Shown in pieces: positions 1-64,000 of a stretch of DNA of 64,000 nt (the stretch's first letter is position 1; every line of letters starts with the position of its first letter). Below the pieces are notes generated by a model, which was not told the origin of the DNA, did no database searches, and saw only the letters and a list, made by a program, of their open reading frames with translations. Made by a program: the position numbers and the translations under genes. This stretch comes from a virus, in IMG/VR virus record IMGVR_UViG_3300014050_000006, positions 1 to 64,000 of that record. One strand, 5' to 3'.

Positions 1-1671
1 CAAGTTACTTTAAGTAGCAGTACTGTATACGCAAATAATGTTCAAGTAAATTCTTCTGGTTATACTTTTTGGAATAGTGGCACTACATCTTCACAAAATA
101 GGTATATTAGAAGTACGAATGGCATAACACTTGGAGCTGGAGTAAATTTAAATTGGGGATCATCTGGTGCAGTTTTGGGAATAACTGGTCCTATAAATGG
201 TGGGACAGGTTCACTATTAACTATTGTGGGTAGTACGGATGCTTCTACTGGTGTTAACTCAAGGATAGGTTTAGCTTCTAATGCTATTGCAACAGTAATC
301 AATGTGCCTATGACTGTAGCTACTACTGGCACTGGGTATGCTGTCGTATCAGTAACGGATTCTTCTACTACAAATAGAATTAACGGAAATATTACCATTA
401 ATAACGGATCAAGACTTATTCTTGGCACAGGATCATCTACTAGCAGAGCATTAATTGTGTCTGGTGATATTGCATCATCTGCAGATGGTGCATTATCTAT
501 TAATGAAAGTGGTAATACTGGTCTTGTAGAACTAAGAGGAAGCAATACTATAACTGGAGATATTAATGTATATGGTCAATTAGGATATGCTAATAAAAAT
601 GCATTTGGTACAGCAAGATTAGTTCTTAACCAAGGCGCAACTTTAGGCCAAAGTCAAACTATTGGTGATAATAGTGACGCAGCAAGAATGATTAATAATA
701 ATATTCTATTAAATGGAGATGTTACTATTGGTGGATTAAGTTGGGCAAATATTCTTGGTGGTAATATAGATTTAAATAATGCTACTAGATCTATCAAAGT
801 AGATAACTCTACTACTATTTATGGAGGATTTGTTAATAGCAGCACAGGCTTAATATTTACAAATAGTTCAAGCTCTGTAGGAGGCAGAACAATGGCATTT
901 AATGGCGCTAGTACATATTCTGGTAATACATATTTTAATTCTAGTGGCACAGGTTGGAATATTAGTGTTAATAATACTAATGGATCTGCTTTTGGAACAG
1001 GAAATGTTTATGTATATAAAGGAACTTCTCTAAGTGCAAATAATACAGGCACAACATTAAATGGAAATGGAATTATCGCTGGAACAATTGGTGGAGATGC
1101 TATTGTAAGTCCAGGAAATAGTCCAGGATTATTGACTGTAGGAGCAGTAGATCCAAGTGGAGGAATGAGCTTTGCATTTGAAATTACTAGTAATTTATTA
1201 CATAATGGTACATCATATAATAATGATGTATTGAAAATAACAAATAGTCAACCATTTACTGTAGCACTAACATCTGCAAATGTTGTTAATCTATATCTAA
1301 ATTCAACAGCATATAATTTAATGTATAATAATTTACTTAATAGTTTGAGTTCATCATTTCAAACTGGATTTTTTAATACTAATGATTTTAACACTGATAT
1401 AACAAATGCAACTTATAATATGTATTTTCAAAGTGGCTTTGGAACATTAACATTCAATGGTTTAACATATGAAACATATAATGAATTTTTGACAAGAACA
1501 GGTTCTCAAGATGTTTCTTATTCTGTAAATACAAGTCAAGCTACATTAGCTGACTCTAATCTTGGATATATTTCAACTGTTAATATAATACCAGAACCTT
1601 CTCCGTTTGGTCTTTTAGTATTTGGTTCCGCAACTTTATTGGTAGCTAGGAGATTGAGAAGAAATGGATAA
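1..1671 (+). CDS. PEP-CTERM surface protein with autotransporter-passenger-like beta-strand repeats (5'-truncated)
   Basis: Frame 1 is open from base 1. G/N/T/S-rich beta repeats (LELRGSNTITG-like, FNGASTYSGNT) and VSPGNSPGLLTV. C-terminus IPEPS + hydrophobic helix + RRLRR is the PEP-CTERM signature. Confidence 0.85.
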   Translation, partial: QVTLSSSTVYANNVQVNSSGYTFWNSGTTSSQNRYIRSTNGITLGAGVNLNWGSSGAVLGITGPINGGTGSLLTIVGSTDASTGVNSRIGLASNAIATVINVPMTVATTGTGYAVVSVTDSSTTNRINGNITINNGSRLILGTGSSTSRALIVSGDIASSADGALSINESGNTGLVELRGSNTITGDINVYGQLGYANKNAFGTARLVLNQGATLGQSQTIGDNSDAARMINNNILLNGDVTIGGLSWANILGGNIDLNNATRSIKVDNSTTIYGGFVNSSTGLIFTNSSSSVGGRTMAFNGASTYSGNTYFNSSGTGWNISVNNTNGSAFGTGNVYVYKGTSLSANNTGTTLNGNGIIAGTIGGDAIVSPGNSPGLLTVGAVDPSGGMSFAFEITSNLLHNGTSYNNDVLKITNSQPFTVALTSANVVNLYLNSTAYNLMYNNLLNSLSSSFQTGFFNTNDFNTDITNATYNMYFQSGFGTLTFNGLTYETYNEFLTRTGSQDVSYSVNTSQATLADSNLGYISTVNIIPEPSPFGLLVFGSATLLVARRLRRNG

Positions 1672-1903
1672 TAGATTGAAAACTTTATTAAAAGAAAATT
1701 ATTATACTCCAACTTCAGAACAAACAGAAAAATTTATAAATAATTTTCATCAATATAGAGCTAAAAAGAAAGCAGAAGAAAAAACATATTATTCTTTAGG
1801 ATTAGTAATTTTATTGATTGTTACTTTATTAGGATCAATTGCTATAAAAGAAACAACAAATAAATTAGACATACAAACAGCTGCAGGAGAAATTTCAAAA
1901 TGA
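1664..1903 (+). CDS. small single-pass membrane protein
   Basis: 79 aa; TM segment LGLVILLIVTLLGSIAI; overlaps both neighbours. Confidence 0.6.
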   Translation: MDNRLKTLLKENYYTPTSEQTEKFINNFHQYRAKKKAEEKTYYSLGLVILLIVTLLGSIAIKETTNKLDIQTAAGEISK

Positions 1904-2226
1904 AAAAGATATTATTAATTATATTAGCAGCAATAGCTTTAACTACTTATTGTTATACAGAAAATCAAATTAAAATAACTATAAAAAGAAATAATAAAGG
2001 TGAAATTTTATTAAATGTGACTGGACATTCTACTCCAATAATTATTGAAATGAATAATAAAACTACAACATTTGATGTAAATGACAAAGAAATTAATCTT
2101 GATGCAGTTTTAGATGCAGAGATAGAACCAGTAGATACAGCAAGCGGTACAGAACGATCTAATATAGACAATCAAATTCCTCCAGTTATGAGTAATTTTA
2201 ATCCACCATTAGCTACTCCATATTAG
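1900..2226 (+). CDS. secreted hypothetical protein
   Basis: Signal-peptide-like N-terminus MKKILLIILAAIALT; ATGA overlap with the previous gene. Confidence 0.65.
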   Translation: MKKILLIILAAIALTTYCYTENQIKITIKRNNKGEILLNVTGHSTPIIIEMNNKTTTFDVNDKEINLDAVLDAEIEPVDTASGTERSNIDNQIPPVMSNFNPPLATPY

Positions 2227-2231
2227 TGTAA
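2226..2231 (+). promoter_or_regulatory. GTGTAA motif (putative phage late promoter element)
   Basis: 10 nt upstream of ATG 2242; recurs at 8 gene junctions in the sense orientation. Confidence 0.6.
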
Positions 2232-2241
2232 AGACTATGTT

Positions 2242-2508
2242 ATGTTTAATAAAATATTTAAATGGTGGAATGATTTAGAATTATATAATAAAGTATTTTT
2301 TATATTATTTACTCCAGCTATGCTATTTACTCTTTGGGGTATGAGCGATCTTTATATTAATTATTTTGATGAATTAACAAAACAAGATCATCTTCAATTC
2401 TTTCTTAGAATATTTTTCCCTATATCATTAGCTACTTTTATAACAGTATTAGAACGTAATAAGAGACAAAAACTAATTAAAGACATTAAAAATTATCTTA
2501 ATGAATAG
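2242..2508 (+). CDS. small two-TM membrane protein
   Basis: 88 aa; two hydrophobic segments and a basic C-terminus. Confidence 0.6.
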   Translation: MFNKIFKWWNDLELYNKVFFILFTPAMLFTLWGMSDLYINYFDELTKQDHLQFFLRIFFPISLATFITVLERNKRQKLIKDIKNYLNE

Positions 2509-2513
2509 TGTAA
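2508..2513 (+). promoter_or_regulatory. GTGTAA motif
   Basis: 10 nt upstream of ATG 2524. Confidence 0.6.
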
Positions 2514-2523
2514 TTTTAATAAT

Positions 2524-3228
2524 ATGAGTTTAATTGTTAAAAATTTAACTTCATTAACAGTAAAAAAAAATAACTCCTTGATAGTTAAAAATATAATTCC
2601 ATCTTTAGGCCTATCTCTTTGGTTAAAAGCTGATGCTGGCGTTTCCTCAATGAGTTCAGTTGTTACGGCTTGGGCAGATCAAAGTAATAATGGAAATAAT
2701 GCTATCGGATCTGCGATTTACAATTCATCTTCAATAAATTCACTTCCAGCTATTACATTTGATGGAAATTCTTATTTACAAATAAATCAATTTCTAAATC
2801 TTTGTCTTAATTCATCTATATTTATAGTTTTAAAACCATCAAACGGTGGAAATGGAACAATACTTAGTCAAGGAACTTCTAAAATTGGATTATTTTTTGA
2901 TGGATCAAATACTCCACAAATTGCATGTCCAAATATTGCATCAATTGTAATATCGGATAGTCAAATTCTAAATAATACAACAGCTATTATTTCAGCATTA
3001 AATGATAATCATGATTTTGGAATGTGGATTAATGGATTATCGGTTGGATCAGATACTTTTAACATTGAAGGGGTAGGATCATTTTTAAATATTGGATGTA
3101 ATACTAGTACTTCTGATTATAATCTTTATGGAGATATTGCAGAGATAATAATATATAATAGAGGACTAACAATACTAGAACGTCAAAAAGTAGAAACTTA
3201 TTTAAATAATAAATATCAAATATATTGA
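2524..3228 (+). CDS. LamG/concanavalin-like jelly-roll protein (probable virion component)
   Basis: LSLWLKADAGV...WADQS.NGN...GDIAEIIIYNR.L...VETYL..KY pattern typical of phage LamG-like domains. Confidence 0.75.
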   Translation: MSLIVKNLTSLTVKKNNSLIVKNIIPSLGLSLWLKADAGVSSMSSVVTAWADQSNNGNNAIGSAIYNSSSINSLPAITFDGNSYLQINQFLNLCLNSSIFIVLKPSNGGNGTILSQGTSKIGLFFDGSNTPQIACPNIASIVISDSQILNNTTAIISALNDNHDFGMWINGLSVGSDTFNIEGVGSFLNIGCNTSTSDYNLYGDIAEIIIYNRGLTILERQKVETYLNNKYQIY

Positions 3229-3229
3229 T

Positions 3230-3304
3230 CTATTTAATTCTTTCAATTAAATAAAATACATAAATAAAAACAGCAACACAGATTAATATACTAGATATAG
3301 TCAT
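3230..3304 (-). CDS. 24-aa hydrophobic peptide (not in ORF track)
   Basis: MTISSILICVAVFIYVFYLIERIK*; fills the intergenic gap; TATAAT 8 nt upstream (3313-3318, - strand). Confidence 0.4.
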   Translation of the reverse strand: MTISSILICVAVFIYVFYLIERIK

Positions 3305-3352
3305 ATTTATATATTATATTAGAAAAGTGATTTTTCTACTATATAATATTAT

Positions 3353-4243
3353 ATGAATTTAAATCTTCTCAAGTCACATCCATATATTTCACCAGATATT
3401 AAAATAGAAAAATTTAATGATCCATATCCTTATATTATAATTGATAATTTATTCAAACCAGAAATCTATAAAAAAATGTGTGATAAGTTTCATACTTATA
3501 TTTCTAGAGTTCAGAAATCTTTTGGAGAAGTAGGTGACACAGGATTAAATTATGACGCTTTGATATATGCCATAAAAGAAGAAGACTGTACAGATGGATA
3601 TGATTTTTTCAAATTTAAACTTTGGCAAATTTTTATATCTAATATTTTTGATATTGAATTTAATCAACATATGGCATATAGTTTACATTTTCATAAAGGC
3701 TCGCAACAAAAACCATCTAGAAATGGTTGGCCTCATGCAGATTTAAGCATATGTTCTGCTATAGAAAATTCAGAAAAATCAATAAATCTTGGTGGAGGTT
3801 GTATTTATCCTGACGATACTCATAGTTTACAACCACATACAAAAAAAATAATGAGAAGCGTTGCTATGCTTTATTATTTTAATAATAAAAATACCTTACA
3901 AGAAGGTGATGGTGGTGGAACTGGAGTATTTAGAACATATGATATGAATTCCTTAGTTAAAGAAGTTAAACCAATTAATAATAGATTATTTGCATTTGAA
4001 ATTAGCCCAAAATCTTATCATGGATTTATTGGAGCTAAATTTGATAGATCAGCTATGGTATCTTGGTTTCATAGTAGTCCTAGTTACATGGTAAAAAGAA
4101 ATCTAGATTTATATAAAGAAAGATTTAGGCAAAATGGCGAAGTTTTTGAATATTGGAAAAAAGATAACAGATGGACACTTGATATGGACCCAGATTATAA
4201 TAAATTTTTTGATAAACCTTATAATGAATTATTTAAAAGATGA
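3353..4243 (+). CDS. 2OG-Fe(II) oxygenase (prolyl-hydroxylase-like)
   Basis: DPYPYIIIDN, HxD (PHAD), distal His (SYHG), R-x-S-like DRSA. Confidence 0.8.
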   Translation: MNLNLLKSHPYISPDIKIEKFNDPYPYIIIDNLFKPEIYKKMCDKFHTYISRVQKSFGEVGDTGLNYDALIYAIKEEDCTDGYDFFKFKLWQIFISNIFDIEFNQHMAYSLHFHKGSQQKPSRNGWPHADLSICSAIENSEKSINLGGGCIYPDDTHSLQPHTKKIMRSVAMLYYFNNKNTLQEGDGGGTGVFRTYDMNSLVKEVKPINNRLFAFEISPKSYHGFIGAKFDRSAMVSWFHSSPSYMVKRNLDLYKERFRQNGEVFEYWKKDNRWTLDMDPDYNKFFDKPYNELFKR

Positions 4244-4929
4244 AAAAAGATGTTATTATTGTAGAAAACTTTTATCAAGACCCACATAAAGTAAGAACTT
4301 ATGCTCTTAATGAATTAAAAAATAACAATTATCTTCCATATGGTTCATCAACTTGGTATGCGTCTAAATTCAAAGAATGGAATGAATGTCCATTTAAATC
4401 TTCTGATTCTTTGATAGATTCTTTAAATCGAATAACTTCAGAAGAAGTTGATTTAGATTTTTGGAGAAAAAGTTATCCTCCTCATGGAAGTCCAGAAGAT
4501 TCGATAAAAGAAAATAAAAGCTGTAAATGGAATTGTACTTTTCATATTAAACCATTAACTGGACAAAAATTAGGACAAGGAGTTCATAATCATGTTACTG
4601 ATTGTTGGAATTCAGTTGACGAAAATGGTTGGGTAGGATTAATATATTTAAATCCAGAAGCCCCAATTGATACAGGATTATTTCTTTGGGAAAATAAAGA
4701 TAAACAAAAAAATTATGATTGGATGACCCCAGAAGAAAATTGGAAATTAATAGATTCATTAGGAGCAGTTTTCAATAGATTAATACTATGCAGAGGCAGC
4801 AAACCTCATAGTGGAGCAGATGGATTTTCTGATATTTTTGAAAAAGGAAGATTGTATCAAACATTTTTCTTTAAAACAAAACCTTTGTCATCTAAAATTT
4901 TTCCATCTGTATCTATAAATATAAAATGA
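4240..4929 (+). CDS. 2OG-Fe(II) oxygenase-like protein (DUF6445 type)
   Basis: IIVENFYQDP, HVTD, WVGLIYLNP, FNRLIL..G..PHS, RLYQTFFF. Confidence 0.75.
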   Translation: MKKDVIIVENFYQDPHKVRTYALNELKNNNYLPYGSSTWYASKFKEWNECPFKSSDSLIDSLNRITSEEVDLDFWRKSYPPHGSPEDSIKENKSCKWNCTFHIKPLTGQKLGQGVHNHVTDCWNSVDENGWVGLIYLNPEAPIDTGLFLWENKDKQKNYDWMTPEENWKLIDSLGAVFNRLILCRGSKPHSGADGFSDIFEKGRLYQTFFFKTKPLSSKIFPSVSINIK

Positions 4930-5681
4930 AAGTTTATGGAATTCCAATTGGCGCTCATTTAGGCGACATATGGATAATTACAAGTGGAGCAATTTTATTA
5001 AGCTTACAAAATAAAAGTAAAATTTATATATCAAAATATGCTTATAATCTTGAAACATTTGAAAATACAAATCAAATAAACTATGAAAATAAAATTAAAG
5101 AATGCTTAAATCTTTTAAATACTTATGGCGCAGAAATTGAAATAGTTAATGAATTTCAAAATCAGCATAATACATCAACTAGATCTTTTATTATTCCAGA
5201 AAGCGCTGGATATTGTAAAAATCCACCAGTTCAAACTATTTTAAGACCAAATATAAATAATCAAAATAAAATAAGCATTCAAATAGAATCTAAATTTTAT
5301 AATAAAAATAAAAACATATATGAAGGAATAAAAGACAATTGGACTGATGAATGTAGAAATATCCATGTAGACTTTAAAAATGATATATATAGAAAGATGT
5401 TATGCTTGAAAAATTATAAAGCTACTATAGTAGGAGAACATGAAGGAGAAATTGTTAATTCAATTAAAACTTTATGCGAATCTAAAATCTTTATAGGCAT
5501 TAGTAGTGGTATGGCTCATATCGCTACAAGCGTTGGAATTCCAGTATATATTTATAATCCTAATTGCAAGCAAAAAACTTTAAATTTATCAATGATAAAT
5601 TGGCATCAAAATAAAAACATAAATACATTTGAAACATTTGATGATATTTTAAATATATTAAATGAACATAAAATTAATTGA
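4926..5681 (+). CDS. glycosyltransferase family 9-like protein
   Basis: HLGD near the N-terminus and FIGISSGMAHIATSVGIP. Confidence 0.7.
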   Translation: MKVYGIPIGAHLGDIWIITSGAILLSLQNKSKIYISKYAYNLETFENTNQINYENKIKECLNLLNTYGAEIEIVNEFQNQHNTSTRSFIIPESAGYCKNPPVQTILRPNINNQNKISIQIESKFYNKNKNIYEGIKDNWTDECRNIHVDFKNDIYRKMLCLKNYKATIVGEHEGEIVNSIKTLCESKIFIGISSGMAHIATSVGIPVYIYNPNCKQKTLNLSMINWHQNKNINTFETFDDILNILNEHKIN

Positions 5682-5690
5682 TATAATCTA

Positions 5691-6281
5691 ATGATGAGTA
5701 TTTATAAAGATTTACCATTTTTTGAAAAAGATTTAAGTGGATGGGGTGGCGATCATCCAATTTTTGAGAAACTTATTTTAAATTTAAAAACTCAACCCAA
5801 AGTTATTATAGAGGTAGGAACTTGGAAAGGTCAATCAGCAATTAATATGGCAAATATTTTAAAAAGAAATAACATAAAATGTAAAATATATTGTGTTGAT
5901 ACTTTTTTAGGCACTTGGGATTTAGAAGAAAAAGAATTAAAAAATGGTTATCCTCAAATTTATTATAAATTTCTTAATAATATTGTTCATGAAAAATGTG
6001 AAGATTATATAATTCCATGTCCAAATACTTCTTTATTTTATTATAAAAAATTTAAAGATATGAATCTTAAAGCAGATCTAATATACATAGATGGATCTCA
6101 TATGTACGAGGATGCATACGCTGATATTAGTAATTATTCAAATTTATTAAATTCAAATGGTATTATTTTTGGAGATGATTTTACTTGGGCGCCAGAGGTA
6201 GGAAAAGCTGTAAATAAATATTGTTCAGAAAATAACAAAAAATTCCAAGTAACTGAAAATAGATACTGGCAAATTTTATAA
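5691..6281 (+). CDS. class I SAM-dependent methyltransferase (Methyltransf_24-like)
   Basis: IEVGTWKGQS, CVDTF, DLIYIDGSH, GDD. Confidence 0.85.
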   Translation: MMSIYKDLPFFEKDLSGWGGDHPIFEKLILNLKTQPKVIIEVGTWKGQSAINMANILKRNNIKCKIYCVDTFLGTWDLEEKELKNGYPQIYYKFLNNIVHEKCEDYIIPCPNTSLFYYKKFKDMNLKADLIYIDGSHMYEDAYADISNYSNLLNSNGIIFGDDFTWAPEVGKAVNKYCSENNKKFQVTENRYWQIL

Positions 6282-6857
6282 ATGAATATCTTAATATTAG
6301 GTGGCAGTAAATTCGTAGGTAAAAATTTTATAAACTATGCAAATATTAATAGTAAATTTAATTTAACTTTAGCGAATAGAGGAATTACAAAAACTCCAAA
6401 TGTCATTATAGATAGAGATAATGCAAAAGATTGCGTTAATTTAAAAAACAAAGAATATGATATTGTTATAGATTTTTCTTGTTATAATTTAAATCAATTT
6501 AAAAATACTTATCAATACTTAAAGTTTAATAAGTATATATTTATATCAACTAGCGCAGTCGAGGCTATTCCATTTCAAAATGTAGAACCAGATATGTACG
6601 AAATGGTTAGATATGCCCATAATAAAAAAGAATGCGAAGACTTTATAATAAATAATATCAAAAATTATTCAATAATCAGACCTTGTTATATAGTTGGAAA
6701 AGATGATTATACTAATAGGTTCTATAAAAAAGATAATAAGTATTATTGGAATAATGGTTTAGAATTGACTTATTATATAGAAGTAGATATCTTATCTAAA
6801 TTAATATTTAATGAGATTAATAATTGCGTCAATAATATAGTAAATCCATGCAAATAA
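6282..6857 (+). CDS. NAD-dependent epimerase/dehydratase-like protein (short)
   Basis: ILILGGSKFVG Rossmann motif; YxxxK (YAHNK); IIRP. Confidence 0.75.
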   Translation: MNILILGGSKFVGKNFINYANINSKFNLTLANRGITKTPNVIIDRDNAKDCVNLKNKEYDIVIDFSCYNLNQFKNTYQYLKFNKYIFISTSAVEAIPFQNVEPDMYEMVRYAHNKKECEDFIINNIKNYSIIRPCYIVGKDDYTNRFYKKDNKYYWNNGLELTYYIEVDILSKLIFNEINNCVNNIVNPCK

Positions 6858-6858
6858 T

Positions 6859-6864
6859 GTGTAA
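6859..6864 (+). promoter_or_regulatory. GTGTAA motif
   Basis: 8 nt upstream of ATG 6873. Confidence 0.6.
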
Positions 6865-6872
6865 TAGTTGAT

Positions 6873-7628
6873 ATGCCAATACCTCAACCAAAAAAGAACG
6901 AGTCACAAAACGATTATATGGGTCGTTGCATGCATAAAATTGGAAAAGAAGATCGTCCTCAAAACCAAAAGGTCGCTATTTGTTTAAATACCTTTCGTAA
7001 TCCAAAAGAAAAGGCAAAAGCTGAAATTGAAATAGATTTTACTGAAGATATCAAAAAAATGAATAAACCACAAGAAATAAAAGTAGAAGAAGCCCCAAAA
7101 ATTGAAGCTAAAATTGAAGAGGCAACCAATACCGCAGTAACTGCCCCAGCTTCAGAAGTTAAAATTGAAGAAAATACAGCATCTTGTGGCAAACCAAATT
7201 GTGGCTCAGTACAACAAGTAGAAGAAGTCAAAACTGAAGTTAAAGCCGAAGTAGATGGTAAAGGCGAAGTAATTCAAACCATGATGCTTCAAATGCAAAA
7301 CCAATATAAAATTTTTCATTGGCAAACAACTTCATTTTCTCAACATAAAAGCTTTGATGAAATAGTAGGAAGTTTAATCGGAAATATTGATGAATTTATT
7401 GAAACTTATATGGGTAAATATGGTAGAGTAATTTCTGCAAGTACATTCAATTTATCTCTTGCAAATTATTCTAGTTCAGATTTTATTGCGGTTACAGATG
7501 GTTATATTAACTTTTTAATTAGTTTAAGTAACCAATTAGATTCTATTAAAGATACTGATCTATTAAATATCAGAGATGAAATTCTTGGCTCTTTAAATCA
7601 ATTAAAATATTTGTTAACATTGGTATAA
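6873..7628 (+). CDS. Dps/ferritin-like (DUF5856-type) protein with N-terminal phage module
   Basis: C-terminal FHWQT...HKSFDE...DEFIETYMGKYG...DLLNIRDE....NQLKYLLTL; N-terminal MPIPQPKKNE...FM-type module with two Cys; E/K/A-rich linker. Confidence 0.75.
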   Translation: MPIPQPKKNESQNDYMGRCMHKIGKEDRPQNQKVAICLNTFRNPKEKAKAEIEIDFTEDIKKMNKPQEIKVEEAPKIEAKIEEATNTAVTAPASEVKIEENTASCGKPNCGSVQQVEEVKTEVKAEVDGKGEVIQTMMLQMQNQYKIFHWQTTSFSQHKSFDEIVGSLIGNIDEFIETYMGKYGRVISASTFNLSLANYSSSDFIAVTDGYINFLISLSNQLDSIKDTDLLNIRDEILGSLNQLKYLLTLV

Positions 7629-7631
7629 AAT

Positions 7632-7931
7632 ATGAGCAAACAAAATATTTGGGAATTAGACATCACAGAAACAGAAGCTTATCAAAAAAGTTATAAAGGT
7701 AAAAAAAGAAGCGAACTCAAAGACAGTGATTTTTTATTTCCAGAAGATCGTTCTTTTCCAATCGTAAGTCCACAAGATGTTCGTGATGCAATAAATAATT
7801 TTGGTCGCATGAAAAAAGGTATGAGCTATGATGCTTTTATTAAAAAGTTATATCGTAAAGCTAAAAGCAAAGGTCCAGAATTTGTATCAGCCATTCCTGA
7901 GTCAACTAAAAAAGAACACAAATTAAGTTAA
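7632..7931 (+). CDS. small phage protein (DUF6582-like)
   Basis: KRSELKDSDFLFPEDRSFPI...DVRDAI..F pattern. Confidence 0.55.
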   Translation: MSKQNIWELDITETEAYQKSYKGKKRSELKDSDFLFPEDRSFPIVSPQDVRDAINNFGRMKKGMSYDAFIKKLYRKAKSKGPEFVSAIPESTKKEHKLS

Positions 7932-7935
7932 TTAT

Positions 7936-7964
7936 TTGACTTTACTTAATATTTAAGATAAAAT
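7936..7964 (+). promoter_or_regulatory. sigma70-type promoter
   Basis: TTGACT-17-TAAAAT, 8 nt before TTG start 7973. Confidence 0.7.
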
Positions 7965-7972
7965 TTATTATC

Positions 7973-8896
7973 TTGAATAATATTAAAGATTATATTGTAT
8001 CTTATTATAGGAATTTAGAATCTACTAAGTTAAATTCTATTGAAATAGAATATCAAAAAAGCATAAGAAATGCTTTTACAAATAATCCTGGAATTGGTGA
8101 TACAACAATTATTAATCAATTATTATTCGTTAATGAAAACCAACGTAGCGATATTAACATACTAAGCTACTCAAGACATTTTAATGATATATTAAAATTT
8201 AATAAATTTGCAAATACTAATCATATAAATGGAGAAGACTTTATTAGAACAGAATTATTAGAAATGTATAATTTAGGTTCTGGACATATAATCCAAAAAA
8301 TGCGTAGATTTTTTAATCTGCCAGTTTTAAATAAACCAAAATCATTTCTTAATACTGGTAAACAAAAAGTAAAAAATAAAATAGGTATTCATTTAACAAC
8401 TGGACAAAGTGCATTTGAATTATCTAATTTAAATTTTAGACCAAGGCAAATTTATCAAGAGAATTTAGAAATATTAAAGAAATTTATCAAAGAAAACAAT
8501 CAATATACATTTGTTGAATTTGGTGGTCAATCACTAAATATAGAAAATTGTGTTAATTTCTGTGGTAAAAGTCTAGTTGATTCTATTGAAGAATTGTCTA
8601 CTTGTGAATATCTTATTGGGTTAAATAGTGGATTCATGAATCTAGCAGCTTGTTTTGATATTAAGTCTATAATAATAGTAAATATTCCAATAAAAGCCTC
8701 AGATCTTGTTTTACCAGTTTTAAAGGATGTCAAGATACCAGATATGAATTGGCTATACCCACAGAATGTTCACCTACATCAAGATAATGAATCTTTAACA
8801 GTTCCAAGATTTTCTTATGAAAATATACGAAAAGCTATAGAAGGAAATATTTATCCATTTTGGAAAGATGAATATTTAGATTTGATCTATGATTAA
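7973..8896 (+). CDS. glycosyltransferase family 9-like protein
   Basis: GIGD motif; YLIGLNSGFMNLAA. Confidence 0.65.
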   Translation: MNNIKDYIVSYYRNLESTKLNSIEIEYQKSIRNAFTNNPGIGDTTIINQLLFVNENQRSDINILSYSRHFNDILKFNKFANTNHINGEDFIRTELLEMYNLGSGHIIQKMRRFFNLPVLNKPKSFLNTGKQKVKNKIGIHLTTGQSAFELSNLNFRPRQIYQENLEILKKFIKENNQYTFVEFGGQSLNIENCVNFCGKSLVDSIEELSTCEYLIGLNSGFMNLAACFDIKSIIIVNIPIKASDLVLPVLKDVKIPDMNWLYPQNVHLHQDNESLTVPRFSYENIRKAIEGNIYPFWKDEYLDLIYD

Positions 8897-9227
8897 CCTA
8901 TTAGTTGATGAAGCTTATGCTTTTGATTACTTAAGCATACTTCATATTAAAAAAAATATTAATCCAGAATCTCAATCAAATTGGGAAAATTGTTTCTCAT
9001 ATATACAAAATCAACTTGGCGAGGATAAAATGGCAGAAATTATTCATTCGAAAGAATATCAGCACATGATCCAAGCGAATCAAATTACTTTCGATGCTGT
9101 AGAAAAAGCAAGATATGGTTCAATTACAGCCAAAGAAGTTGATGATGCTAATATGTTAAGATACAATAAAAAGTGTGAATTACAAAAAAAATTTTTTAAT
9201 AGTAAAATAAAGGAATTTAAATCATGA
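8889..9227 (+). CDS. hypothetical helical protein (DUF6165-like, glycan-cluster associated)
   Basis: DYLSILHIK...N..RY..K....F.S.IKE.K pattern. Confidence 0.45.
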   Translation: MINLLVDEAYAFDYLSILHIKKNINPESQSNWENCFSYIQNQLGEDKMAEIIHSKEYQHMIQANQITFDAVEKARYGSITAKEVDDANMLRYNKKCELQKKFFNSKIKEFKS

Positions 9228-9901
9228 AAACAATGATATTTACTTTATCGAGAGATAATTATAAATCACTTAGAGATCTAACATCTCCCAATAAAATAGA
9301 ATATTGTAAAAAACATGGATATTTATTTGAAGAAAGAAATGATGATTTTCATTTTCAAAATCTTGGTTTTGAAAAAATATATAGAATATTAGAAATATTA
9401 AATCAAGATAAGTGCGACATCTTATATTGGTGTGGAACAGATACATTGATAACTAATTATAATATTAAAATTACTGATTTAATAGATGTCGAACATGATT
9501 TTTTTATTGCAACAGACGCCAATAATATAAATGCAGATTCATTTGTAATTAAAAATACAATAGATGCAAGAGAATTCTTTTTAAAAATTATAAACTCTTA
9601 TCCACAATACGCTCATCATTGTTGGGCTGAACAGCAAGTTATTATAGATCTTATAGCCCAAAATGAACATTACAAAAATATAACAAAAATACTTCCCCAA
9701 AAAATGATAAATTGCTATGATTATAATATATATCCAGATTCTAATTTTTCTGGAGCTATAGATAAACTTAGAAACAAACAAGACTATTATGGTAACTATG
9801 GTCAATGGGAACAAGGAGATTTTTTGATTCATTGGCCAGCTACTAACCTTGAACAACGATTAAATTTGACAAAGAAATATATTCCACTTATTATTAAATA
9901 G
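9224..9901 (+). CDS. GT-A glycosyltransferase (GT34/MNN10-like)
   Basis: NKIEYCKKHGY, TDTLITN (degenerate DxD), NADSF, WAEQ, GDFLIHWP. Confidence 0.75.
   Translation: MKTMIFTLSRDNYKSLRDLTSPNKIEYCKKHGYLFEERNDDFHFQNLGFEKIYRILEILNQDKCDILYWCGTDTLITNYNIKITDLIDVEHDFFIATDANNINADSFVIKNTIDAREFFLKIINSYPQYAHHCWAEQQVIIDLIAQNEHYKNITKILPQKMINCYDYNIYPDSNFSGAIDKLRNKQDYYGNYGQWEQGDFLIHWPATNLEQRLNLTKKYIPLIIK
9866..9894 (+). promoter_or_regulatory. sigma70-type promoter inside the 3' end of the upstream gene
   Basis: TTGACA-17-TATTAT, upstream of ATG 9911. Confidence 0.55.
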
Positions 9902-9910
9902 TATAAAAAT

Positions 9911-10594
9911 ATGATAAATATAAAACTTATTGATAAATCAATTTATAACCTAGAATTAGATTCAGATGATTTGAAAAATCATTTTTCAGATAGAAAAAAT
10001 TGTACATTAGAAATTTTGCATCAATTTAATGATTTAAATTATTATGATAATTTTATATCTAAAGATGATAATATTATTTTAGATATTGGCGGTAATATCG
10101 GTTTATTTTCTATTCATGTATCGCCTTATGCCAAAAAGATTATTACTTTAGAACCAACGCCATCTCATTTTAAATTACTTACGAAAATTACTGCTAAATT
10201 TAATAATATTATTCCAATGAATATAGCTTTATCAAATAAATCTGGTACAGAAAGATTTTTTACTTGTCAAACTAATAGCACAATGAATTCTCTTATAAAT
10301 AGAGGACACGTTTATTTTGATGTCGAATCAATTTCTTTAAAAGATTTAATTATAAAAAATGATTTAAATAAAATTGATTTTATAAAATTAGATATAGAAG
10401 GATCAGAAGTAATAGCTTTAAATGAAGAAGTGATTGCATTTATAAGTGATAAAGTTAAAAAGATTTTAATTGAAACTCATGACGTTGGTGATGGATTAGG
10501 ATATGGACACAGAGAAAGATTTGGTGAAATGTTCAAGAATAATGGTTATAAAATTAATTATTTTGGACCAGATGGAGTTTTTGCTTATAAATGA
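9911..10594 (+). CDS. FkbM-family methyltransferase
   Basis: LDIGGNIG, LEP, IDFIKLDIEGSE. Confidence 0.85.
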   Translation: MINIKLIDKSIYNLELDSDDLKNHFSDRKNCTLEILHQFNDLNYYDNFISKDDNIILDIGGNIGLFSIHVSPYAKKIITLEPTPSHFKLLTKITAKFNNIIPMNIALSNKSGTERFFTCQTNSTMNSLINRGHVYFDVESISLKDLIIKNDLNKIDFIKLDIEGSEVIALNEEVIAFISDKVKKILIETHDVGDGLGYGHRERFGEMFKNNGYKINYFGPDGVFAYK

Positions 10595-11214
10595 ATAAAT
10601 TAGAAAAAAGAATACTAGAAATAAGTTATAATCATAAATTATCTCATTTATCTAGCAATTTAAGTTCTGTGTCTATAATAGATGAAATCTATTCACTTAA
10701 AAAAGAAAATGAACCATTTATTTTAAGTAATGGTCATGCAGGATTAGCTTTATATGTAGTTCTAGAAAAATATTACGGAATCAATGCAGAAAAACTTCAT
10801 GAAAAACATGGAGTTCATCCAAACAGAGATTTAGAAAATAAAATTTTTTATTCAACAGGTAGTTTAGGTTGTGGGTTGCCAGCTGCATGTGGCATGGCCT
10901 TAGCAGACAAAACTAGAAATGTTTACTGCTTAATAAGTGATGGAGAAATGTTTGAAGGAAGTATTTATGAAACTTTTAATATAGTTAATAAATATAAAAT
11001 AAATAATTTAAAAATATATGCTAATGTTAATGGATATAGTGCTTTAGCACAATTTGATAAATATGAAATTATTCAAAAATTAAAAAATTTACATCAAAAC
11101 ATAGAAATAAGATTAACCGATTATATTTATAAAAAATTTCCATTTGTTAATGGATTAGCTGGACATTATAATGTATTAACTGAAAAAGAAATGGAAACTA
11201 TCAAAAATGCGTAG
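10591..11214 (+). CDS. transketolase N-terminal (TPP-binding) subunit
   Basis: FILSNGHA, STGSLG.GL, SDGE..EG.....N TPP motif. Confidence 0.85.
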   Translation: MNKLEKRILEISYNHKLSHLSSNLSSVSIIDEIYSLKKENEPFILSNGHAGLALYVVLEKYYGINAEKLHEKHGVHPNRDLENKIFYSTGSLGCGLPAACGMALADKTRNVYCLISDGEMFEGSIYETFNIVNKYKINNLKIYANVNGYSALAQFDKYEIIQKLKNLHQNIEIRLTDYIYKKFPFVNGLAGHYNVLTEKEMETIKNA

Positions 11215-11683
11215 AATATTTTTTCAAGAATTACATAAAAATATGAGCCAAAATGATAAGATATTATCATTAACTGGAGATCTTGGTTATGGTGGTTTTG
11301 ATAAGATAATATCTGATTATCCCGATAGATTTTTAAATTGTCAAGCAGCAGAATTTTCTATGATGGGAGTCGCATGTGGATTAGCTCTCGAAGGCAAAAT
11401 ACCAGTTGTTTATTCGATTGGTACTTTTTTAATTTATAGACCATTTGAGATAATTAGAACATATATCAATCATGAAAATATTCCAGTAAAATTAATTTGT
11501 AGTGGCAGAGATAAAGATTATGAACACGATGGCATTAGTCATTGGATGGATGATATTAAGGAATACCTAGATACTTTTAAAAATATAAAACAATACTGGC
11601 CCCAAAATGAAAAAGAAATGATAGATTCTTTACCAGAATTATTAAATAATAATAAACCATGTTTTTTAAGTTTAAAAAGATAA
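11207..11683 (+). CDS. transketolase pyrimidine-binding subunit (no C-terminal domain)
   Basis: TGDLG, AEFSMMGVACGLA, RPFE.IR, DGISH; only 158 aa. Confidence 0.85.
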   Translation: MRRIFFQELHKNMSQNDKILSLTGDLGYGGFDKIISDYPDRFLNCQAAEFSMMGVACGLALEGKIPVVYSIGTFLIYRPFEIIRTYINHENIPVKLICSGRDKDYEHDGISHWMDDIKEYLDTFKNIKQYWPQNEKEMIDSLPELLNNNKPCFLSLKR

Positions 11684-12457
11684 ATGAAGATTTTAGTTAC
11701 TGGTGGTTCTGGATTTGTAGGCAAAAGTCTAATATCTAAATTAAATAAATATACTTTACTATATCCAACTAGCACGGAACTAGATTTAACTGATGCGAAA
11801 AAACTAGAAGATTATTTAGATTTTCATAATTTTGATTTCATTATTAATTCTGCAGTAAGAGGTGGAAGAAGAACTAGAGTAGATACTGAAAAAGATTTTT
11901 ATAATAATATTAAAATATTAGATAATATTTTAAATCTTAAAAAAGAAAATACAAAGCTAATAACTTTTTCTAGCGGAGCAGAAATATATAAGCAAGATAC
12001 TTTTTATGGATTAAGTAAAAAAATTTGTACATCTTTAATTAAAGATAAACAAAATATAAAAAATTTAAGAATATTTAATGTATTTGGTGAACTTGGGATG
12101 AAGGATTCTTTCGTATATTCTACTATAGAAAAATGTTTAAAAAATGAAGATATAGTAATTTGGGAAAATTTGTTTTTCGATGTATATTATATTAACGATT
12201 TAATTAATTTAATTGATTTAATTATAATTAATAATTCAAAAGAATATGAAGAAATTGATTGCGTATATGAAAAAAAATATAAACTAAGTGATATAGCGCA
12301 AATTATTAAAAATATATCTAATTCCAAAAGTAATATCATTATACAAAACGATAATAATTTAAAATATATAGGTAATCATAAACATATACCCAATCTGCAT
12401 TTAACTTCAATAGAAGATAGTTTAAATAATTTAATCCAATATCAAATAAATAATTGA
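11684..12457 (+). CDS. NAD-dependent epimerase/dehydratase
   Basis: VTGGSGFVG, SSGA, YGLSK, LRIFNVFG. Confidence 0.85.
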   Translation: MKILVTGGSGFVGKSLISKLNKYTLLYPTSTELDLTDAKKLEDYLDFHNFDFIINSAVRGGRRTRVDTEKDFYNNIKILDNILNLKKENTKLITFSSGAEIYKQDTFYGLSKKICTSLIKDKQNIKNLRIFNVFGELGMKDSFVYSTIEKCLKNEDIVIWENLFFDVYYINDLINLIDLIIINNSKEYEEIDCVYEKKYKLSDIAQIIKNISNSKSNIIIQNDNNLKYIGNHKHIPNLHLTSIEDSLNNLIQYQINN

Positions 12458-12482
12458 ATTTTATCTTTATAGAGTATAAAAT
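12454..12482 (+). promoter_or_regulatory. sigma70-type promoter
   Basis: TTGAAT-17-TAAAAT, 6 nt before ATG 12489. Confidence 0.6.
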
Positions 12483-12488
12483 ATTAAA

Positions 12489-13631
12489 ATGAGTCAAAAT
12501 TTTAAAGAAACATATTACGGCAAAAAGATAGATACAGCTAATATTTTAAATATTGAAGACGCCGCAAAGATAATAAAAGGAAGAAAAACTGTAGTAATTA
12601 CTGGAGTTACTGGTCAAGATGGTAGCCATATGGTTGATTTTTTGTTAAAAAATACTGATCTTTTAATATTTGGAGGAGTTAGGAGACTTAGTGTTTATAA
12701 TCATAAAAATATTAAACATATTAATTCTGATAGATTTCATTTAATTAATTTTGATTTAACAGATTCTCATGCAATAGCAAGAACTGTAGAAAAACTTCAA
12801 CCAGATTATTTTATTAATTTCGCTGCTCAAAGTTTTGTTGCAAGTAGTTGGGATTTTGCTAGGCAAACATGGGCTACAAATTCAACTTCTGTATTGGATA
12901 TTTTAGAAGCAATTAGATTATATAAACCAAATTGTAGATTATATCAAGCTGGATCTAGCGAAGAATTTGGTAATGTTCTTTATGCACCACAAGATGAAAA
13001 ACATCCGTTAAGGCCAAGAAGCCCTTATGGAGCAAGTAAAGCTGCATCTAGACAACTTATTAAAGTTTATCGTGATTCTTATAATCTTTATGCAATTCAA
13101 GGATGGTTATTTAATCATGAAGGAACAAGACGCGGCGAAGAATTTGTAACAAGAAAAATTACAAAAAATGTTGCTAGAATTTATCATGCATTAAAAAATA
13201 ATCAAGAATTTATTCCTTTAGAATTAGGAAACATGGAAGCAAAAAGAGATTGGAGTGATTCAGAAGATTTCATTGAAGGCGTATGGATGATGTTAAATCA
13301 AGATATTTATAATAAAAATTATAATGGAATACCCCAAGAATACGTTTTCTCATCTAATGAAACTCATACAATTAAAGAATTTGTAGAAAAAGCTTTTGAT
13401 ATTGCTGGCATAAAAGGAAATTGGATAGGTCAAAATGAACATTTAATGTATGTTTTAAATGATAAAACCTTAGTTCAAATTAATCCTAAATTTTATAGAC
13501 CAGCAGAAGTAGAGTTATTACTTGGAGATTCTACAAAAGCTAGAGAAGAATTAGGATGGAAACCAAAAATTTCATTTGACAATTTAATCAAAAAGATGGT
13601 AATATCAGATATTGAAAATTACCAACCATAA
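12489..13631 (+). CDS. gmd: GDP-mannose 4,6-dehydratase
   Basis: ITGVTGQDGS, AAQSFV, YQAGSSE, PRSPYGASK, FNHE..RRGEEFVTRKI, RDW, RPAEV. Confidence 0.93.
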   Translation: MSQNFKETYYGKKIDTANILNIEDAAKIIKGRKTVVITGVTGQDGSHMVDFLLKNTDLLIFGGVRRLSVYNHKNIKHINSDRFHLINFDLTDSHAIARTVEKLQPDYFINFAAQSFVASSWDFARQTWATNSTSVLDILEAIRLYKPNCRLYQAGSSEEFGNVLYAPQDEKHPLRPRSPYGASKAASRQLIKVYRDSYNLYAIQGWLFNHEGTRRGEEFVTRKITKNVARIYHALKNNQEFIPLELGNMEAKRDWSDSEDFIEGVWMMLNQDIYNKNYNGIPQEYVFSSNETHTIKEFVEKAFDIAGIKGNWIGQNEHLMYVLNDKTLVQINPKFYRPAEVELLLGDSTKAREELGWKPKISFDNLIKKMVISDIENYQP

Positions 13632-13953
13632 ACTTTGTCAATTTATAGTCAAAAAATTTGTAAAAAAAGATATAATTTGGCCAAAAGAAATTAAAATAGC
13701 TAAAACTTTAATACAAAGTTATACTTATTTTAAATATTGGAATAATTTAACAGAATTAAATTTACCTAGTTTAGCATGGTTTTTAACAAGTGATGGTAAA
13801 AATTTTTTAAGAAAAGAATACTTTAAACAAAAATTAACTCTTAAAGAACGTAAAAATATAATTCTTCAAGAAAATAAATTAGGAGAAGATAAAAAAGTTT
13901 GCCAAAAACCTAAAAGTTTGTTAGAATTTATAAGATATGGGAAGAAAACCTAA
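13612..13953 (+). CDS. hypothetical protein
   Basis: 113-aa ORF overlapping both neighbours; TTGACA-18-TAATAT (13576-13605) just upstream. Confidence 0.55.
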   Translation: MKITNHKLCQFIVKKFVKKDIIWPKEIKIAKTLIQSYTYFKYWNNLTELNLPSLAWFLTSDGKNFLRKEYFKQKLTLKERKNIILQENKLGEDKKVCQKPKSLLEFIRYGKKT

Positions 13954-15079
13954 AGAAGAAGTCGTTGAATCATCTGGTCCAAGTGCATCAGATAGATTAT
14001 TATCATTTTTAAAAGACAACAAAGATGACCATTATAATTTTGAAGATGAGGTATATTACAAGGTATCTACTGGTAGTCTAAATTTAGACATAGCTACGGG
14101 TGGTGGTTTATGCCCAGGTTTACATAGATTCATTGGAATGAATGAAGGTGGTAAAACTTCAGAAGCACTTGAAGTAACAAAGAACTTTCTTAAATCAGTA
14201 GAAAACTCTAGAGCTTTACTTTTTAAGGCAGAAGGAAGACTAAGTAAAGAAATTAAAGAACGATCTGGAATTAAATTCGTAACTGACCCTAAAGAATGGG
14301 TTGACGGAACTTGCTTCGTTTTTGAATGTAATATTTTTGAAACAGTTTCAGAATTGATGAAAGATTTGATTCAATCTAATGATGAAGGAAAGAGGTACAT
14401 GTTTATTCTTGATTCAGTTGATGGATTAATGACTAAAGGTGATGCTCAAAAGAGCATGACAGAAGCAACAAAGGTTGCAGGAGGAGCAGTTATCTCATCA
14501 ATGTTAATGAAAAAAATTTCTCTTGCTCTTTCTAAACGTGGACATATGGCTATTTTCATTAGTCAAGTTCGATCTGATATTAAGCTTGATCCTTATGCTG
14601 CAAATAAAGATATTCGTCAAACCACTGCAACTGGTGGAAATGCTTTATTGCATTTTGCGAATTGGATTCTTGAATTTGAACCAAAGTTTAATAAAGATCT
14701 TATTCTTGAAAAACCAAATGATAAGTATGATCCAGTAAAAAATAAAATTATTGGACATAATGTGAAGATTGTAATTAAAAAATCTACAAATGAATCTACA
14801 AATTCTAAGATTCAATATCCAATTAAATATGGTCGTAAAGATGGTTCTTCGGTTTGGAGAGAATATGAAGTTATTGATCAAATCCTTGCTTGGGAATTTG
14901 CAACAGCAAAAGGTGCATGGGTAACATTCTCAGATGAGATTATTGATGAACTTAAAAATCAAAATCTTGAACTCAAGAAACAACATCAAGGAATAGATAA
15001 TCTTAGATCTTATCTTGAAGAAAATAAACCAATTGTAGATTACTTTTACAATAAATTTATTAATACTTTGGCTTCATGA
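13937..15079 (+). CDS. recA: RecA/UvsX-like recombinase
   Basis: STGSLNLDIATGGG, P-loop GMNEGGKT, ILDSV, FISQVR, TGGNAL.HFA, KGAW. Confidence 0.9.
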   Translation: MGRKPKEEVVESSGPSASDRLLSFLKDNKDDHYNFEDEVYYKVSTGSLNLDIATGGGLCPGLHRFIGMNEGGKTSEALEVTKNFLKSVENSRALLFKAEGRLSKEIKERSGIKFVTDPKEWVDGTCFVFECNIFETVSELMKDLIQSNDEGKRYMFILDSVDGLMTKGDAQKSMTEATKVAGGAVISSMLMKKISLALSKRGHMAIFISQVRSDIKLDPYAANKDIRQTTATGGNALLHFANWILEFEPKFNKDLILEKPNDKYDPVKNKIIGHNVKIVIKKSTNESTNSKIQYPIKYGRKDGSSVWREYEVIDQILAWEFATAKGAWVTFSDEIIDELKNQNLELKKQHQGIDNLRSYLEENKPIVDYFYNKFINTLAS

Positions 15080-15495
15080 GATTATTAAATATTAACGGCA
15101 AGCTCGTTAATAAAAATGTAAGAAAATACTTAATAGATTGGGAAGGCAAAAGTCGTAGTAAATTACAATTTAAGTTTAAACAATTTTTTTATCCTTACTG
15201 GAAAAATCATATAGTTTATGAAGAGTTTCCAGTTTATGGAAGTATGCTTAAAGTTGATTTATTAAATGCAACAAAAAAGATAGCAGTTGAAATACAAGGC
15301 AATCAACATGAGAGCTTTAATAAGTTCTTTCATGATAATTCAAGATTAAAATACCTTCAAAGTATCAAAAGAGATGTTAAAAAGGAAAAATGGCTTGATA
15401 TAAATGGATTTAAATTCCTAGAGCTTTATGAAGATGACCTTAAGGATTTATCACCACAATATATAGAAGAAAAGTGTGGAATATTGATTATTTAA
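15076..15495 (+). CDS. Vsr/DUF559-like endonuclease
   Basis: EEFPV....KVD......AVEIQG.QH....RD..K. Confidence 0.7.
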   Translation: MRLLNINGKLVNKNVRKYLIDWEGKSRSKLQFKFKQFFYPYWKNHIVYEEFPVYGSMLKVDLLNATKKIAVEIQGNQHESFNKFFHDNSRLKYLQSIKRDVKKEKWLDINGFKFLELYEDDLKDLSPQYIEEKCGILII

Positions 15496-15501
15496 GTGTA
15501 A
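15496..15501 (+). promoter_or_regulatory. GTGTAA motif
   Basis: Directly after stop 15495; 9 nt before in-frame GTG at 15511. Confidence 0.55.
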
Positions 15502-15507
15502 AAATGG

Positions 15508-15804
15508 TTGGTGACAAATAAAAAGAAATTTAATTTTCCTAATAACTTATTAAAGCAATTAGACGAATGTAGCTTTGGCGGATATATTTTATTTAATTTT
15601 AATTCTAAAGGTGATCCTCAAGTCTTTACAAAATTTGATAATCAAATGAACGCTATGGCTTTATTATACTATCTTGGTTCTTGGAGTAATACAGTAGATC
15701 AAATGAATATGGATGCAACAGCAGATGCTATTATGGAGCAATCAGATAAAAATAATAATAAAAATGATGATAAATTTGATGATGGTTTTGAAGAAGAAGA
15801 ATAA
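15508..15804 (+). CDS. hypothetical protein with acidic tail (true start possibly GTG 15511)
   Basis: 98 aa, ends DDGFEEEE. Confidence 0.6.
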   Translation: MVTNKKKFNFPNNLLKQLDECSFGGYILFNFNSKGDPQVFTKFDNQMNAMALLYYLGSWSNTVDQMNMDATADAIMEQSDKNNNKNDDKFDDGFEEEE

Positions 15805-15824
15805 TCTAAATACGAATACTTTAC

Positions 15825-15853
15825 TTGACTTTTAATTTTTAACATAGTATTAT
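15825..15853 (+). promoter_or_regulatory. sigma70-type promoter
   Basis: TTGACT-17-TATTAT, 7 nt before dnaB ATG. Confidence 0.7.
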
Positions 15854-15860
15854 ATATAGA

Positions 15861-17345
15861 ATGATTTATTCTGTTCAGATTGAACGACATGTATTAAGCG
15901 GTTTAATTAAATATCAAAATCTTTTTGCAGATATTGATACTTTTATTTCCGAAAATGATTTTTATAATGATGTACATTCTACAATTTATGCAGTTTACAA
16001 AAACATAAAACATAAAGGCGAAACAGTAGATAAAGTATTATTAGCAGAAAAAATTAAAAATTTAGGTATATCTTTTAAAGATGACATCAATATTTATGAT
16101 TATATTGATAATCTTTCATTTTCTCAGATCACAGAAAAAGCGACACTAGAAGCATGTCAAGAACTACTTAAGCTAAGAATTAGAAGAGAAATTCTTGAAA
16201 CTGCGGATAAAATTAAAACTCATGTTTCAAAAAATAGCGAATTATCTATAGATCAAATCTTATCAGATGCAGATGCTATGTATAATGGTAAAATATCTGC
16301 TTATACTACAAATGATTTACCAGTTAATCTTTTCCAAGATGCAGAAGATATTATTGAAGAAATTGGAAACTCTCCTAAAGAAGAAACTGGATTAATAACT
16401 CCATATCCAGAATTTAATAGAATGTATGGTGGTTTAAAAAATGGTAATATTTATGCAATCGTAAGTCGTCCAGGCCAAGGTAAAAGTACTTGGATTAATG
16501 ATATGTGTTTTAAAACATCTATCAATCCAAAGAATAAAGTCAAAGCTCTTATTTTAGATACAGAAATGCAAGCAATAGATATTAGATTTAGAATGATATC
16601 TTCATTAACAGGTGTTCCAGTTTGGTATTTGGAAACTGGTAATTGGCGAAAAAATGAAGAAATGGTAGTAAAAGTTAGATCTGCTTGGCCAGTAATTAAA
16701 AATTATCAATATCATCATTATCATGTTGGTAGTAAAAACATTGATCAAATTTGCTCTATGATTCGTAGATGGCATCTTTCTCACGTTGGAAGAGGAAATC
16801 AAGCTGTAATTGCATACGACTATATTAAACTTACTGGCGAAAAAGTTGGGCAAAACTGGGCTGAACATCAAGCGATTGGAGATAAGATTGATAAGTTAAA
16901 AAGAATTTCAGAAGAATTACAAACCCCAATTATTACAGCGATGCAATTAAATCGAAGTGGAGAATCTTTTAATCGAAAAGGCGCAGATGTTACAGATGAC
17001 GCTTCTGCGATTTCATTGTCAGATAGACTACAATGGTTTGCTTCATTCGTAGCAATTTTTAGAAGAAAAACTGTTGATGAATTAGCTTTAGATACTCCAC
17101 AATTTGGAACTCATAAACTAATTCCAACTAAAACTCGATTCCAAGGTAAAGACGCAGCGGGGCATCAAGATATTGTGCGTAGATTAGATGCTACAGGAAA
17201 AGAAACATGGGCACAAAATTACCTTAATTATAGAGTAGAAAATTTCAATATCACAGAGCATGGATCATTAGTAGAGATTGCAGCTAGACAAAGAGAGCAA
17301 TATCAATTAAATGATCAAAATCAAAATGATGGAGAATTATTATGA
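15861..17345 (+). CDS. dnaB: replicative DNA helicase
   Basis: N-terminal DnaB domain (ERHVL, DFY...H..IY); Walker A RPGQGKS; TEM; YDYI; QLNR. Confidence 0.92.
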   Translation: MIYSVQIERHVLSGLIKYQNLFADIDTFISENDFYNDVHSTIYAVYKNIKHKGETVDKVLLAEKIKNLGISFKDDINIYDYIDNLSFSQITEKATLEACQELLKLRIRREILETADKIKTHVSKNSELSIDQILSDADAMYNGKISAYTTNDLPVNLFQDAEDIIEEIGNSPKEETGLITPYPEFNRMYGGLKNGNIYAIVSRPGQGKSTWINDMCFKTSINPKNKVKALILDTEMQAIDIRFRMISSLTGVPVWYLETGNWRKNEEMVVKVRSAWPVIKNYQYHHYHVGSKNIDQICSMIRRWHLSHVGRGNQAVIAYDYIKLTGEKVGQNWAEHQAIGDKIDKLKRISEELQTPIITAMQLNRSGESFNRKGADVTDDASAISLSDRLQWFASFVAIFRRKTVDELALDTPQFGTHKLIPTKTRFQGKDAAGHQDIVRRLDATGKETWAQNYLNYRVENFNITEHGSLVEIAARQREQYQLNDQNQNDGELL

Positions 17346-18001
17346 ATGTTAAATTAGTATCAGTTACCAAACCAGAAATAGATGGAGTTTATAATGGAGA
17401 AGATTTAGTAGCATACTGCGCAAGAGTTAGCAACCCATCTAATCAAATGAATACAGAAACTGCGCCAAAACTTTTAAAATTTTTAATCAAACATAAACAT
17501 TGGAGTCCATTTGAAATGGTTGATATGACTGTAGAGATTAAAACTAGTAGAGCAATTGCAGCACAAATATTAAGACATCGCTCTTTTTCTTTTCAAGAGT
17601 TTAGTCAAAGATATAGCACAGCAAATGAATTTGAAGATATTGAACTTAGAATGCAAGGAGATAAAAATAGACAAGTTGGAGAAGAATTAATATCTAGAAA
17701 TCATCCAGAGTATGATAATGTGACTACTTTTATGATGGAAAGTTTGGCTATGGCTCAAGATTGCTATGATTTAATGATTCAAGCTGGAATCGCTAAAGAA
17801 GTAGCTAGAATGGTTTTACCATTAACAACTCAAACAACAATGTATATGAAAGGTTCATTAAGAAGTTGGATTCACTATCTCGATCTTAGAACAGAAAAAA
17901 ATACTCAAAAAGAACATAGATTAATTGCAGAAGAATGTAAAAAAATATTTATCGAACAATTTCCAACTATATCGGAGGCTTTAGAATGGAAACTGGAGTA
18001 A
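17342..18001 (+). CDS. thyX: FAD-dependent thymidylate synthase
   Basis: H.SPFE, RHRSFSFQEFSQRY, KEVARMVLP, LRSWIH. Confidence 0.95.
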   Translation: MNVKLVSVTKPEIDGVYNGEDLVAYCARVSNPSNQMNTETAPKLLKFLIKHKHWSPFEMVDMTVEIKTSRAIAAQILRHRSFSFQEFSQRYSTANEFEDIELRMQGDKNRQVGEELISRNHPEYDNVTTFMMESLAMAQDCYDLMIQAGIAKEVARMVLPLTTQTTMYMKGSLRSWIHYLDLRTEKNTQKEHRLIAEECKKIFIEQFPTISEALEWKLE

Positions 18002-18891
18002 ACATTCATCAAATATTGACTAGCATGGGATATTCTCTAAAAGATTTTGGAAGAGAATATCGAGCAAAACCAATCTATCGAGACAGCGATAATGATACTG
18101 TATTAAGAATTTACAAAGATTCTGGATTTTGGGTAGACTTCAAAGAGAATATTAGTGGAGATTTCAACTCTTTAGTCAAGATGAGTTTGAAACTTGAAAC
18201 AGAAGAGCAAGCTAAAATTTGGTTAAAAAATAATAATTTTCAACATATAGTAAATAAAGATGAAAAACCTAAAATTAAAGAAAAGAAAACTTTTGATAAA
18301 GATCTTCTTTTAAAATTAAATAAAAACCATGAATATTGGATTAATAGAGGAATCGAAGAAAATGTGTTGAAACAATTTCAAGGCGGAATTGCTAACGCTG
18401 GAAAAATGAAAGACAGATATGTATTTCCAATATTTAATAGTAAAAATGAAATTACAGGATTTTCTGGTAGAGATATAACAAATAAAAGTAAAATTAAATG
18501 GAAACATTTAGGAGATAAAAGTTCATGGTGTTATCCAATGTTTTTGAATGTAGAAGATATTAAAGAGCGCAAAGAAGTATTTTTAATTGAAAGTATTGGA
18601 GATTGTTTAGCTCTTTATCAAGCTGGAATAACCAATACCATTGTTACTTTTGGATTAGAAATAAGTATTTCAATACTTAATTTTTTGCTTAAGATTGATC
18701 CGAATAAAATTTATATATCATTTAATAATGATTCAGAAAAAAATAATGCTGGAAATCAAGCTTGCGAAAAAGGAATGAATAAATTATTAAGATATTTTGA
18801 TGCAAGACAACTTTCTATTAAGCTTCCAACAAAAAAAGATTTTGGAGAGATGAATAAAGAAGAAATTTTACAATGGAAAAACAATCTTTAA
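17986..18891 (+). CDS. DnaG-like TOPRIM primase (atypical)
   Basis: RYVFPI...GFSGR...KW, LIESIGD, FNND, KDFGE; position next to dnaB. Confidence 0.8.
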   Translation: METGVNIHQILTSMGYSLKDFGREYRAKPIYRDSDNDTVLRIYKDSGFWVDFKENISGDFNSLVKMSLKLETEEQAKIWLKNNNFQHIVNKDEKPKIKEKKTFDKDLLLKLNKNHEYWINRGIEENVLKQFQGGIANAGKMKDRYVFPIFNSKNEITGFSGRDITNKSKIKWKHLGDKSSWCYPMFLNVEDIKERKEVFLIESIGDCLALYQAGITNTIVTFGLEISISILNFLLKIDPNKIYISFNNDSEKNNAGNQACEKGMNKLLRYFDARQLSIKLPTKKDFGEMNKEEILQWKNNL

Positions 18892-19820
18892 AAACATTAT
18901 CGGCATCAAGAATTAAAACCCTTGAAACTTGTTCTTGGGTTTATTGGCTTAATTATCATGCCAAAGTTCCTCAATCCCAAAATGATGGAGCTTTAAGAGG
19001 CACTATTTGCCATACTGTTTTTGAATTACTTTTAAATAAAAGACATTTAAAAAATTATAAAAGAATCATTAAGAAAAATTCAATAGATGGCGATAAAGCT
19101 ATTGCAAGATTAGTCAAGAAGCTTGCTAAAAAAGTCGAATTAAAAGAAGATAATTACAAACTATTAAATGACATGATATTAGTTGGTCTTAAAAATGACT
19201 TCTTTGGAGAAGGAGGAGAAATAGTCAAGCCAGAGTACGAATTTGATATAACAAATGAAGAACCTAAATATCATATTAAGGGTTTTATAGATAAACCTAT
19301 TAAAATCAAAAAAGAAATGCATATAATTGATTATAAAAGCTCAAAATATAAGTTTAGGGGTGATGACCTTGAAGCTAATATTCAAGCTATGATGTATAGT
19401 CTTGCTAGTAAAAAATTATGGCCAAAATTAAAACCAATTGTTAAATTCTTATTTTTAAGATTTCCAAAACAACCAATACAAGAATTAACTTTCGATGATA
19501 ATCAACTTAAAGGATTTGAGCATTATTTACAACATATAAATGAATATGTTAATAATTTTGATCAAAATTCAGCTCAAGCAAATTTTGCAGCAGATAATGC
19601 TAAAAATAAATGGATGTGTCAAGTTGGTGGGTGGAAATGCCCATATAAAAATCCATATGAATATTATGTAAAAATAAATGACAAAGGTGAAATAATTGAA
19701 ACTAGCTTACAAAATGATTTTAAAAATATTAAAGGATTTAAAATAGAAACAAGAAAATATGAAGGATGTCCAAAATTTAACAATAAATCAGTATCTAAAG
19801 ATGACGACTTTTTAGATTGA
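18873..19820 (+). CDS. PD-(D/E)XK nuclease (RecB/AddB/Cas4-like)
   Basis: LSASRI....C, GT..H, GFID, IIDYKS, Q...Y, C-terminal Cys cluster. Confidence 0.85.
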   Translation: MEKQSLKTLSASRIKTLETCSWVYWLNYHAKVPQSQNDGALRGTICHTVFELLLNKRHLKNYKRIIKKNSIDGDKAIARLVKKLAKKVELKEDNYKLLNDMILVGLKNDFFGEGGEIVKPEYEFDITNEEPKYHIKGFIDKPIKIKKEMHIIDYKSSKYKFRGDDLEANIQAMMYSLASKKLWPKLKPIVKFLFLRFPKQPIQELTFDDNQLKGFEHYLQHINEYVNNFDQNSAQANFAADNAKNKWMCQVGGWKCPYKNPYEYYVKINDKGEIIETSLQNDFKNIKGFKIETRKYEGCPKFNNKSVSKDDDFLD

Positions 19821-19845
19821 CATATTAATATATTATATATATAAT
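19817..19845 (+). promoter_or_regulatory. consensus sigma70 promoter
   Basis: TTGACA-17-TATAAT, 6 nt before ATG 19852. Confidence 0.8.
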
Positions 19846-19851
19846 AGCCCA

Positions 19852-20616
19852 ATGGAAGTATTACCAGTTTTTAAGTCTCATTATAGTATAGGCAGATCAA
19901 TTCTTACTTTAGAAGATGAAGATATTTCTGAAAATGATCCAGATTCAATTATTGACATAGCTAAAAAGAATAACATAAAAGATTTATTTTTAATTGAAGA
20001 TAATATGTCTTCTTTTCTTCAAGCGTATACTAATTCCAAAAAAAATAATATTAATTTAAGATATGGATTAAGATTATCAATTAATGACAATATAGAAGAT
20101 AAAACAGAAGAATCAAGGAGTAAAACATCAAAAATAGTTATATTTTTTAAAACTAATGAAGGTTATACTAGACTTATTAAAATCTTCACAGAAGCAGCGA
20201 AAAATGGATTTTATTATGAACCAAGAATTGATTACAAAACATTAGAAAAAATGTGGTCAGATAATGATTTGATGCTTTGTGTTCCATTTTATGATTCTTT
20301 TATTTTCAACAATACTTTAAAAAATTCTATTTGTATTCCAAATTTCAACTTTACTAAACCAGTAATGCTTTTAGAAAATAATTGTCTTCCTTTTAATTCT
20401 CTTATAAAAGAAAAAGTAATTAAATATGCCGAGGCAAACAAATTAGAAGTTTTAAATGTTAAAAGTATTTATTATAAAACAAAGAAAGATTTTAAATCTT
20501 ATCTTACTTTTAGATGCATTAATAATAGAACAACCTTAAATAAGCCAGAACTAAATCATATGAGCAGCGATGAATTTTGTTTTGATTCTTGGAAAGAACA
20601 AGTAAATGTTAATTAA
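19852..20616 (+). CDS. stand-alone PHP domain of DNA polymerase III alpha
   Basis: SHYS, K.NEGY..LIKI...A...GFYYEPRID..L: DnaE N-terminal PHP features with the metal His residues largely lost. Confidence 0.8.
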   Translation: MEVLPVFKSHYSIGRSILTLEDEDISENDPDSIIDIAKKNNIKDLFLIEDNMSSFLQAYTNSKKNNINLRYGLRLSINDNIEDKTEESRSKTSKIVIFFKTNEGYTRLIKIFTEAAKNGFYYEPRIDYKTLEKMWSDNDLMLCVPFYDSFIFNNTLKNSICIPNFNFTKPVMLLENNCLPFNSLIKEKVIKYAEANKLEVLNVKSIYYKTKKDFKSYLTFRCINNRTTLNKPELNHMSSDEFCFDSWKEQVNVN

Positions 20617-21079
20617 AAAATTAACTATTAATGGCACTAAAGCTATCCAAAGAGAAGATCGAGAGGATAGGCTTAGAGATTATAAACAATGGATTTATGA
20701 TCAACCTAAACTATATGCATCTGATATTGACCAAATTGAATGGGGCTACCAAAATGGCGAAGAAGAACCAGTAGCAGTTCTTGAATTAACGAGAATTGAT
20801 AGAGAATTTAGACCCTCAGATAAATATTTTGAAGCAATTATTCATAGATTTTTTGTTAGAGATACTCAAGCCAGAAGAATTATAAAAGTTGCAAAAAGAT
20901 TAGGAGTCGAAGCATATATTGTTGCTTTTTTACAAGATCTTTCTGGATTTTCTATGTATAATCTTTGCAAACAAGATGGATGGAAGCATATTTCTCCACA
21001 AGAATATTTAAATTGGCATTATCAAATAAGAGGATTAAATGGATTTATTAAAACAAATACAGATCCATTTTTAGATTAA
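20606..21079 (+). CDS. hypothetical protein, possibly degenerate PD-(D/E)XK fold
   Basis: SDID.IEW.....PVAVLEL, Q......A..LGV.AYIV. Confidence 0.55.
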   Translation: MLIKKLTINGTKAIQREDREDRLRDYKQWIYDQPKLYASDIDQIEWGYQNGEEEPVAVLELTRIDREFRPSDKYFEAIIHRFFVRDTQARRIIKVAKRLGVEAYIVAFLQDLSGFSMYNLCKQDGWKHISPQEYLNWHYQIRGLNGFIKTNTDPFLD

Positions 21080-21080
21080 T

Positions 21081-21719
21081 ATGGACGAGCATCTTTTAAG
21101 ATATAATAAAAATAAGACTTTTGTTTTTATTGATTTAGAAACATTTAATCTTTGCTTAAACTTTTGCCATAATCTTCCTTGGCAAATTGGACTTATTAAA
21201 GCTAAAGGTGATTTTAAAGTTGATAGTAAAAATTTTTATATTAAATGGGATACAGACTTAAAAATAAGCGATGATGCAGCTAGAATTACAAGATATGATC
21301 ATAAAAGAGTTCAAAAAGAAGGTTTGAATATCAAAGACGCTTTTCCAACAATTAAAGATTGGTTAGATCACGCTGATTATATAGTTGGTCATAATATTTT
21401 AGGTTTCGATATTTATTTGATAAAAGAGCTTTATAAAATAATGGGATGCCATTATGAACATTTATCTAAAAAAATAATTGATACAAATTGTATTGCTAGA
21501 GGTATTAAATATGGAACTCCATATAAATCTGACATGAATTTATTAGAATATCAATATAAAATTTATCATACTAAAAAGAAAAATATAAAAAGCTCATTGA
21601 CAGCTTTAGGAAAAGAGAATAATATAGATCATGATTACGAAAAACTCCATGATGCTATTAATGATCTTGACTTAAACTTAAAAGTATGGAATAAATTGAA
21701 ATGGCAAGTAGAGGTATAA
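21081..21719 (+). CDS. DnaQ-like DEDDh 3'-5' exonuclease
   Basis: FIDLET (ExoI), GHNILGFD (ExoII), HDAIND (ExoIII). Confidence 0.88.
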   Translation: MDEHLLRYNKNKTFVFIDLETFNLCLNFCHNLPWQIGLIKAKGDFKVDSKNFYIKWDTDLKISDDAARITRYDHKRVQKEGLNIKDAFPTIKDWLDHADYIVGHNILGFDIYLIKELYKIMGCHYEHLSKKIIDTNCIARGIKYGTPYKSDMNLLEYQYKIYHTKKKNIKSSLTALGKENNIDHDYEKLHDAINDLDLNLKVWNKLKWQVEV

Positions 21720-21720
21720 T

Positions 21721-21945
21721 ATGGCATCATTAGACGATGTATACGACATGACGCAAAAATTAGAAGATAATAACATCGAATATCTTTTAATTACAATCAC
21801 TAAAGGTAAAAAACAAGGTAAAGCTGATGTATTTTATTATCTTAAAAATGCAGAATCTATGAGAGTTCTAGCTAAAGGTTTAGAAGCATTTAATCAAGAA
21901 ATAGATAATATAGAAAGAGACGAAAACTCAGATGATGAATCTTAA
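21721..21945 (+). CDS. small acidic hypothetical protein
   Basis: 74-aa ORF packed between the exonuclease and dnaE. Confidence 0.6.
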   Translation: MASLDDVYDMTQKLEDNNIEYLLITITKGKKQGKADVFYYLKNAESMRVLAKGLEAFNQEIDNIERDENSDDES

Positions 21946-24499
21946 TGATTTTACAAAAAATTTTGCTGAAATTGATCTTCCTTTGCATGGAGTAAGATTG
22001 CCAGAATTTAGTATAGATAATCTATATAAACATAAAGTAGAAATCAGTGAAGATTCGTCAAACTATGATTTCTTGAGAGCTTTATCTTTAAAAGGTTTTA
22101 AAGATTTAAATATTAAAAAAGATTCACCAGAATATAAGAAATATATTGATAGAGCTAAATATGAATTAGATACTTTAAAGGAACTAGGATTTATTGATTA
22201 TATATTATTAGTTTGGGATGTTATTAATTATTGTAAAGAACATGATATTCCAGTTGGTCTTGGTAGAGGGTCAGCGGCAGGATCATTAATTTTATATCTA
22301 ATTGGAGTAACTAGAATTGATCCAGTTAGATACAACCTTTATTTTGAAAGATTTATATCCAAGATTCGAGCTAAAAAGCAGGTTGTTGATGGAATAACCT
22401 ATTTAGATGGTAGTTTGATGTGTGACGTTGATTTGGATATTTGTTATTACAATAGACCTAAAGTATTACAATATTTAGAAGAAAAATTTAAAGGTAAAAC
22501 TAGTAAAATTTTAACATTAAATACTCTTAGCGGAAAACTATTAATTAAAGAATGTGGCAAAATTATTGATGAAAAATCTGAACAGGAAATGACTGAAATA
22601 TCATCTCTAATTCCTAAAGTATTCGGTCAAGTAAAAGATATTTCAATTGCTTACGAAGAAGTGCCAAAATTCAAAGATTGGTGTGATGCAAATAAAGAAA
22701 TCTATCAAATAGCTTTAAAATTAAGAAATCTTATTAAGAATAAAGGAGTACATCCATCTGGAGTATTACTATCTTATGATTATTTAGAGAACGCTTGCCC
22801 AACAGAATTGTCAAGCGATAAAGAGGCTGTTTCTAGCTTTGACATGAGTTGGGTAAGTTTATTTAATATCAAACTTGATATTCTAGGTTTGAGAAGTGTT
22901 TCAGTTGTAGATGATGTTTGTAAAAGCATTGATAGAAAAGTTACGGATATTGATTTGAATGATGAATCAATATATAGAAATCTTCAAGATTTAAGATCAC
23001 CACACGGGTTATTTCAAATTGAAGCAGATACAAATTTTAGAGTATGTCAAAAAGTTAAACCTAAAAATCTAGAAGAACTGAGTGGAGTTTTAGCACTTGC
23101 AAGACCTGGAGCATTACAATTTGTAGATAAATATGCTGCTCATACAAACTTTCAACAATCCGAAAGTATTCACCCATTTTTTGATGATATTCTAAAAGAT
23201 ACTGGTGGGGTTGCATTGTATCAAGAGCAATTAATGCAAATGGCTCATAAAATTGGTTTTACATTAGACGAAGCAGAAATTTTGAGAAGAATCGTTGGAA
23301 AAAAGAAAACTGAAGAAATTAAAGAATGGCAATCAAAAATTAAGCAAAAAATAAAAACTAATAAACTTGCAAAAGAAGTAGGAGACATCCTTTGGAAGAT
23401 CATGGAAGATTCTGCTAATTATTCATTTAATAAATCTCATTCACTAGCTTATGCAGCTTTAGCAGCAGTTACAGTCTACTTAAAATTTAATTATCCTCAA
23501 CAATTCTTTTTGTCTTTATTGAAGATGACTCGTCATGAACCAGATCCAATTGGAGAAATTTCTAAGATTCAAAAAGAAATGGCATCTTTTGGAATCAAAC
23601 TTTTAAGACCACATGTTATTAAATCTGAAATGGACTTCTCAATTGAAGGCCAAGATATTAGATTTGGTTTACTTTCTGTAAAAGGAATTTCTGATAAATC
23701 AATTGAAAAGTTAAATAGTTTTCGAAATAAATATTCAAATAAGTTTGAAATTTTTCAAGCAGCAGAAGAAGCAGATTTAAATATAGGAGTACTATGCTCT
23801 TTGATTCAAGCTGGAGCATTAACTGGATTTAAACAAAGTAGAAGCAAAATCGTATTAGAGGCTCAACTTTGGAATATTTTAACCACTAAAGAAAAAAGAT
23901 ATGTTATTTCATTTGCTGAAAAGTTTGATCATGATTTGATTAAGATTATTAAACATTTAAATACTTTTACAGATGAAAAAAATAAAGTAATTATTAAAGG
24001 TTCTAGATTAGAAACAATCAAAAGTAAATACGAGCCTTATCTTAAAATTTATAATCAAAATAGTAAAAGCGAAAGTTTCGCTAATTGGTATTATGAGAAA
24101 AGACTTCTTGGTTATACTTATGAAAAATCATTAAAAGATATCTTTATAGAAAAGAAAGAAGATTTAATGACTATTAGCGAAATTCTAGATTTACCAGTTA
24201 ATTCTAAAGTCGCATTTGTTGCGGAAATCATGGATAGTTATTCTGGCACTTCTAAAAATGAAAAGAAAACTAGATTTTTAAGATTAAATACTGGTGATGA
24301 AACTGGTAATATTAATGTTTTATTATTTAATGATAAAATAGATAATAATAAAACTTTGAATAAAGATAAGAATTTTGAAGAAAAAAATATTGTTATATTT
24401 AAAGGAATTAAAAAAGAAGATTGTATATTTGCAGATATTGCAGCAATTCAAGATCATCAAATTTATATGAAATTAAGTGAACTTAAGAGAAGTTCTTGA
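21932..24499 (+). CDS. dnaE: DNA polymerase III alpha catalytic core (lacks PHP domain)
   Basis: GRGSAAGSL, FERF, DVDLD, KLDILGL, RPG, YQEQ.M, YSFNKSH, IRFGL...KGI, OB-like C-terminus. Confidence 0.93.
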   Translation: MMNLNDFTKNFAEIDLPLHGVRLPEFSIDNLYKHKVEISEDSSNYDFLRALSLKGFKDLNIKKDSPEYKKYIDRAKYELDTLKELGFIDYILLVWDVINYCKEHDIPVGLGRGSAAGSLILYLIGVTRIDPVRYNLYFERFISKIRAKKQVVDGITYLDGSLMCDVDLDICYYNRPKVLQYLEEKFKGKTSKILTLNTLSGKLLIKECGKIIDEKSEQEMTEISSLIPKVFGQVKDISIAYEEVPKFKDWCDANKEIYQIALKLRNLIKNKGVHPSGVLLSYDYLENACPTELSSDKEAVSSFDMSWVSLFNIKLDILGLRSVSVVDDVCKSIDRKVTDIDLNDESIYRNLQDLRSPHGLFQIEADTNFRVCQKVKPKNLEELSGVLALARPGALQFVDKYAAHTNFQQSESIHPFFDDILKDTGGVALYQEQLMQMAHKIGFTLDEAEILRRIVGKKKTEEIKEWQSKIKQKIKTNKLAKEVGDILWKIMEDSANYSFNKSHSLAYAALAAVTVYLKFNYPQQFFLSLLKMTRHEPDPIGEISKIQKEMASFGIKLLRPHVIKSEMDFSIEGQDIRFGLLSVKGISDKSIEKLNSFRNKYSNKFEIFQAAEEADLNIGVLCSLIQAGALTGFKQSRSKIVLEAQLWNILTTKEKRYVISFAEKFDHDLIKIIKHLNTFTDEKNKVIIKGSRLETIKSKYEPYLKIYNQNSKSESFANWYYEKRLLGYTYEKSLKDIFIEKKEDLMTISEILDLPVNSKVAFVAEIMDSYSGTSKNEKKTRFLRLNTGDETGNINVLLFNDKIDNNKTLNKDKNFEEKNIVIFKGIKKEDCIFADIAAIQDHQIYMKLSELKRSS

Positions 24500-24509
24500 T
24501 ATAAAATAT

Positions 24510-24538
24510 TTGACATTCATTAATAACTATGGTATTAT
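24510..24538 (+). promoter_or_regulatory. sigma70-type promoter with extended -10
   Basis: TTGACA-17-TATTAT with TGn, 6 nt before ATG 24545. Confidence 0.75.
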
Positions 24539-24544
24539 CTCAAT

Positions 24545-25099
24545 ATGATATCATTTTATAAACCTAATAGTAAAAATACAGGAACTGCCTGTAGTTTCAC
24601 AGTAAACTCAAAAGATGCTTCAATTTGGGGGTCTTTAATTAAACAAAGCTCATGGAATGAAGCTAAGAAAATTGGTTCTTTTTCAAGCAACCAAAATAAT
24701 CCTAATAAAAGTGTTAAAGTTAAATTTTCTTTAACAGAAGCAGCTGGTATTCTAGATGCAATTGAAAGAAATGCCGAATTTTCTGCATATCATACTTCTG
24801 ACAAACAAACTACCAGAATTAAATTTTGCCCATACATTCGAGAAGATAAACAAGTTGGATTCTCATATTCCGTAAATAAAGAAGATAAACAAAATAGCGA
24901 AAATAAACAATCATATCTAATTGGTTTTTATTTTAATGAAGCTAGACTTATTAAAGAATTTTTATCTTATGCTTTGAATTCAGTATTTGAAGCTCAAAGA
25001 ATTGAAACAATTAAAAATCTAAAAAATTCTAAAAAAGAACAACCAGAAACTCCAACTACAGAAAGCTCTGATAATCAAGAAGATAGCGAACTTTGGTAG
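24545..25099 (+). CDS. putative ssDNA-binding protein (Whirly/PC4-like)
   Basis: Two beta-sheet+helix halves (F.L.EA..I / F..NEA.LI); acidic tail ending EDSELW; follows dnaE. Confidence 0.5.
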   Translation: MISFYKPNSKNTGTACSFTVNSKDASIWGSLIKQSSWNEAKKIGSFSSNQNNPNKSVKVKFSLTEAAGILDAIERNAEFSAYHTSDKQTTRIKFCPYIREDKQVGFSYSVNKEDKQNSENKQSYLIGFYFNEARLIKEFLSYALNSVFEAQRIETIKNLKNSKKEQPETPTTESSDNQEDSELW

Positions 25100-25103
25100 T
25101 TGA

Positions 25104-27017
25104 ATGAAGAAAAAGAAACTATTATATCAATCTGATTTTAGTTTAGCCAAGACAGGCTTTGGAAGAGCAGCCAAAGCTCTTCTCTCTTATCTATATAAAA
25201 CTGGTAAATATGATATAACTCACTATTCTTGTGGTTTACCTTACGTTCATCCAGAATTCGAAAGAACTCCATGGAAAACTGTTGGATCATTACCAAATAA
25301 TCCTCAAGAACTTCAAGAATTAAATAAAGATCCTAATGTAGCTAGACTAGCTAGTTATGGCGCACATTATTTAGACAAAGTTATTCAAGAAGAAAAACCA
25401 GACGTATATATTGCAGTTCAAGATATTTGGGGTATAGATTTTGCTGTAGAAAAAAAATGGTTTAATAAAATAACTTCTGTATTGTGGACGACACTAGATT
25501 CATTACCTATTTTGCCAGCTGCTCTTACAAAAGCTAATAAAATTAAAAATTATTGGATTTGGAGTAATTTTGCTACAAAAGCAATGCATGAACTTGGTCA
25601 TACTCATGTTAAAACTATGCATGGACCAATTGAAACTAAAAACTTTTATAGATTAGAAAATTCCAAAAGAGAAGAACTCAGAAAAAAATTTAATATTCCA
25701 TTAGATGCATTTATAGTAGGATTCGTTTTTAGAAATCAATTAAGGAAAAGCGTTCCTAATCTTTTAGAAGGATATGCTCTTTGGAAGAAATCTAATCCTC
25801 AAATCAAAAATACTTATTTACTTCTTCATACTCATTGGGGAGAAGGATGGAATATTCATAGGTTAGCTCAAGAATATGGAATTAATCCAAATGAAATTTT
25901 AACAACTTATGTTTGCAGAAATTGTGGAAATTACGAAGTAAAACCATTTCATGGATCAGAAGTAGATTGCAGATTCTGCAACACTCAAAAATCTCAAATT
26001 ACTACTAATGTTAGTTTAGGAGTTACAGAAGATCAATTAAATGAAGTATACAATTTAATGGATGTTTATTGTCATCCTTTTACAAGTGGTGGACAAGAAA
26101 TCCCAATTCAAGAAGCAAAACTTACCGAACTTATTACTTTAGTAACAAATTATTCTTGTGGAGAGGAAATGTGTGAACCAGAAGCAGGATCATTTGAATT
26201 AGATTGGTCCGAATATAGAGAGCATGGAACAGAATTTAAAAAAGCATCTACTAAACCATCTTCAATAGCGAAACAATTAAATAAAGTTTATAATATGCCA
26301 GTTCAAAAAAGAAGAGAAATGGGTAGAAAAGCTAGAGAATGGACTATAGATAATTTTTCGGTAGAAGTAATTGGTAAAATGATAGAAGATTTTATTGATA
26401 ATGCTCCAGAATCAAATTATGATTTCTCTACAAAAGAAGAAGAAAAAGACCCATATTTTAAAATACCAGATATAGAAAATGATTCTGAATGGATTATTTC
26501 TTTATATAAAAATATTTTAAAAATGAAAGAAATTAATCAAAATGATGAAGGATATAAATATTGGATGCAGGAGATATCAAAAGGCGCAAAACGAATTGAT
26601 ATAGAAAATTATTTTAGAAAGATTGCTCAACAAGAAAATCAAAAAAATAAACAAATTAGTTTTGAAGAATTATTAGGAGAAGGTTCTCCAGAAGATAGGA
26701 TTTTATATGTAATGCCAGATTCTATTGGAGATATATTTTTATCCACAAGTTTATTTAAATCTATTAAAAAACAATATCCAAATAAAAAATTATATGTTGC
26801 TACAAATCCACAGAATTTTTCAGTTTTGGATGGAAATCCTTATGTACATAAAGTAATTCAATATATTCCACAAATGGATCAATTAATGTGGTTGGAAGGA
26901 ATTGGAGACCATAAAGGATTTTTTGAAATAGCATTTCTTCCACATGCATTAACTCAAAGGATTTTAACTTATGTACATAATGGTAAAACTAATATAGAAA
27001 TGGAGATTAAAAACTAA
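25104..27017 (+). CDS. multidomain glycosyltransferase (GT4-like + Zn ribbon + DUF4214-like + GT9 N-terminal)
   Basis: TGFG, RNQLRK, YNLMDVY.HP..SGGQEIP..EA; CxxC...CxxC; LY..IL....DEG..YW; SIGD...NPYV. Confidence 0.8.
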   Translation: MKKKKLLYQSDFSLAKTGFGRAAKALLSYLYKTGKYDITHYSCGLPYVHPEFERTPWKTVGSLPNNPQELQELNKDPNVARLASYGAHYLDKVIQEEKPDVYIAVQDIWGIDFAVEKKWFNKITSVLWTTLDSLPILPAALTKANKIKNYWIWSNFATKAMHELGHTHVKTMHGPIETKNFYRLENSKREELRKKFNIPLDAFIVGFVFRNQLRKSVPNLLEGYALWKKSNPQIKNTYLLLHTHWGEGWNIHRLAQEYGINPNEILTTYVCRNCGNYEVKPFHGSEVDCRFCNTQKSQITTNVSLGVTEDQLNEVYNLMDVYCHPFTSGGQEIPIQEAKLTELITLVTNYSCGEEMCEPEAGSFELDWSEYREHGTEFKKASTKPSSIAKQLNKVYNMPVQKRREMGRKAREWTIDNFSVEVIGKMIEDFIDNAPESNYDFSTKEEEKDPYFKIPDIENDSEWIISLYKNILKMKEINQNDEGYKYWMQEISKGAKRIDIENYFRKIAQQENQKNKQISFEELLGEGSPEDRILYVMPDSIGDIFLSTSLFKSIKKQYPNKKLYVATNPQNFSVLDGNPYVHKVIQYIPQMDQLMWLEGIGDHKGFFEIAFLPHALTQRILTYVHNGKTNIEMEIKN

Positions 27018-28201
27018 TGCATCTAATAGAAGCTTACGCCTTATCTTGTGGAGTTAAAATAGATAAACCATTTATTTTAGAATCATTTTTTCCACTACCT
27101 TTTGAAAAATATATATCTTTTCAACCTTTTAGTAAGCCATCTAAAAATTATGATTATTGGCAAGAAGTAATTAATTTAATTCTGCCTCATTTAATTGAAA
27201 ATAATATTAATATAGTTCAAATAGGTGCAGATAAAGAGCCCATTTTACAAAATTGTTATAGTGTAGTTGGCCAAACAGATATTAAACAAGCTGCTTATAT
27301 TATTAAAAATTCATTACTTCATCTAGGAGCAGACAGTTTTGGTGCGCATATTGCGTCTGGATATGGTAAAAAAATAGTAGCATTATATAGTAATAATAAT
27401 ATAAATAATGTAAAACCTTATTGGTCAAAAGAAGAAGATATAATCTTATTAGAACCAAAAAGAAATAACAAACCAAATTATTCATTTGATGAAAATCCAA
27501 AAAGTATAAATAGTATTAAACCAGAAGAAATCGCTAAATCTATTTTAAAACTACTTGGTATAGATAATAATTTTGAAATAATGCAAACTATTTATACTGG
27601 AAAATTATATAACAATAAAATTTTTCACATTGTTCCTAACCATATAGTAGAAAGGAATGCTACGATTAATCATTGTGTAGTTAGAATGGATTTAGATTTT
27701 AATGAAGAAAATCTAAATCAACAATTAAAACTGATGCCATGTATTATTGCTTCTAATAGACCAATAAATTTAAATATTTTAAAAGAAAATAAACAAAATA
27801 TTTTAGGCATAAATTACTTTATAGAAGATGAGACTAGTATCAATTTTATTAGAGATATTAAAAATTTAAGTATTAAATATCAATTATATTCTTATTTACC
27901 TAAAGAAAAAATAAATGATTATAAATTAACTTATATTGATTATGGCATTATAATTAATATTTCATTAAAGCATTCAGAAATTGAAAATAATATAAAACAA
28001 TACATGGATAAAAAAATATTTTATAAATCAAATAATTTGATATTGAGTAGAGGTGAAGTATTTTTAAGTGAAAAAGCCTTTTTTGATAATAAACCAGTTA
28101 AAAATATTAATGAAAATATTCAAGAATTTTACGATATTAATATATTAAATGAAAATCCAGAAAAATTTTATATATTCACAATGGACTTGACAAAAGGATA
28201 A
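27017..28201 (+). CDS. glycosyltransferase family 9-like protein
   Basis: KNYDYW..V, IVQIG, HLGADSFGAHIASGYGK, I.PEEI. Confidence 0.75.
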   Translation: MHLIEAYALSCGVKIDKPFILESFFPLPFEKYISFQPFSKPSKNYDYWQEVINLILPHLIENNINIVQIGADKEPILQNCYSVVGQTDIKQAAYIIKNSLLHLGADSFGAHIASGYGKKIVALYSNNNINNVKPYWSKEEDIILLEPKRNNKPNYSFDENPKSINSIKPEEIAKSILKLLGIDNNFEIMQTIYTGKLYNNKIFHIVPNHIVERNATINHCVVRMDLDFNEENLNQQLKLMPCIIASNRPINLNILKENKQNILGINYFIEDETSINFIRDIKNLSIKYQLYSYLPKEKINDYKLTYIDYGIIINISLKHSEIENNIKQYMDKKIFYKSNNLILSRGEVFLSEKAFFDNKPVKNINENIQEFYDINILNENPEKFYIFTMDLTKG

Positions 28202-28215
28202 ATATCGATTATCAT
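28187..28215 (+). promoter_or_regulatory. sigma70-type promoter
   Basis: TTGACA-17-TATCAT, 6 nt before ATG 28222. Confidence 0.7.
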
Positions 28216-28221
28216 CATAAA

Positions 28222-29025
28222 ATGAGTCCAAAAATTAAAGATAATGAAAATACCACTACTATTGGTAGTTCTGAATTAATTAACATAGATGTTCTATCTA
28301 CAAATCCCCAACCAGTACTTCAAGTTATTCCTCCAAATCTTATTACTAGAAATCAATATGGATTAATTGATGATAAAAATCTTAATTATGTATTCAATGA
28401 TGATGGAACAATTAATTGGCGTAAAATGGTAAAAACAGAATATTTAGTACCAAATAGACAAAAGACTCAAGAAACCGATGTTTCTAAACTAGAAGATAAA
28501 GACTTACTTATTCTTTTAGGTGGTATTAAAGAACTTGCTCAAATTCGTGGCTATACAAGCGTTGAATATAAAGTAGTAGCAGCAAGCGAAAATTATTTCG
28601 CAACAAGCTGTCGTATAACTTGGATTCCAAATTATGAAACTGGTGGTCGCGAAATTGTATTTGAATCTCTTGCAGATGCAACAAGTAGTAATACTAAATC
28701 TTTTGCTAGATTCTTTTTAGCTGCAATTGCTGAAAATAGAGCTTTTGTAAGATGTGTTCGTAATTTTTTAAAGATTAATATTGTATCTCAAGAAGAACTT
28801 GGAGATGCTAAATTATTAGATGATGGATCTACTTCCCAAGAGAATCCAACTTCTCCACTTACTCTATTGGAGAAAATAATGAAACAAAAAAGTATTTCAT
28901 TTGAAACTTTAAAAAATAAACTAATCAAAGAAAATTTTGATAATGTAGAAAATATAAATTCTTTAAATGATATTCCTAAAGCTAAAATTTTTGAATTGAT
29001 TGAAAGAATTAAAAAAATTAAATAA
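28222..29025 (+). CDS. Rad52/Sak-like single-strand annealing protein (putative)
   Basis: G...LA..RG, ADA, AIAENRAFVRCVR..L.I resembling the AETRA..RA motif. Confidence 0.55.
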   Translation: MSPKIKDNENTTTIGSSELINIDVLSTNPQPVLQVIPPNLITRNQYGLIDDKNLNYVFNDDGTINWRKMVKTEYLVPNRQKTQETDVSKLEDKDLLILLGGIKELAQIRGYTSVEYKVVAASENYFATSCRITWIPNYETGGREIVFESLADATSSNTKSFARFFLAAIAENRAFVRCVRNFLKINIVSQEELGDAKLLDDGSTSQENPTSPLTLLEKIMKQKSISFETLKNKLIKENFDNVENINSLNDIPKAKIFELIERIKKIK

Positions 29026-29030
29026 AATAA

Positions 29031-30377
29031 TTAACATCTATCTTTAATAGATTGATATGATTTGTAATTAGTTTTTTTACCATCAGAATAACTTGCTCCT
29101 ATATTAAAGGCCTGATCTTTAGTTATATAATCACAAGTTCCATAAGCATTAGGCGTTATCCCTAATGTCACTAGTTTTGTTAAAGCATATAAAGCTTGAT
29201 CGTCACTTATGTTTACTGTCGAAAAACATGAAATTGGTGCACCAAAAACATTAAGTCCACCTCCAAAATCAATTCCACTATGTCTTATATCTAACAAAGT
29301 ACTAAAAATTGGAGAATCTATAATTATTTTAGGATAATATAAAAAAGTTTTTTTAGATCTACAAATATAAGGACCAAATATAGATTTTTCTTTTTGAGGA
29401 TTTGGATATCCTTTTTGCGATGTAGAAATTTTTACTGGTATATAATCTAAAAAATCTATATATAAATTTAAATTATTTGGTCCTCCAAATGTACCAAAAA
29501 ATCCTTTTGCACTTATATTATTTTTCATATTTTCTAAAATATTTTTTTCTGTTGCTTTTGATTTATTTATAAAACTATCACCTTGATATTTTTGTGAAAT
29601 TTTATCAAGTTTTGAATCTTTAATTTCTTTATTACCAATTAAATTTGCTATAAAATTTTCTGCATTTTCTTTTGAATATCTAAATGGATTGTAAGAAAAA
29701 CCAGATCCAGCATTTAATTGGTATTTACTAAGTAAAGTATCATAACTTGATTGGCCCATTATTTTTTTAAATGCTGATTCACTTGATAAATTTATGAATT
29801 TACCTTTTTGGATTTTTTCTTTTTGTTCGTCTACAAATGGATATTTTCTATTTATTACTTGTTTTAAAGTATTAGTTTCATAAGTATAAAAATCAGATAT
29901 ACCAATTTTAGGTAACTGTAATTTAACACTAGAAGTCAATTCTGCGATTAATATACTTTGTATATAAATTCCCACAGATTGAGAAACTGTAAAACCAAGA
30001 ATGCTGCTATATCCACCTAGAAGTAAAGCTATAGTTAATGGGTCTACAGCTGGAGCTATAGAACCAATATTTAAATCTAATCCATAAGAATTATAAAATA
30101 AATCATTCATTTGAGATTCAATAAATCCGATTGGTCGCATTGTACCAAGTCCATAATACCCTTTATTAAATCTTGTTTTTCTTTCATCTTCTAGTGCTTT
30201 TTTAACTGCTGGTTTTAAATTTTTATCATTCTGCAACATAGAAGTCGCTCCATTATTGAAAAAAATATAATGTTGATTTATTGGAATGACACCCAAATGA
30301 CTAACTTTGTTTAAAACAAGTTTGGTATTTTCCATACCATAAGTATTATTCCAATTTGCTGAAGCTAATTGATTCAT
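29031..30377 (-). CDS. hypothetical protein (last gene of the virion arm)
   Basis: 448-aa ORF; no recognised motif. Confidence 0.6.
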   Translation of the reverse strand: MNQLASANWNNTYGMENTKLVLNKVSHLGVIPINQHYIFFNNGATSMLQNDKNLKPAVKKALEDERKTRFNKGYYGLGTMRPIGFIESQMNDLFYNSYGLDLNIGSIAPAVDPLTIALLLGGYSSILGFTVSQSVGIYIQSILIAELTSSVKLQLPKIGISDFYTYETNTLKQVINRKYPFVDEQKEKIQKGKFINLSSESAFKKIMGQSSYDTLLSKYQLNAGSGFSYNPFRYSKENAENFIANLIGNKEIKDSKLDKISQKYQGDSFINKSKATEKNILENMKNNISAKGFFGTFGGPNNLNLYIDFLDYIPVKISTSQKGYPNPQKEKSIFGPYICRSKKTFLYYPKIIIDSPIFSTLLDIRHSGIDFGGGLNVFGAPISCFSTVNISDDQALYALTKLVTLGITPNAYGTCDYITKDQAFNIGASYSDGKKTNYKSYQSIKDRC

Positions 30378-30382
30378 TTTAA

Positions 30383-31051
30383 TTAAACATTAGAACTACT
30401 ATAATAAAAGAAAGGATTCATAAATGGAATTCCATAAGCTACAGGATTTCCATCATAATTAAAAGTTGTCATCATTATATTATAATCAATTACTTGTATT
30501 AATTTATTTACTTCTTTAACTTCGGTTCCACCAGCTGTTATAGGAATAGTCTGCCCATTTTGAGATGTATCATTTGTTAAATAAGCTATTGGAAAATATG
30601 CAGCAGTTTGTCTTCTATATGTTATATTATCTTTTAAATTACCATTTTGATCAAACTCTATTCCAGGATTATATTGAAAAGGCTCAGGATATCCACTCCA
30701 TGGATTATCTAATTTTCCAATTTTTATTGACGCCCCTGTTGCGTAAAGATTTGGTCCAATTCCAACTTCAAGATATAAAATTTGATTTGATTCTTTTACT
30801 TCAAATTCTTGGCCTAATCCATTTATAACGTGACCACTAATATTTCCTTCCATACCTTGAATTACAGATTTAGTTGAATCATCCATAAACCCAGTATATA
30901 CCATCATATCTTTTAAATTAAAAGATCTATATATAACAGATCTTGGTTCAACGGTAAGATATATTTTTTTATCTTTTTGAATATAAGATACTTCAAATGG
31001 AATATAACTTGCTTGTTTTGCTGCTGATGTTTTAAATACTGGTGTTGCCAT
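30383..31051 (-). CDS. hypothetical virion-associated protein
   Basis: 222-aa ORF in the tail operon. Confidence 0.6.
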   Translation of the reverse strand: MATPVFKTSAAKQASYIPFEVSYIQKDKKIYLTVEPRSVIYRSFNLKDMMVYTGFMDDSTKSVIQGMEGNISGHVINGLGQEFEVKESNQILYLEVGIGPNLYATGASIKIGKLDNPWSGYPEPFQYNPGIEFDQNGNLKDNITYRRQTAAYFPIAYLTNDTSQNGQTIPITAGGTEVKEVNKLIQVIDYNIMMTTFNYDGNPVAYGIPFMNPFFYYSSSNV

Positions 31052-31052
31052 T

Positions 31053-32726
31053 TTAAACTCCTGTTAAATTTATAATGATTTGCTGTTCATTATTTAAAGT
31101 TACTTTTAGTTGAGCAATATCATCATATATTTTATTATTTATATTAGTATATTTTACATCTATATTATAAAAATTTGTCGAAGTATCATCTATATAATTA
31201 GTTGTATATTTTATTCCAGTACTACTAGTAAGTCCGCTATATAAATTTAAATATATCGTAGATACAGGATTATCAGATGCATATAAATTCCATGTATTAA
31301 GAAATGTTTTATATCCTAAAGTTCCAGTCATATTTCCAGTGATATAATTAGAATAATTTTTACTCATTAATCCAGTAGCTAATACAACCCCATAGACATG
31401 AGTTTCAAATATTCCAGTTGAATTTAATGGCTCATAAAGTGAAATTCCACTTACTAAATAATTTCCAGTTTCAAGAGTTGGAGTATTAATTGACCCAAAA
31501 GTTTGTATAGAAATTAGATTTCCACTCTCTCCAGAAATAGCAGAAGTTAATTTTAATTTTGATCCAATTATCTCTGAATATACTCCATAAGATCCATTAC
31601 CAGAATTTATAATATTATTAAGAGTAGTTATAGAATCAAAATAAAGTGGAGGATTAAATAATGATCCAGTGGCATATGTAAACGTACTTAATCTAGCATT
31701 AATTGGGTCATCTATTGTTATAAAATCAAAAAATTCTGGATTATTATAATTTATATAATTATAAGCATTTGAAAATCCAGTAGTATAAGCTTGCAAAGCA
31801 TTAACGCCAGAACCAGTAACAATTTCATTAAATATATAAATTCCGCTATTTATTTCTAAAACTTTTCCAGTCAATACTCCAGTCAATACTGCATAACCAG
31901 TTAAATTTTTTCTTGGTAATTTGACTTTTTGAATATTTCCACTACTTATTATCGTTCTTATTTCATCAACATATCCAATTCCATCATTCATAGCTTTATT
32001 TAAAACAAAAGTTCCTGGAAAATCAGAAATATTATTAGCTATAGGATTAACGATATTAAAATTATTGTACCAATATTGATTTCCAAATGTTGTATAATAA
32101 TAATCTTTAACAAAAGCTACAGTGTAAGTATTTTCATCATAAAAATTATCTCTTAATTTTACGATACCAGAATATATTCCATCATAAGAATTAGATCTAT
32201 ATGCAATTGGTGAGTTTATTGTACTAGATACAGGTTGTAACACAACTTCTAATGGATTTATATTATTTCTATTTAGATAACCAGTTAAAACACCAGATAA
32301 AGGATATTTAACATTATCAGAAGAATTTATAGTTAAATTTTCATTGATTGGGATTACTTCTCTACCATATGCATCATAAAAAGTTTGTCCATTGACAAAA
32401 ATTCCAGTATGGTATCCACTTGCATTATAAGATCCAGAAGAATTTGTAAAACCAATATCTATAAATTCTGCAATTCCAGTTATTTTTGCGTAAAGATCAC
32501 CAGAATAATTAGAATAATATAAAGTATCTACTCCAGTTAAAATTAAAGATTCTTGATTAGGTATATTAAAATCATAATTTGCAAACAAAGTAATATTTTT
32601 TACCTTAATCTTATTAATAGGAAATGTTACAAAAGAATTCTTATTATTATTAAGTTCTTTTAGCGTATCTGGATCAATAGGAGCGCTCCTAAATCCTGTC
32701 ATAAATATTCTTGCGTATTTAGCCAT
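31053..32726 (-). CDS. TG/SG-rich putative tail/baseplate protein
   Basis: 557 aa, beta-rich; 18 TG and about 13 SG dipeptides counted by eye. Confidence 0.6.
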   Translation of the reverse strand: MAKYARIFMTGFRSAPIDPDTLKELNNNKNSFVTFPINKIKVKNITLFANYDFNIPNQESLILTGVDTLYYSNYSGDLYAKITGIAEFIDIGFTNSSGSYNASGYHTGIFVNGQTFYDAYGREVIPINENLTINSSDNVKYPLSGVLTGYLNRNNINPLEVVLQPVSSTINSPIAYRSNSYDGIYSGIVKLRDNFYDENTYTVAFVKDYYYTTFGNQYWYNNFNIVNPIANNISDFPGTFVLNKAMNDGIGYVDEIRTIISSGNIQKVKLPRKNLTGYAVLTGVLTGKVLEINSGIYIFNEIVTGSGVNALQAYTTGFSNAYNYINYNNPEFFDFITIDDPINARLSTFTYATGSLFNPPLYFDSITTLNNIINSGNGSYGVYSEIIGSKLKLTSAISGESGNLISIQTFGSINTPTLETGNYLVSGISLYEPLNSTGIFETHVYGVVLATGLMSKNYSNYITGNMTGTLGYKTFLNTWNLYASDNPVSTIYLNLYSGLTSSTGIKYTTNYIDDTSTNFYNIDVKYTNINNKIYDDIAQLKVTLNNEQQIIINLTGV

Positions 32727-32729
32727 TTT

Positions 32730-32754
32730 CCTTATACCTTCATATATATTACAC
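32730..32754 (-). promoter_or_regulatory. GTGTAA motif plus AGG-N4-AGG leader
   Basis: GTGTAA-9nt-AGGtataAGG-aaa-ATG. Confidence 0.65.
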
Positions 32755-33579
32755 TATATATTCGATTAAATTTTTGTATATATTAATATTTATATTCTTA
32801 ATATTAAATAAAACTTTTTGTTGGATATCATAATCATTTTTAGTTTTAGCTAAATGAATATAAAAATTGTTTTTTTCATTTATATTTTTTATAATATATT
32901 TAGAATTCAAATTATGATATTCTGCATAAAATTTAAGAAATAATTGTTCAGGAATAACAGGCATACAAAAAGAATATTTTATATTTTTTAAATATTTCAT
33001 ATCATATTTTTTTCTTAAAAACTCATATATTAAAATAGATTTTTCAGCATAATCTTTAGCTATTTTTGGATCTTTAAAACCTAAAATACCACAATTATAA
33101 GATTTTTCATTTTCTGCGCCAAATCTTAATTCATTATTTAAAAAAAGTTTATCAATTAAAAAATCCCATTCTGGTATTATTTTTAAAGGAATAATATCTT
33201 TGAAAACATACATTAATTTTATATACCATTTATTTTCTTTCAATATTTCTTGATTTTGATAAATTAAATCATTTTTTATTAAATTTTTAGTTACATCTTC
33301 CAATAAAAAAGTATCTAAATCTATAATTATTTGTTTTTTTTCATTTTTTAAAACTTGCATTTTACAGCAACTCCAATAATAATCATAATAATGATTATGC
33401 TCTATTTCGTTAAAAGAATCATAATTTAGTCCAATATTTTTACAAATATTTATATATTCTTTTGTTGAATAAAGATTAATTTTAAAATCTTGTTTTTTTA
33501 AACAAAGAAAAGATAAAACTTGGGGTATTAAATATTTTTGATTATTTGATAATGGTAAAAAAGTATGAGTAAACTCCAT
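32749..33579 (-). CDS. GT-A fold nucleotide-sugar transferase (DUF6734-like)
   Basis: W...K, IDLD (DxD), YNCGILG, EQ.FL, YIHL; TAATG-coupled to the upstream Ser/Pro-rich gene. Confidence 0.7.
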   Translation of the reverse strand: MEFTHTFLPLSNNQKYLIPQVLSFLCLKKQDFKINLYSTKEYINICKNIGLNYDSFNEIEHNHYYDYYWSCCKMQVLKNEKKQIIIDLDTFLLEDVTKNLIKNDLIYQNQEILKENKWYIKLMYVFKDIIPLKIIPEWDFLIDKLFLNNELRFGAENEKSYNCGILGFKDPKIAKDYAEKSILIYEFLRKKYDMKYLKNIKYSFCMPVIPEQLFLKFYAEYHNLNSKYIIKNINEKNNFYIHLAKTKNDYDIQQKVLFNIKNININIYKNLIEYIV

Positions 33580-35087
33580 TATTCGTTTATTTCTTTAATT
33601 TTATTAATAGTTTCTTGTATTTTTATATCTTTTAAATTTTGCAAATTTAAATGATCCATATTTTGAATATCTTCTATTGGAATATCTAATAGTGAACTTA
33701 ATAAGTCTAAATTAACAACTGCTGAAACGCTATATGGATCACTACTACTACTACTGCTGCTTGGACAATCTTTAATATTATATACATAATATTCATAATG
33801 AAAATTTCTGGGATATGGTCTAGTGACTATGCAGGGACAATCAACTGTTTTAGTACCAAGTGCTTGACATGGACCAAGTTCTGGAGTCCCTTCTGAATAA
33901 TGTGGTGGACATTGACTTGGATCTTCAACTATTGCAGAACATGGAGGTTCGATTGGATCGAATATATGAATATTCGTACACGAACCAAGAGTTTGATCAC
34001 GACATGGTGGATTCCAATTGCAAGCCCAAGTTGTTGATTTTCTGCAAACACCCTCATCTGGTACTGGTTCTGATGGTTGAGGTCTACATTCTGCGCATCT
34101 TTTGTCTCTATTACAAACAAGATAACAGAAACAACAACCATTCCTACATCTAGGATCAGGATGCCATTCACAATCATCACAACATTGTTCATTTTGCCTA
34201 CAAACATCACATGGAACTTTTCCACCAGGACAAGTATTACAATCAGGTGGTGGTGCGCTAGGTGGTGGTGGTGGAGGAGAAGGAGGAGGTGGAGGAGGTG
34301 AAGGAGAAGGACTTGGCGAAGGAGAAGGACTTGGCGAAGGAGAAGGACTTGGAGAAGGAGAAGGACTAGGTCCAGGAATCGATGAAGAACTAGATGAAGA
34401 ACTAGATGAAGAAGGAGGTGGAGGAGGTGGTGGAGGTGGTGGAGGAGGTGGTGGCGGTGGCGGGGGAGCTGGAGAAGGGGAGGGACCTGGAGATGATGAT
34501 GAAGAACTACCTGAAGAAGAAGAAGAAGAAGAAGAACTGCCTGAAGAAGAGCTACTTGATGAAGAAGATTTATCGCAACTCCAACATGGAATTCCAATTC
34601 CAAGATTAATTTTATTTAAAGTATAACCCAATGGACATGTTACTTCTATTGAAAAAAATCCAAAATCTTCACATTTTAAACTTGATGAAGATGATGAAGA
34701 TAATGGATCACATTTATAACAATTTAAATCGTTGATTCTTATAGGAGTAATTTGAAAATTAGTTCCACAATTAATATTTGGATCAGAAGAATAAAAATAA
34801 TCTTCACAGGTTGGTTTAACTGGTAAATCCCAAACGTATATATTAATGAAACTAGTTGAAACTCTATTTTCTCTATCATAAAAATAAATATATTGAGGAT
34901 GCCAGCCTAATTGAGGAATATATCCTGTTATACGATTATCCTTAGTTAATCCAAGAGTATTATGAGATAATATACTATTTGTATATATAAAATCCCCAAA
35001 ACTTTGTACTTGATAATCTATATAATAATTAGAATAAGTACTTATTACATCATTTTTACTATATAGAATATCATCTAAACTTTTCAT
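33579..35087 (-). CDS. Ser/Pro-rich, Cys-rich putative virion glycoprotein
   Basis: Two C-E-D...C..C repeats, poly-Ser, poly-Pro, (SP)n, Cys-rich domain; C-terminal tail shared with 45506..48826. Confidence 0.75.
   Translation of the reverse strand: MKSLDDILYSKNDVISTYSNYYIDYQVQSFGDFIYTNSILSHNTLGLTKDNRITGYIPQLGWHPQYIYFYDRENRVSTSFINIYVWDLPVKPTCEDYFYSSDPNINCGTNFQITPIRINDLNCYKCDPLSSSSSSSLKCEDFGFFSIEVTCPLGYTLNKINLGIGIPCWSCDKSSSSSSSSSGSSSSSSSSSGSSSSSSPGPSPSPAPPPPPPPPPPPPPPPPPPSSSSSSSSSSSIPGPSPSPSPSPSPSPSPSPSPSPSPSPPPPPPSPPPPPPSAPPPDCNTCPGGKVPCDVCRQNEQCCDDCEWHPDPRCRNGCCFCYLVCNRDKRCAECRPQPSEPVPDEGVCRKSTTWACNWNPPCRDQTLGSCTNIHIFDPIEPPCSAIVEDPSQCPPHYSEGTPELGPCQALGTKTVDCPCIVTRPYPRNFHYEYYVYNIKDCPSSSSSSSDPYSVSAVVNLDLLSSLLDIPIEDIQNMDHLNLQNLKDIKIQETINKIKEINE
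34246..34570. repeat. low-complexity coding repeats including an 18-nt tandem unit
   Basis: GAAGGAGAAGGACTTGGC x4 (34300-34371, last two degenerate); GGT/GGA and GAA triplet runs encoding Pro and Ser on the - strand. Confidence 0.9.
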
Positions 35088-35119
35088 TAATATATTATAT
35101 TGTTTTTATGTCATTATGT

Positions 35120-38100
35120 TTAAGATAAATAATCATAATATCCTATTCTAAATCTATTAATTTCTTCGGTTATTATTTGTGTATCAGCTTTTTTCTCTGT
35201 TTCTGGTTCTCCACTAGCTACCCCAGTTCCACCACCATCAAGACCACTTGGTATTGGATCACAAGAAAAATTAAATACTTGATAATCTATAAAACCAGTT
35301 CCACAAACTATTCCACTACCAGTAGGATTTCGAAGACACATTGTTGTTCCAGTTCCAGATTTTAAATTTCCACTAGATAATTGATTTAATAGATCTTCTA
35401 AATTTTCTTCTTTTTCTACTTTTTTATTTTCTAATTCAGATGAAATTGGTATTTCTCTTGTTGCAGTATATTTTACATTTTCAAGTGAGTCATATGGGAT
35501 ATTTGTTGGTGCACTTGAATTTGGACTTTTAATATAAGTATTAATCGGTTGTAAATTTTGAGAGTTTGTAATTCCTGTCCAATTTATATAATCATCTGAA
35601 ATCTCAAGTTTAATAATTTTAGGCACAAGATAATTGTAAAATTGTAATCTAGATTCTAAATTTAATTTTATGTCATGACTACCAAATTTTCCACTTCTTA
35701 ATGAAATTAAATTAATAATACTGTTTCCGCTTTCATCAAATCCACCATCTATTCCAGTTAATAATGGTCCATATTCATATTGTATATTTTTATTATATTT
35801 TAATGGTTTCCAACTATATAAACCAGAAGATGCAAATTTATAATTAATATTATCAATTAAATCTTGTTTTGTTCTAAAATAATTATATCCAGTTATTTTT
35901 GTAGAATAAATAAATTCTGTAGTATATTCTTTCACAGGTGGTCTAACGCCATACAATGATGTAATTACTTTTTCATAATCAAATGGATATTGTTTAAATA
36001 TTATTTTATCTCCATCATAAAAACTATTCACAGCAATTTGACCAGAATAATAATTAAAATTATATTTTAATTTAACATTTAATGGGTTTAAATCATCTAA
36101 GAAAAATACTCCAGAATAAATTGAATCTCCACTATTAGGAGTTGGAGGAAGGCTTAAATTAAAATTAATTGCTCCAACTAAATCTTGTCCACAATTATCT
36201 TTACAATAACAACACAAAGTATTTAAATTTTCATCTATTGCAACTCTATATGTATTTACGCTTGGAGATGGATAGAAATTTAAGTATTCAGAAAAAATAA
36301 CTGGTGGTAAATATTTTTTTGGTATATCTATATAAGTCTCATTGGCCTTTAGTCTTTTTTGAGCTTCTTGACAAATTGTGCAAAATGCAGTACTACATGC
36401 CGCAGCTTTACCTTTAACAACAGTAATCGTTGGAATACAAATACTTGAATATTTTCCACTTATTTCTTTATAAAATAAAGATGGACTATCTACTGTACCA
36501 CTAAGAGATCTTTCAAAATCAATATTAAATGCTAAAGGATTTTCATTATTTAAATTATTAAATCCAGATCCAGAAATCAATTCTTTTGGACCCATTTCAT
36601 ATGTTGCCCAAATTTTATCTTGATTTTCTATATAAATTTCTTTTAATTTTTCTCCTGTTATAAAATTAACTTCTAAAGAAAGTAAATGAATATTTTGATT
36701 TTTGCCATTTAAACTATTCTCTGTATATAAGAAATCATTTTCATTTCCAGAAAGTATAGTTGTATAAATTCCAGGTTCTAGGAAATATAAAAATCCAGTC
36801 TGTGTACCAGTTATATAATTTCCATTTTGTAAATATTTATTATTACTATTAAATATTGAAAAGTTATATTCACCTAAATTATAAGTTAAATTATCATTTA
36901 TACTTTTGTATTGAAACAAACATGGAAGAGCTATATTTTTATTATTAGACAATAATGGTGGATCAATTATAACTTTATTTTTTATAAATTTATATTTATC
37001 ATTGATAGAAGAACTTGTGTTAGCGTAATACGAACTATCATAATTTATAAAATTATCTACTTTAAAGTTTTGTAATATTCTTTTTTGAGAAAGATATTCG
37101 TTAATATTATCTATAATTCCAATTGGTTTTGTTTGATCTAAAATTTCTATATTCAATATAGTAGGATTTTTTGGTATATTTTGAAAATATCCTGTTCGTA
37201 AAATAACAGAATTTAATTCAATATCGCAATCTTCTATATTATCTTCCTCAAAACCATAAAGATTAAGATCTAATAAAAGAATATGCTGTTCTCCACTTGG
37301 TGGTAAAAATTGTTGATAATAAGTATCAATTGAATTTTGTCTATATGTCTTAGGTTTATAATTAATATAATTATTTTTATCAAATGCAATTTCTGTATCA
37401 ACTTTTGGTAAACCAAATAAACCAGTATTATATTCATAAGGTTCTTTTCCAAGAAATAATCCAGTATAAATTTCTCCTAAATATCCTCTCAATGGTATGA
37501 AAGAAATATCATTTAATATATTATAACCATTTAAATTAACATAAGCAGCACCAGAAACAGGAAGATTAATATATTTTTCTATATATTGATTTCTATTAAG
37601 TTGACCAGTTATATAATTAAATATTCCTGTATCAAAAAATGGCTTTAATCTTTTATTAGTTGTTTGTATTCCATTCAGTAAAAATAAACTAGTATTAAAT
37701 TCAAATTTACTTTGATCATTTTCTTCTGAAAAAAAAGATATTTGTCCGTAACTATTATCACCCCATCCTGTTATAGTACCATTTTTTAACAAAACTACAC
37801 TGAAATTACCTCCAGCGCTAATTCCACTAGCATTATTTCCTATATTTTCTGGAACATTAATTTGCCCAGTATGATTATATCCCCATCCAGTGACTCTTCC
37901 ATTATTTAATAAAGCTAATGAATGATAAATGCCAGCGCTTATTCCAGTAGCATCATTTCCTATACCAGAAGGAATAGTAATTTGGCCAAGGGTATTATCT
38001 CCCCATCCAGTAACTCTTCCATCGTTTAATAATGCTAGACTAAAATTACCTCCAGCACTTACATCAACAGCATTATTTCCTATATCTATCGGAACATTAG

Positions 38101-38554
38101 TTTGATTAAAAGTATTATCTCCCCAAGCAACAATACTGCCATCATTTAATAATGCAAGAGAATGCCTATATCCAGCACTTATTTTTGTAGCATTATTAAT
38201 TATGCTAATTGGAATATCAATTTGTCCAGAATTATTATATCCAAATCCAGTAACATTTCCATTATTTAATATAATTAAAGAATGTCCATATCCAGCATCT
38301 ATTTTAATTCCACTTGTATTTGTTGGTATATTTATTTGACCATAATCACTGAATCCCCATCCAGTAACTGTTCCATTTTTTAATAATCCAAGATTATGAT
38401 TAAATCCAGCAGAAATTCCAGTTACTTGAACTAATTTTAATGCATCATATATTTGATTATAAGTGTCATCTCCCCATCCAGTTATCTTATTAGTATTTAA
38501 TAATGCTAATGTATGACGAAGTCCTGCACTTATTGATTTTACATTAGTTATCAT
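35120..38554 (-). CDS. RCC1-repeat beta-propeller tail protein
   Basis: About seven ISAG..HSLALL.NG.VTGWG.N..GQ repeats at the N-terminus (about 37740-38554). Confidence 0.8.
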   Translation of the reverse strand: MITNVKSISAGLRHTLALLNTNKITGWGDDTYNQIYDALKLVQVTGISAGFNHNLGLLKNGTVTGWGFSDYGQINIPTNTSGIKIDAGYGHSLIILNNGNVTGFGYNNSGQIDIPISIINNATKISAGYRHSLALLNDGSIVAWGDNTFNQTNVPIDIGNNAVDVSAGGNFSLALLNDGRVTGWGDNTLGQITIPSGIGNDATGISAGIYHSLALLNNGRVTGWGYNHTGQINVPENIGNNASGISAGGNFSVVLLKNGTITGWGDNSYGQISFFSEENDQSKFEFNTSLFLLNGIQTTNKRLKPFFDTGIFNYITGQLNRNQYIEKYINLPVSGAAYVNLNGYNILNDISFIPLRGYLGEIYTGLFLGKEPYEYNTGLFGLPKVDTEIAFDKNNYINYKPKTYRQNSIDTYYQQFLPPSGEQHILLLDLNLYGFEEDNIEDCDIELNSVILRTGYFQNIPKNPTILNIEILDQTKPIGIIDNINEYLSQKRILQNFKVDNFINYDSSYYANTSSSINDKYKFIKNKVIIDPPLLSNNKNIALPCLFQYKSINDNLTYNLGEYNFSIFNSNNKYLQNGNYITGTQTGFLYFLEPGIYTTILSGNENDFLYTENSLNGKNQNIHLLSLEVNFITGEKLKEIYIENQDKIWATYEMGPKELISGSGFNNLNNENPLAFNIDFERSLSGTVDSPSLFYKEISGKYSSICIPTITVVKGKAAACSTAFCTICQEAQKRLKANETYIDIPKKYLPPVIFSEYLNFYPSPSVNTYRVAIDENLNTLCCYCKDNCGQDLVGAINFNLSLPPTPNSGDSIYSGVFFLDDLNPLNVKLKYNFNYYSGQIAVNSFYDGDKIIFKQYPFDYEKVITSLYGVRPPVKEYTTEFIYSTKITGYNYFRTKQDLIDNINYKFASSGLYSWKPLKYNKNIQYEYGPLLTGIDGGFDESGNSIINLISLRSGKFGSHDIKLNLESRLQFYNYLVPKIIKLEISDDYINWTGITNSQNLQPINTYIKSPNSSAPTNIPYDSLENVKYTATREIPISSELENKKVEKEENLEDLLNQLSSGNLKSGTGTTMCLRNPTGSGIVCGTGFIDYQVFNFSCDPIPSGLDGGGTGVASGEPETEKKADTQIITEEINRFRIGYYDYLS

Positions 38555-39915
38555 TATATTTTCCTTTGTATAGTATATGAAGTATCAGTATAAAAACTTT
38601 TTTCATATTTTATATTAGATATTTTATCAAAAGATATAAAATCATTAGTTTTTATATCTCCACTAGTTATAGTCAATAATGGATTACTAAAATTATTATT
38701 TATAATTTTTAATGGATTATAATAAATTTCTAAAACTCCACTATAAATATTTCCTTCGCCAGTAGTTAAATTTATTTTTTCGACACAGCCTTCACAACCA
38801 GAAAGTTGATATCCATGTTGATAATAACTTTTAAGATTTGAATCAAAATTATCTAAACTTCCAGAGTCTTGAAATGAAAGATCTCCAATTAAATAGTACA
38901 GAGTATGAAGATTAGACCAATCATTTGAATAGATTGGATTTTTTGTATATCTTAATTCATTTCCAAAATAATTTAATATAAAATTTGAATCAATTAAAGC
39001 TCCATTACCACCTGTTGATTTGATTAAATTAATAGTTAAAGTATCTTTTCTTCTATATAAAGAAGAACTGAATGAAGTATTATTACCTGGAGTAGATATT
39101 ATTCCATAAATTCCAGTAGTTAATAATGCATAAGAATTTCCCGTTGGTAAAAATTTTCCATCTAAAAGATTATCTGGAAGATAATATTTATTTCCATCAT
39201 GATATGCGCCAAAGCAAAAAAGTTTTATATTGTGTTTTAAATAATATTCAGTTGAAGTTAATTTAATTGGCGCACCAAAAAATTCTCCACTTTCGTTACC
39301 ATAATAAAGAGTATTTGTTTCTTTATAAGATTTTGGTATAGAAACAGTAACGTATCTATCAACTCCAGCTGTACCACTTATCGATACATATTTTTCTAAT
39401 TTTTTGTTACCATATTCATCAATATAAATATTTAATGGATTGCCACTGTTTGAAATTCCTGTTTGAACAAATTGATATGTTTTGCCTTTTTCAAAATAAA
39501 GATTTGGCGCTTCAAGATTATTAATATAATAACAATGATAATCTTTTATTATCGCTTCATCTCCAACTTTAATTATAGATGTATTAGTTATTTGAGGATA
39601 TATAATAGAATTTTCTGGTATTGGATAATCATCTGCATTTATTGAGAAATCATCTTTTATCCATGTATTATTATCCATTACAATTCCACTATAATTTCCT
39701 CCAGTTGTACCTTGATAGAATATGGTTATTGATTCATAACTAAAAGCTGCAAATTGATTTGGATCAAATACATAACTAATTTTATTAATTGGCGATGATT
39801 TAAATAAATAATATCCATTAGCTGTTTTTAATCCAGTTAAACTAGATCCCAGATCATAATTTACATTAGATATATTTTTATACCCAACATTTACATTATA
39901 GATTTTATCTACCAT
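38554..39915 (-). CDS. putative tail protein with cupredoxin-like phage module
   Basis: APNLYFEKGKTYQF.Q...SNSGNPL....TLYY......G pattern seen in phage tail proteins. Confidence 0.6.
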   Translation of the reverse strand: MVDKIYNVNVGYKNISNVNYDLGSSLTGLKTANGYYLFKSSPINKISYVFDPNQFAAFSYESITIFYQGTTGGNYSGIVMDNNTWIKDDFSINADDYPIPENSIIYPQITNTSIIKVGDEAIIKDYHCYYINNLEAPNLYFEKGKTYQFVQTGISNSGNPLNIYIDEYGNKKLEKYVSISGTAGVDRYVTVSIPKSYKETNTLYYGNESGEFFGAPIKLTSTEYYLKHNIKLFCFGAYHDGNKYYLPDNLLDGKFLPTGNSYALLTTGIYGIISTPGNNTSFSSSLYRRKDTLTINLIKSTGGNGALIDSNFILNYFGNELRYTKNPIYSNDWSNLHTLYYLIGDLSFQDSGSLDNFDSNLKSYYQHGYQLSGCEGCVEKINLTTGEGNIYSGVLEIYYNPLKIINNNFSNPLLTITSGDIKTNDFISFDKISNIKYEKSFYTDTSYTIQRKI

Positions 39916-39918
39916 TTT

Positions 39919-39943
39919 CCTTGTTCCTATTAATAAATTACAC
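39919..39943 (-). promoter_or_regulatory. GTGTAA motif plus AGG-N4-AGG leader
   Basis: GTGTAA-9nt-AGGaacaAGG-aaa-ATG. Confidence 0.65.
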
Positions 39944-42900
39944 TATAAATTAAGATCAGCACAAACAGTGTTTTTTACTAAATTATATAAAGCAAGATGT
40001 TCTTCATTAGATAATACTTTAGAAAAAGCCCCTGCAAAACTATAATATCCTTGACTTTTTGTACCATCATTATTTATAAAGTCTGTAGTTCCGTTTATAA
40101 AACCACTATGCATATCACATGGATAACCTAAATAACCAGTATAACATAATACTGGCAAGTTAACTCCTCCAGAAGCTGTATTAACCAAATTATATCCATT
40201 TTTATAAATATTTAAAGAACCACTTCCAGAATATGAAGCAATTGGTAAATAATTTACATTATAAGAAATCATATCATATTGATTTGTTGTATTTAATATT
40301 GGAGAAGAAGTATAACTAATTGATTTATCATTTGGAGGATTCCATTGTCCACCATATTGAATTTCATTACTATAATAATAAGCATTTGGCTGTAACCAAA
40401 TTGATCTATCACTTCCAGCACGAGAAGATTGTAACCACCAAGCTCCAAAATTTTGTTTATCAGTTTTTGCTAACATTGAAATTGTAAAATTTCCATTGAA
40501 TAATGGCAAAACTGGATGAGATATTGTTGCTTTTCCACTACTTGACCATACATAATTTCCAACATATCCACTTCTTAAAAATATTCCACTTGATGTCCAA
40601 GAAGCTTGTCCACTATTTAATAGTGTTCCATCGTATCCAGTTTTTAATCCATAAATTTTTGTTCCTGCAACTGAATTGTATCCAGAATTTAATAAATAAA
40701 CATTAATAACATTATTCCATAAATTAAGATTTTTTAATCCAGTTATAAAACTATTTATTTTATTTTGAACTGAAAAGTCAGATATATTACTTCTAATAAA
40801 GTATTTTCTAGCATCTTTATCAAAATCAGCTAATCCTAATCTTTCTAATGGATTATATTTAATGAATCCTATATTAATAGGATAATTTACTTTATATATG
40901 TATTTTTTATTTGGATTATAACATATTAATTTTAAAGTTTTTTCGCAAATAACATCATTTTCTTTTATTTGAACTTTAACATTATATGTTCCTTCGTCTT
41001 GTAAATAGCCTTGGATATATTTTCCATTTGGATTATAATAAATATTATTTGGTAAATTAGATACAGATAGTATTTGTGGATTTCTTACTTTTATTACTTG
41101 AAAACTTTTTTGAATAGAGCTTGAATAATAATGATCCGTTTCGGGTTGATAAGCAGTAATAAAACCACTGCCAGTATTATTTATAATTAATTTATTTGAA
41201 CCAGAAATTGAAATAACTCCAGTATTAGAACTTGTATATTCTATACCAGACTCATTATGATTACTAGTACCATTTAAAGTATAGCTAAAACCAGAATTAT
41301 TATTAATATTAAAAACTGGAATATTTTCTAGATTTATCTGAGAATAAGCTTTATCTACTGTAAGTGATATTGTACCTGTAGCAGGATATAAAAAAGAAGA
41401 TTCACTTGCTATTCCAGTAAGAATAGTAGTACCAATTTCAACCGCTGTAATATTATTTTTATTAATTGAAAGTAAATTAGATCCATTATAATATTCTATA
41501 ACATTTCCTTGATCTGAAAATAAAGGTAATGTTAGATTCTCTTTATATCTTAAAAATAAAGGTGAAGGTAAATTAAAATTTTGTGTTGGATTTGGTAATG
41601 AAAAATTTTCTGTTGATAATGGATCTGAAGTTTGATTGTTTTTAAGAACTGTTAGATAACTTACTCCAGTTACTGGATTATAATTAACAGTACCTTGATT
41701 TATTCCAGTTATTATAACATTTCCAGTTTTATTTAAAAAAAGTCGAAAACCAGCAATTGATGCGATAGATTGATCACTAGTAGTATATTCTAATGTTTGA
41801 CCTTCGGGTGTACCTACAGGTAAATCAATTGTTGTATAAGGATATCCAGTTAAATAAGTATTGAAATTACTTGTACTTTGATTAGCTTTATTTATCGTTA
41901 TAAAAATACCAGTATTTGAATCTGCTGGTTCATAAATATTATTTCCATTTTGTTTAGCATAAATATATCCACTACCTGCATAAGTTATTGTAACATAACC
42001 ACTACCTGCATAATCGTAAATTAATGGTTTGACAGAATAATAAGAAACTTGAAGTCCAGCATCACTAGTAATTCCTGGATTAAATGGAGCGTCTCCATAA
42101 GTTTTATTTAAAGTTATATTTGGTACTATTAAATTTTGCTGTAAACCAGTAATATTTATATTTACAAATGTAGATTTTGGATTATAATTTCCACTTTTGG
42201 GAGCAGTAATAATTATATTTGCATTACCACGGTTTCCAACAATATGGACTAACCCATTTTGATCTACTGTTGCCACTCCAGTATTAGTTGTTGAATAAAT
42301 TAATTGATTATTTGTATCAACTGAAGCATTTAAATTAAAATCTGGACTATAAATACCTGTTGAAAATGCATAACTTGGTATAGAAATGTCTTGGTCGAAT
42401 AAGCTATAAATAATATTTAATTTTACTATAGTAGGATTAGTATAGCATATATTTGGGCTATCAGGGTTGGATAAAGTTTTTAAAATGCCTCCATGATTTC
42501 CTTTTGAATAACCTATTAAACCATAACTGCGTGCACCAGAAGGATTAGACATTTCTACTATATTATTAGTAATATTTAAATGGTTTGGACCAAGATTTAA
42601 AATACTATCATCAATAATAAGCCATTGAATTGGTTCATCAGGTATGTAATAAGGAGCAAATCCAGGTCTTTGATATGGTAATTTTCTTTTAAAATGAGTT
42701 GGTAATTGATATGTTTCTCCTATTTTTAAACGGATGGAACCCGATTGTCGATATTGAATAGGATATTCTCCAAAAGTTGATGTATAATAACCTGATAAAG
42801 GATCATAACCAACATAATCTCTATGATAACCATCAAACCGATACGTATATTGTTCTCCGTCTACAGGAAGAATATTTTTAGTTCTTGAAAGTATAATATT

Positions 42901-43320
42901 ATTAGTAATAAAATCATATTTTATCCCAGTTCTCAATTTATATTCATTTAATGAATCATTTCTTGTAGTATTTTCATTAAAACCATTAGGAAAACCAGTT
43001 AATGGATAAAGTTGCCATTCAAGAATTTTTTTATAATCGAAATATTTTTCTCCATCTAAATTAACTACCATTTTTGGTGGTACAAATTTTGAAGGATTAG
43101 GAAAATATCTATCTATAAATTGTTGTGGTAACTTTAATATACTAGCTATATTACTATCATTATAACGAAATTTTTTCCCCCAATAGTAAGTACTAAAATA
43201 AGAATTTAAATTTGGATGTGTGCGAAGATCATCATCAATTACAAGCCCACTTACATATTTCCATTTATCATAAGCAGAACTATTTCCTGTACGAATATAA
43301 GTAGTAATATAATCACCCAT
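39943..43320 (-). CDS. Ig-like (Big_2-type) repeat tail protein with C-terminal LamG-like domain
   Basis: Repeated Y.S.N..VA.V....G...ITA.Q.G..NY.P units; C-terminal D.DA..Y....I......IN.F..GLK...LW module. Confidence 0.7.
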   Translation of the reverse strand: MGDYITTYIRTGNSSAYDKWKYVSGLVIDDDLRTHPNLNSYFSTYYWGKKFRYNDSNIASILKLPQQFIDRYFPNPSKFVPPKMVVNLDGEKYFDYKKILEWQLYPLTGFPNGFNENTTRNDSLNEYKLRTGIKYDFITNNIILSRTKNILPVDGEQYTYRFDGYHRDYVGYDPLSGYYTSTFGEYPIQYRQSGSIRLKIGETYQLPTHFKRKLPYQRPGFAPYYIPDEPIQWLIIDDSILNLGPNHLNITNNIVEMSNPSGARSYGLIGYSKGNHGGILKTLSNPDSPNICYTNPTIVKLNIIYSLFDQDISIPSYAFSTGIYSPDFNLNASVDTNNQLIYSTTNTGVATVDQNGLVHIVGNRGNANIIITAPKSGNYNPKSTFVNINITGLQQNLIVPNITLNKTYGDAPFNPGITSDAGLQVSYYSVKPLIYDYAGSGYVTITYAGSGYIYAKQNGNNIYEPADSNTGIFITINKANQSTSNFNTYLTGYPYTTIDLPVGTPEGQTLEYTTSDQSIASIAGFRLFLNKTGNVIITGINQGTVNYNPVTGVSYLTVLKNNQTSDPLSTENFSLPNPTQNFNLPSPLFLRYKENLTLPLFSDQGNVIEYYNGSNLLSINKNNITAVEIGTTILTGIASESSFLYPATGTISLTVDKAYSQINLENIPVFNINNNSGFSYTLNGTSNHNESGIEYTSSNTGVISISGSNKLIINNTGSGFITAYQPETDHYYSSSIQKSFQVIKVRNPQILSVSNLPNNIYYNPNGKYIQGYLQDEGTYNVKVQIKENDVICEKTLKLICYNPNKKYIYKVNYPINIGFIKYNPLERLGLADFDKDARKYFIRSNISDFSVQNKINSFITGLKNLNLWNNVINVYLLNSGYNSVAGTKIYGLKTGYDGTLLNSGQASWTSSGIFLRSGYVGNYVWSSSGKATISHPVLPLFNGNFTISMLAKTDKQNFGAWWLQSSRAGSDRSIWLQPNAYYYSNEIQYGGQWNPPNDKSISYTSSPILNTTNQYDMISYNVNYLPIASYSGSGSLNIYKNGYNLVNTASGGVNLPVLCYTGYLGYPCDMHSGFINGTTDFINNDGTKSQGYYSFAGAFSKVLSNEEHLALYNLVKNTVCADLNL

Positions 43321-43326
43321 AAATCT

Positions 43327-43476
43327 TTACCCGTTATAAAATCCACTTACGATAGCATTTAAATCTATAAATATTTTATCATTACTACCCGTTGGTAATT
43401 TATATTCTAAACCAGTAATAAAAGATGGTAATCCATGACAAGATATATCATTAAATTCAAAATAATCATTACTCAT
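43327..43476 (-). CDS. 49-aa protein (not in ORF track)
   Basis: MSNDYFEFNDISCHGLPSFITGLEYKLPTGSNDKIFIDLNAIVSGFYNG*; preceded by GTGTAA and an AGG-N4-AGG leader; has the TG/SG bias of its neighbours. Confidence 0.7.
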   Translation of the reverse strand: MSNDYFEFNDISCHGLPSFITGLEYKLPTGSNDKIFIDLNAIVSGFYNG

Positions 43477-43482
43477 ATTTTA

Positions 43483-43530
43483 CCTTTATCCTTTAGTATA
43501 GAATCTTTATAGATTCTAACTAATTTACAC
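43483..43530 (-). promoter_or_regulatory. GTGTAA motif, hairpin and AGG-N4-AGG leader
   Basis: GTGTAA (43525-43530), perfect 8-bp inverted repeat 43499-43518, AGGataaAGG (43483-43492). Confidence 0.6.
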
Positions 43531-43546
43531 TAGAATATGATATATT

Positions 43547-43972
43547 TTAAAGGAAAAATATGGCCCACGAATCACCATCAGCTGCAACAGAAAAATGGCG
43601 ATATACAAATTTATTAGAAATTGTATGTTTAAAAAATTCTTGAAAAGCTTGATCATTTTTAGGTATTCTAAAAATTTGACCTGAAACAGGAGTTGTTTTA
43701 TATTCATTTTCTATAGATTCTAAATCTACTTTAATTTGTGGATTTTGCTCTAAGAAATGTAAAACAAAATTTTTTGTACTTTCAAGGTTATCTCTTGCAT
43801 ACATTTGAATTGCTGATCTACAAGAACAATTTGGATTTTTACTATATGTTTCTATTTTGTCTACTATTGATGGAGCAAATTCTTTAAAAGACTTGATAAA
43901 TAATACATCGTTTCGTATCAACCATAAAACTACTTGATCAAAATAGCTATTAAAAATTGGATTATCTTTCAT
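43547..43972 (-). CDS. hypothetical protein with NPNCSC motif
   Basis: 141 aa; own TATAAT 7 nt upstream (43980-43985); composition unlike the flanking tail genes. Confidence 0.65.
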   Translation of the reverse strand: MKDNPIFNSYFDQVVLWLIRNDVLFIKSFKEFAPSIVDKIETYSKNPNCSCRSAIQMYARDNLESTKNFVLHFLEQNPQIKVDLESIENEYKTTPVSGQIFRIPKNDQAFQEFFKHTISNKFVYRHFSVAADGDSWAIFFL

Positions 43973-44010
43973 ATATAGTATTATATATAGATATTTTAAA
44001 AAGTCTAAAA

Positions 44011-45519
44011 TTAATAATTATTAATATCAATTCCAGAATAATAAGAGTAAGATTTGCCAAATGCATAAGTTTTTAATTCTAAATTTATTAAATTATTCAT
44101 ATGTTTTATATTTTTTAAATTAATACTTTTATAATATGCTCTCCCTAAACTATTAGCATTATAAATATCATTGTATATTTTTATTCCATTACAATATATC
44201 TTAAATATATCATATATTGGATTACAATTATTATTTTTTATAGATATATAAATTTGTGCAGAAAATTGATTCAAATTATTAAAATAACCAGTTTTTATCT
44301 CAAAATAAGGAACTATTCCACAGCAATCAGAGCATGTATAATATTGATCGCAATAACAATTTGTGCCAGATATATTATATTCATTTATTGCATAATATTC
44401 TTGAAATTGATTCCAAGGTCTTTCATATATATAAGCTGCGCCTTTTCTGTATTCGGCATCATATACGCCTATTAAAAGTTTATTATAATTACTATCAACA
44501 ACAAAATTATTTCCAAAATTTTCACTTGAATAAAAATTTGGATTTTTTATATTTATATTTTCATACCAATTATTTCCATTTTTTCTATAATTATGTATTG
44601 TCCCATTATGATTATTTTCTGAAGCAAAAATAAAATTTCCACTTTCATTTATGAATAAACATTTTCCTAAATGATTTGTATTTCCAGTTATTAAATATTC
44701 ATTTTCCCAAGAAGTATTATTTTTTTTATAAATATAAACTGCGCCAGAATTTGAAAAACTATTTGGTTCACCAGCTAAGATATAATTTCCAGTTTGATTT
44801 ATATAAAAATTTTCTCCGAAAAGAGAATTATAATGACTACCAGTTAATTTTTGAGATTGAACCCAATTATTATTATCTCCAGTATAAATAAATATTGCGC
44901 CAGTATTATTATTCAAAAAAGAACCAATTAAAATTACATCTCCACTATTAATTGCTACTTTAGCGCCATAAAAAGTTCTATATCTATTACCCGAAAGAAT
45001 CACTCCATCATTTTCAGTAAAAGTGGTCGCAAGATTCCAATTATTTGCATTTCCAGTATATAAATATGCTTTACCACTAGAAGAATTTTCGATATTCGTA
45101 CCAATTACTATTTTATCTCCTTTTTTATTTAAAGCTATATTATATCCAAAAGATTCTTTACCAGAAATATTTCCACTAATTTCATAAGATTTATTCCAAT
45201 TTTTACCATCTCCAGTAAAAATATAAACTATTCCATCTAAACGATTTTTTCCTGGTGAACTTACTGCTAATATATTTCCATCATCATTTGATGCAATTGA
45301 AAAACCAAAATTTTCATACGCATGTGGATTGTATGAATTAATTTTACATAATTCATTCCAATTCCATTCTGTATCGTATTGTTTATAAACATAAACTATG
45401 CCAGTATTATTATAAACAGGCGCGCTTACAAAAACAAGATTTTCATCAGTAACTGCAATACCTTGTCCAAAAAAAATTCCACTTAAAGTTTTATCAAAAT
45501 TTAATTTATTTGTTTTCAT
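44011..45519 (-). CDS. FG-GAP repeat beta-propeller protein
   Basis: Repeated FG..IA....G..L.V.....G.VYIF.....W. Confidence 0.8.
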   Translation of the reverse strand: MKTNKLNFDKTLSGIFFGQGIAVTDENLVFVSAPVYNNTGIVYVYKQYDTEWNWNELCKINSYNPHAYENFGFSIASNDDGNILAVSSPGKNRLDGIVYIFTGDGKNWNKSYEISGNISGKESFGYNIALNKKGDKIVIGTNIENSSSGKAYLYTGNANNWNLATTFTENDGVILSGNRYRTFYGAKVAINSGDVILIGSFLNNNTGAIFIYTGDNNNWVQSQKLTGSHYNSLFGENFYINQTGNYILAGEPNSFSNSGAVYIYKKNNTSWENEYLITGNTNHLGKCLFINESGNFIFASENNHNGTIHNYRKNGNNWYENINIKNPNFYSSENFGNNFVVDSNYNKLLIGVYDAEYRKGAAYIYERPWNQFQEYYAINEYNISGTNCYCDQYYTCSDCCGIVPYFEIKTGYFNNLNQFSAQIYISIKNNNCNPIYDIFKIYCNGIKIYNDIYNANSLGRAYYKSINLKNIKHMNNLINLELKTYAFGKSYSYYSGIDINNY

Positions 45520-48500
45520 TTATATTTTTAATTTGTTTAATTGTTTCTTCAGTTTTTTCTTCTACTAAATTTTCTAAATTTAGATAATCCATATTTTTGA
45601 TATCTTGAATTGGTATTTCTAATAATGAACTTAATAAGTCTAAATTAATAACTGCTGAAACAGTATAGCTACTACTACTAGAATCACCACGACATGCACA
45701 TTTATTACATGTAAGCGTGGTTCCAGCATTGGCGCATTCAGGACCTTCAACTGGAACAGAAAAATATTTTCTATATGGTTGTTGTCCAGGAGGACAATCG
45801 CATTCAGTATTTAAAACAAATGGATAGCCCATATCTGCACAATCACAAAATCTTACACATTTTTCGCATTTATATGATTCAAGAGCGCAAAAGCCATAAT
45901 TAGGTTTTGGCACTACAATGCTTTCACAACTCCAAGAAAATACATCTGTTCTTGAATTACCATATTTTTCTTCACATATAAATGGATCACAATAACTTGA
46001 TGATCCAACGCCTCCATCATAATCAGCACACGCATTACATGGGCCTGGACCTGGACCTGGAGGTGGACCTGGAGGTGGAGCAGGAGAAGGGGAAGGAGAA
46101 GGAGAAGGACTTGGTCCTGGAGAAGAGGAAGAACTAGAAGAAGAAATTATAACAACAACAAGATTTTCGCAAGTTGTTCCATAAGTATTTGATGCGCAAA
46201 TTTGTATATTAAAATTTCCAGGAATTAATGGTGTTCCAGAAATAACGCATCCATTTGATACTAATCCAGGAGGTAAATTTTTTACACTACAAGAATCATA
46301 AAGTCCAGAAGCAGTAATAGTATAATCAATTAATGTTTCTATATCTTGTGCAACATATAATGGACTTGTGATAATTGGAAGTGGTATTGGACAATATGGT
46401 AATTTTTTTAAGCTTTGCATTAAATTTATTGGCGCATTTACAACTGGAGAAATATTATTATCTCCAAAAATTCCATTTCCAATTTGAGAAGCTTTTGCAT
46501 ATAAAGTTTTTAATTCTTTTTCATTATAAAAAAAGTTTTTCTTATCAATTTCATCATTTAGTTCTTTATCTAAATAAATAAAATTAAATGAAATATTCTG
46601 ATTAGAAGAATATGTAGCTATTTTATTCAAAAAACCTGAATATTTTATTTCTATTGGATTTGTAAAATATGGATCTAATAAATCACAATCATTTGCATCA
46701 GATTCTATATAAGGAAAATTATTAGTAATAATATTTATTATTTTCTTTTTATTGTAATTTGAATTCCATGATAAATTATAAATTGCATAATCTATTGCAT
46801 CATTTAAAGCAACGCCTTCTTTTGTCTTTTCTAAAGGTTCTAATACTTTAGTTGAATTTATAAAATCTGTAAAATTAGTAGTAAATTGTAAACCTGTAAT
46901 ATTTAGACTATCAAGAAAATATACGTTTGCAATTTCATTAAATTTTGAATTTTTATTTAAAAAATCTTTAAATAGAATAGAATTAGATTTGAATAAAGCC
47001 AATCCAGATCTGTTGCTATAAGATAAGTCTATAATATTTGCAAGTTGTATCCCTGAGTTACATAAACTTGGAAAAGAGATATTAGTATCATTATAAATAC
47101 TTTTTACTTTAATTTGATAATTTCCAGAATTAAATAAGCCAGAATATGTTTTTATAGTTGCATTATTATAAGATAAAAAATTACTTTCATAAATTGGTAA
47201 ATATCCACTTATTTCTCCACTTTTATAAAGAATAAATTTATGTTTTGTATTATAAGGAGATGAAAAATTTTCTTCACCTTTCAAATTAATTAAAAAATTA
47301 CTTGAATTTTTTGTTGGACAAAGTAGATCTACGGGTTTATTTCCAAAAATTAAATTTTGAGATGGAGAAGTATCAGAATATTGAATATTAGAATCTGAAA
47401 ATATATAAACTGCTCCTTTATTATCGTAACCATCTCCAATTGCACCTATAACAGCTATATTACCAGCATTATTTAAATCTATACTAAAACCAAAATTATC
47501 TCCATAATCAAAATCACCATCACCTGTTATTTTTTTATTTAATATCCAAGAGCCATTATTTTCAAAAAGATAAACTGCTCCAGCTAAATTTCCGTTTTCA
47601 TTATTCTGGTTATAAGAACTAACTAAACTTACATTTCCTTCTCCATTTAAAGTCACTTTATTTCCAAAATTTTCGTACCCTTGGGCTTCTCCTGTGAATT
47701 TTTTAGATAAAATATAATTTAAATTATTTCCAGTAAATAAATATGCTGCACCAGATCCCAAATCGCTATTTAATGATCCAATTAAAAGTTTATCTCCAGA
47801 ATTATTTAAATCTAAATCAATACCAAAATTTATAACTTTATTATCTCCAGTAATTTGTTTTAATATATAATTTAAAGTTCCAGCACTAAATTCATCTGGT
47901 GTTCCTTGCGCTAATCCAATTTTCCATCCAGTAAAAGGTAAAATATTTATATCTGAACTATCATTATAAAATTCAGGAGAGTCATTAGCTTCTAATTCCC
48001 ATCTATTATTTAATAAAGAAAAATAAATCCAACTATTTAAAGATTCGTGTTTATATCCAGTAGTAGCAAATGTTGAAAAAGGCGATATGTTTTGATATAT
48101 ATATTTTCCATTTATATCTTCTGAATTATCAGTCAATTCAAATCCATTCAGAGAAATTTCTTGTGGAATTTTCCAATCTAATACATAAACTTTTCCAGAG
48201 TTTTGATTTTCATATGGAGCACCAAAAGCTAAAATATTTCCAGATTCATTTAAACTTATACTATTAGGATAATTAATGGTATTTGGCGTTCCAGTAATTA
48301 TAGAATTTAATTTCCAATCAGATATATCTTTTTTATATATGTAAACTTGTCCAGAATTTAAATTCCCTCGTGAACCCACAGCAATAATATCACCCGAATA
48401 ATTAATATCTAAACTTTGACCAAAATATTCATAATTTCTATTAATACCTGTTAATTCTTGAAACAAAGACCAATTAGTATTATTTTTTACATAAATATAT

Positions 48501-48826
48501 GCTGAACCATTTAATATTTTTTCATTTAAACCTGTTTTAGCTGGTGAGCTAGCAACTATAATATTACCAAGCCCATTTAATTTAGCGCTATATCCAAAAA
48601 GTCCTATATTTGAATCATCTATATTTTGTCCAGTTAATTTTTGAGTTAAAAACCAGCCTTTATTATTTTGATTTAACCCTCCACTTTCATAAACATAAAC
48701 TCCAGAACCATAAGTTCCAACAATTAAAGTATTTCCAAAAGAATCTAGCGATGAATTAAAACCAAATTTTTGCGTTAATGTATTATTTTCGCTAAATTTT
48801 TGATTAAAATATATTGGTAATCCCAT
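45506..48826 (-). CDS. FG-GAP propeller + vWA + Ig + Ser/Pro hinge + Cys-rich protein
   Basis: FG-GAP repeats; MIDAS-like IDLSYS; LPPGL...ISGTP...G Ig motif; SSSSSSSPGPSPSP...; shared C-terminal tail. Confidence 0.8.
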   Translation of the reverse strand: MGLPIYFNQKFSENNTLTQKFGFNSSLDSFGNTLIVGTYGSGVYVYESGGLNQNNKGWFLTQKLTGQNIDDSNIGLFGYSAKLNGLGNIIVASSPAKTGLNEKILNGSAYIYVKNNTNWSLFQELTGINRNYEYFGQSLDINYSGDIIAVGSRGNLNSGQVYIYKKDISDWKLNSIITGTPNTINYPNSISLNESGNILAFGAPYENQNSGKVYVLDWKIPQEISLNGFELTDNSEDINGKYIYQNISPFSTFATTGYKHESLNSWIYFSLLNNRWELEANDSPEFYNDSSDINILPFTGWKIGLAQGTPDEFSAGTLNYILKQITGDNKVINFGIDLDLNNSGDKLLIGSLNSDLGSGAAYLFTGNNLNYILSKKFTGEAQGYENFGNKVTLNGEGNVSLVSSYNQNNENGNLAGAVYLFENNGSWILNKKITGDGDFDYGDNFGFSIDLNNAGNIAVIGAIGDGYDNKGAVYIFSDSNIQYSDTSPSQNLIFGNKPVDLLCPTKNSSNFLINLKGEENFSSPYNTKHKFILYKSGEISGYLPIYESNFLSYNNATIKTYSGLFNSGNYQIKVKSIYNDTNISFPSLCNSGIQLANIIDLSYSNRSGLALFKSNSILFKDFLNKNSKFNEIANVYFLDSLNITGLQFTTNFTDFINSTKVLEPLEKTKEGVALNDAIDYAIYNLSWNSNYNKKKIINIITNNFPYIESDANDCDLLDPYFTNPIEIKYSGFLNKIATYSSNQNISFNFIYLDKELNDEIDKKNFFYNEKELKTLYAKASQIGNGIFGDNNISPVVNAPINLMQSLKKLPYCPIPLPIITSPLYVAQDIETLIDYTITASGLYDSCSVKNLPPGLVSNGCVISGTPLIPGNFNIQICASNTYGTTCENLVVVIISSSSSSSSPGPSPSPSPSPSPAPPPGPPPGPGPGPCNACADYDGGVGSSSYCDPFICEEKYGNSRTDVFSWSCESIVVPKPNYGFCALESYKCEKCVRFCDCADMGYPFVLNTECDCPPGQQPYRKYFSVPVEGPECANAGTTLTCNKCACRGDSSSSSYTVSAVINLDLLSSLLEIPIQDIKNMDYLNLENLVEEKTEETIKQIKNINENK

Positions 48827-48833
48827 AATTAAA

Positions 48834-48857
48834 CCTTTTGCCTATAATATTTTACAC
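48834..48857 (-). promoter_or_regulatory. GTGTAA motif plus AGG-N4-AGG leader
   Basis: GTGTAA-8nt-AGGcaaaAGG-tttaatt-ATG. Confidence 0.65.
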
Positions 48858-48865
48858 GTTTAATC

Positions 48866-50962
48866 TCATAAAATATTAAATTTAATATTATTAAAATTGT
48901 CAATAATATTATCTTCATGAGAAATTATTTTTTGTGAAAAAGATGAAATATAATTATTAGTAAAATAAAAACCAGTAGCAACTGTATAATCTATAAAACT
49001 ATGCTCCCAAATTCCTAAATTTTCACAAGATCCTTCAGAAAAAATACCACTAAAATATCCACTTCCACTTATAGTATTTCCAAGATGAGATATTCTAGTT
49101 CTTATTCCAGTTCCATAAGAATTTCCAGTCAAGTAATCTAAATTTTCTAAATAAGTAAATCCAGTTTCGTTTCCAGTTACAGAAATAATTAAAAATTTTG
49201 GTATATTTTTATCATTAATAATTTGACCATTTTTTGAAGTATACAATTGAAGATCATTAACCGCTTTTCCAGTAGCTAAAAAATAAAAAAATGGAGTATC
49301 TGGTGAACATTCATCAATAAATAAATCAAAATAATTAGTACCAGAAATCAATGCTATTCCAGAATAAAAAGTTTTGTCTTCTTTCACTTTGCAATCTAAC
49401 AAACCAGAATATCCAGTTATTATTTTTGATGCATCTGAAAGAAAAATATAACCAGAAATTCCAGTTGTTATTTTATTGAAAAAATAATGACCACCTTCAA
49501 AAAACCTAAAAAAATCAGTATTTACAATTCCAGTAGAACTATATCCAGTTCCATATCCAGTTGATAATAAATAATATGGAGCACTTATAATTTGTTGATT
49601 TTCTAAAGAGCCAAGATGTTTTCCACTAAAAACTTTTGAATAATATTGTCCAGTATTTAAATATACGCCAGTTATGTCTCCAGAATATGTAGATGTTACA
49701 AAACTTACAACATTACCAACTCTACCAGTTATTTGTATAGGATTGCCATCTTGATCTACGCTATATCCAGTTGCTATAAAATTTCCAGTATTGTAGAATA
49801 AAGGTCCGCCACCTATATATGGAACATATCCAGAAACATGAACTGAAATTTCTCCCGAAGCAGGTATATCTAAATAAACATAACCTGTACCTAATCCCGT
49901 TCCAGTTAATGAATATTTTAATTCTACATCTCCAGTAGCATAAATAAATTCTTTTGCTAAAATTCCACTAACAAAAGAAATTTGATTAGAATTATAGTAA
50001 GAATTATAACCTGTAATTAAAATTGGATCATATATAGTTTGTTCTACAAAACCAGATCCAGTAATAATTCCTGATATAGTTTTATTTAAGAATCCCGTAC
50101 CAATTATATCTCCAGTAAAAAATCCAGTTGTTCCACTTATGTAAGTCAATTCTATATTTAAATAAGAACCACTGCTTGAACCATATTCAGTAATAAATTC
50201 TAGAGTTTGATTGTTTAAGATATTTTGATTTCCTGATGGAGAAAAAGAAAATTTATAAAAAGTTAATGGTATATATTCATTTTGAACATTTAAATTAAAA
50301 TTTATATCACCATAGTTTGTATTTGCAATAATTGGTAAAGTAGTTGTATTATTGTTGTTAATTAGATTTATACCAGAATCTGTTAGTATATAAAAATAAC
50401 CAGTATCATTAAAAGACAAAGGAAAACCAGATAAAGTATATTGAGGCACCCCATTTATATACGCATCAAAAATTTTTACATTTAAATTAGGTTTTGTATT
50501 AATAAATCTTCCAGTTATTATATTTACTATTTCATTTGTATTATCATTCTTGTATCTTTTATTTAAAATAGATGCTTGTAAAGTTGTTGCTTCTCCTTGT
50601 ATTGAAAAATCAAAATCTATAGTTAATCCAGAAGGACTGACGAAAAAATAATTATAATCATGATTAGTGAAAAAATCACTTTGTTTAAAAAAGAATTTAG
50701 GAGAGTTGTTAAAATAAAGAGTATCTTTTGAATCTATTATATTATTTTGTAAAGTAAATGGTTCATTAATTTTATATGAACCAAGTAATTTATTGTAAGG
50801 ATCATATATTTCGCCACTTTTTATAGTAAAAATATAATTCCATTCTCCACTTAAACCAAAAGAACCAGATCCAGTTGTATTATCTATAGATAAAGTCCAA
50901 TTGGTTGAAAAATTACCAGTTTGATTTAAAAAATTTCTATAAACTAAAGAGCTTGTTATCAT
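48866..50962 (-). CDS. TG/SG-rich putative tail protein
   Basis: 698 aa, beta-rich, dense TG/SG dipeptides; coupled by TAATG to the upstream gene. Confidence 0.6.
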   Translation of the reverse strand: MITSSLVYRNFLNQTGNFSTNWTLSIDNTTGSGSFGLSGEWNYIFTIKSGEIYDPYNKLLGSYKINEPFTLQNNIIDSKDTLYFNNSPKFFFKQSDFFTNHDYNYFFVSPSGLTIDFDFSIQGEATTLQASILNKRYKNDNTNEIVNIITGRFINTKPNLNVKIFDAYINGVPQYTLSGFPLSFNDTGYFYILTDSGINLINNNNTTTLPIIANTNYGDINFNLNVQNEYIPLTFYKFSFSPSGNQNILNNQTLEFITEYGSSSGSYLNIELTYISGTTGFFTGDIIGTGFLNKTISGIITGSGFVEQTIYDPILITGYNSYYNSNQISFVSGILAKEFIYATGDVELKYSLTGTGLGTGYVYLDIPASGEISVHVSGYVPYIGGGPLFYNTGNFIATGYSVDQDGNPIQITGRVGNVVSFVTSTYSGDITGVYLNTGQYYSKVFSGKHLGSLENQQIISAPYYLLSTGYGTGYSSTGIVNTDFFRFFEGGHYFFNKITTGISGYIFLSDASKIITGYSGLLDCKVKEDKTFYSGIALISGTNYFDLFIDECSPDTPFFYFLATGKAVNDLQLYTSKNGQIINDKNIPKFLIISVTGNETGFTYLENLDYLTGNSYGTGIRTRISHLGNTISGSGYFSGIFSEGSCENLGIWEHSFIDYTVATGFYFTNNYISSFSQKIISHEDNIIDNFNNIKFNIL

Positions 50963-53900
50963 TAAACCCCCTTGGACATTCTATCGTAACTCCTACTGTT
51001 TTGGAATTTTAATAAATCAGCAGATATCCCCTTTATTGTTTTTGTGCTGTATTGCAAAGTTGTAGATATTCCTTGTTCTGAAATTTGTATATTAAAGCCT
51101 TCTAAACCTTTTTTAATTTCTGCAGCATAATCTTCCATTTCTGGTAATCCTTTGATTTCTAGGCTCAAACTATCGTCTGGATTAAGATTAGAAAAAACAT
51201 TTCCAGTATAAGCATTATGTATTCCAGTTATATAAGCTGTATTAGGTACACATCCATAACCTCCACCTTTTCCACTAAAAGCATGAAAATCATCATCTGT
51301 AAATTTATTATATGCAACATCAAAATTTCTAACATCAGCAGCACAAGACATATTAGTATCTATTCCAGTTTGAATTTTTGGTAAAGTTACTGCTTGATTA
51401 AAAGATTGAGTGGCGTACACTCTATATGCTGGTACTCTAAAACCTTCATTTTGTAAACCTTGGTCACAACTAGTAGCTTTATCTCCTTTAGATTCAGTAG
51501 CCTTTAGAAGATCTTTCTCAATTAATTTATCACTATTTTTTGGAACAAAAGTATGTGGAGGAGTGATTATTAAAGGTAATTTTAAACTTTTAAATTCAAT
51601 TTCATGACAATTACTGTTCAACAATCCAATTGGAGTTAATGGAGAATATTTACCACCAACTCTTCTTAACATTTTTCTATTAACTGTAGCAAGAGTATCA
51701 GTTGGATGTTTTTCTTTTGTTTTGTCAAATTCATCAGCAAAAGCAGGTTTAACATCAAATATTCCAGTATTTACAGCAAAAATTTTAATTTGTTTCATTA
51801 TTCCACTTTTATATGCTTCAGTTTGACCATAACCAAAAGCAAATTCTAAAAAGTTAGAACCTGGAGGAACACCCCCATTACCAAATAATCTCCATTCTAA
51901 TTGACCTATGTTTTTATTTATATAATCATTATAAGTTTCTTGAAAATATTGTGGTTCTGGAAGCCATTTTGGTTGCCGTTCTAAAATAACAGCTGTTTGT
52001 TCAAATCTAGGTATATGTTGATCTGCCTTTTTAATAGAAAACATGCCATTTCCACCATCTGCATCTCTATATCTTTGAGGAGTATCTGATAATTGTACAA
52101 TATCTAAATTATTAACTTTTGCTTGTACTATGTTAAATCCTTGAGTTGAACCTGGAATAGAGCTATTAACTTGTCCTTTGGATCCTTTTACTGGATCTGC
52201 TACTCTAATATTAGAAAGATTTCCAGTTCCAATCACACATCCTAAATATCCACTTTTATAATATTTATATTTTGTTAAAGGATGCGCTCCAATTCCATCT
52301 TTTTTAGAATAAATATTTGCTGTTCCATCTGCAGATTCAATATTCGTATTAGATTTAACAAATTCTTCATTTCCTGTAATACCACATAATCTAAAAAGAT
52401 GTTCTCTAATATAAAATTTTCCAAGAAAATCATAGAGTTCATCTTCCATATCGTATCTTTTTTGCAATGAATCTTCATTTACTTTTGCTACAACAAAAAA
52501 ACCACTATTTGCAATAAAATTTAATCCATCAAATGGTTCCATACTTTTTACTAAATCATTCCATGCAGCATTAGCTATTTTTTGATATTTAGTTCTCTCT
52601 CGATCTGCTTTTGATAAATTGCAATCTATAACAGCTAATATTGACATGTCTCCCATTTCTGGAATTAATTTTGGATTTGTTTTTTCAGTATCTTCATCTC
52701 CTGGAAGTTGTCCAAATGAGGAGGAAGAGGAAGATGATGATGCATCTATTTCTCCAAAATCAACAAGATAATTCATTGCTTTTTTTGATGTAGTTATATC
52801 ATAAATTTTTCTCATCCAAAATAAATCTCTTAATAATGGATTATAAGCTCTTAATACTGCTCCAAGACAATCAGTATTAGCATTAATTCTTGCACCATTA
52901 GGAGTTGATCTTGTTCTATTTCCTAAATAATCTGCCCCATATAATGCAGAAAGTACAAAAGTTGTAGCTTTAGAACAATCTGAATTTTTTCTTTCGCCTC
53001 CTCTTTCATACCAAGATATTACGCCCCTTTGAACTGTATTCTCTGAAGATACTTCGTGTTCATAAGATATTAATTTAGTTGTCTTATATTTACCTATAAT
53101 TTCACCAACTGGAACTTGAATTTCTTTTGAAGAAATATCAATGAATTTAATTACTTTATTTACTATATCATAATACCAATTAAGCCCGAAATCATTTGCC
53201 CAACGAGTTAAAACTTCTCTTAATGTTCCAAAATGATCTCTATAAAATTTTGTATATTTAACACTATTTGAAGATATTCCTTGCGGAGCTTCTATTGTAA
53301 TTTCAGAGTTACCTTGTTTTGGTTTGAATTCATTGATTGCTTCTATTAAATCTTTAAAAGAATAAGCTACTTCAAATATTGTAGTATAAGCTAATTCTTT
53401 ACAACGATTATCATATTTATCTTCTGGACAACTTGGACATGGATCGCAGGGATCAACATTAAATGCTTCTTGATGATCTATCAAATTATCTTTATTTTCA
53501 TCGCAAGGATGAAATAATCTTCCAAGAATCCAAAAATTATTTGTTTTCTTTAATCTAAATTGTTCATCAGTAACCGAAGATGTACCACTACTACTACTGC
53601 TGCTGCTACTGATAGGAGATGGTATTCCAAGATATTCTGCAAATGTTTTTCCATTCATTTTAGTATTATCTTCTTCAAATTTTTTAGTCCATCCGTGTTT
53701 GCTATTTAATCCAATATATATTTTATCTAAAATAAAACTTGGATCTATAAAATAAACTTGTAAAATATTTCCTTGAGACGAATATGTATTTTTATACTTA
53801 TATGGATACATATCTCCAAGATCTAAATTTCCAATTTTGACTTTTACAGAAGTTTGAAAATTAATTATAGGTTTTTGATATACACCATTATCACTTACAA

Positions 53901-54027
53901 CATTTATTTGTAATTCACTTGGTTTTTCACTAAAACTTGGATTAAAATTACAATAGTATATTCTACCGCCCATATATCGATCTGAGCCGTTTAATGTTAT
54001 AGATTCTATTTTCTTTTTACTAGGCAT
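50962..54027 (-). CDS. putative tail hub/baseplate protein
   Basis: Position after the tape measure; GTLREVL..W..DFG..WYYD motif; two poly-Ser tracts. Confidence 0.5.
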   Translation of the reverse strand: MPSKKKIESITLNGSDRYMGGRIYYCNFNPSFSEKPSELQINVVSDNGVYQKPIINFQTSVKVKIGNLDLGDMYPYKYKNTYSSQGNILQVYFIDPSFILDKIYIGLNSKHGWTKKFEEDNTKMNGKTFAEYLGIPSPISSSSSSSSGTSSVTDEQFRLKKTNNFWILGRLFHPCDENKDNLIDHQEAFNVDPCDPCPSCPEDKYDNRCKELAYTTIFEVAYSFKDLIEAINEFKPKQGNSEITIEAPQGISSNSVKYTKFYRDHFGTLREVLTRWANDFGLNWYYDIVNKVIKFIDISSKEIQVPVGEIIGKYKTTKLISYEHEVSSENTVQRGVISWYERGGERKNSDCSKATTFVLSALYGADYLGNRTRSTPNGARINANTDCLGAVLRAYNPLLRDLFWMRKIYDITTSKKAMNYLVDFGEIDASSSSSSSSFGQLPGDEDTEKTNPKLIPEMGDMSILAVIDCNLSKADRERTKYQKIANAAWNDLVKSMEPFDGLNFIANSGFFVVAKVNEDSLQKRYDMEDELYDFLGKFYIREHLFRLCGITGNEEFVKSNTNIESADGTANIYSKKDGIGAHPLTKYKYYKSGYLGCVIGTGNLSNIRVADPVKGSKGQVNSSIPGSTQGFNIVQAKVNNLDIVQLSDTPQRYRDADGGNGMFSIKKADQHIPRFEQTAVILERQPKWLPEPQYFQETYNDYINKNIGQLEWRLFGNGGVPPGSNFLEFAFGYGQTEAYKSGIMKQIKIFAVNTGIFDVKPAFADEFDKTKEKHPTDTLATVNRKMLRRVGGKYSPLTPIGLLNSNCHEIEFKSLKLPLIITPPHTFVPKNSDKLIEKDLLKATESKGDKATSCDQGLQNEGFRVPAYRVYATQSFNQAVTLPKIQTGIDTNMSCAADVRNFDVAYNKFTDDDFHAFSGKGGGYGCVPNTAYITGIHNAYTGNVFSNLNPDDSLSLEIKGLPEMEDYAAEIKKGLEGFNIQISEQGISTTLQYSTKTIKGISADLLKFQNSRSYDRMSKGV

Positions 54028-57000
54028 TGAAATAATTATCCGTATTATTATATATAGTTACAGTTGATTTGTCATAAAAAGTTGGATTATAAAATTTATC
54101 ATTTTCAGATATTTCATAATAACTATCAGACCTTAGCTTAATACCATTAAGCCAAATTAATTCGCTATTTTTGCTAAATCTAGGTAAATCAAAAGTATAC
54201 ATATTACCAGTAAATCTAATATAATCAACCAATACATTGAATCCATGAATTAATCCTGTAACAGGAATATTTCCAGTAATAAAGTCAATATTTGGTGAAT
54301 TAAAATTATACTGATATCCACTTATTAACTTTTGACCATTTAAATATAAGAAGTCTTTAGAATTTAAAATATCAGAATTTTGACCAGTATAATTTAAAAA
54401 TATTTCACCAGTTTTAATAAAATCTGCTTCTAAATTATCAGTAAATTCATAGAATGAAATTGGTGATCCTAAATTAATATTTGATATAATATAATTTTGA
54501 CCAGTAATTTGAGCTACTCCATTTAAATTAACTAAATAATTCAATCCAGTTGTATTAAATCTAAAGTCTTTTGAGGCTTTACTCATGAATAATGAATTAT
54601 TTAAACTAATATCTAAACCACTATTAATTTGGAAAAGATAAATTTCTATAATATCTTTTTCATCTAAGTATTGATTAATAAGCAAAATGTCTACGCCAAG
54701 TTCTTGCAAGAATTGAATATTCTTTGTAAGATAATAATTTTTAGTATATTGTAAATTACTATTTTTTGTTGCAATCAAAGCATTATTTTGATCAAATATA
54801 GTTTTAGATTGTAAAGTATGATAGCCAGAATCTAAATATAAAGTTTCTAATCCATCGACACTAGTTCCATTATTAGTATAACTAAATTCATAAATATAAT
54901 TTCCAGTTTTTGAAATATCATAAATTCCAGAAGAAAAGCCAGTTTGATAAGTTTGATTTGTTAAAATTAATTTTTGAGAACTAGAAGATGAAGTAACTAA
55001 ATCTATTCCAGTTAATACATTACCAGTAATAACTCCAATAATTCCAGAAACAAGATAAAGTGGAAATCCTGTTCCACAAAAATCTGGTATATCTTTATAC
55101 CAACCAGTATTATATCCAGTTACTCCAGAGAATAATACTTGATTTTCATAACCAGAGATTTGACTTATTATAGTTGTTATTGTTTCTGTTATTATAGTTG
55201 GCCTTTCTACTTCTATGTTATAAATAAAATTAACATTACCAGAAACTAAATTTTTAACTTGTTGACCAGTAATATATTCATAATATGTTCCAAATTGAGA
55301 ACTATTATATTGTTTGACTCCGCTAACTATTTTTGGATAAAATCCTGTTTGCGTACCCCAGCCAGTTAATATTTCATTTTGTAGTAAAGCATTTAAAAAG
55401 CCTCCACCTCCTCCTATTTGTTTCACTCCAGTTAAATAATTTCCACTACTTGAATAAGATCCAGTACTTCCCCAACCACTTATTGTATTATCATTAAATA
55501 ACACTAGTCCAGCAACCAAACCAGCTTCTATATCAGATACTCCAGTTAGTAAATTTAATTTATTATTATTCCAATTTCCACTCCAAATTGTAGAAGTATT
55601 ATAAGGATCAATTTGATAAAATTGATTATTTCCCCAGCCAGTAATAGTTCCATCGTTTTTTAGTGCATAAACATGAGCACTTCCTGCTGATATTTTATTT
55701 ATTCCTGTTAATTGTGCAACTACAGTTTCTTCAAAAATACCAGTAAATGTATTAGAATAATCAGTATTGTATACATAATCTAATTGAACATATTTTGGTT
55801 TAATAGTGATATCACCATAATAGCCATTTTCTACAACTCCTGACCATCCAGTTAAAGGTAAAATTCCGCTACCAGTAGAGTCATTATAATAAAGAATTAA
55901 ATCTAAAAATCCATCATAAACTGACCATTTATTTGTAATATTTACTGGATCTATTCTTATTTCATAAGAGGAATTTATATTTCTATATACGATTTGTCCT
56001 GGAACAAAAGTATTATCATATGTATATAATATATTTACTCCTGTATCTAAGCTATTTTCAATCACTACTTGATATGGAATATTTAAATCATTATTTGTTG
56101 GTACGCTTGTATTACCACTTATTTTAATAATATCAGATAAACCACTATAATCTAAAACCCAGCCAGTTGTATCGTTGTATAAGGAAAGACCAAAATTTTC
56201 AAGATCATTAGAATATTTATATGCTGGTTTAGAGTTGTATTGCCCAGTATAGTTTAAAGTTAATCCAGAAAGATAGTTCCAATCACTATATATGCCAGTA
56301 ATTTGTATTTTTAAAGGATATCCTAAAATTTTATCATTTATTCCAGCTACTTGTCCATAATTATTATATCCCCAGCTAAGAACACTTCCATCATTTTTAA
56401 GAAAAACAGAAAAATATAAACCTAAATCAATTTGAGCAATATCTGTTAATTGACCAAGTGGAGTATCATTATAATTTCCAGTAAAAAGACTAGAAAATAT
56501 GTCATTATATTCGGTTGTTCCATAAATTGCACCCAGATAATTCCAACCCCAACCAGTAACAGTTCCATCATTTTTTAATGCTAAACAACTATTATTTTTA
56601 CATGCAATATCTTTAATATCAGTTAATTGTCCAACTAATGAACCTGTCCAATCTCCAACATAAGATTGATCTCCATATAATTGACCTAAACCATTATATC
56701 CCCAACCAGTTATTGTACCATCATTTAATAAAACTATTGATGTTTTAGAAGAAGTTTGACCAACTTGAAATATTTGTGTTTTTTTAATTTTATTTTTTAA
56801 TGATAAAAATTTAGAAGTATCTAATTGAGTAGAAACTCCACTATTTCCAGTAAGATCTAAACTATAATTACTTCCAGTTATACTACCATAAATTATTCCA
56901 GTATTATCTAAAAATGTATTATCAAAATAACCAGTTACATCAACATAACTATCAAAAATATGAGTAACATTTGTTGGATAATTTTCATATCCATAAAATT

Positions 57001-57736
57001 CACTATTTTTTTGGAATGTATAATAATGATTTAAATTAAATGCAAATTGATCTATAATTTTATTTAATTGAAAGTTTGTTATGTTATCTTTTATTAAAAT
57101 AAAATCTCTTATATATCCACTATAATTTGGAAAATTAGAAAATCTACCGCTACCTAAAACTATCGAACCAGTAACATTAGGAGTCGAATTGTTGTCAATT
57201 TCAAAAGCTTCTGTATAAAAATCATCATAAGCTGCATTGTAATAATTAACGAAAATGTTATTTTCATATCCTCTAAAACAAACAATTCCTTTTGTGTCAA
57301 GATGATAAACTGGAGAAAGATATTTTAAGTTTTTATTTGAATCATAATATTCTATAATCAAATTATTATAATCATTAATACAAACATTAAAACCATAATA
57401 TTGACCATCATTTCCAGTATTTAAATTAGAAAATAAAACGCATGGACCATTTCCTGTTTTTTCGTAATTAACTATGAATGTATAAGAATTTAATTCTAAA
57501 TCTTTTAAAGATATATCAACTCTATTGGTTGTATCAAAAAATAAATATCCAGATTTTATGTTTAAATTTGTGTTTAAATTTGATCCAACATAAACACCAG
57601 TATAATTTATATACTCTGTATTATTATAAATATAATTATTACCACTAAAATTTTCACTATCGAAAAAATAATGAACTAAATAATTTTCAGATTCAACGCT
57701 TAAGTTATTTAAAAAATATTGAGTACTTTTTTTCAT
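54020..57736 (-). CDS. LamG-like + RCC1-repeat tail protein
   Basis: N-terminal LamG-like region (YSGYIRDF); L.NDGT.TGWG.N..GQ repeats; C-terminal YLNGQKL/WLNG repeats. Confidence 0.75.
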   Translation of the reverse strand: MKKSTQYFLNNLSVESENYLVHYFFDSENFSGNNYIYNNTEYINYTGVYVGSNLNTNLNIKSGYLFFDTTNRVDISLKDLELNSYTFIVNYEKTGNGPCVLFSNLNTGNDGQYYGFNVCINDYNNLIIEYYDSNKNLKYLSPVYHLDTKGIVCFRGYENNIFVNYYNAAYDDFYTEAFEIDNNSTPNVTGSIVLGSGRFSNFPNYSGYIRDFILIKDNITNFQLNKIIDQFAFNLNHYYTFQKNSEFYGYENYPTNVTHIFDSYVDVTGYFDNTFLDNTGIIYGSITGSNYSLDLTGNSGVSTQLDTSKFLSLKNKIKKTQIFQVGQTSSKTSIVLLNDGTITGWGYNGLGQLYGDQSYVGDWTGSLVGQLTDIKDIACKNNSCLALKNDGTVTGWGWNYLGAIYGTTEYNDIFSSLFTGNYNDTPLGQLTDIAQIDLGLYFSVFLKNDGSVLSWGYNNYGQVAGINDKILGYPLKIQITGIYSDWNYLSGLTLNYTGQYNSKPAYKYSNDLENFGLSLYNDTTGWVLDYSGLSDIIKISGNTSVPTNNDLNIPYQVVIENSLDTGVNILYTYDNTFVPGQIVYRNINSSYEIRIDPVNITNKWSVYDGFLDLILYYNDSTGSGILPLTGWSGVVENGYYGDITIKPKYVQLDYVYNTDYSNTFTGIFEETVVAQLTGINKISAGSAHVYALKNDGTITGWGNNQFYQIDPYNTSTIWSGNWNNNKLNLLTGVSDIEAGLVAGLVLFNDNTISGWGSTGSYSSSGNYLTGVKQIGGGGGFLNALLQNEILTGWGTQTGFYPKIVSGVKQYNSSQFGTYYEYITGQQVKNLVSGNVNFIYNIEVERPTIITETITTIISQISGYENQVLFSGVTGYNTGWYKDIPDFCGTGFPLYLVSGIIGVITGNVLTGIDLVTSSSSSQKLILTNQTYQTGFSSGIYDISKTGNYIYEFSYTNNGTSVDGLETLYLDSGYHTLQSKTIFDQNNALIATKNSNLQYTKNYYLTKNIQFLQELGVDILLINQYLDEKDIIEIYLFQINSGLDISLNNSLFMSKASKDFRFNTTGLNYLVNLNGVAQITGQNYIISNINLGSPISFYEFTDNLEADFIKTGEIFLNYTGQNSDILNSKDFLYLNGQKLISGYQYNFNSPNIDFITGNIPVTGLIHGFNVLVDYIRFTGNMYTFDLPRFSKNSELIWLNGIKLRSDSYYEISENDKFYNPTFYDKSTVTIYNNTDNYFNA

Positions 57737-59274
57737 GTCAAATCCTTAAATGTAGAATCATTTCCAACTTTTTGTATTACATAAGAAAATGATTTATTTT
57801 GAGCATCGATTCCATATTCATCTTTTAATAATAAAGTTTTACTTAAATTTGCTAAATCTCCACTTTTTTCTACATTTTGAACAAATGCTATTTGAGGAGC
57901 CGAATTAGTATATTTACCTTGAATAGAAATATTTATAATTGAATTATTTGCATAATCTAAATTTTCTAAATAATATACTCCTTTTCCACTTAAAATTGGC
58001 GCAAAACTATTTTGTGGGAATCCAGCTTGATAATCAACATTTAAGCTTAAATCATAAAGCTGAACTCCTTGAGTTCCACCAATAACAGAAGGAGACTGTA
58101 TATAACTTTCAGAATAAGTAGAAACTTGAGTAGCGATTCCGTTGCCTTCACTACTTGATTCTAGAAAAAGTTCTTCTGAGAGAGGATTATAATCTTTTAT
58201 TATTTTAGAAATATTTTTAGATAAATCAGTCGCTGTTCCATCGGCAGATCTTATAATTGTTGATGGTCTTGATTCAGAATTAAAAACAGCATTTGTAGTT
58301 TTATTCAAAAAATCAAAATTAAAACTTAATGTATTATTGACTTTATTTCCATTTTGAGTTATTGTTAAATCGTTTGAATAAGTTGTATTTATTTCCATTA
58401 CTTTTTGTACATTATCATAACTTGCAGTATTTGATATTACTTTAAAATATGAAGGAACTGAAAAAGGATTAGTTTTTATTAAACCTTTTAAATCGTTTTC
58501 TGTTGTATTTATTCCTCCATTGGCTACAGATATTACATTTATTGTTGCTAATCCATCTATTCCAGATTGAATTTGTGCAGAATGTTTTATTATACCTTTT
58601 TTACTCAAATCTTTCTGTAATAAATTTGCTGTAAAATTTTGTTGTATATTATAGCTTCCATTAGTAATATCTGCTGTTTCAGAAGAACTATTAAATACAA
58701 TATTAGAAAAATTTCCATTTTTAGAAATTTTTGAATAATTCAATCTCCAATTTTGTACTTGACCAGTTAATAATTGAGCAAAACTCTTTGCATTATTTAC
58801 AGCGCTAGATCCATCAATACTTACTGCGGTTACATTTATGTTTCTATTTATACTTATTGTTCCATCAAGATTTTCAGTAACACTTATTTCATTTTTTACA
58901 TCAGTAAGATTATTTTGATTATCATCCATAAAACTATAGCATTCACATTCTACAGTATATGGAACATGACCAATCCAATTAGATTCATTTAAAGTAATAT
59001 TTGAAAGTGTGCAAGGTCCATTATTCAATTGAGAAAAACTATTTAAAAATGAATTGATTCCAATTACTGCTTGATTAGGAATATCTTGTTCAACTCCTTG
59101 AGGAAGATATTCGCCTTCTATTGTAAAAATCACTTTATTTGCGTACTGAGTTGGTCCATTAAATATAGGTTCTATCCTTTTTGTAGCAAAAGTTGTTATT
59201 TTCTTATTATTTAAAGATGACCCCTCTAATAATGATGAGCTTAAAGCAGAATAAGGTAAAGATAGATTGCTCAT
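57733..59274 (-). CDS. putative tail protein (paralog of 59274..60959)
   Basis: ATKRIE...FTIEG.Y N-terminus; position after the tape measure. Confidence 0.55.
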   Translation of the reverse strand: MSNLSLPYSALSSSLLEGSSLNNKKITTFATKRIEPIFNGPTQYANKVIFTIEGEYLPQGVEQDIPNQAVIGINSFLNSFSQLNNGPCTLSNITLNESNWIGHVPYTVECECYSFMDDNQNNLTDVKNEISVTENLDGTISINRNINVTAVSIDGSSAVNNAKSFAQLLTGQVQNWRLNYSKISKNGNFSNIVFNSSSETADITNGSYNIQQNFTANLLQKDLSKKGIIKHSAQIQSGIDGLATINVISVANGGINTTENDLKGLIKTNPFSVPSYFKVISNTASYDNVQKVMEINTTYSNDLTITQNGNKVNNTLSFNFDFLNKTTNAVFNSESRPSTIIRSADGTATDLSKNISKIIKDYNPLSEELFLESSSEGNGIATQVSTYSESYIQSPSVIGGTQGVQLYDLSLNVDYQAGFPQNSFAPILSGKGVYYLENLDYANNSIINISIQGKYTNSAPQIAFVQNVEKSGDLANLSKTLLLKDEYGIDAQNKSFSYVIQKVGNDSTFKDLT

Positions 59275-60959
59275 TATATTTTTACCTCTGATGGTTGTTG
59301 GGCTTGTAAAGCTATGTTATTTCTTTCTCTATATCCACCAAAATTTAACCAAGTTGCACTACCTTGAAAAGTTCTACCTATCAAATCTGATGAAATATTT
59401 ATTGATTTAATAATCCCATCTTTATAATTATCTTTAATTAATCCTATGAATGTTTTAATGTAAGCTTTAATATCAGAACTATTTTTAAATAAAGCTTGGA
59501 CCTTTAAATTCGATTCTGTTGGTCTTGATTGACTACTTTCTTGAATTAATTCTTCTCCTGGAGTAAGACCACCAATAACAATAAATTGATTTGCTAAATG
59601 AACTGGTGATTGATTTGTCAATTCTGCAGAACCATAAATCATAGTTTGATTAGAAGTATTAAAATTTGGCCTGCTTTCATAAGTTAAACTAAAATTAACT
59701 GATCCTTCACTAATATTATATGAAACATCGCCATTTGTAATATAAGTTTTATATTTTGCTTGTGTTATATCGTTTTTCATATCAGTAAAATTTTTTGCAC
59801 TTGAAAATTTATTTTTATAATTGCTATCAAAATATTTTTTTGCATTATTTAATTTATTATTTTTATTAAAATCTATTTCTTTATCTGTAGGACTTCCTAT
59901 ACCAGTTATAGTGCCTCTAATAATTTTTCTTTTTGAATTTTCTTTTTTAAGATCTTCTATTGTAGTTATAATTTCAACCCGAACTTGATTAACATATTCT
60001 GGTTCATTAGTGATAGAAACGCTAGATTGAGCTGTACCAGATGCTTCATCTACGGTTATTTGACTATTAGAAACTAAAAATATATTTCTATATCCAATTG
60101 GTAAATTTCCATAACTTAATATATAATAATTAGTAACAAATTGTGTGCATCTTCCTAATGCTCCACTAGCTTCAGACAAAGCTTTAGGAATTAAATCTTG
60201 TATTGTATATGTATCTTTTTCTATTTTAATTTGAGTATTTTCACTTGCGATAATTGCTCCGTTATTTTGTATATTGTAATTATTAGATCTTAAAATTGCA
60301 AATCCACCACTGCTTTCTCTGAATTTATTTTTTACTTCTATATATGTATAGGTTGCAGTTTTTTCATCATAAACATTTGAAGCTGTTGTCCTTGATGCAG
60401 TTAATGAAAATATATTGATTTGACCTAATATAGCACGAGCAATATTATTTGCTGCTCCTTCAGTAAAACTATTAGCATTAGGAGCAAAAGTTAATCCAAC
60501 TGAAGTAGTTAGAGTTTCACCTTCTAAATCTTGTTCTTTAATTTGAGTTATTTTAATATCTTCTAAATCTCTTAGTTGTGATGTAGTAATTCCATATTGA
60601 GTTAGACCAGATGAACTTACTGTTTCGTATATTTCAAATGTGATTGAAAAATCTTTGCTTTGTACATCTTGATTATTTGTTTGATCAAAATCAATACTAG
60701 TTATTTTTACTCCAGTATAAGATACTAGATTTGCAAAATTAAGAGTACAGTTTTTTGCTGATTTATTATCTTCAATCGCATTAATTTGATTCCAAATTTG
60801 TGAATATCCATTTTGGTTATTTAATGACAAAAGTTTTCCTTTTACAGTAATCTCTTGTACCATTTTTAATAAAAAATTAGCTTGGTTTTTTTCTATCTTT
60901 TTAGTAGCACTAGTTATTTGTGGGTAATCTAAAGATATATTAAATACTGGATTTGCCAT
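59274..60959 (-). CDS. putative tail protein (distal-tail position)
   Basis: ATKKIE...ITVKG.L N-terminus; immediately after the tape measure. Confidence 0.55.
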   Translation of the reverse strand: MANPVFNISLDYPQITSATKKIEKNQANFLLKMVQEITVKGKLLSLNNQNGYSQIWNQINAIEDNKSAKNCTLNFANLVSYTGVKITSIDFDQTNNQDVQSKDFSITFEIYETVSSSGLTQYGITTSQLRDLEDIKITQIKEQDLEGETLTTSVGLTFAPNANSFTEGAANNIARAILGQINIFSLTASRTTASNVYDEKTATYTYIEVKNKFRESSGGFAILRSNNYNIQNNGAIIASENTQIKIEKDTYTIQDLIPKALSEASGALGRCTQFVTNYYILSYGNLPIGYRNIFLVSNSQITVDEASGTAQSSVSITNEPEYVNQVRVEIITTIEDLKKENSKRKIIRGTITGIGSPTDKEIDFNKNNKLNNAKKYFDSNYKNKFSSAKNFTDMKNDITQAKYKTYITNGDVSYNISEGSVNFSLTYESRPNFNTSNQTMIYGSAELTNQSPVHLANQFIVIGGLTPGEELIQESSQSRPTESNLKVQALFKNSSDIKAYIKTFIGLIKDNYKDGIIKSINISSDLIGRTFQGSATWLNFGGYRERNNIALQAQQPSEVKI

Positions 60960-60962
60960 ATT

Positions 60963-63900
60963 TTATGCTGCCATCTTTGTCCTCATTGATTGAGGGGGAG
61001 TGACAGTTCCTTTTGCCATGTTTCTAGATTTTTCCTCTACAATTTTTAATAACCCTTCTCCAAATTTCTTTACTTCTGCTTCTATCATTTTTTGAAGTTC
61101 TGCTTTATCGTTAGCTGCTGCTTGAGCAATATTAATATTAGGAGCGACTGATATATTATTGGTTGTTTCTGTTGGTTTTTCTTTATTTGCTTGAGTTGTT
61201 GTTTCTTGAGTAGGAGTTTGTTCTTTTTGTTTTTTTCTGTTTTTAATTTCTTCAATTTGTCTTTTAAAATCAGTTTCTTGTTGAGCTTGTTGTTCTTTAC
61301 TTGGACCACCAAATAAAGTTGGAGCCATATTATACATAGCATTTCCCATTGTGCTTGCTACATTTTCCCCATTTCCAACTGGAATTTGACTAATTCCATA
61401 ACCTACAGCTGCTCCGCCAGCTGCTGCAGCAGTATAAGGATTAAATAATGCTCTTCCTATCGCTGGTGCTGCTGTACCGATTCCTCTTCCAGCACCAGCA
61501 ACTACATTTTTCCCTACATTAACTGTCCCTCCAACAACTTTTGTTCCTACATTAGCTGCTCCTGCTCCAAAAGCGCCCCCAATAGCACTACTAATTAATC
61601 CACCACCCACTCCTCCACCAGCTAATAATGTATTTAACCAATCTGGTTGGGTTCCTGGGACTTGAGTTCCAGTTGCTGCTGCAAGTGCTGTATTAAAAGT
61701 TGCAGTTTTTGCATTTTCTGCTCCAGCGCTTGCTTGTCCTAATGCAGTTGTTAAAGTTTTAACTGCTTCTGTATTAGCTTTTTGTGCAGCACTTTGCTCT
61801 TGAACAAACGTTCCCATTTTAGTATAATCTGGTAAATCTTTTCCAGTATAAGCTTTTTCAAATGCAGCATTTCCAAGATCTTCAAAATTTATGTTTTTTG
61901 TAATTTCTTTGAATTTTGCAACATCTCCACCAGCTGCAGATATAGCCTCTATTTGAGCATTGTATTGTTCTTCAGCTTTATTTTGATATGCCTTTTTTCC
62001 TGATTTTATTAATTCTGGATTTGTTTGTTTTAATGTATCAAGAGATACCCCACTTTGAGTCAACATATCTATCATATTAGCCGAAGCCATATCTTGAAAA
62101 ACTTGTGCTCCTGGACCAATTTGTTTCGCACGACTATATATAGCTGTTTGTTCTGCTAATACAGCTTTTAAGCTTTTTTCATTTCTATCTTGAACACTTG
62201 ATTTTGTTACAATATTTTCTGCTCCTGCATAATTTTTTACAATTCCTCCTCCAGTTCCTGCTCCTTGTCCTGCTATAGCTTTTGCTCTTTTTACTTCTAC
62301 TTCTAATGATTTAAATAAAGCTTGAGTAAGTTCATTTGCTGCTTTTGGACTTTGCGAAATTGCACCATTTAATGCATTTATAGCGTCTGTACTTATTCCA
62401 GCACTTTCATACATCATTTTTAATACAGAAATAACATCATTTGTACTACCAGAAACATTTGATAAGTTTTCAGCAAGAGCAGCTAAATCTTGTGGAGTTT
62501 CAGATAACGGGGCTAATAGATTTCCAGCAATTCCTTCAATATCTTGTTTAGTACCTAACACATCTTGAGTTCCTTGTCCTTGCATCATGCTTTTTCCAAT
62601 TCCACCTAAACCTGGGACAGCAGATAATATTTGCCCAACTTGACCTTTAAAACCCATTTGTTTTCTTGCATCTAATTGTTTTTGATAAATATCTCTTGTT
62701 AATTCTTTTTGTGCTTGTTGTACTGCTCCTCCTCTTTGCTCTTTACTTAGTGTTGCTTGAATTTCTTTTGGTGAAGATAAATTTTTCATGATTGCATCTT
62801 GTATTTCTTTTCCAAGTGGAGTCATGCCTTCTAATATTGCTTTTTTCAAATCTTTAATTTTAGTTGGATCTGGTTCACTTTTTTCTAATTCTGCTACATA
62901 ATCATTAATTGCTGGAGTTAAAGAACTAATTACTCCTTCTAATTTACTTGATTTATCTCTCATTTGATCTAAACTTTTATCTAATTTATCTATTTCTGTT
63001 GTATATGGTTTATTTGCTGATGCAGATAATCCAGCAATACCTTGTACTGCTAACATACTTCCTGCAATAGCTCCACCATATTTTTTACCACCTACACCAT
63101 ATCCAGAAGCTACGGTACTCATTATACCTAAAGTTTGAGATAATCCTTTTGTTACTTTATTTGTTTCTGTACCAAATTGATTTACTAGTCCTTCGGCTAC
63201 AGAAAGACCAATAGACAAAGCTATCATTTTGTCTGTTAAACTTTTAGTAGCTTGTTCAAGATTTTGCGTTTCTAAAACTGGTTGTTTTCCTGCATTCTCA
63301 ACTTTTTTTCTATATGCTGGATCTTGCCAATTTGGTGCAAAATTTGGTATATGTCCTCTTGATCTATTAATTCCTTGTTTTAATCCTGCGGGTTCATCTT
63401 TTGTATTATAGACTCCAAGACCAAAAGGATTATTTCTATTAATTAAAGATGAATCAGATCCAACTCTAATTTGACTTGGATCTACTCCAGCAGCTTGTTC
63501 TCTTTGCATGGCTTCTTGCAGAGCTGAAAAATTAGGTATATAACCCAAAGATTTATTTTTTCCTTTTCTAATTAAAAATTGAAATCTTTTCTTTTCTTCA
63601 TTAGTTAATTTATCTTTTCTTCTTAAAGCATTTAATTCTGTTTCTTCATTATATGCTTTTGATTCTTTAATATATTCTGATCCTAAGACTTGCTTAACTT
63701 TATTGTTTACATATCCTAAATCTAATATTTTTTGTGCAGTACTATCTCTTTGATCTTGTTTTGCATTAACTTTTGCTTCGTATGTAGCAGCTGGCATATT
63801 ATTAAACAATTTTCTAAGTTCTGTATTTGGATTTTCAAAGTCTATTGGTGCATTTTGCGCTCTTCCTTCTGACATACTGGACGTAGCAAGATTTACAGCG

Positions 63901-63998
63901 GATTCAAATACTGCTCCAGCAATACTACCAAATGATCCTGCATTTGATAATTGTTTAATATCTGTAATAGGTTTTGGAATTGGTCCACCTTGAAATAA
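60963..63998 (-). CDS. tail tape measure protein, C-terminal part (5'-truncated)
   Basis: Frame open to the window edge (LFQGGPIPKP...SSM); long A/Q/K helical regions, Gly/Ala hydrophobic stretches, two G(Y/H)IPNF motifs. Confidence 0.75.
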   Translation of the reverse strand, partial: LFQGGPIPKPITDIKQLSNAGSFGSIAGAVFESAVNLATSSMSEGRAQNAPIDFENPNTELRKLFNNMPAATYEAKVNAKQDQRDSTAQKILDLGYVNNKVKQVLGSEYIKESKAYNEETELNALRRKDKLTNEEKKRFQFLIRKGKNKSLGYIPNFSALQEAMQREQAAGVDPSQIRVGSDSSLINRNNPFGLGVYNTKDEPAGLKQGINRSRGHIPNFAPNWQDPAYRKKVENAGKQPVLETQNLEQATKSLTDKMIALSIGLSVAEGLVNQFGTETNKVTKGLSQTLGIMSTVASGYGVGGKKYGGAIAGSMLAVQGIAGLSASANKPYTTEIDKLDKSLDQMRDKSSKLEGVISSLTPAINDYVAELEKSEPDPTKIKDLKKAILEGMTPLGKEIQDAIMKNLSSPKEIQATLSKEQRGGAVQQAQKELTRDIYQKQLDARKQMGFKGQVGQILSAVPGLGGIGKSMMQGQGTQDVLGTKQDIEGIAGNLLAPLSETPQDLAALAENLSNVSGSTNDVISVLKMMYESAGISTDAINALNGAISQSPKAANELTQALFKSLEVEVKRAKAIAGQGAGTGGGIVKNYAGAENIVTKSSVQDRNEKSLKAVLAEQTAIYSRAKQIGPGAQVFQDMASANMIDMLTQSGVSLDTLKQTNPELIKSGKKAYQNKAEEQYNAQIEAISAAGGDVAKFKEITKNINFEDLGNAAFEKAYTGKDLPDYTKMGTFVQEQSAAQKANTEAVKTLTTALGQASAGAENAKTATFNTALAAATGTQVPGTQPDWLNTLLAGGGVGGGLISSAIGGAFGAGAANVGTKVVGGTVNVGKNVVAGAGRGIGTAAPAIGRALFNPYTAAAAGGAAVGYGISQIPVGNGENVASTMGNAMYNMAPTLFGGPSKEQQAQQETDFKRQIEEIKNRKKQKEQTPTQETTTQANKEKPTETTNNISVAPNINIAQAAANDKAELQKMIEAEVKKFGEGLLKIVEEKSRNMAKGTVTPPQSMRTKMAA

Positions 63999-64000
63999 TT

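Follow-up and report, generated by a model that had tools for sequence, protein, structure and literature searches.

A conserved C-terminal tail follows an exchangeable cysteine-rich domain in two otherwise unrelated proteins of an uncultured freshwater phage

Results and discussion

Two proteins, A and B, encoded in the 64,000-nt window analyzed here (positions 1 to 64,000 of IMG/VR record IMGVR_UViG_3300014050_000006) end in the same kind of cassette, in which a Ser/Pro hinge is followed by a Cys-rich core, a linker and a conserved tail. Comparison with related genomes reveals that the core, or knob, is the exchangeable part of this cassette: it has been swapped wholesale at one locus among close relatives, one knob family is present in both genes, and the break-points map to the low-complexity hinge DNA on one side and to the beginning of the tail on the other. 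The reading that we favor, and consider probable, is that both proteins terminate in a modular display unit that combines an exchangeable, host-facing knob with a constant tail for docking or assembly.

Two proteins with a common C-terminal cassette

Both open reading frames were verified, and they lie, like all the features given below, on the minus strand. Gene A (33579..35087; 502 aa), for which no Pfam or PHROG family was matched, has orthologues in three genomes (G001, G002 and G003), and its translation can be divided into an N-terminal domain, a Ser/Pro hinge, a Cys-rich core of type A1, a Ser linker and the tail. The conserved N-terminal domain (residues 1-173; 34569..35087) contains two four-Cys mini-modules with a poly-Ser run between them and is 65% identical to its G001 counterpart over 175 aa, while residues 1-128 present 73% identity and a dN/dS of 0.40. 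The low-complexity hinge (residues 174-281; 34245..34568) is made up of poly-S, P18 and (SP)n tracts and bounds the replaced segment on its 5' side. That segment is the A1 core (residues 282-441; 33765..34244), across which nothing in G001 or G002 is homologous at the nucleotide level and for which 24 Cys are counted over the analyzed segment 282-453. According to translation and alignment, a Ser-rich linker (residues 442-453; 33729..33764) then precedes an acidic, predicted helical tail (residues 454-502; 33582..33728), which was delimited by BLASTP and alignments and is of a subtype ending in INE.

Gene B (45506..48826; 1106 aa), with orthologues in L003 and G001, comprises a FG-GAP propeller region, a middle domain, an Ig-like segment, a Ser/Pro hinge, a core of type B, a linker and the tail. 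Its match to FG-GAP_2 (E 1.8e-18) is the only Pfam or PHROG match in either protein. The hinge (residues 895-929; 46040..46144) was located on the translation, and its DNA is similar to that of the A hinge (repeat family D1); the core (residues 930-1046; 45689..46039) has 16 Cys in the alignment, and the tail (residues 1056-1106; 45509..45661), again delimited by BLASTP and alignments, is of a second subtype, ending in NENK. Both genes follow the tape measure and have as neighbors RCC1, FG-GAP and Big_2 proteins with weak matches to tail and tail-fibre PHROGs.

The original prediction described A and B as two unrelated tail proteins sharing a C-terminal tail. Their lack of relationship is borne out, since no similarity is detected outside the last ~60 residues, and the label of tail protein is an assignment from gene position only. 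The common tail is likewise real: both C-termini read as quoted, and the BLASTP alignment of A and B is confined to the last 62 residues, 40 of which are identical (65%, E 4e-19). The similarity that had been noted in the DNA extends over 193 nt (33582-33774 and 45515-45707, repeat family D5) at 76% identity, and includes an exact 22-mer (33694-33715 and 45627-45648) whose two occurrences compare with 0 expected from 100 shuffles. As also proposed, both hinges run from a Ser stretch through PGPSPSP into a Pro-rich run ending in CNxC. The cores that follow them differ, as noted, and have no relationship to each other, their Smith-Waterman z relative to shuffled sequences being -1.5. In a search of the whole 112.8-kb record, no gene besides A and B was found to carry the tail, and none to combine a Ser/Pro hinge with a Cys-dense domain.

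Replacement of the core among relatives

The locus of gene A harbors a core of type A1 in the genome studied here (G000), a barely alignable type A2 in G001, a B-type core in G002 and, in G003, a more distant relative than the other two, a fourth core with the tail absent. The same syntenic gene carries, hence, three different cores in three close relatives, and one of them is of the type found in gene B. Scored against shuffles, the A1 core reaches a z of 36.6 with fragment P0004 and of 4.3 with the A2 core of G001, and is unrelated to the B cores; the G002 core scores 15-16.5 with B cores, and the G003 core at most 1.7 with all others. The A gene of G002 is 52% identical to residues 903-1104 of P0002 (E 2e-35), and the 16 Cys of the B core are invariant (16/16) in four sequences, the G002 A gene included. 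Since the G002 core is only ~43-50% identical to known B cores, the transfer must be old or its donor unsampled.

The limits of the replacement are apparent in nucleotide comparisons. At the A locus, blastn homology reaches the hinge, where relatives show nothing but low-complexity cross-matches, is missing over ~500 nt of core and comes back at the start of the linker or of the tail, continuing past the tail at 83-89% identity into the next gene. At the B locus, homology between G000 and L003 disappears within the second half of the core, to be regained where the tail begins. A further mosaic, seen at the protein level only, is provided by P0004 and P0009, which have identical tails behind an A1-like and an A2 core, respectively. 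The replacement takes place against a background of close kinship, with replication genes 93-98% identical between G000 and G001 or G002, as compared with 49-88% in the tail-fibre block. The A locus thus shows the arrangement of a mosaic tail-fibre module: among close relatives the gene is syntenic and its flanks are conserved, while a segment inside it or at its distal end is non-homologous. Taken together, the three cores at this locus, the loss of homology between hinge and tail and the P0004 mosaic support the idea that the flanks stay constant while recombination exchanges the core between them. At the B locus, where the type of knob is retained, the knob still evolves at several times the rate of the remaining protein: core identity among B orthologues is 46-55%, versus 81-82% for the 400 aa upstream, and dN is 0.40-0.52 versus 0.10-0.11.

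These comparisons draw on four related contigs plus fragments, all of them metagenome assemblies. Such assemblies tend to break in the hinge (a 12-nt indel is present at 34380 in the A hinge), and the joins between hinge and core therefore rest on single assemblies. Contigs from read sets confirm the window and its freshwater origin, although their short-sided joints were not trusted. In addition, A1 and A2 cores score z values of 4.3-5.4 with several Cys aligned, and they may be very distant homologues, in which case this pair would represent extreme divergence instead of replacement.

Targets of diversity-generating retroelements are accompanied by a reverse transcriptase and by a template repeat near the variable repeat, and display adenine-specific changes. 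RVT_1 is absent from the 112.8-kb record, which is 74% complete, and the window contains no template-like repeat of either core. Given that no reverse transcriptase was found, and that the cores differ wholesale and not at scattered sites, a retroelement of this kind does not explain the variation of the core.

Selection on the tail and structure predictions

The tails of the A orthologues are 80-84% identical, with a dN/dS of 0.11-0.16 and a pS of 0.42-0.48, so that about 45% of synonymous sites have changed. This combination indicates that the tail acts as a protein and not merely as a homology arm: it is kept by purifying selection on its amino-acid sequence and is compatible with unrelated knobs. 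The A tail has a pI of 4.5, and the linkers that precede it vary in length and sequence among relatives. In AF2 models a disordered linker separates the core from a helical tail, predicted at low confidence as three helices. The model of A-type core plus tail (pLDDT 37.7) was unusable; the B-type core was modeled with a pLDDT of 71-88, and fold searches with it gave no significant match, no VIA-align hit reaching Z >= 5. Cystine-knot proteins headed the Foldseek results for the B core, but with E >= 0.57 and TM values of 0.12-0.27. PDB profile and Atlas searches with the tail returned only noise or generic helical hairpins, and a complex prediction with three tail copies scored 0.00, which, with controls not run, speaks neither for nor against oligomerization. 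RNA structure in the tail DNA was considered and found to be unsupported (z -0.89).

Possible roles of the cassette and its tail

In the display unit that we favor, an extended Ser/Pro stalk would carry a Cys-rich knob of 120-180 aa, followed by a short Ser linker and an autonomous acidic module of ~50 aa with three predicted helices. The knob would be the host-facing specificity domain, to which receptor binding can be attributed by inference only, and the tail a constant module, for docking or for assembly, that attaches to a shared partner or self-associates, while its DNA might double as a 3' homology arm easing the exchange of knobs. Attachment by a C-terminal module would be unusual among phage fibres, whose anchoring is normally N-terminal. 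The notion of the tail as a recognition or assembly tag is compatible with these data, and none of the family, fold and oligomer predictions points to a specific role for it. Several alternatives have to be weighed on this point. It is conceivable, if doubtful, that the tail is an undescribed small docking domain by which any disulfide-rich knob is mounted, distal end first, on a shared socket, or the ends of A and B are paired. If true, the lineage would possess plug-and-play adhesins borne on polyproline stalks, and the folds of their knobs would be unlike those of any solved structure. A similarly tentative case can be made for a C-terminal oligomerization nucleus akin to the foldon of T4 fibritin, which would register three (or two) chains for the assembly of stalk and knob and might link A and B at their distal ends. 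Its extreme C-terminal location, its amphipathic helices with invariant Leu/Ile positions, its purifying selection and its compatibility with unrelated knobs would all suit such a nucleus, as would the low confidence of the AF2 monomer if folding occurred on association. The tail, however, has no sequence or fold relation to known trimerization domains, and a knob that is globular and disulfide-rich, borne on a flexible stalk, does not in itself call for a trimer.

Less likely is a recognition tag that recruits an enzyme or chaperone to both substrates. The candidate recruits are a glycosyltransferase acting on the Ser-rich hinges, several glycosyltransferases being encoded nearby, and the product of a translationally coupled, 276-aa gene (32749..33579) whose start codon and the stop codon of A overlap (TAATG). 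This gene follows A in G000, G001 and G002, and is missing from G003 together with the tail, being one of two G000 genes without counterpart in the stretch covered by G003. The 276-aa protein is a possible functional partner, but the argument from G003 is a single phylogenetic contrast, and the tail-bearing gene B lies 12 kb away, adjoining a different gene. Furthermore, the description of this protein as DUF6734-like is an Atlas lead, based on features and structure only (feature score 0.97, TM 0.85), and it has no Pfam match even at E <= 1. Very improbable, and largely refuted, is the proposal that the shared end lacks a function of its own and reflects a recent duplication within the genome, a gene conversion or a DNA-level element, with the differing cores being assembly chimeras in the repetitive hinge. 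Besides the breaking of assemblies in hinges, it can invoke the B tail of G000, whose first half matches A tails at 21/26 aa versus 16/26 for B orthologues; this hint of conversion from the A tail is suggestive only, and not significant (Fisher p = 0.12). The two tail subtypes are each conserved across genomes, however, which implies that the duplication is old, and the low dN/dS with many synonymous changes argues for peptide function. Chimeras would also require a second misjoin inside the tail, where the longest run identical between A and B is 22 nt, and the join of A2 core and tail is present in independent JGI, ENA and IMG/VR contigs.

Comparison with known systems

Conserved N-terminal adapter domains, thought to plug into a common site, are present on the different tailspikes of multi-tailspike phages (K1-5-like, G7C-like and CBA120-like). 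The display unit resembles them in that unrelated, putative receptor-binding bodies carry one short conserved module, but those anchors are N-terminal and have solved folds, whereas the constant module is here C-terminal and lies distal to the flexible stalk. A C-terminal element kept constant over different fibre bodies is reminiscent of the fibritin foldon, a 27-aa beta-hairpin propeller that forms trimers, and of the intramolecular chaperone Peptidase_S74 (PF13884), a C-terminal domain of ~110-150 aa with an autoproteolytic Ser-Lys dyad. Unlike the foldon, the tail has ~50 aa and is predicted, at low confidence, to be helical; Peptidase_S74 was discarded, with no match in A or B (Pfam scan, E <= 0.01) and a tail of only 49-51 aa. 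The succession of a Ser/Pro-rich linker, a globular module and a small terminal domain, putatively for assembly, is shared with cellulosomal dockerins and with PKS/NRPS docking domains. Dockerin (PF00404) consists of two Ca-binding, EF-hand-like repeats and was also rejected, there being no Pfam match and no loop of the D-x-N-x-D-G type in the tail alignment; the single docking-domain structure in the fold list (Z 3.7) was within noise.

The closest parallel for the exchange itself is found in the distal tail-fibre adhesins gp37/gp38 of T-even phages, in which hypervariable segments between conserved glycine-rich motifs are shuffled by recombination (PMC3157838). In both cases constant elements flank hyperplastic specificity segments, with exchange in or next to conserved motifs, and gp37/gp38 also have a small conserved motif at the extreme C-terminus. 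In contrast to gp37/gp38, it is here a whole Cys-rich domain of 120-180 aa, and not short loops, that is replaced; this domain lies between a low-complexity Ser/Pro stalk on its 5' side and a separate, predicted helical module on its 3' side, in a cassette appended to two unrelated proteins. A modular adhesin of the gp38 type was ruled out: the cores are Cys-rich instead of Gly-rich, and A and B have no sequence relation to these adhesins, with no Pfam or PHROG match outside FG-GAP.

Distribution of the tail

Phages alter their host range mainly by exchanging receptor-binding modules, and most of the understood cases come from a few cultured coliphage groups. The phage described here belongs to a lineage without cultured relative (TerL at most 25% identical). 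This uncultured freshwater lineage provides a cleanly delimited cassette with natural break-points, serving two unrelated proteins, and thereby a defined natural scaffold for the study of specificity-domain swapping. Several new Cys-rich domain families come to light with it, as does one new small C-terminal module, the function of which is testable in recombinant form without a host.

Searches for the tail in cultured phages and in GTDB species genomes found it in neither collection. When 1.84 billion representatives were searched exhaustively with a profile, only three tail-bearing clusters emerged, to which scans of IMG/VR, with a widened tail profile (G001 and G002), and of JGI metagenomes (L003, among the matches listed) added further carriers. 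The tail is confined to a single small freshwater phage clade, in which three related contigs, as well as several fragments from metagenomes, carry it. It is, all the same, not limited to A and B as a recent pair with invariant cores, since other carriers exist and the cores differ at the A locus. The association that the original prediction proposed to check holds as well: the tail comes directly after a Cys-rich core in every instance except the 51-aa fragment P0005, and the Ser/Pro hinge is present in every full-length tail-bearing protein. The A orthologue of L003 should be found on contig Ga0214923_10003956. P0006, for its part, sits on an 88.8-kb ENA contig.

Two otherwise unrelated proteins with a common ending

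The block that follows the tape measure holds gene A (33579-35087, minus strand, 502 aa) and gene B (45506-48826, minus strand, 1106 aa), among large RCC1, FG-GAP and Big_2 proteins with weak PHROG matches to tail and tail-fibre. The window is part of G000, a 112,811-bp IMG/VR virus record (estimated 74% complete, GC ~26%) from freshwater metagenomes; it is a tailed phage encoding a DnaE-type polymerase, a DnaB helicase, a primase, a UvsX-like recombinase and a large terminase. No close cultured phage was found, TerL identity being at most 25%. As originally predicted, A and B combine a common hinge and tail with differing Cys-rich cores. The proteins can be aligned over their C-terminal 62 residues only, at 65% identity (E 4e-19); the repeat is 76% identical over 193 nt of DNA, and one 22-mer recurs without mismatch in both genes, which chance does not predict. 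Both have a run of Ser residues, then PGPSPSP, then Pro-rich sequence up to CNxC, and the cores are unrelated (z -1.5 against shuffled sequences). In the whole record, the tail is carried by just these two genes, and the combination of hinge and Cys-rich core occurs in A and B only.

When all 1.84 billion cluster representatives were scored with a profile built from the two tails, three clusters matched. Core and tail are both present in two fragments, P0004 and P0003 (P0006 being a longer member of the latter's cluster), and P0005 is a 51-aa fragment. The scans also recovered two tail-bearing IMG/VR records, G001 (77.8 kb) and G002 (46.8 kb), and, among the matches listed, a JGI metagenome contig (L003). 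No tail was found in G003 (85.3 kb), a more distant relative reached through a search with the A N-domain, nor in scans of the cultured-phage collection and of bacterial genomes. The expected succession of domains holds beyond A and B, since the tail directly follows a Cys-rich core in every instance but P0005 and the Ser/Pro hinge is present in every full-length tail protein. Because it recurs in these clusters and contigs and was found in neither cultured phages nor bacteria, the tail is a real, recurrent module restricted to a single small clade of freshwater phages.

Exchange and rapid divergence of the cores

Protein identity between G000 and its close relatives G001 and G002 is 93-98% for replication and nucleotide-metabolism genes (2242-29025) and 49-88% across the tail-fibre block (29031-64000), so that divergence within this one phage lineage is strongly mosaic. 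The three genomes have a common gene order, in which an RCC1 protein is followed by A, a 276/277-aa gene and genes of 557, 222 and ~448 aa. The A proteins are 65-91% identical in the N-domain and 80-84% in the tail, around cores of different classes. The G000 core (type A1) matches P0004 (z 36.6, 56% identity), the G001 core (type A2) aligns weakly to A1 (z 4.3-5.4, some Cys in register), and the G002 core belongs to the B family (z 15-16.5 against every B core, 16 of 16 Cys invariant), the G002 protein matching residues 903-1104 of G000 B at 52% identity (E 2e-35). The A protein of G003 has a fourth core, unrelated to the rest, and its C-terminus differs too. In blastn comparisons of the three close relatives, homology is unbroken up to the hinge, gives only low-complexity matches inside it, is absent over ~500 nt of core and is back at the Ser linker or tail start, continuing at 83-89% into the downstream gene. 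Moreover, P0004, which has an A1-like core, and the G001 protein, which has an A2 core, agree in all of 52 tail residues; the remaining A tails are 16-20% different from each other. Identical tails behind different cores read as the signature of recent replacement. Together, the three core classes at this locus, the blastn break-points and the P0004 mosaic lend support to the notion, put forward in the original prediction, of constant flanks around a core exchanged by recombination.

The relatives compared are few and all metagenome assemblies, and core differences might in principle stem from assembly chimeras. Assemblies do break within the hinge, and each hinge-core join therefore rests on single assemblies, but a chimera would require another misjoin within the tail, and independent JGI, ENA and IMG/VR contigs contain the A2 core-tail join. 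Hence, chimerism is unlikely as a general explanation. Nor do the cores belong among DGR targets; a DGR is not the cause of their variation, because neither a reverse transcriptase in the 112.8-kb record nor a template repeat in the window was found.

Genes at the B locus keep their core type, but the core evolves much faster than its surroundings, with identities of 46-55% versus 81-82% and dN of 0.40-0.52 versus 0.10-0.11. When G000 and L003 are compared, nucleotide homology ends in the second half of the core and is back at the tail start.

The G003 counterpart of B (L013:1471-2436, on a stretch of that genome) is a stand-alone 321-aa protein without FG-GAP region, hinge, knob or tail. Because it matches B residues ~498-813 only, the close clade's gene B seems to be a fusion product that acquired all four. 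Gene B of G001 (L012:847-3900) encodes 1017 aa versus 1106 in G000, and its match skips G000 residues ~222-318 in the FG-GAP region; propeller blades have therefore been gained or lost between relatives. In one low-depth contig of a freshwater run (X1), placed at 80% likeness, the 698-aa gene ends at a join (45518 / 48895) and, after 36 other letters, the 502-aa FG-GAP gene begins; on this single contig, a co-occurring relative would be entirely without gene B.

The tail as a selected, probably autonomous peptide

Among A orthologues the tail shows pS of 0.42-0.48, pN of 0.07-0.09 and dN/dS of 0.11-0.16, and A tails against B tails give dN/dS of 0.18-0.44. Such low ratios indicate conservation at the amino-acid level rather than through a signal embedded in the DNA or RNA; RNA folding of the tail DNA is not out of the ordinary. 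A tails end in ..INE and B tails in ..NENK in every genome, and the two copies are therefore old paralogues. The tail is acidic (pI 4.1-4.6), with invariant VSA, L-D-x-L, LL and N-L positions. Core-tail linkers of very different lengths and sequences, the joining of the tail to unrelated cores (in G002, an A-type tail follows a B-type core), selection, and a low-confidence AF2 model in which a disordered linker separates a three-helix tail from the core all favour an autonomous module over a cap that packs on one particular knob. Over its first 26 residues (45509-45586, minus strand), the B tail of G000 resembles A tails (21/26 aa, 88% nt) more than B orthologues (16/26 aa, 74-76% nt), which its second half does not; partial A-to-B gene conversion may have occurred, the signal being not significant.

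Possible roles and relation to known systems

Sequence comparison thus shows that the architecture is modular, that knobs are replaced between constant flanks and evolve fast, and that the tail is under purifying selection. The knob would be a host-facing specificity domain, given that it is hypervariable and lies in the tail-fibre block, and that this block is less conserved than the replication genes in the same genome pairs (49-88% versus 93-98%). The tail would serve as a constant docking or assembly module, its DNA doubling as a 3' homology arm for exchange, with the repetitive hinge DNA as the 5' arm. Alternatively, it might be a foldon-like oligomerisation nucleus, even if the three helices of the low-confidence model do not place it in the foldon class, or a tag recognised by an enzyme or chaperone. 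For the latter, the best candidate partner is the translationally coupled 276-aa protein (32749-33579, minus strand), whose gene is without counterpart in G003, which also lacks the tail, a single and weak contrast; in the stretch covered by G003 the only other such gene is 20606-21079 (plus strand). The likeness of this protein to DUF6734 comes from Atlas features and structure only, and no Pfam match was found, which tells against its role as tag partner.

The docking or assembly module favoured here belongs to a cassette that behaves like the mosaic tail fibres well known from phages, and most closely like the T-even gp37/gp38 adhesins, in which exchanges take place in or near conserved motifs flanking hypervariable segments (PMC3157838); the likeness lies in exchange beside conserved flanks, and the A/B cassette is not a member of that family. 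Neither is the tail an S74 intramolecular chaperone or a dockerin. Cores and tail matched no Pfam or PHROG family, and fold searches with the B-type knob model (pLDDT 71-88) gave no significant structural match. Disulfide networks are documented in other phage virions (PMC10811340), making Cys-rich external domains plausible on this phage by analogy; the Cys of the A and B cores may form disulfides or bind metal. Modular exchange of distal tail-fibre domains is already known; what is new here is an unusual, cleanly bounded architecture common to two unrelated proteins in an uncultured lineage.

The A hinge carries a 12-nt insertion (four extra Ser codons) at 34380 in contigs of two freshwater runs, and assemblies break at 34257-34316, 34403-34543 and 46034-46163, which points to hinge length variation or assembly difficulty. 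Upstream of the main hinge, A contains two ~35-aa 4-Cys mini-modules (C-E-D-aromatic ... C ... C-x-x-C; 34569-34810, minus strand, residues ~93-173), parted by a poly-Ser or (PS)n linker of 7 to ~27 aa and both kept in G001, G002 and G003, which makes a beads-on-a-string design.
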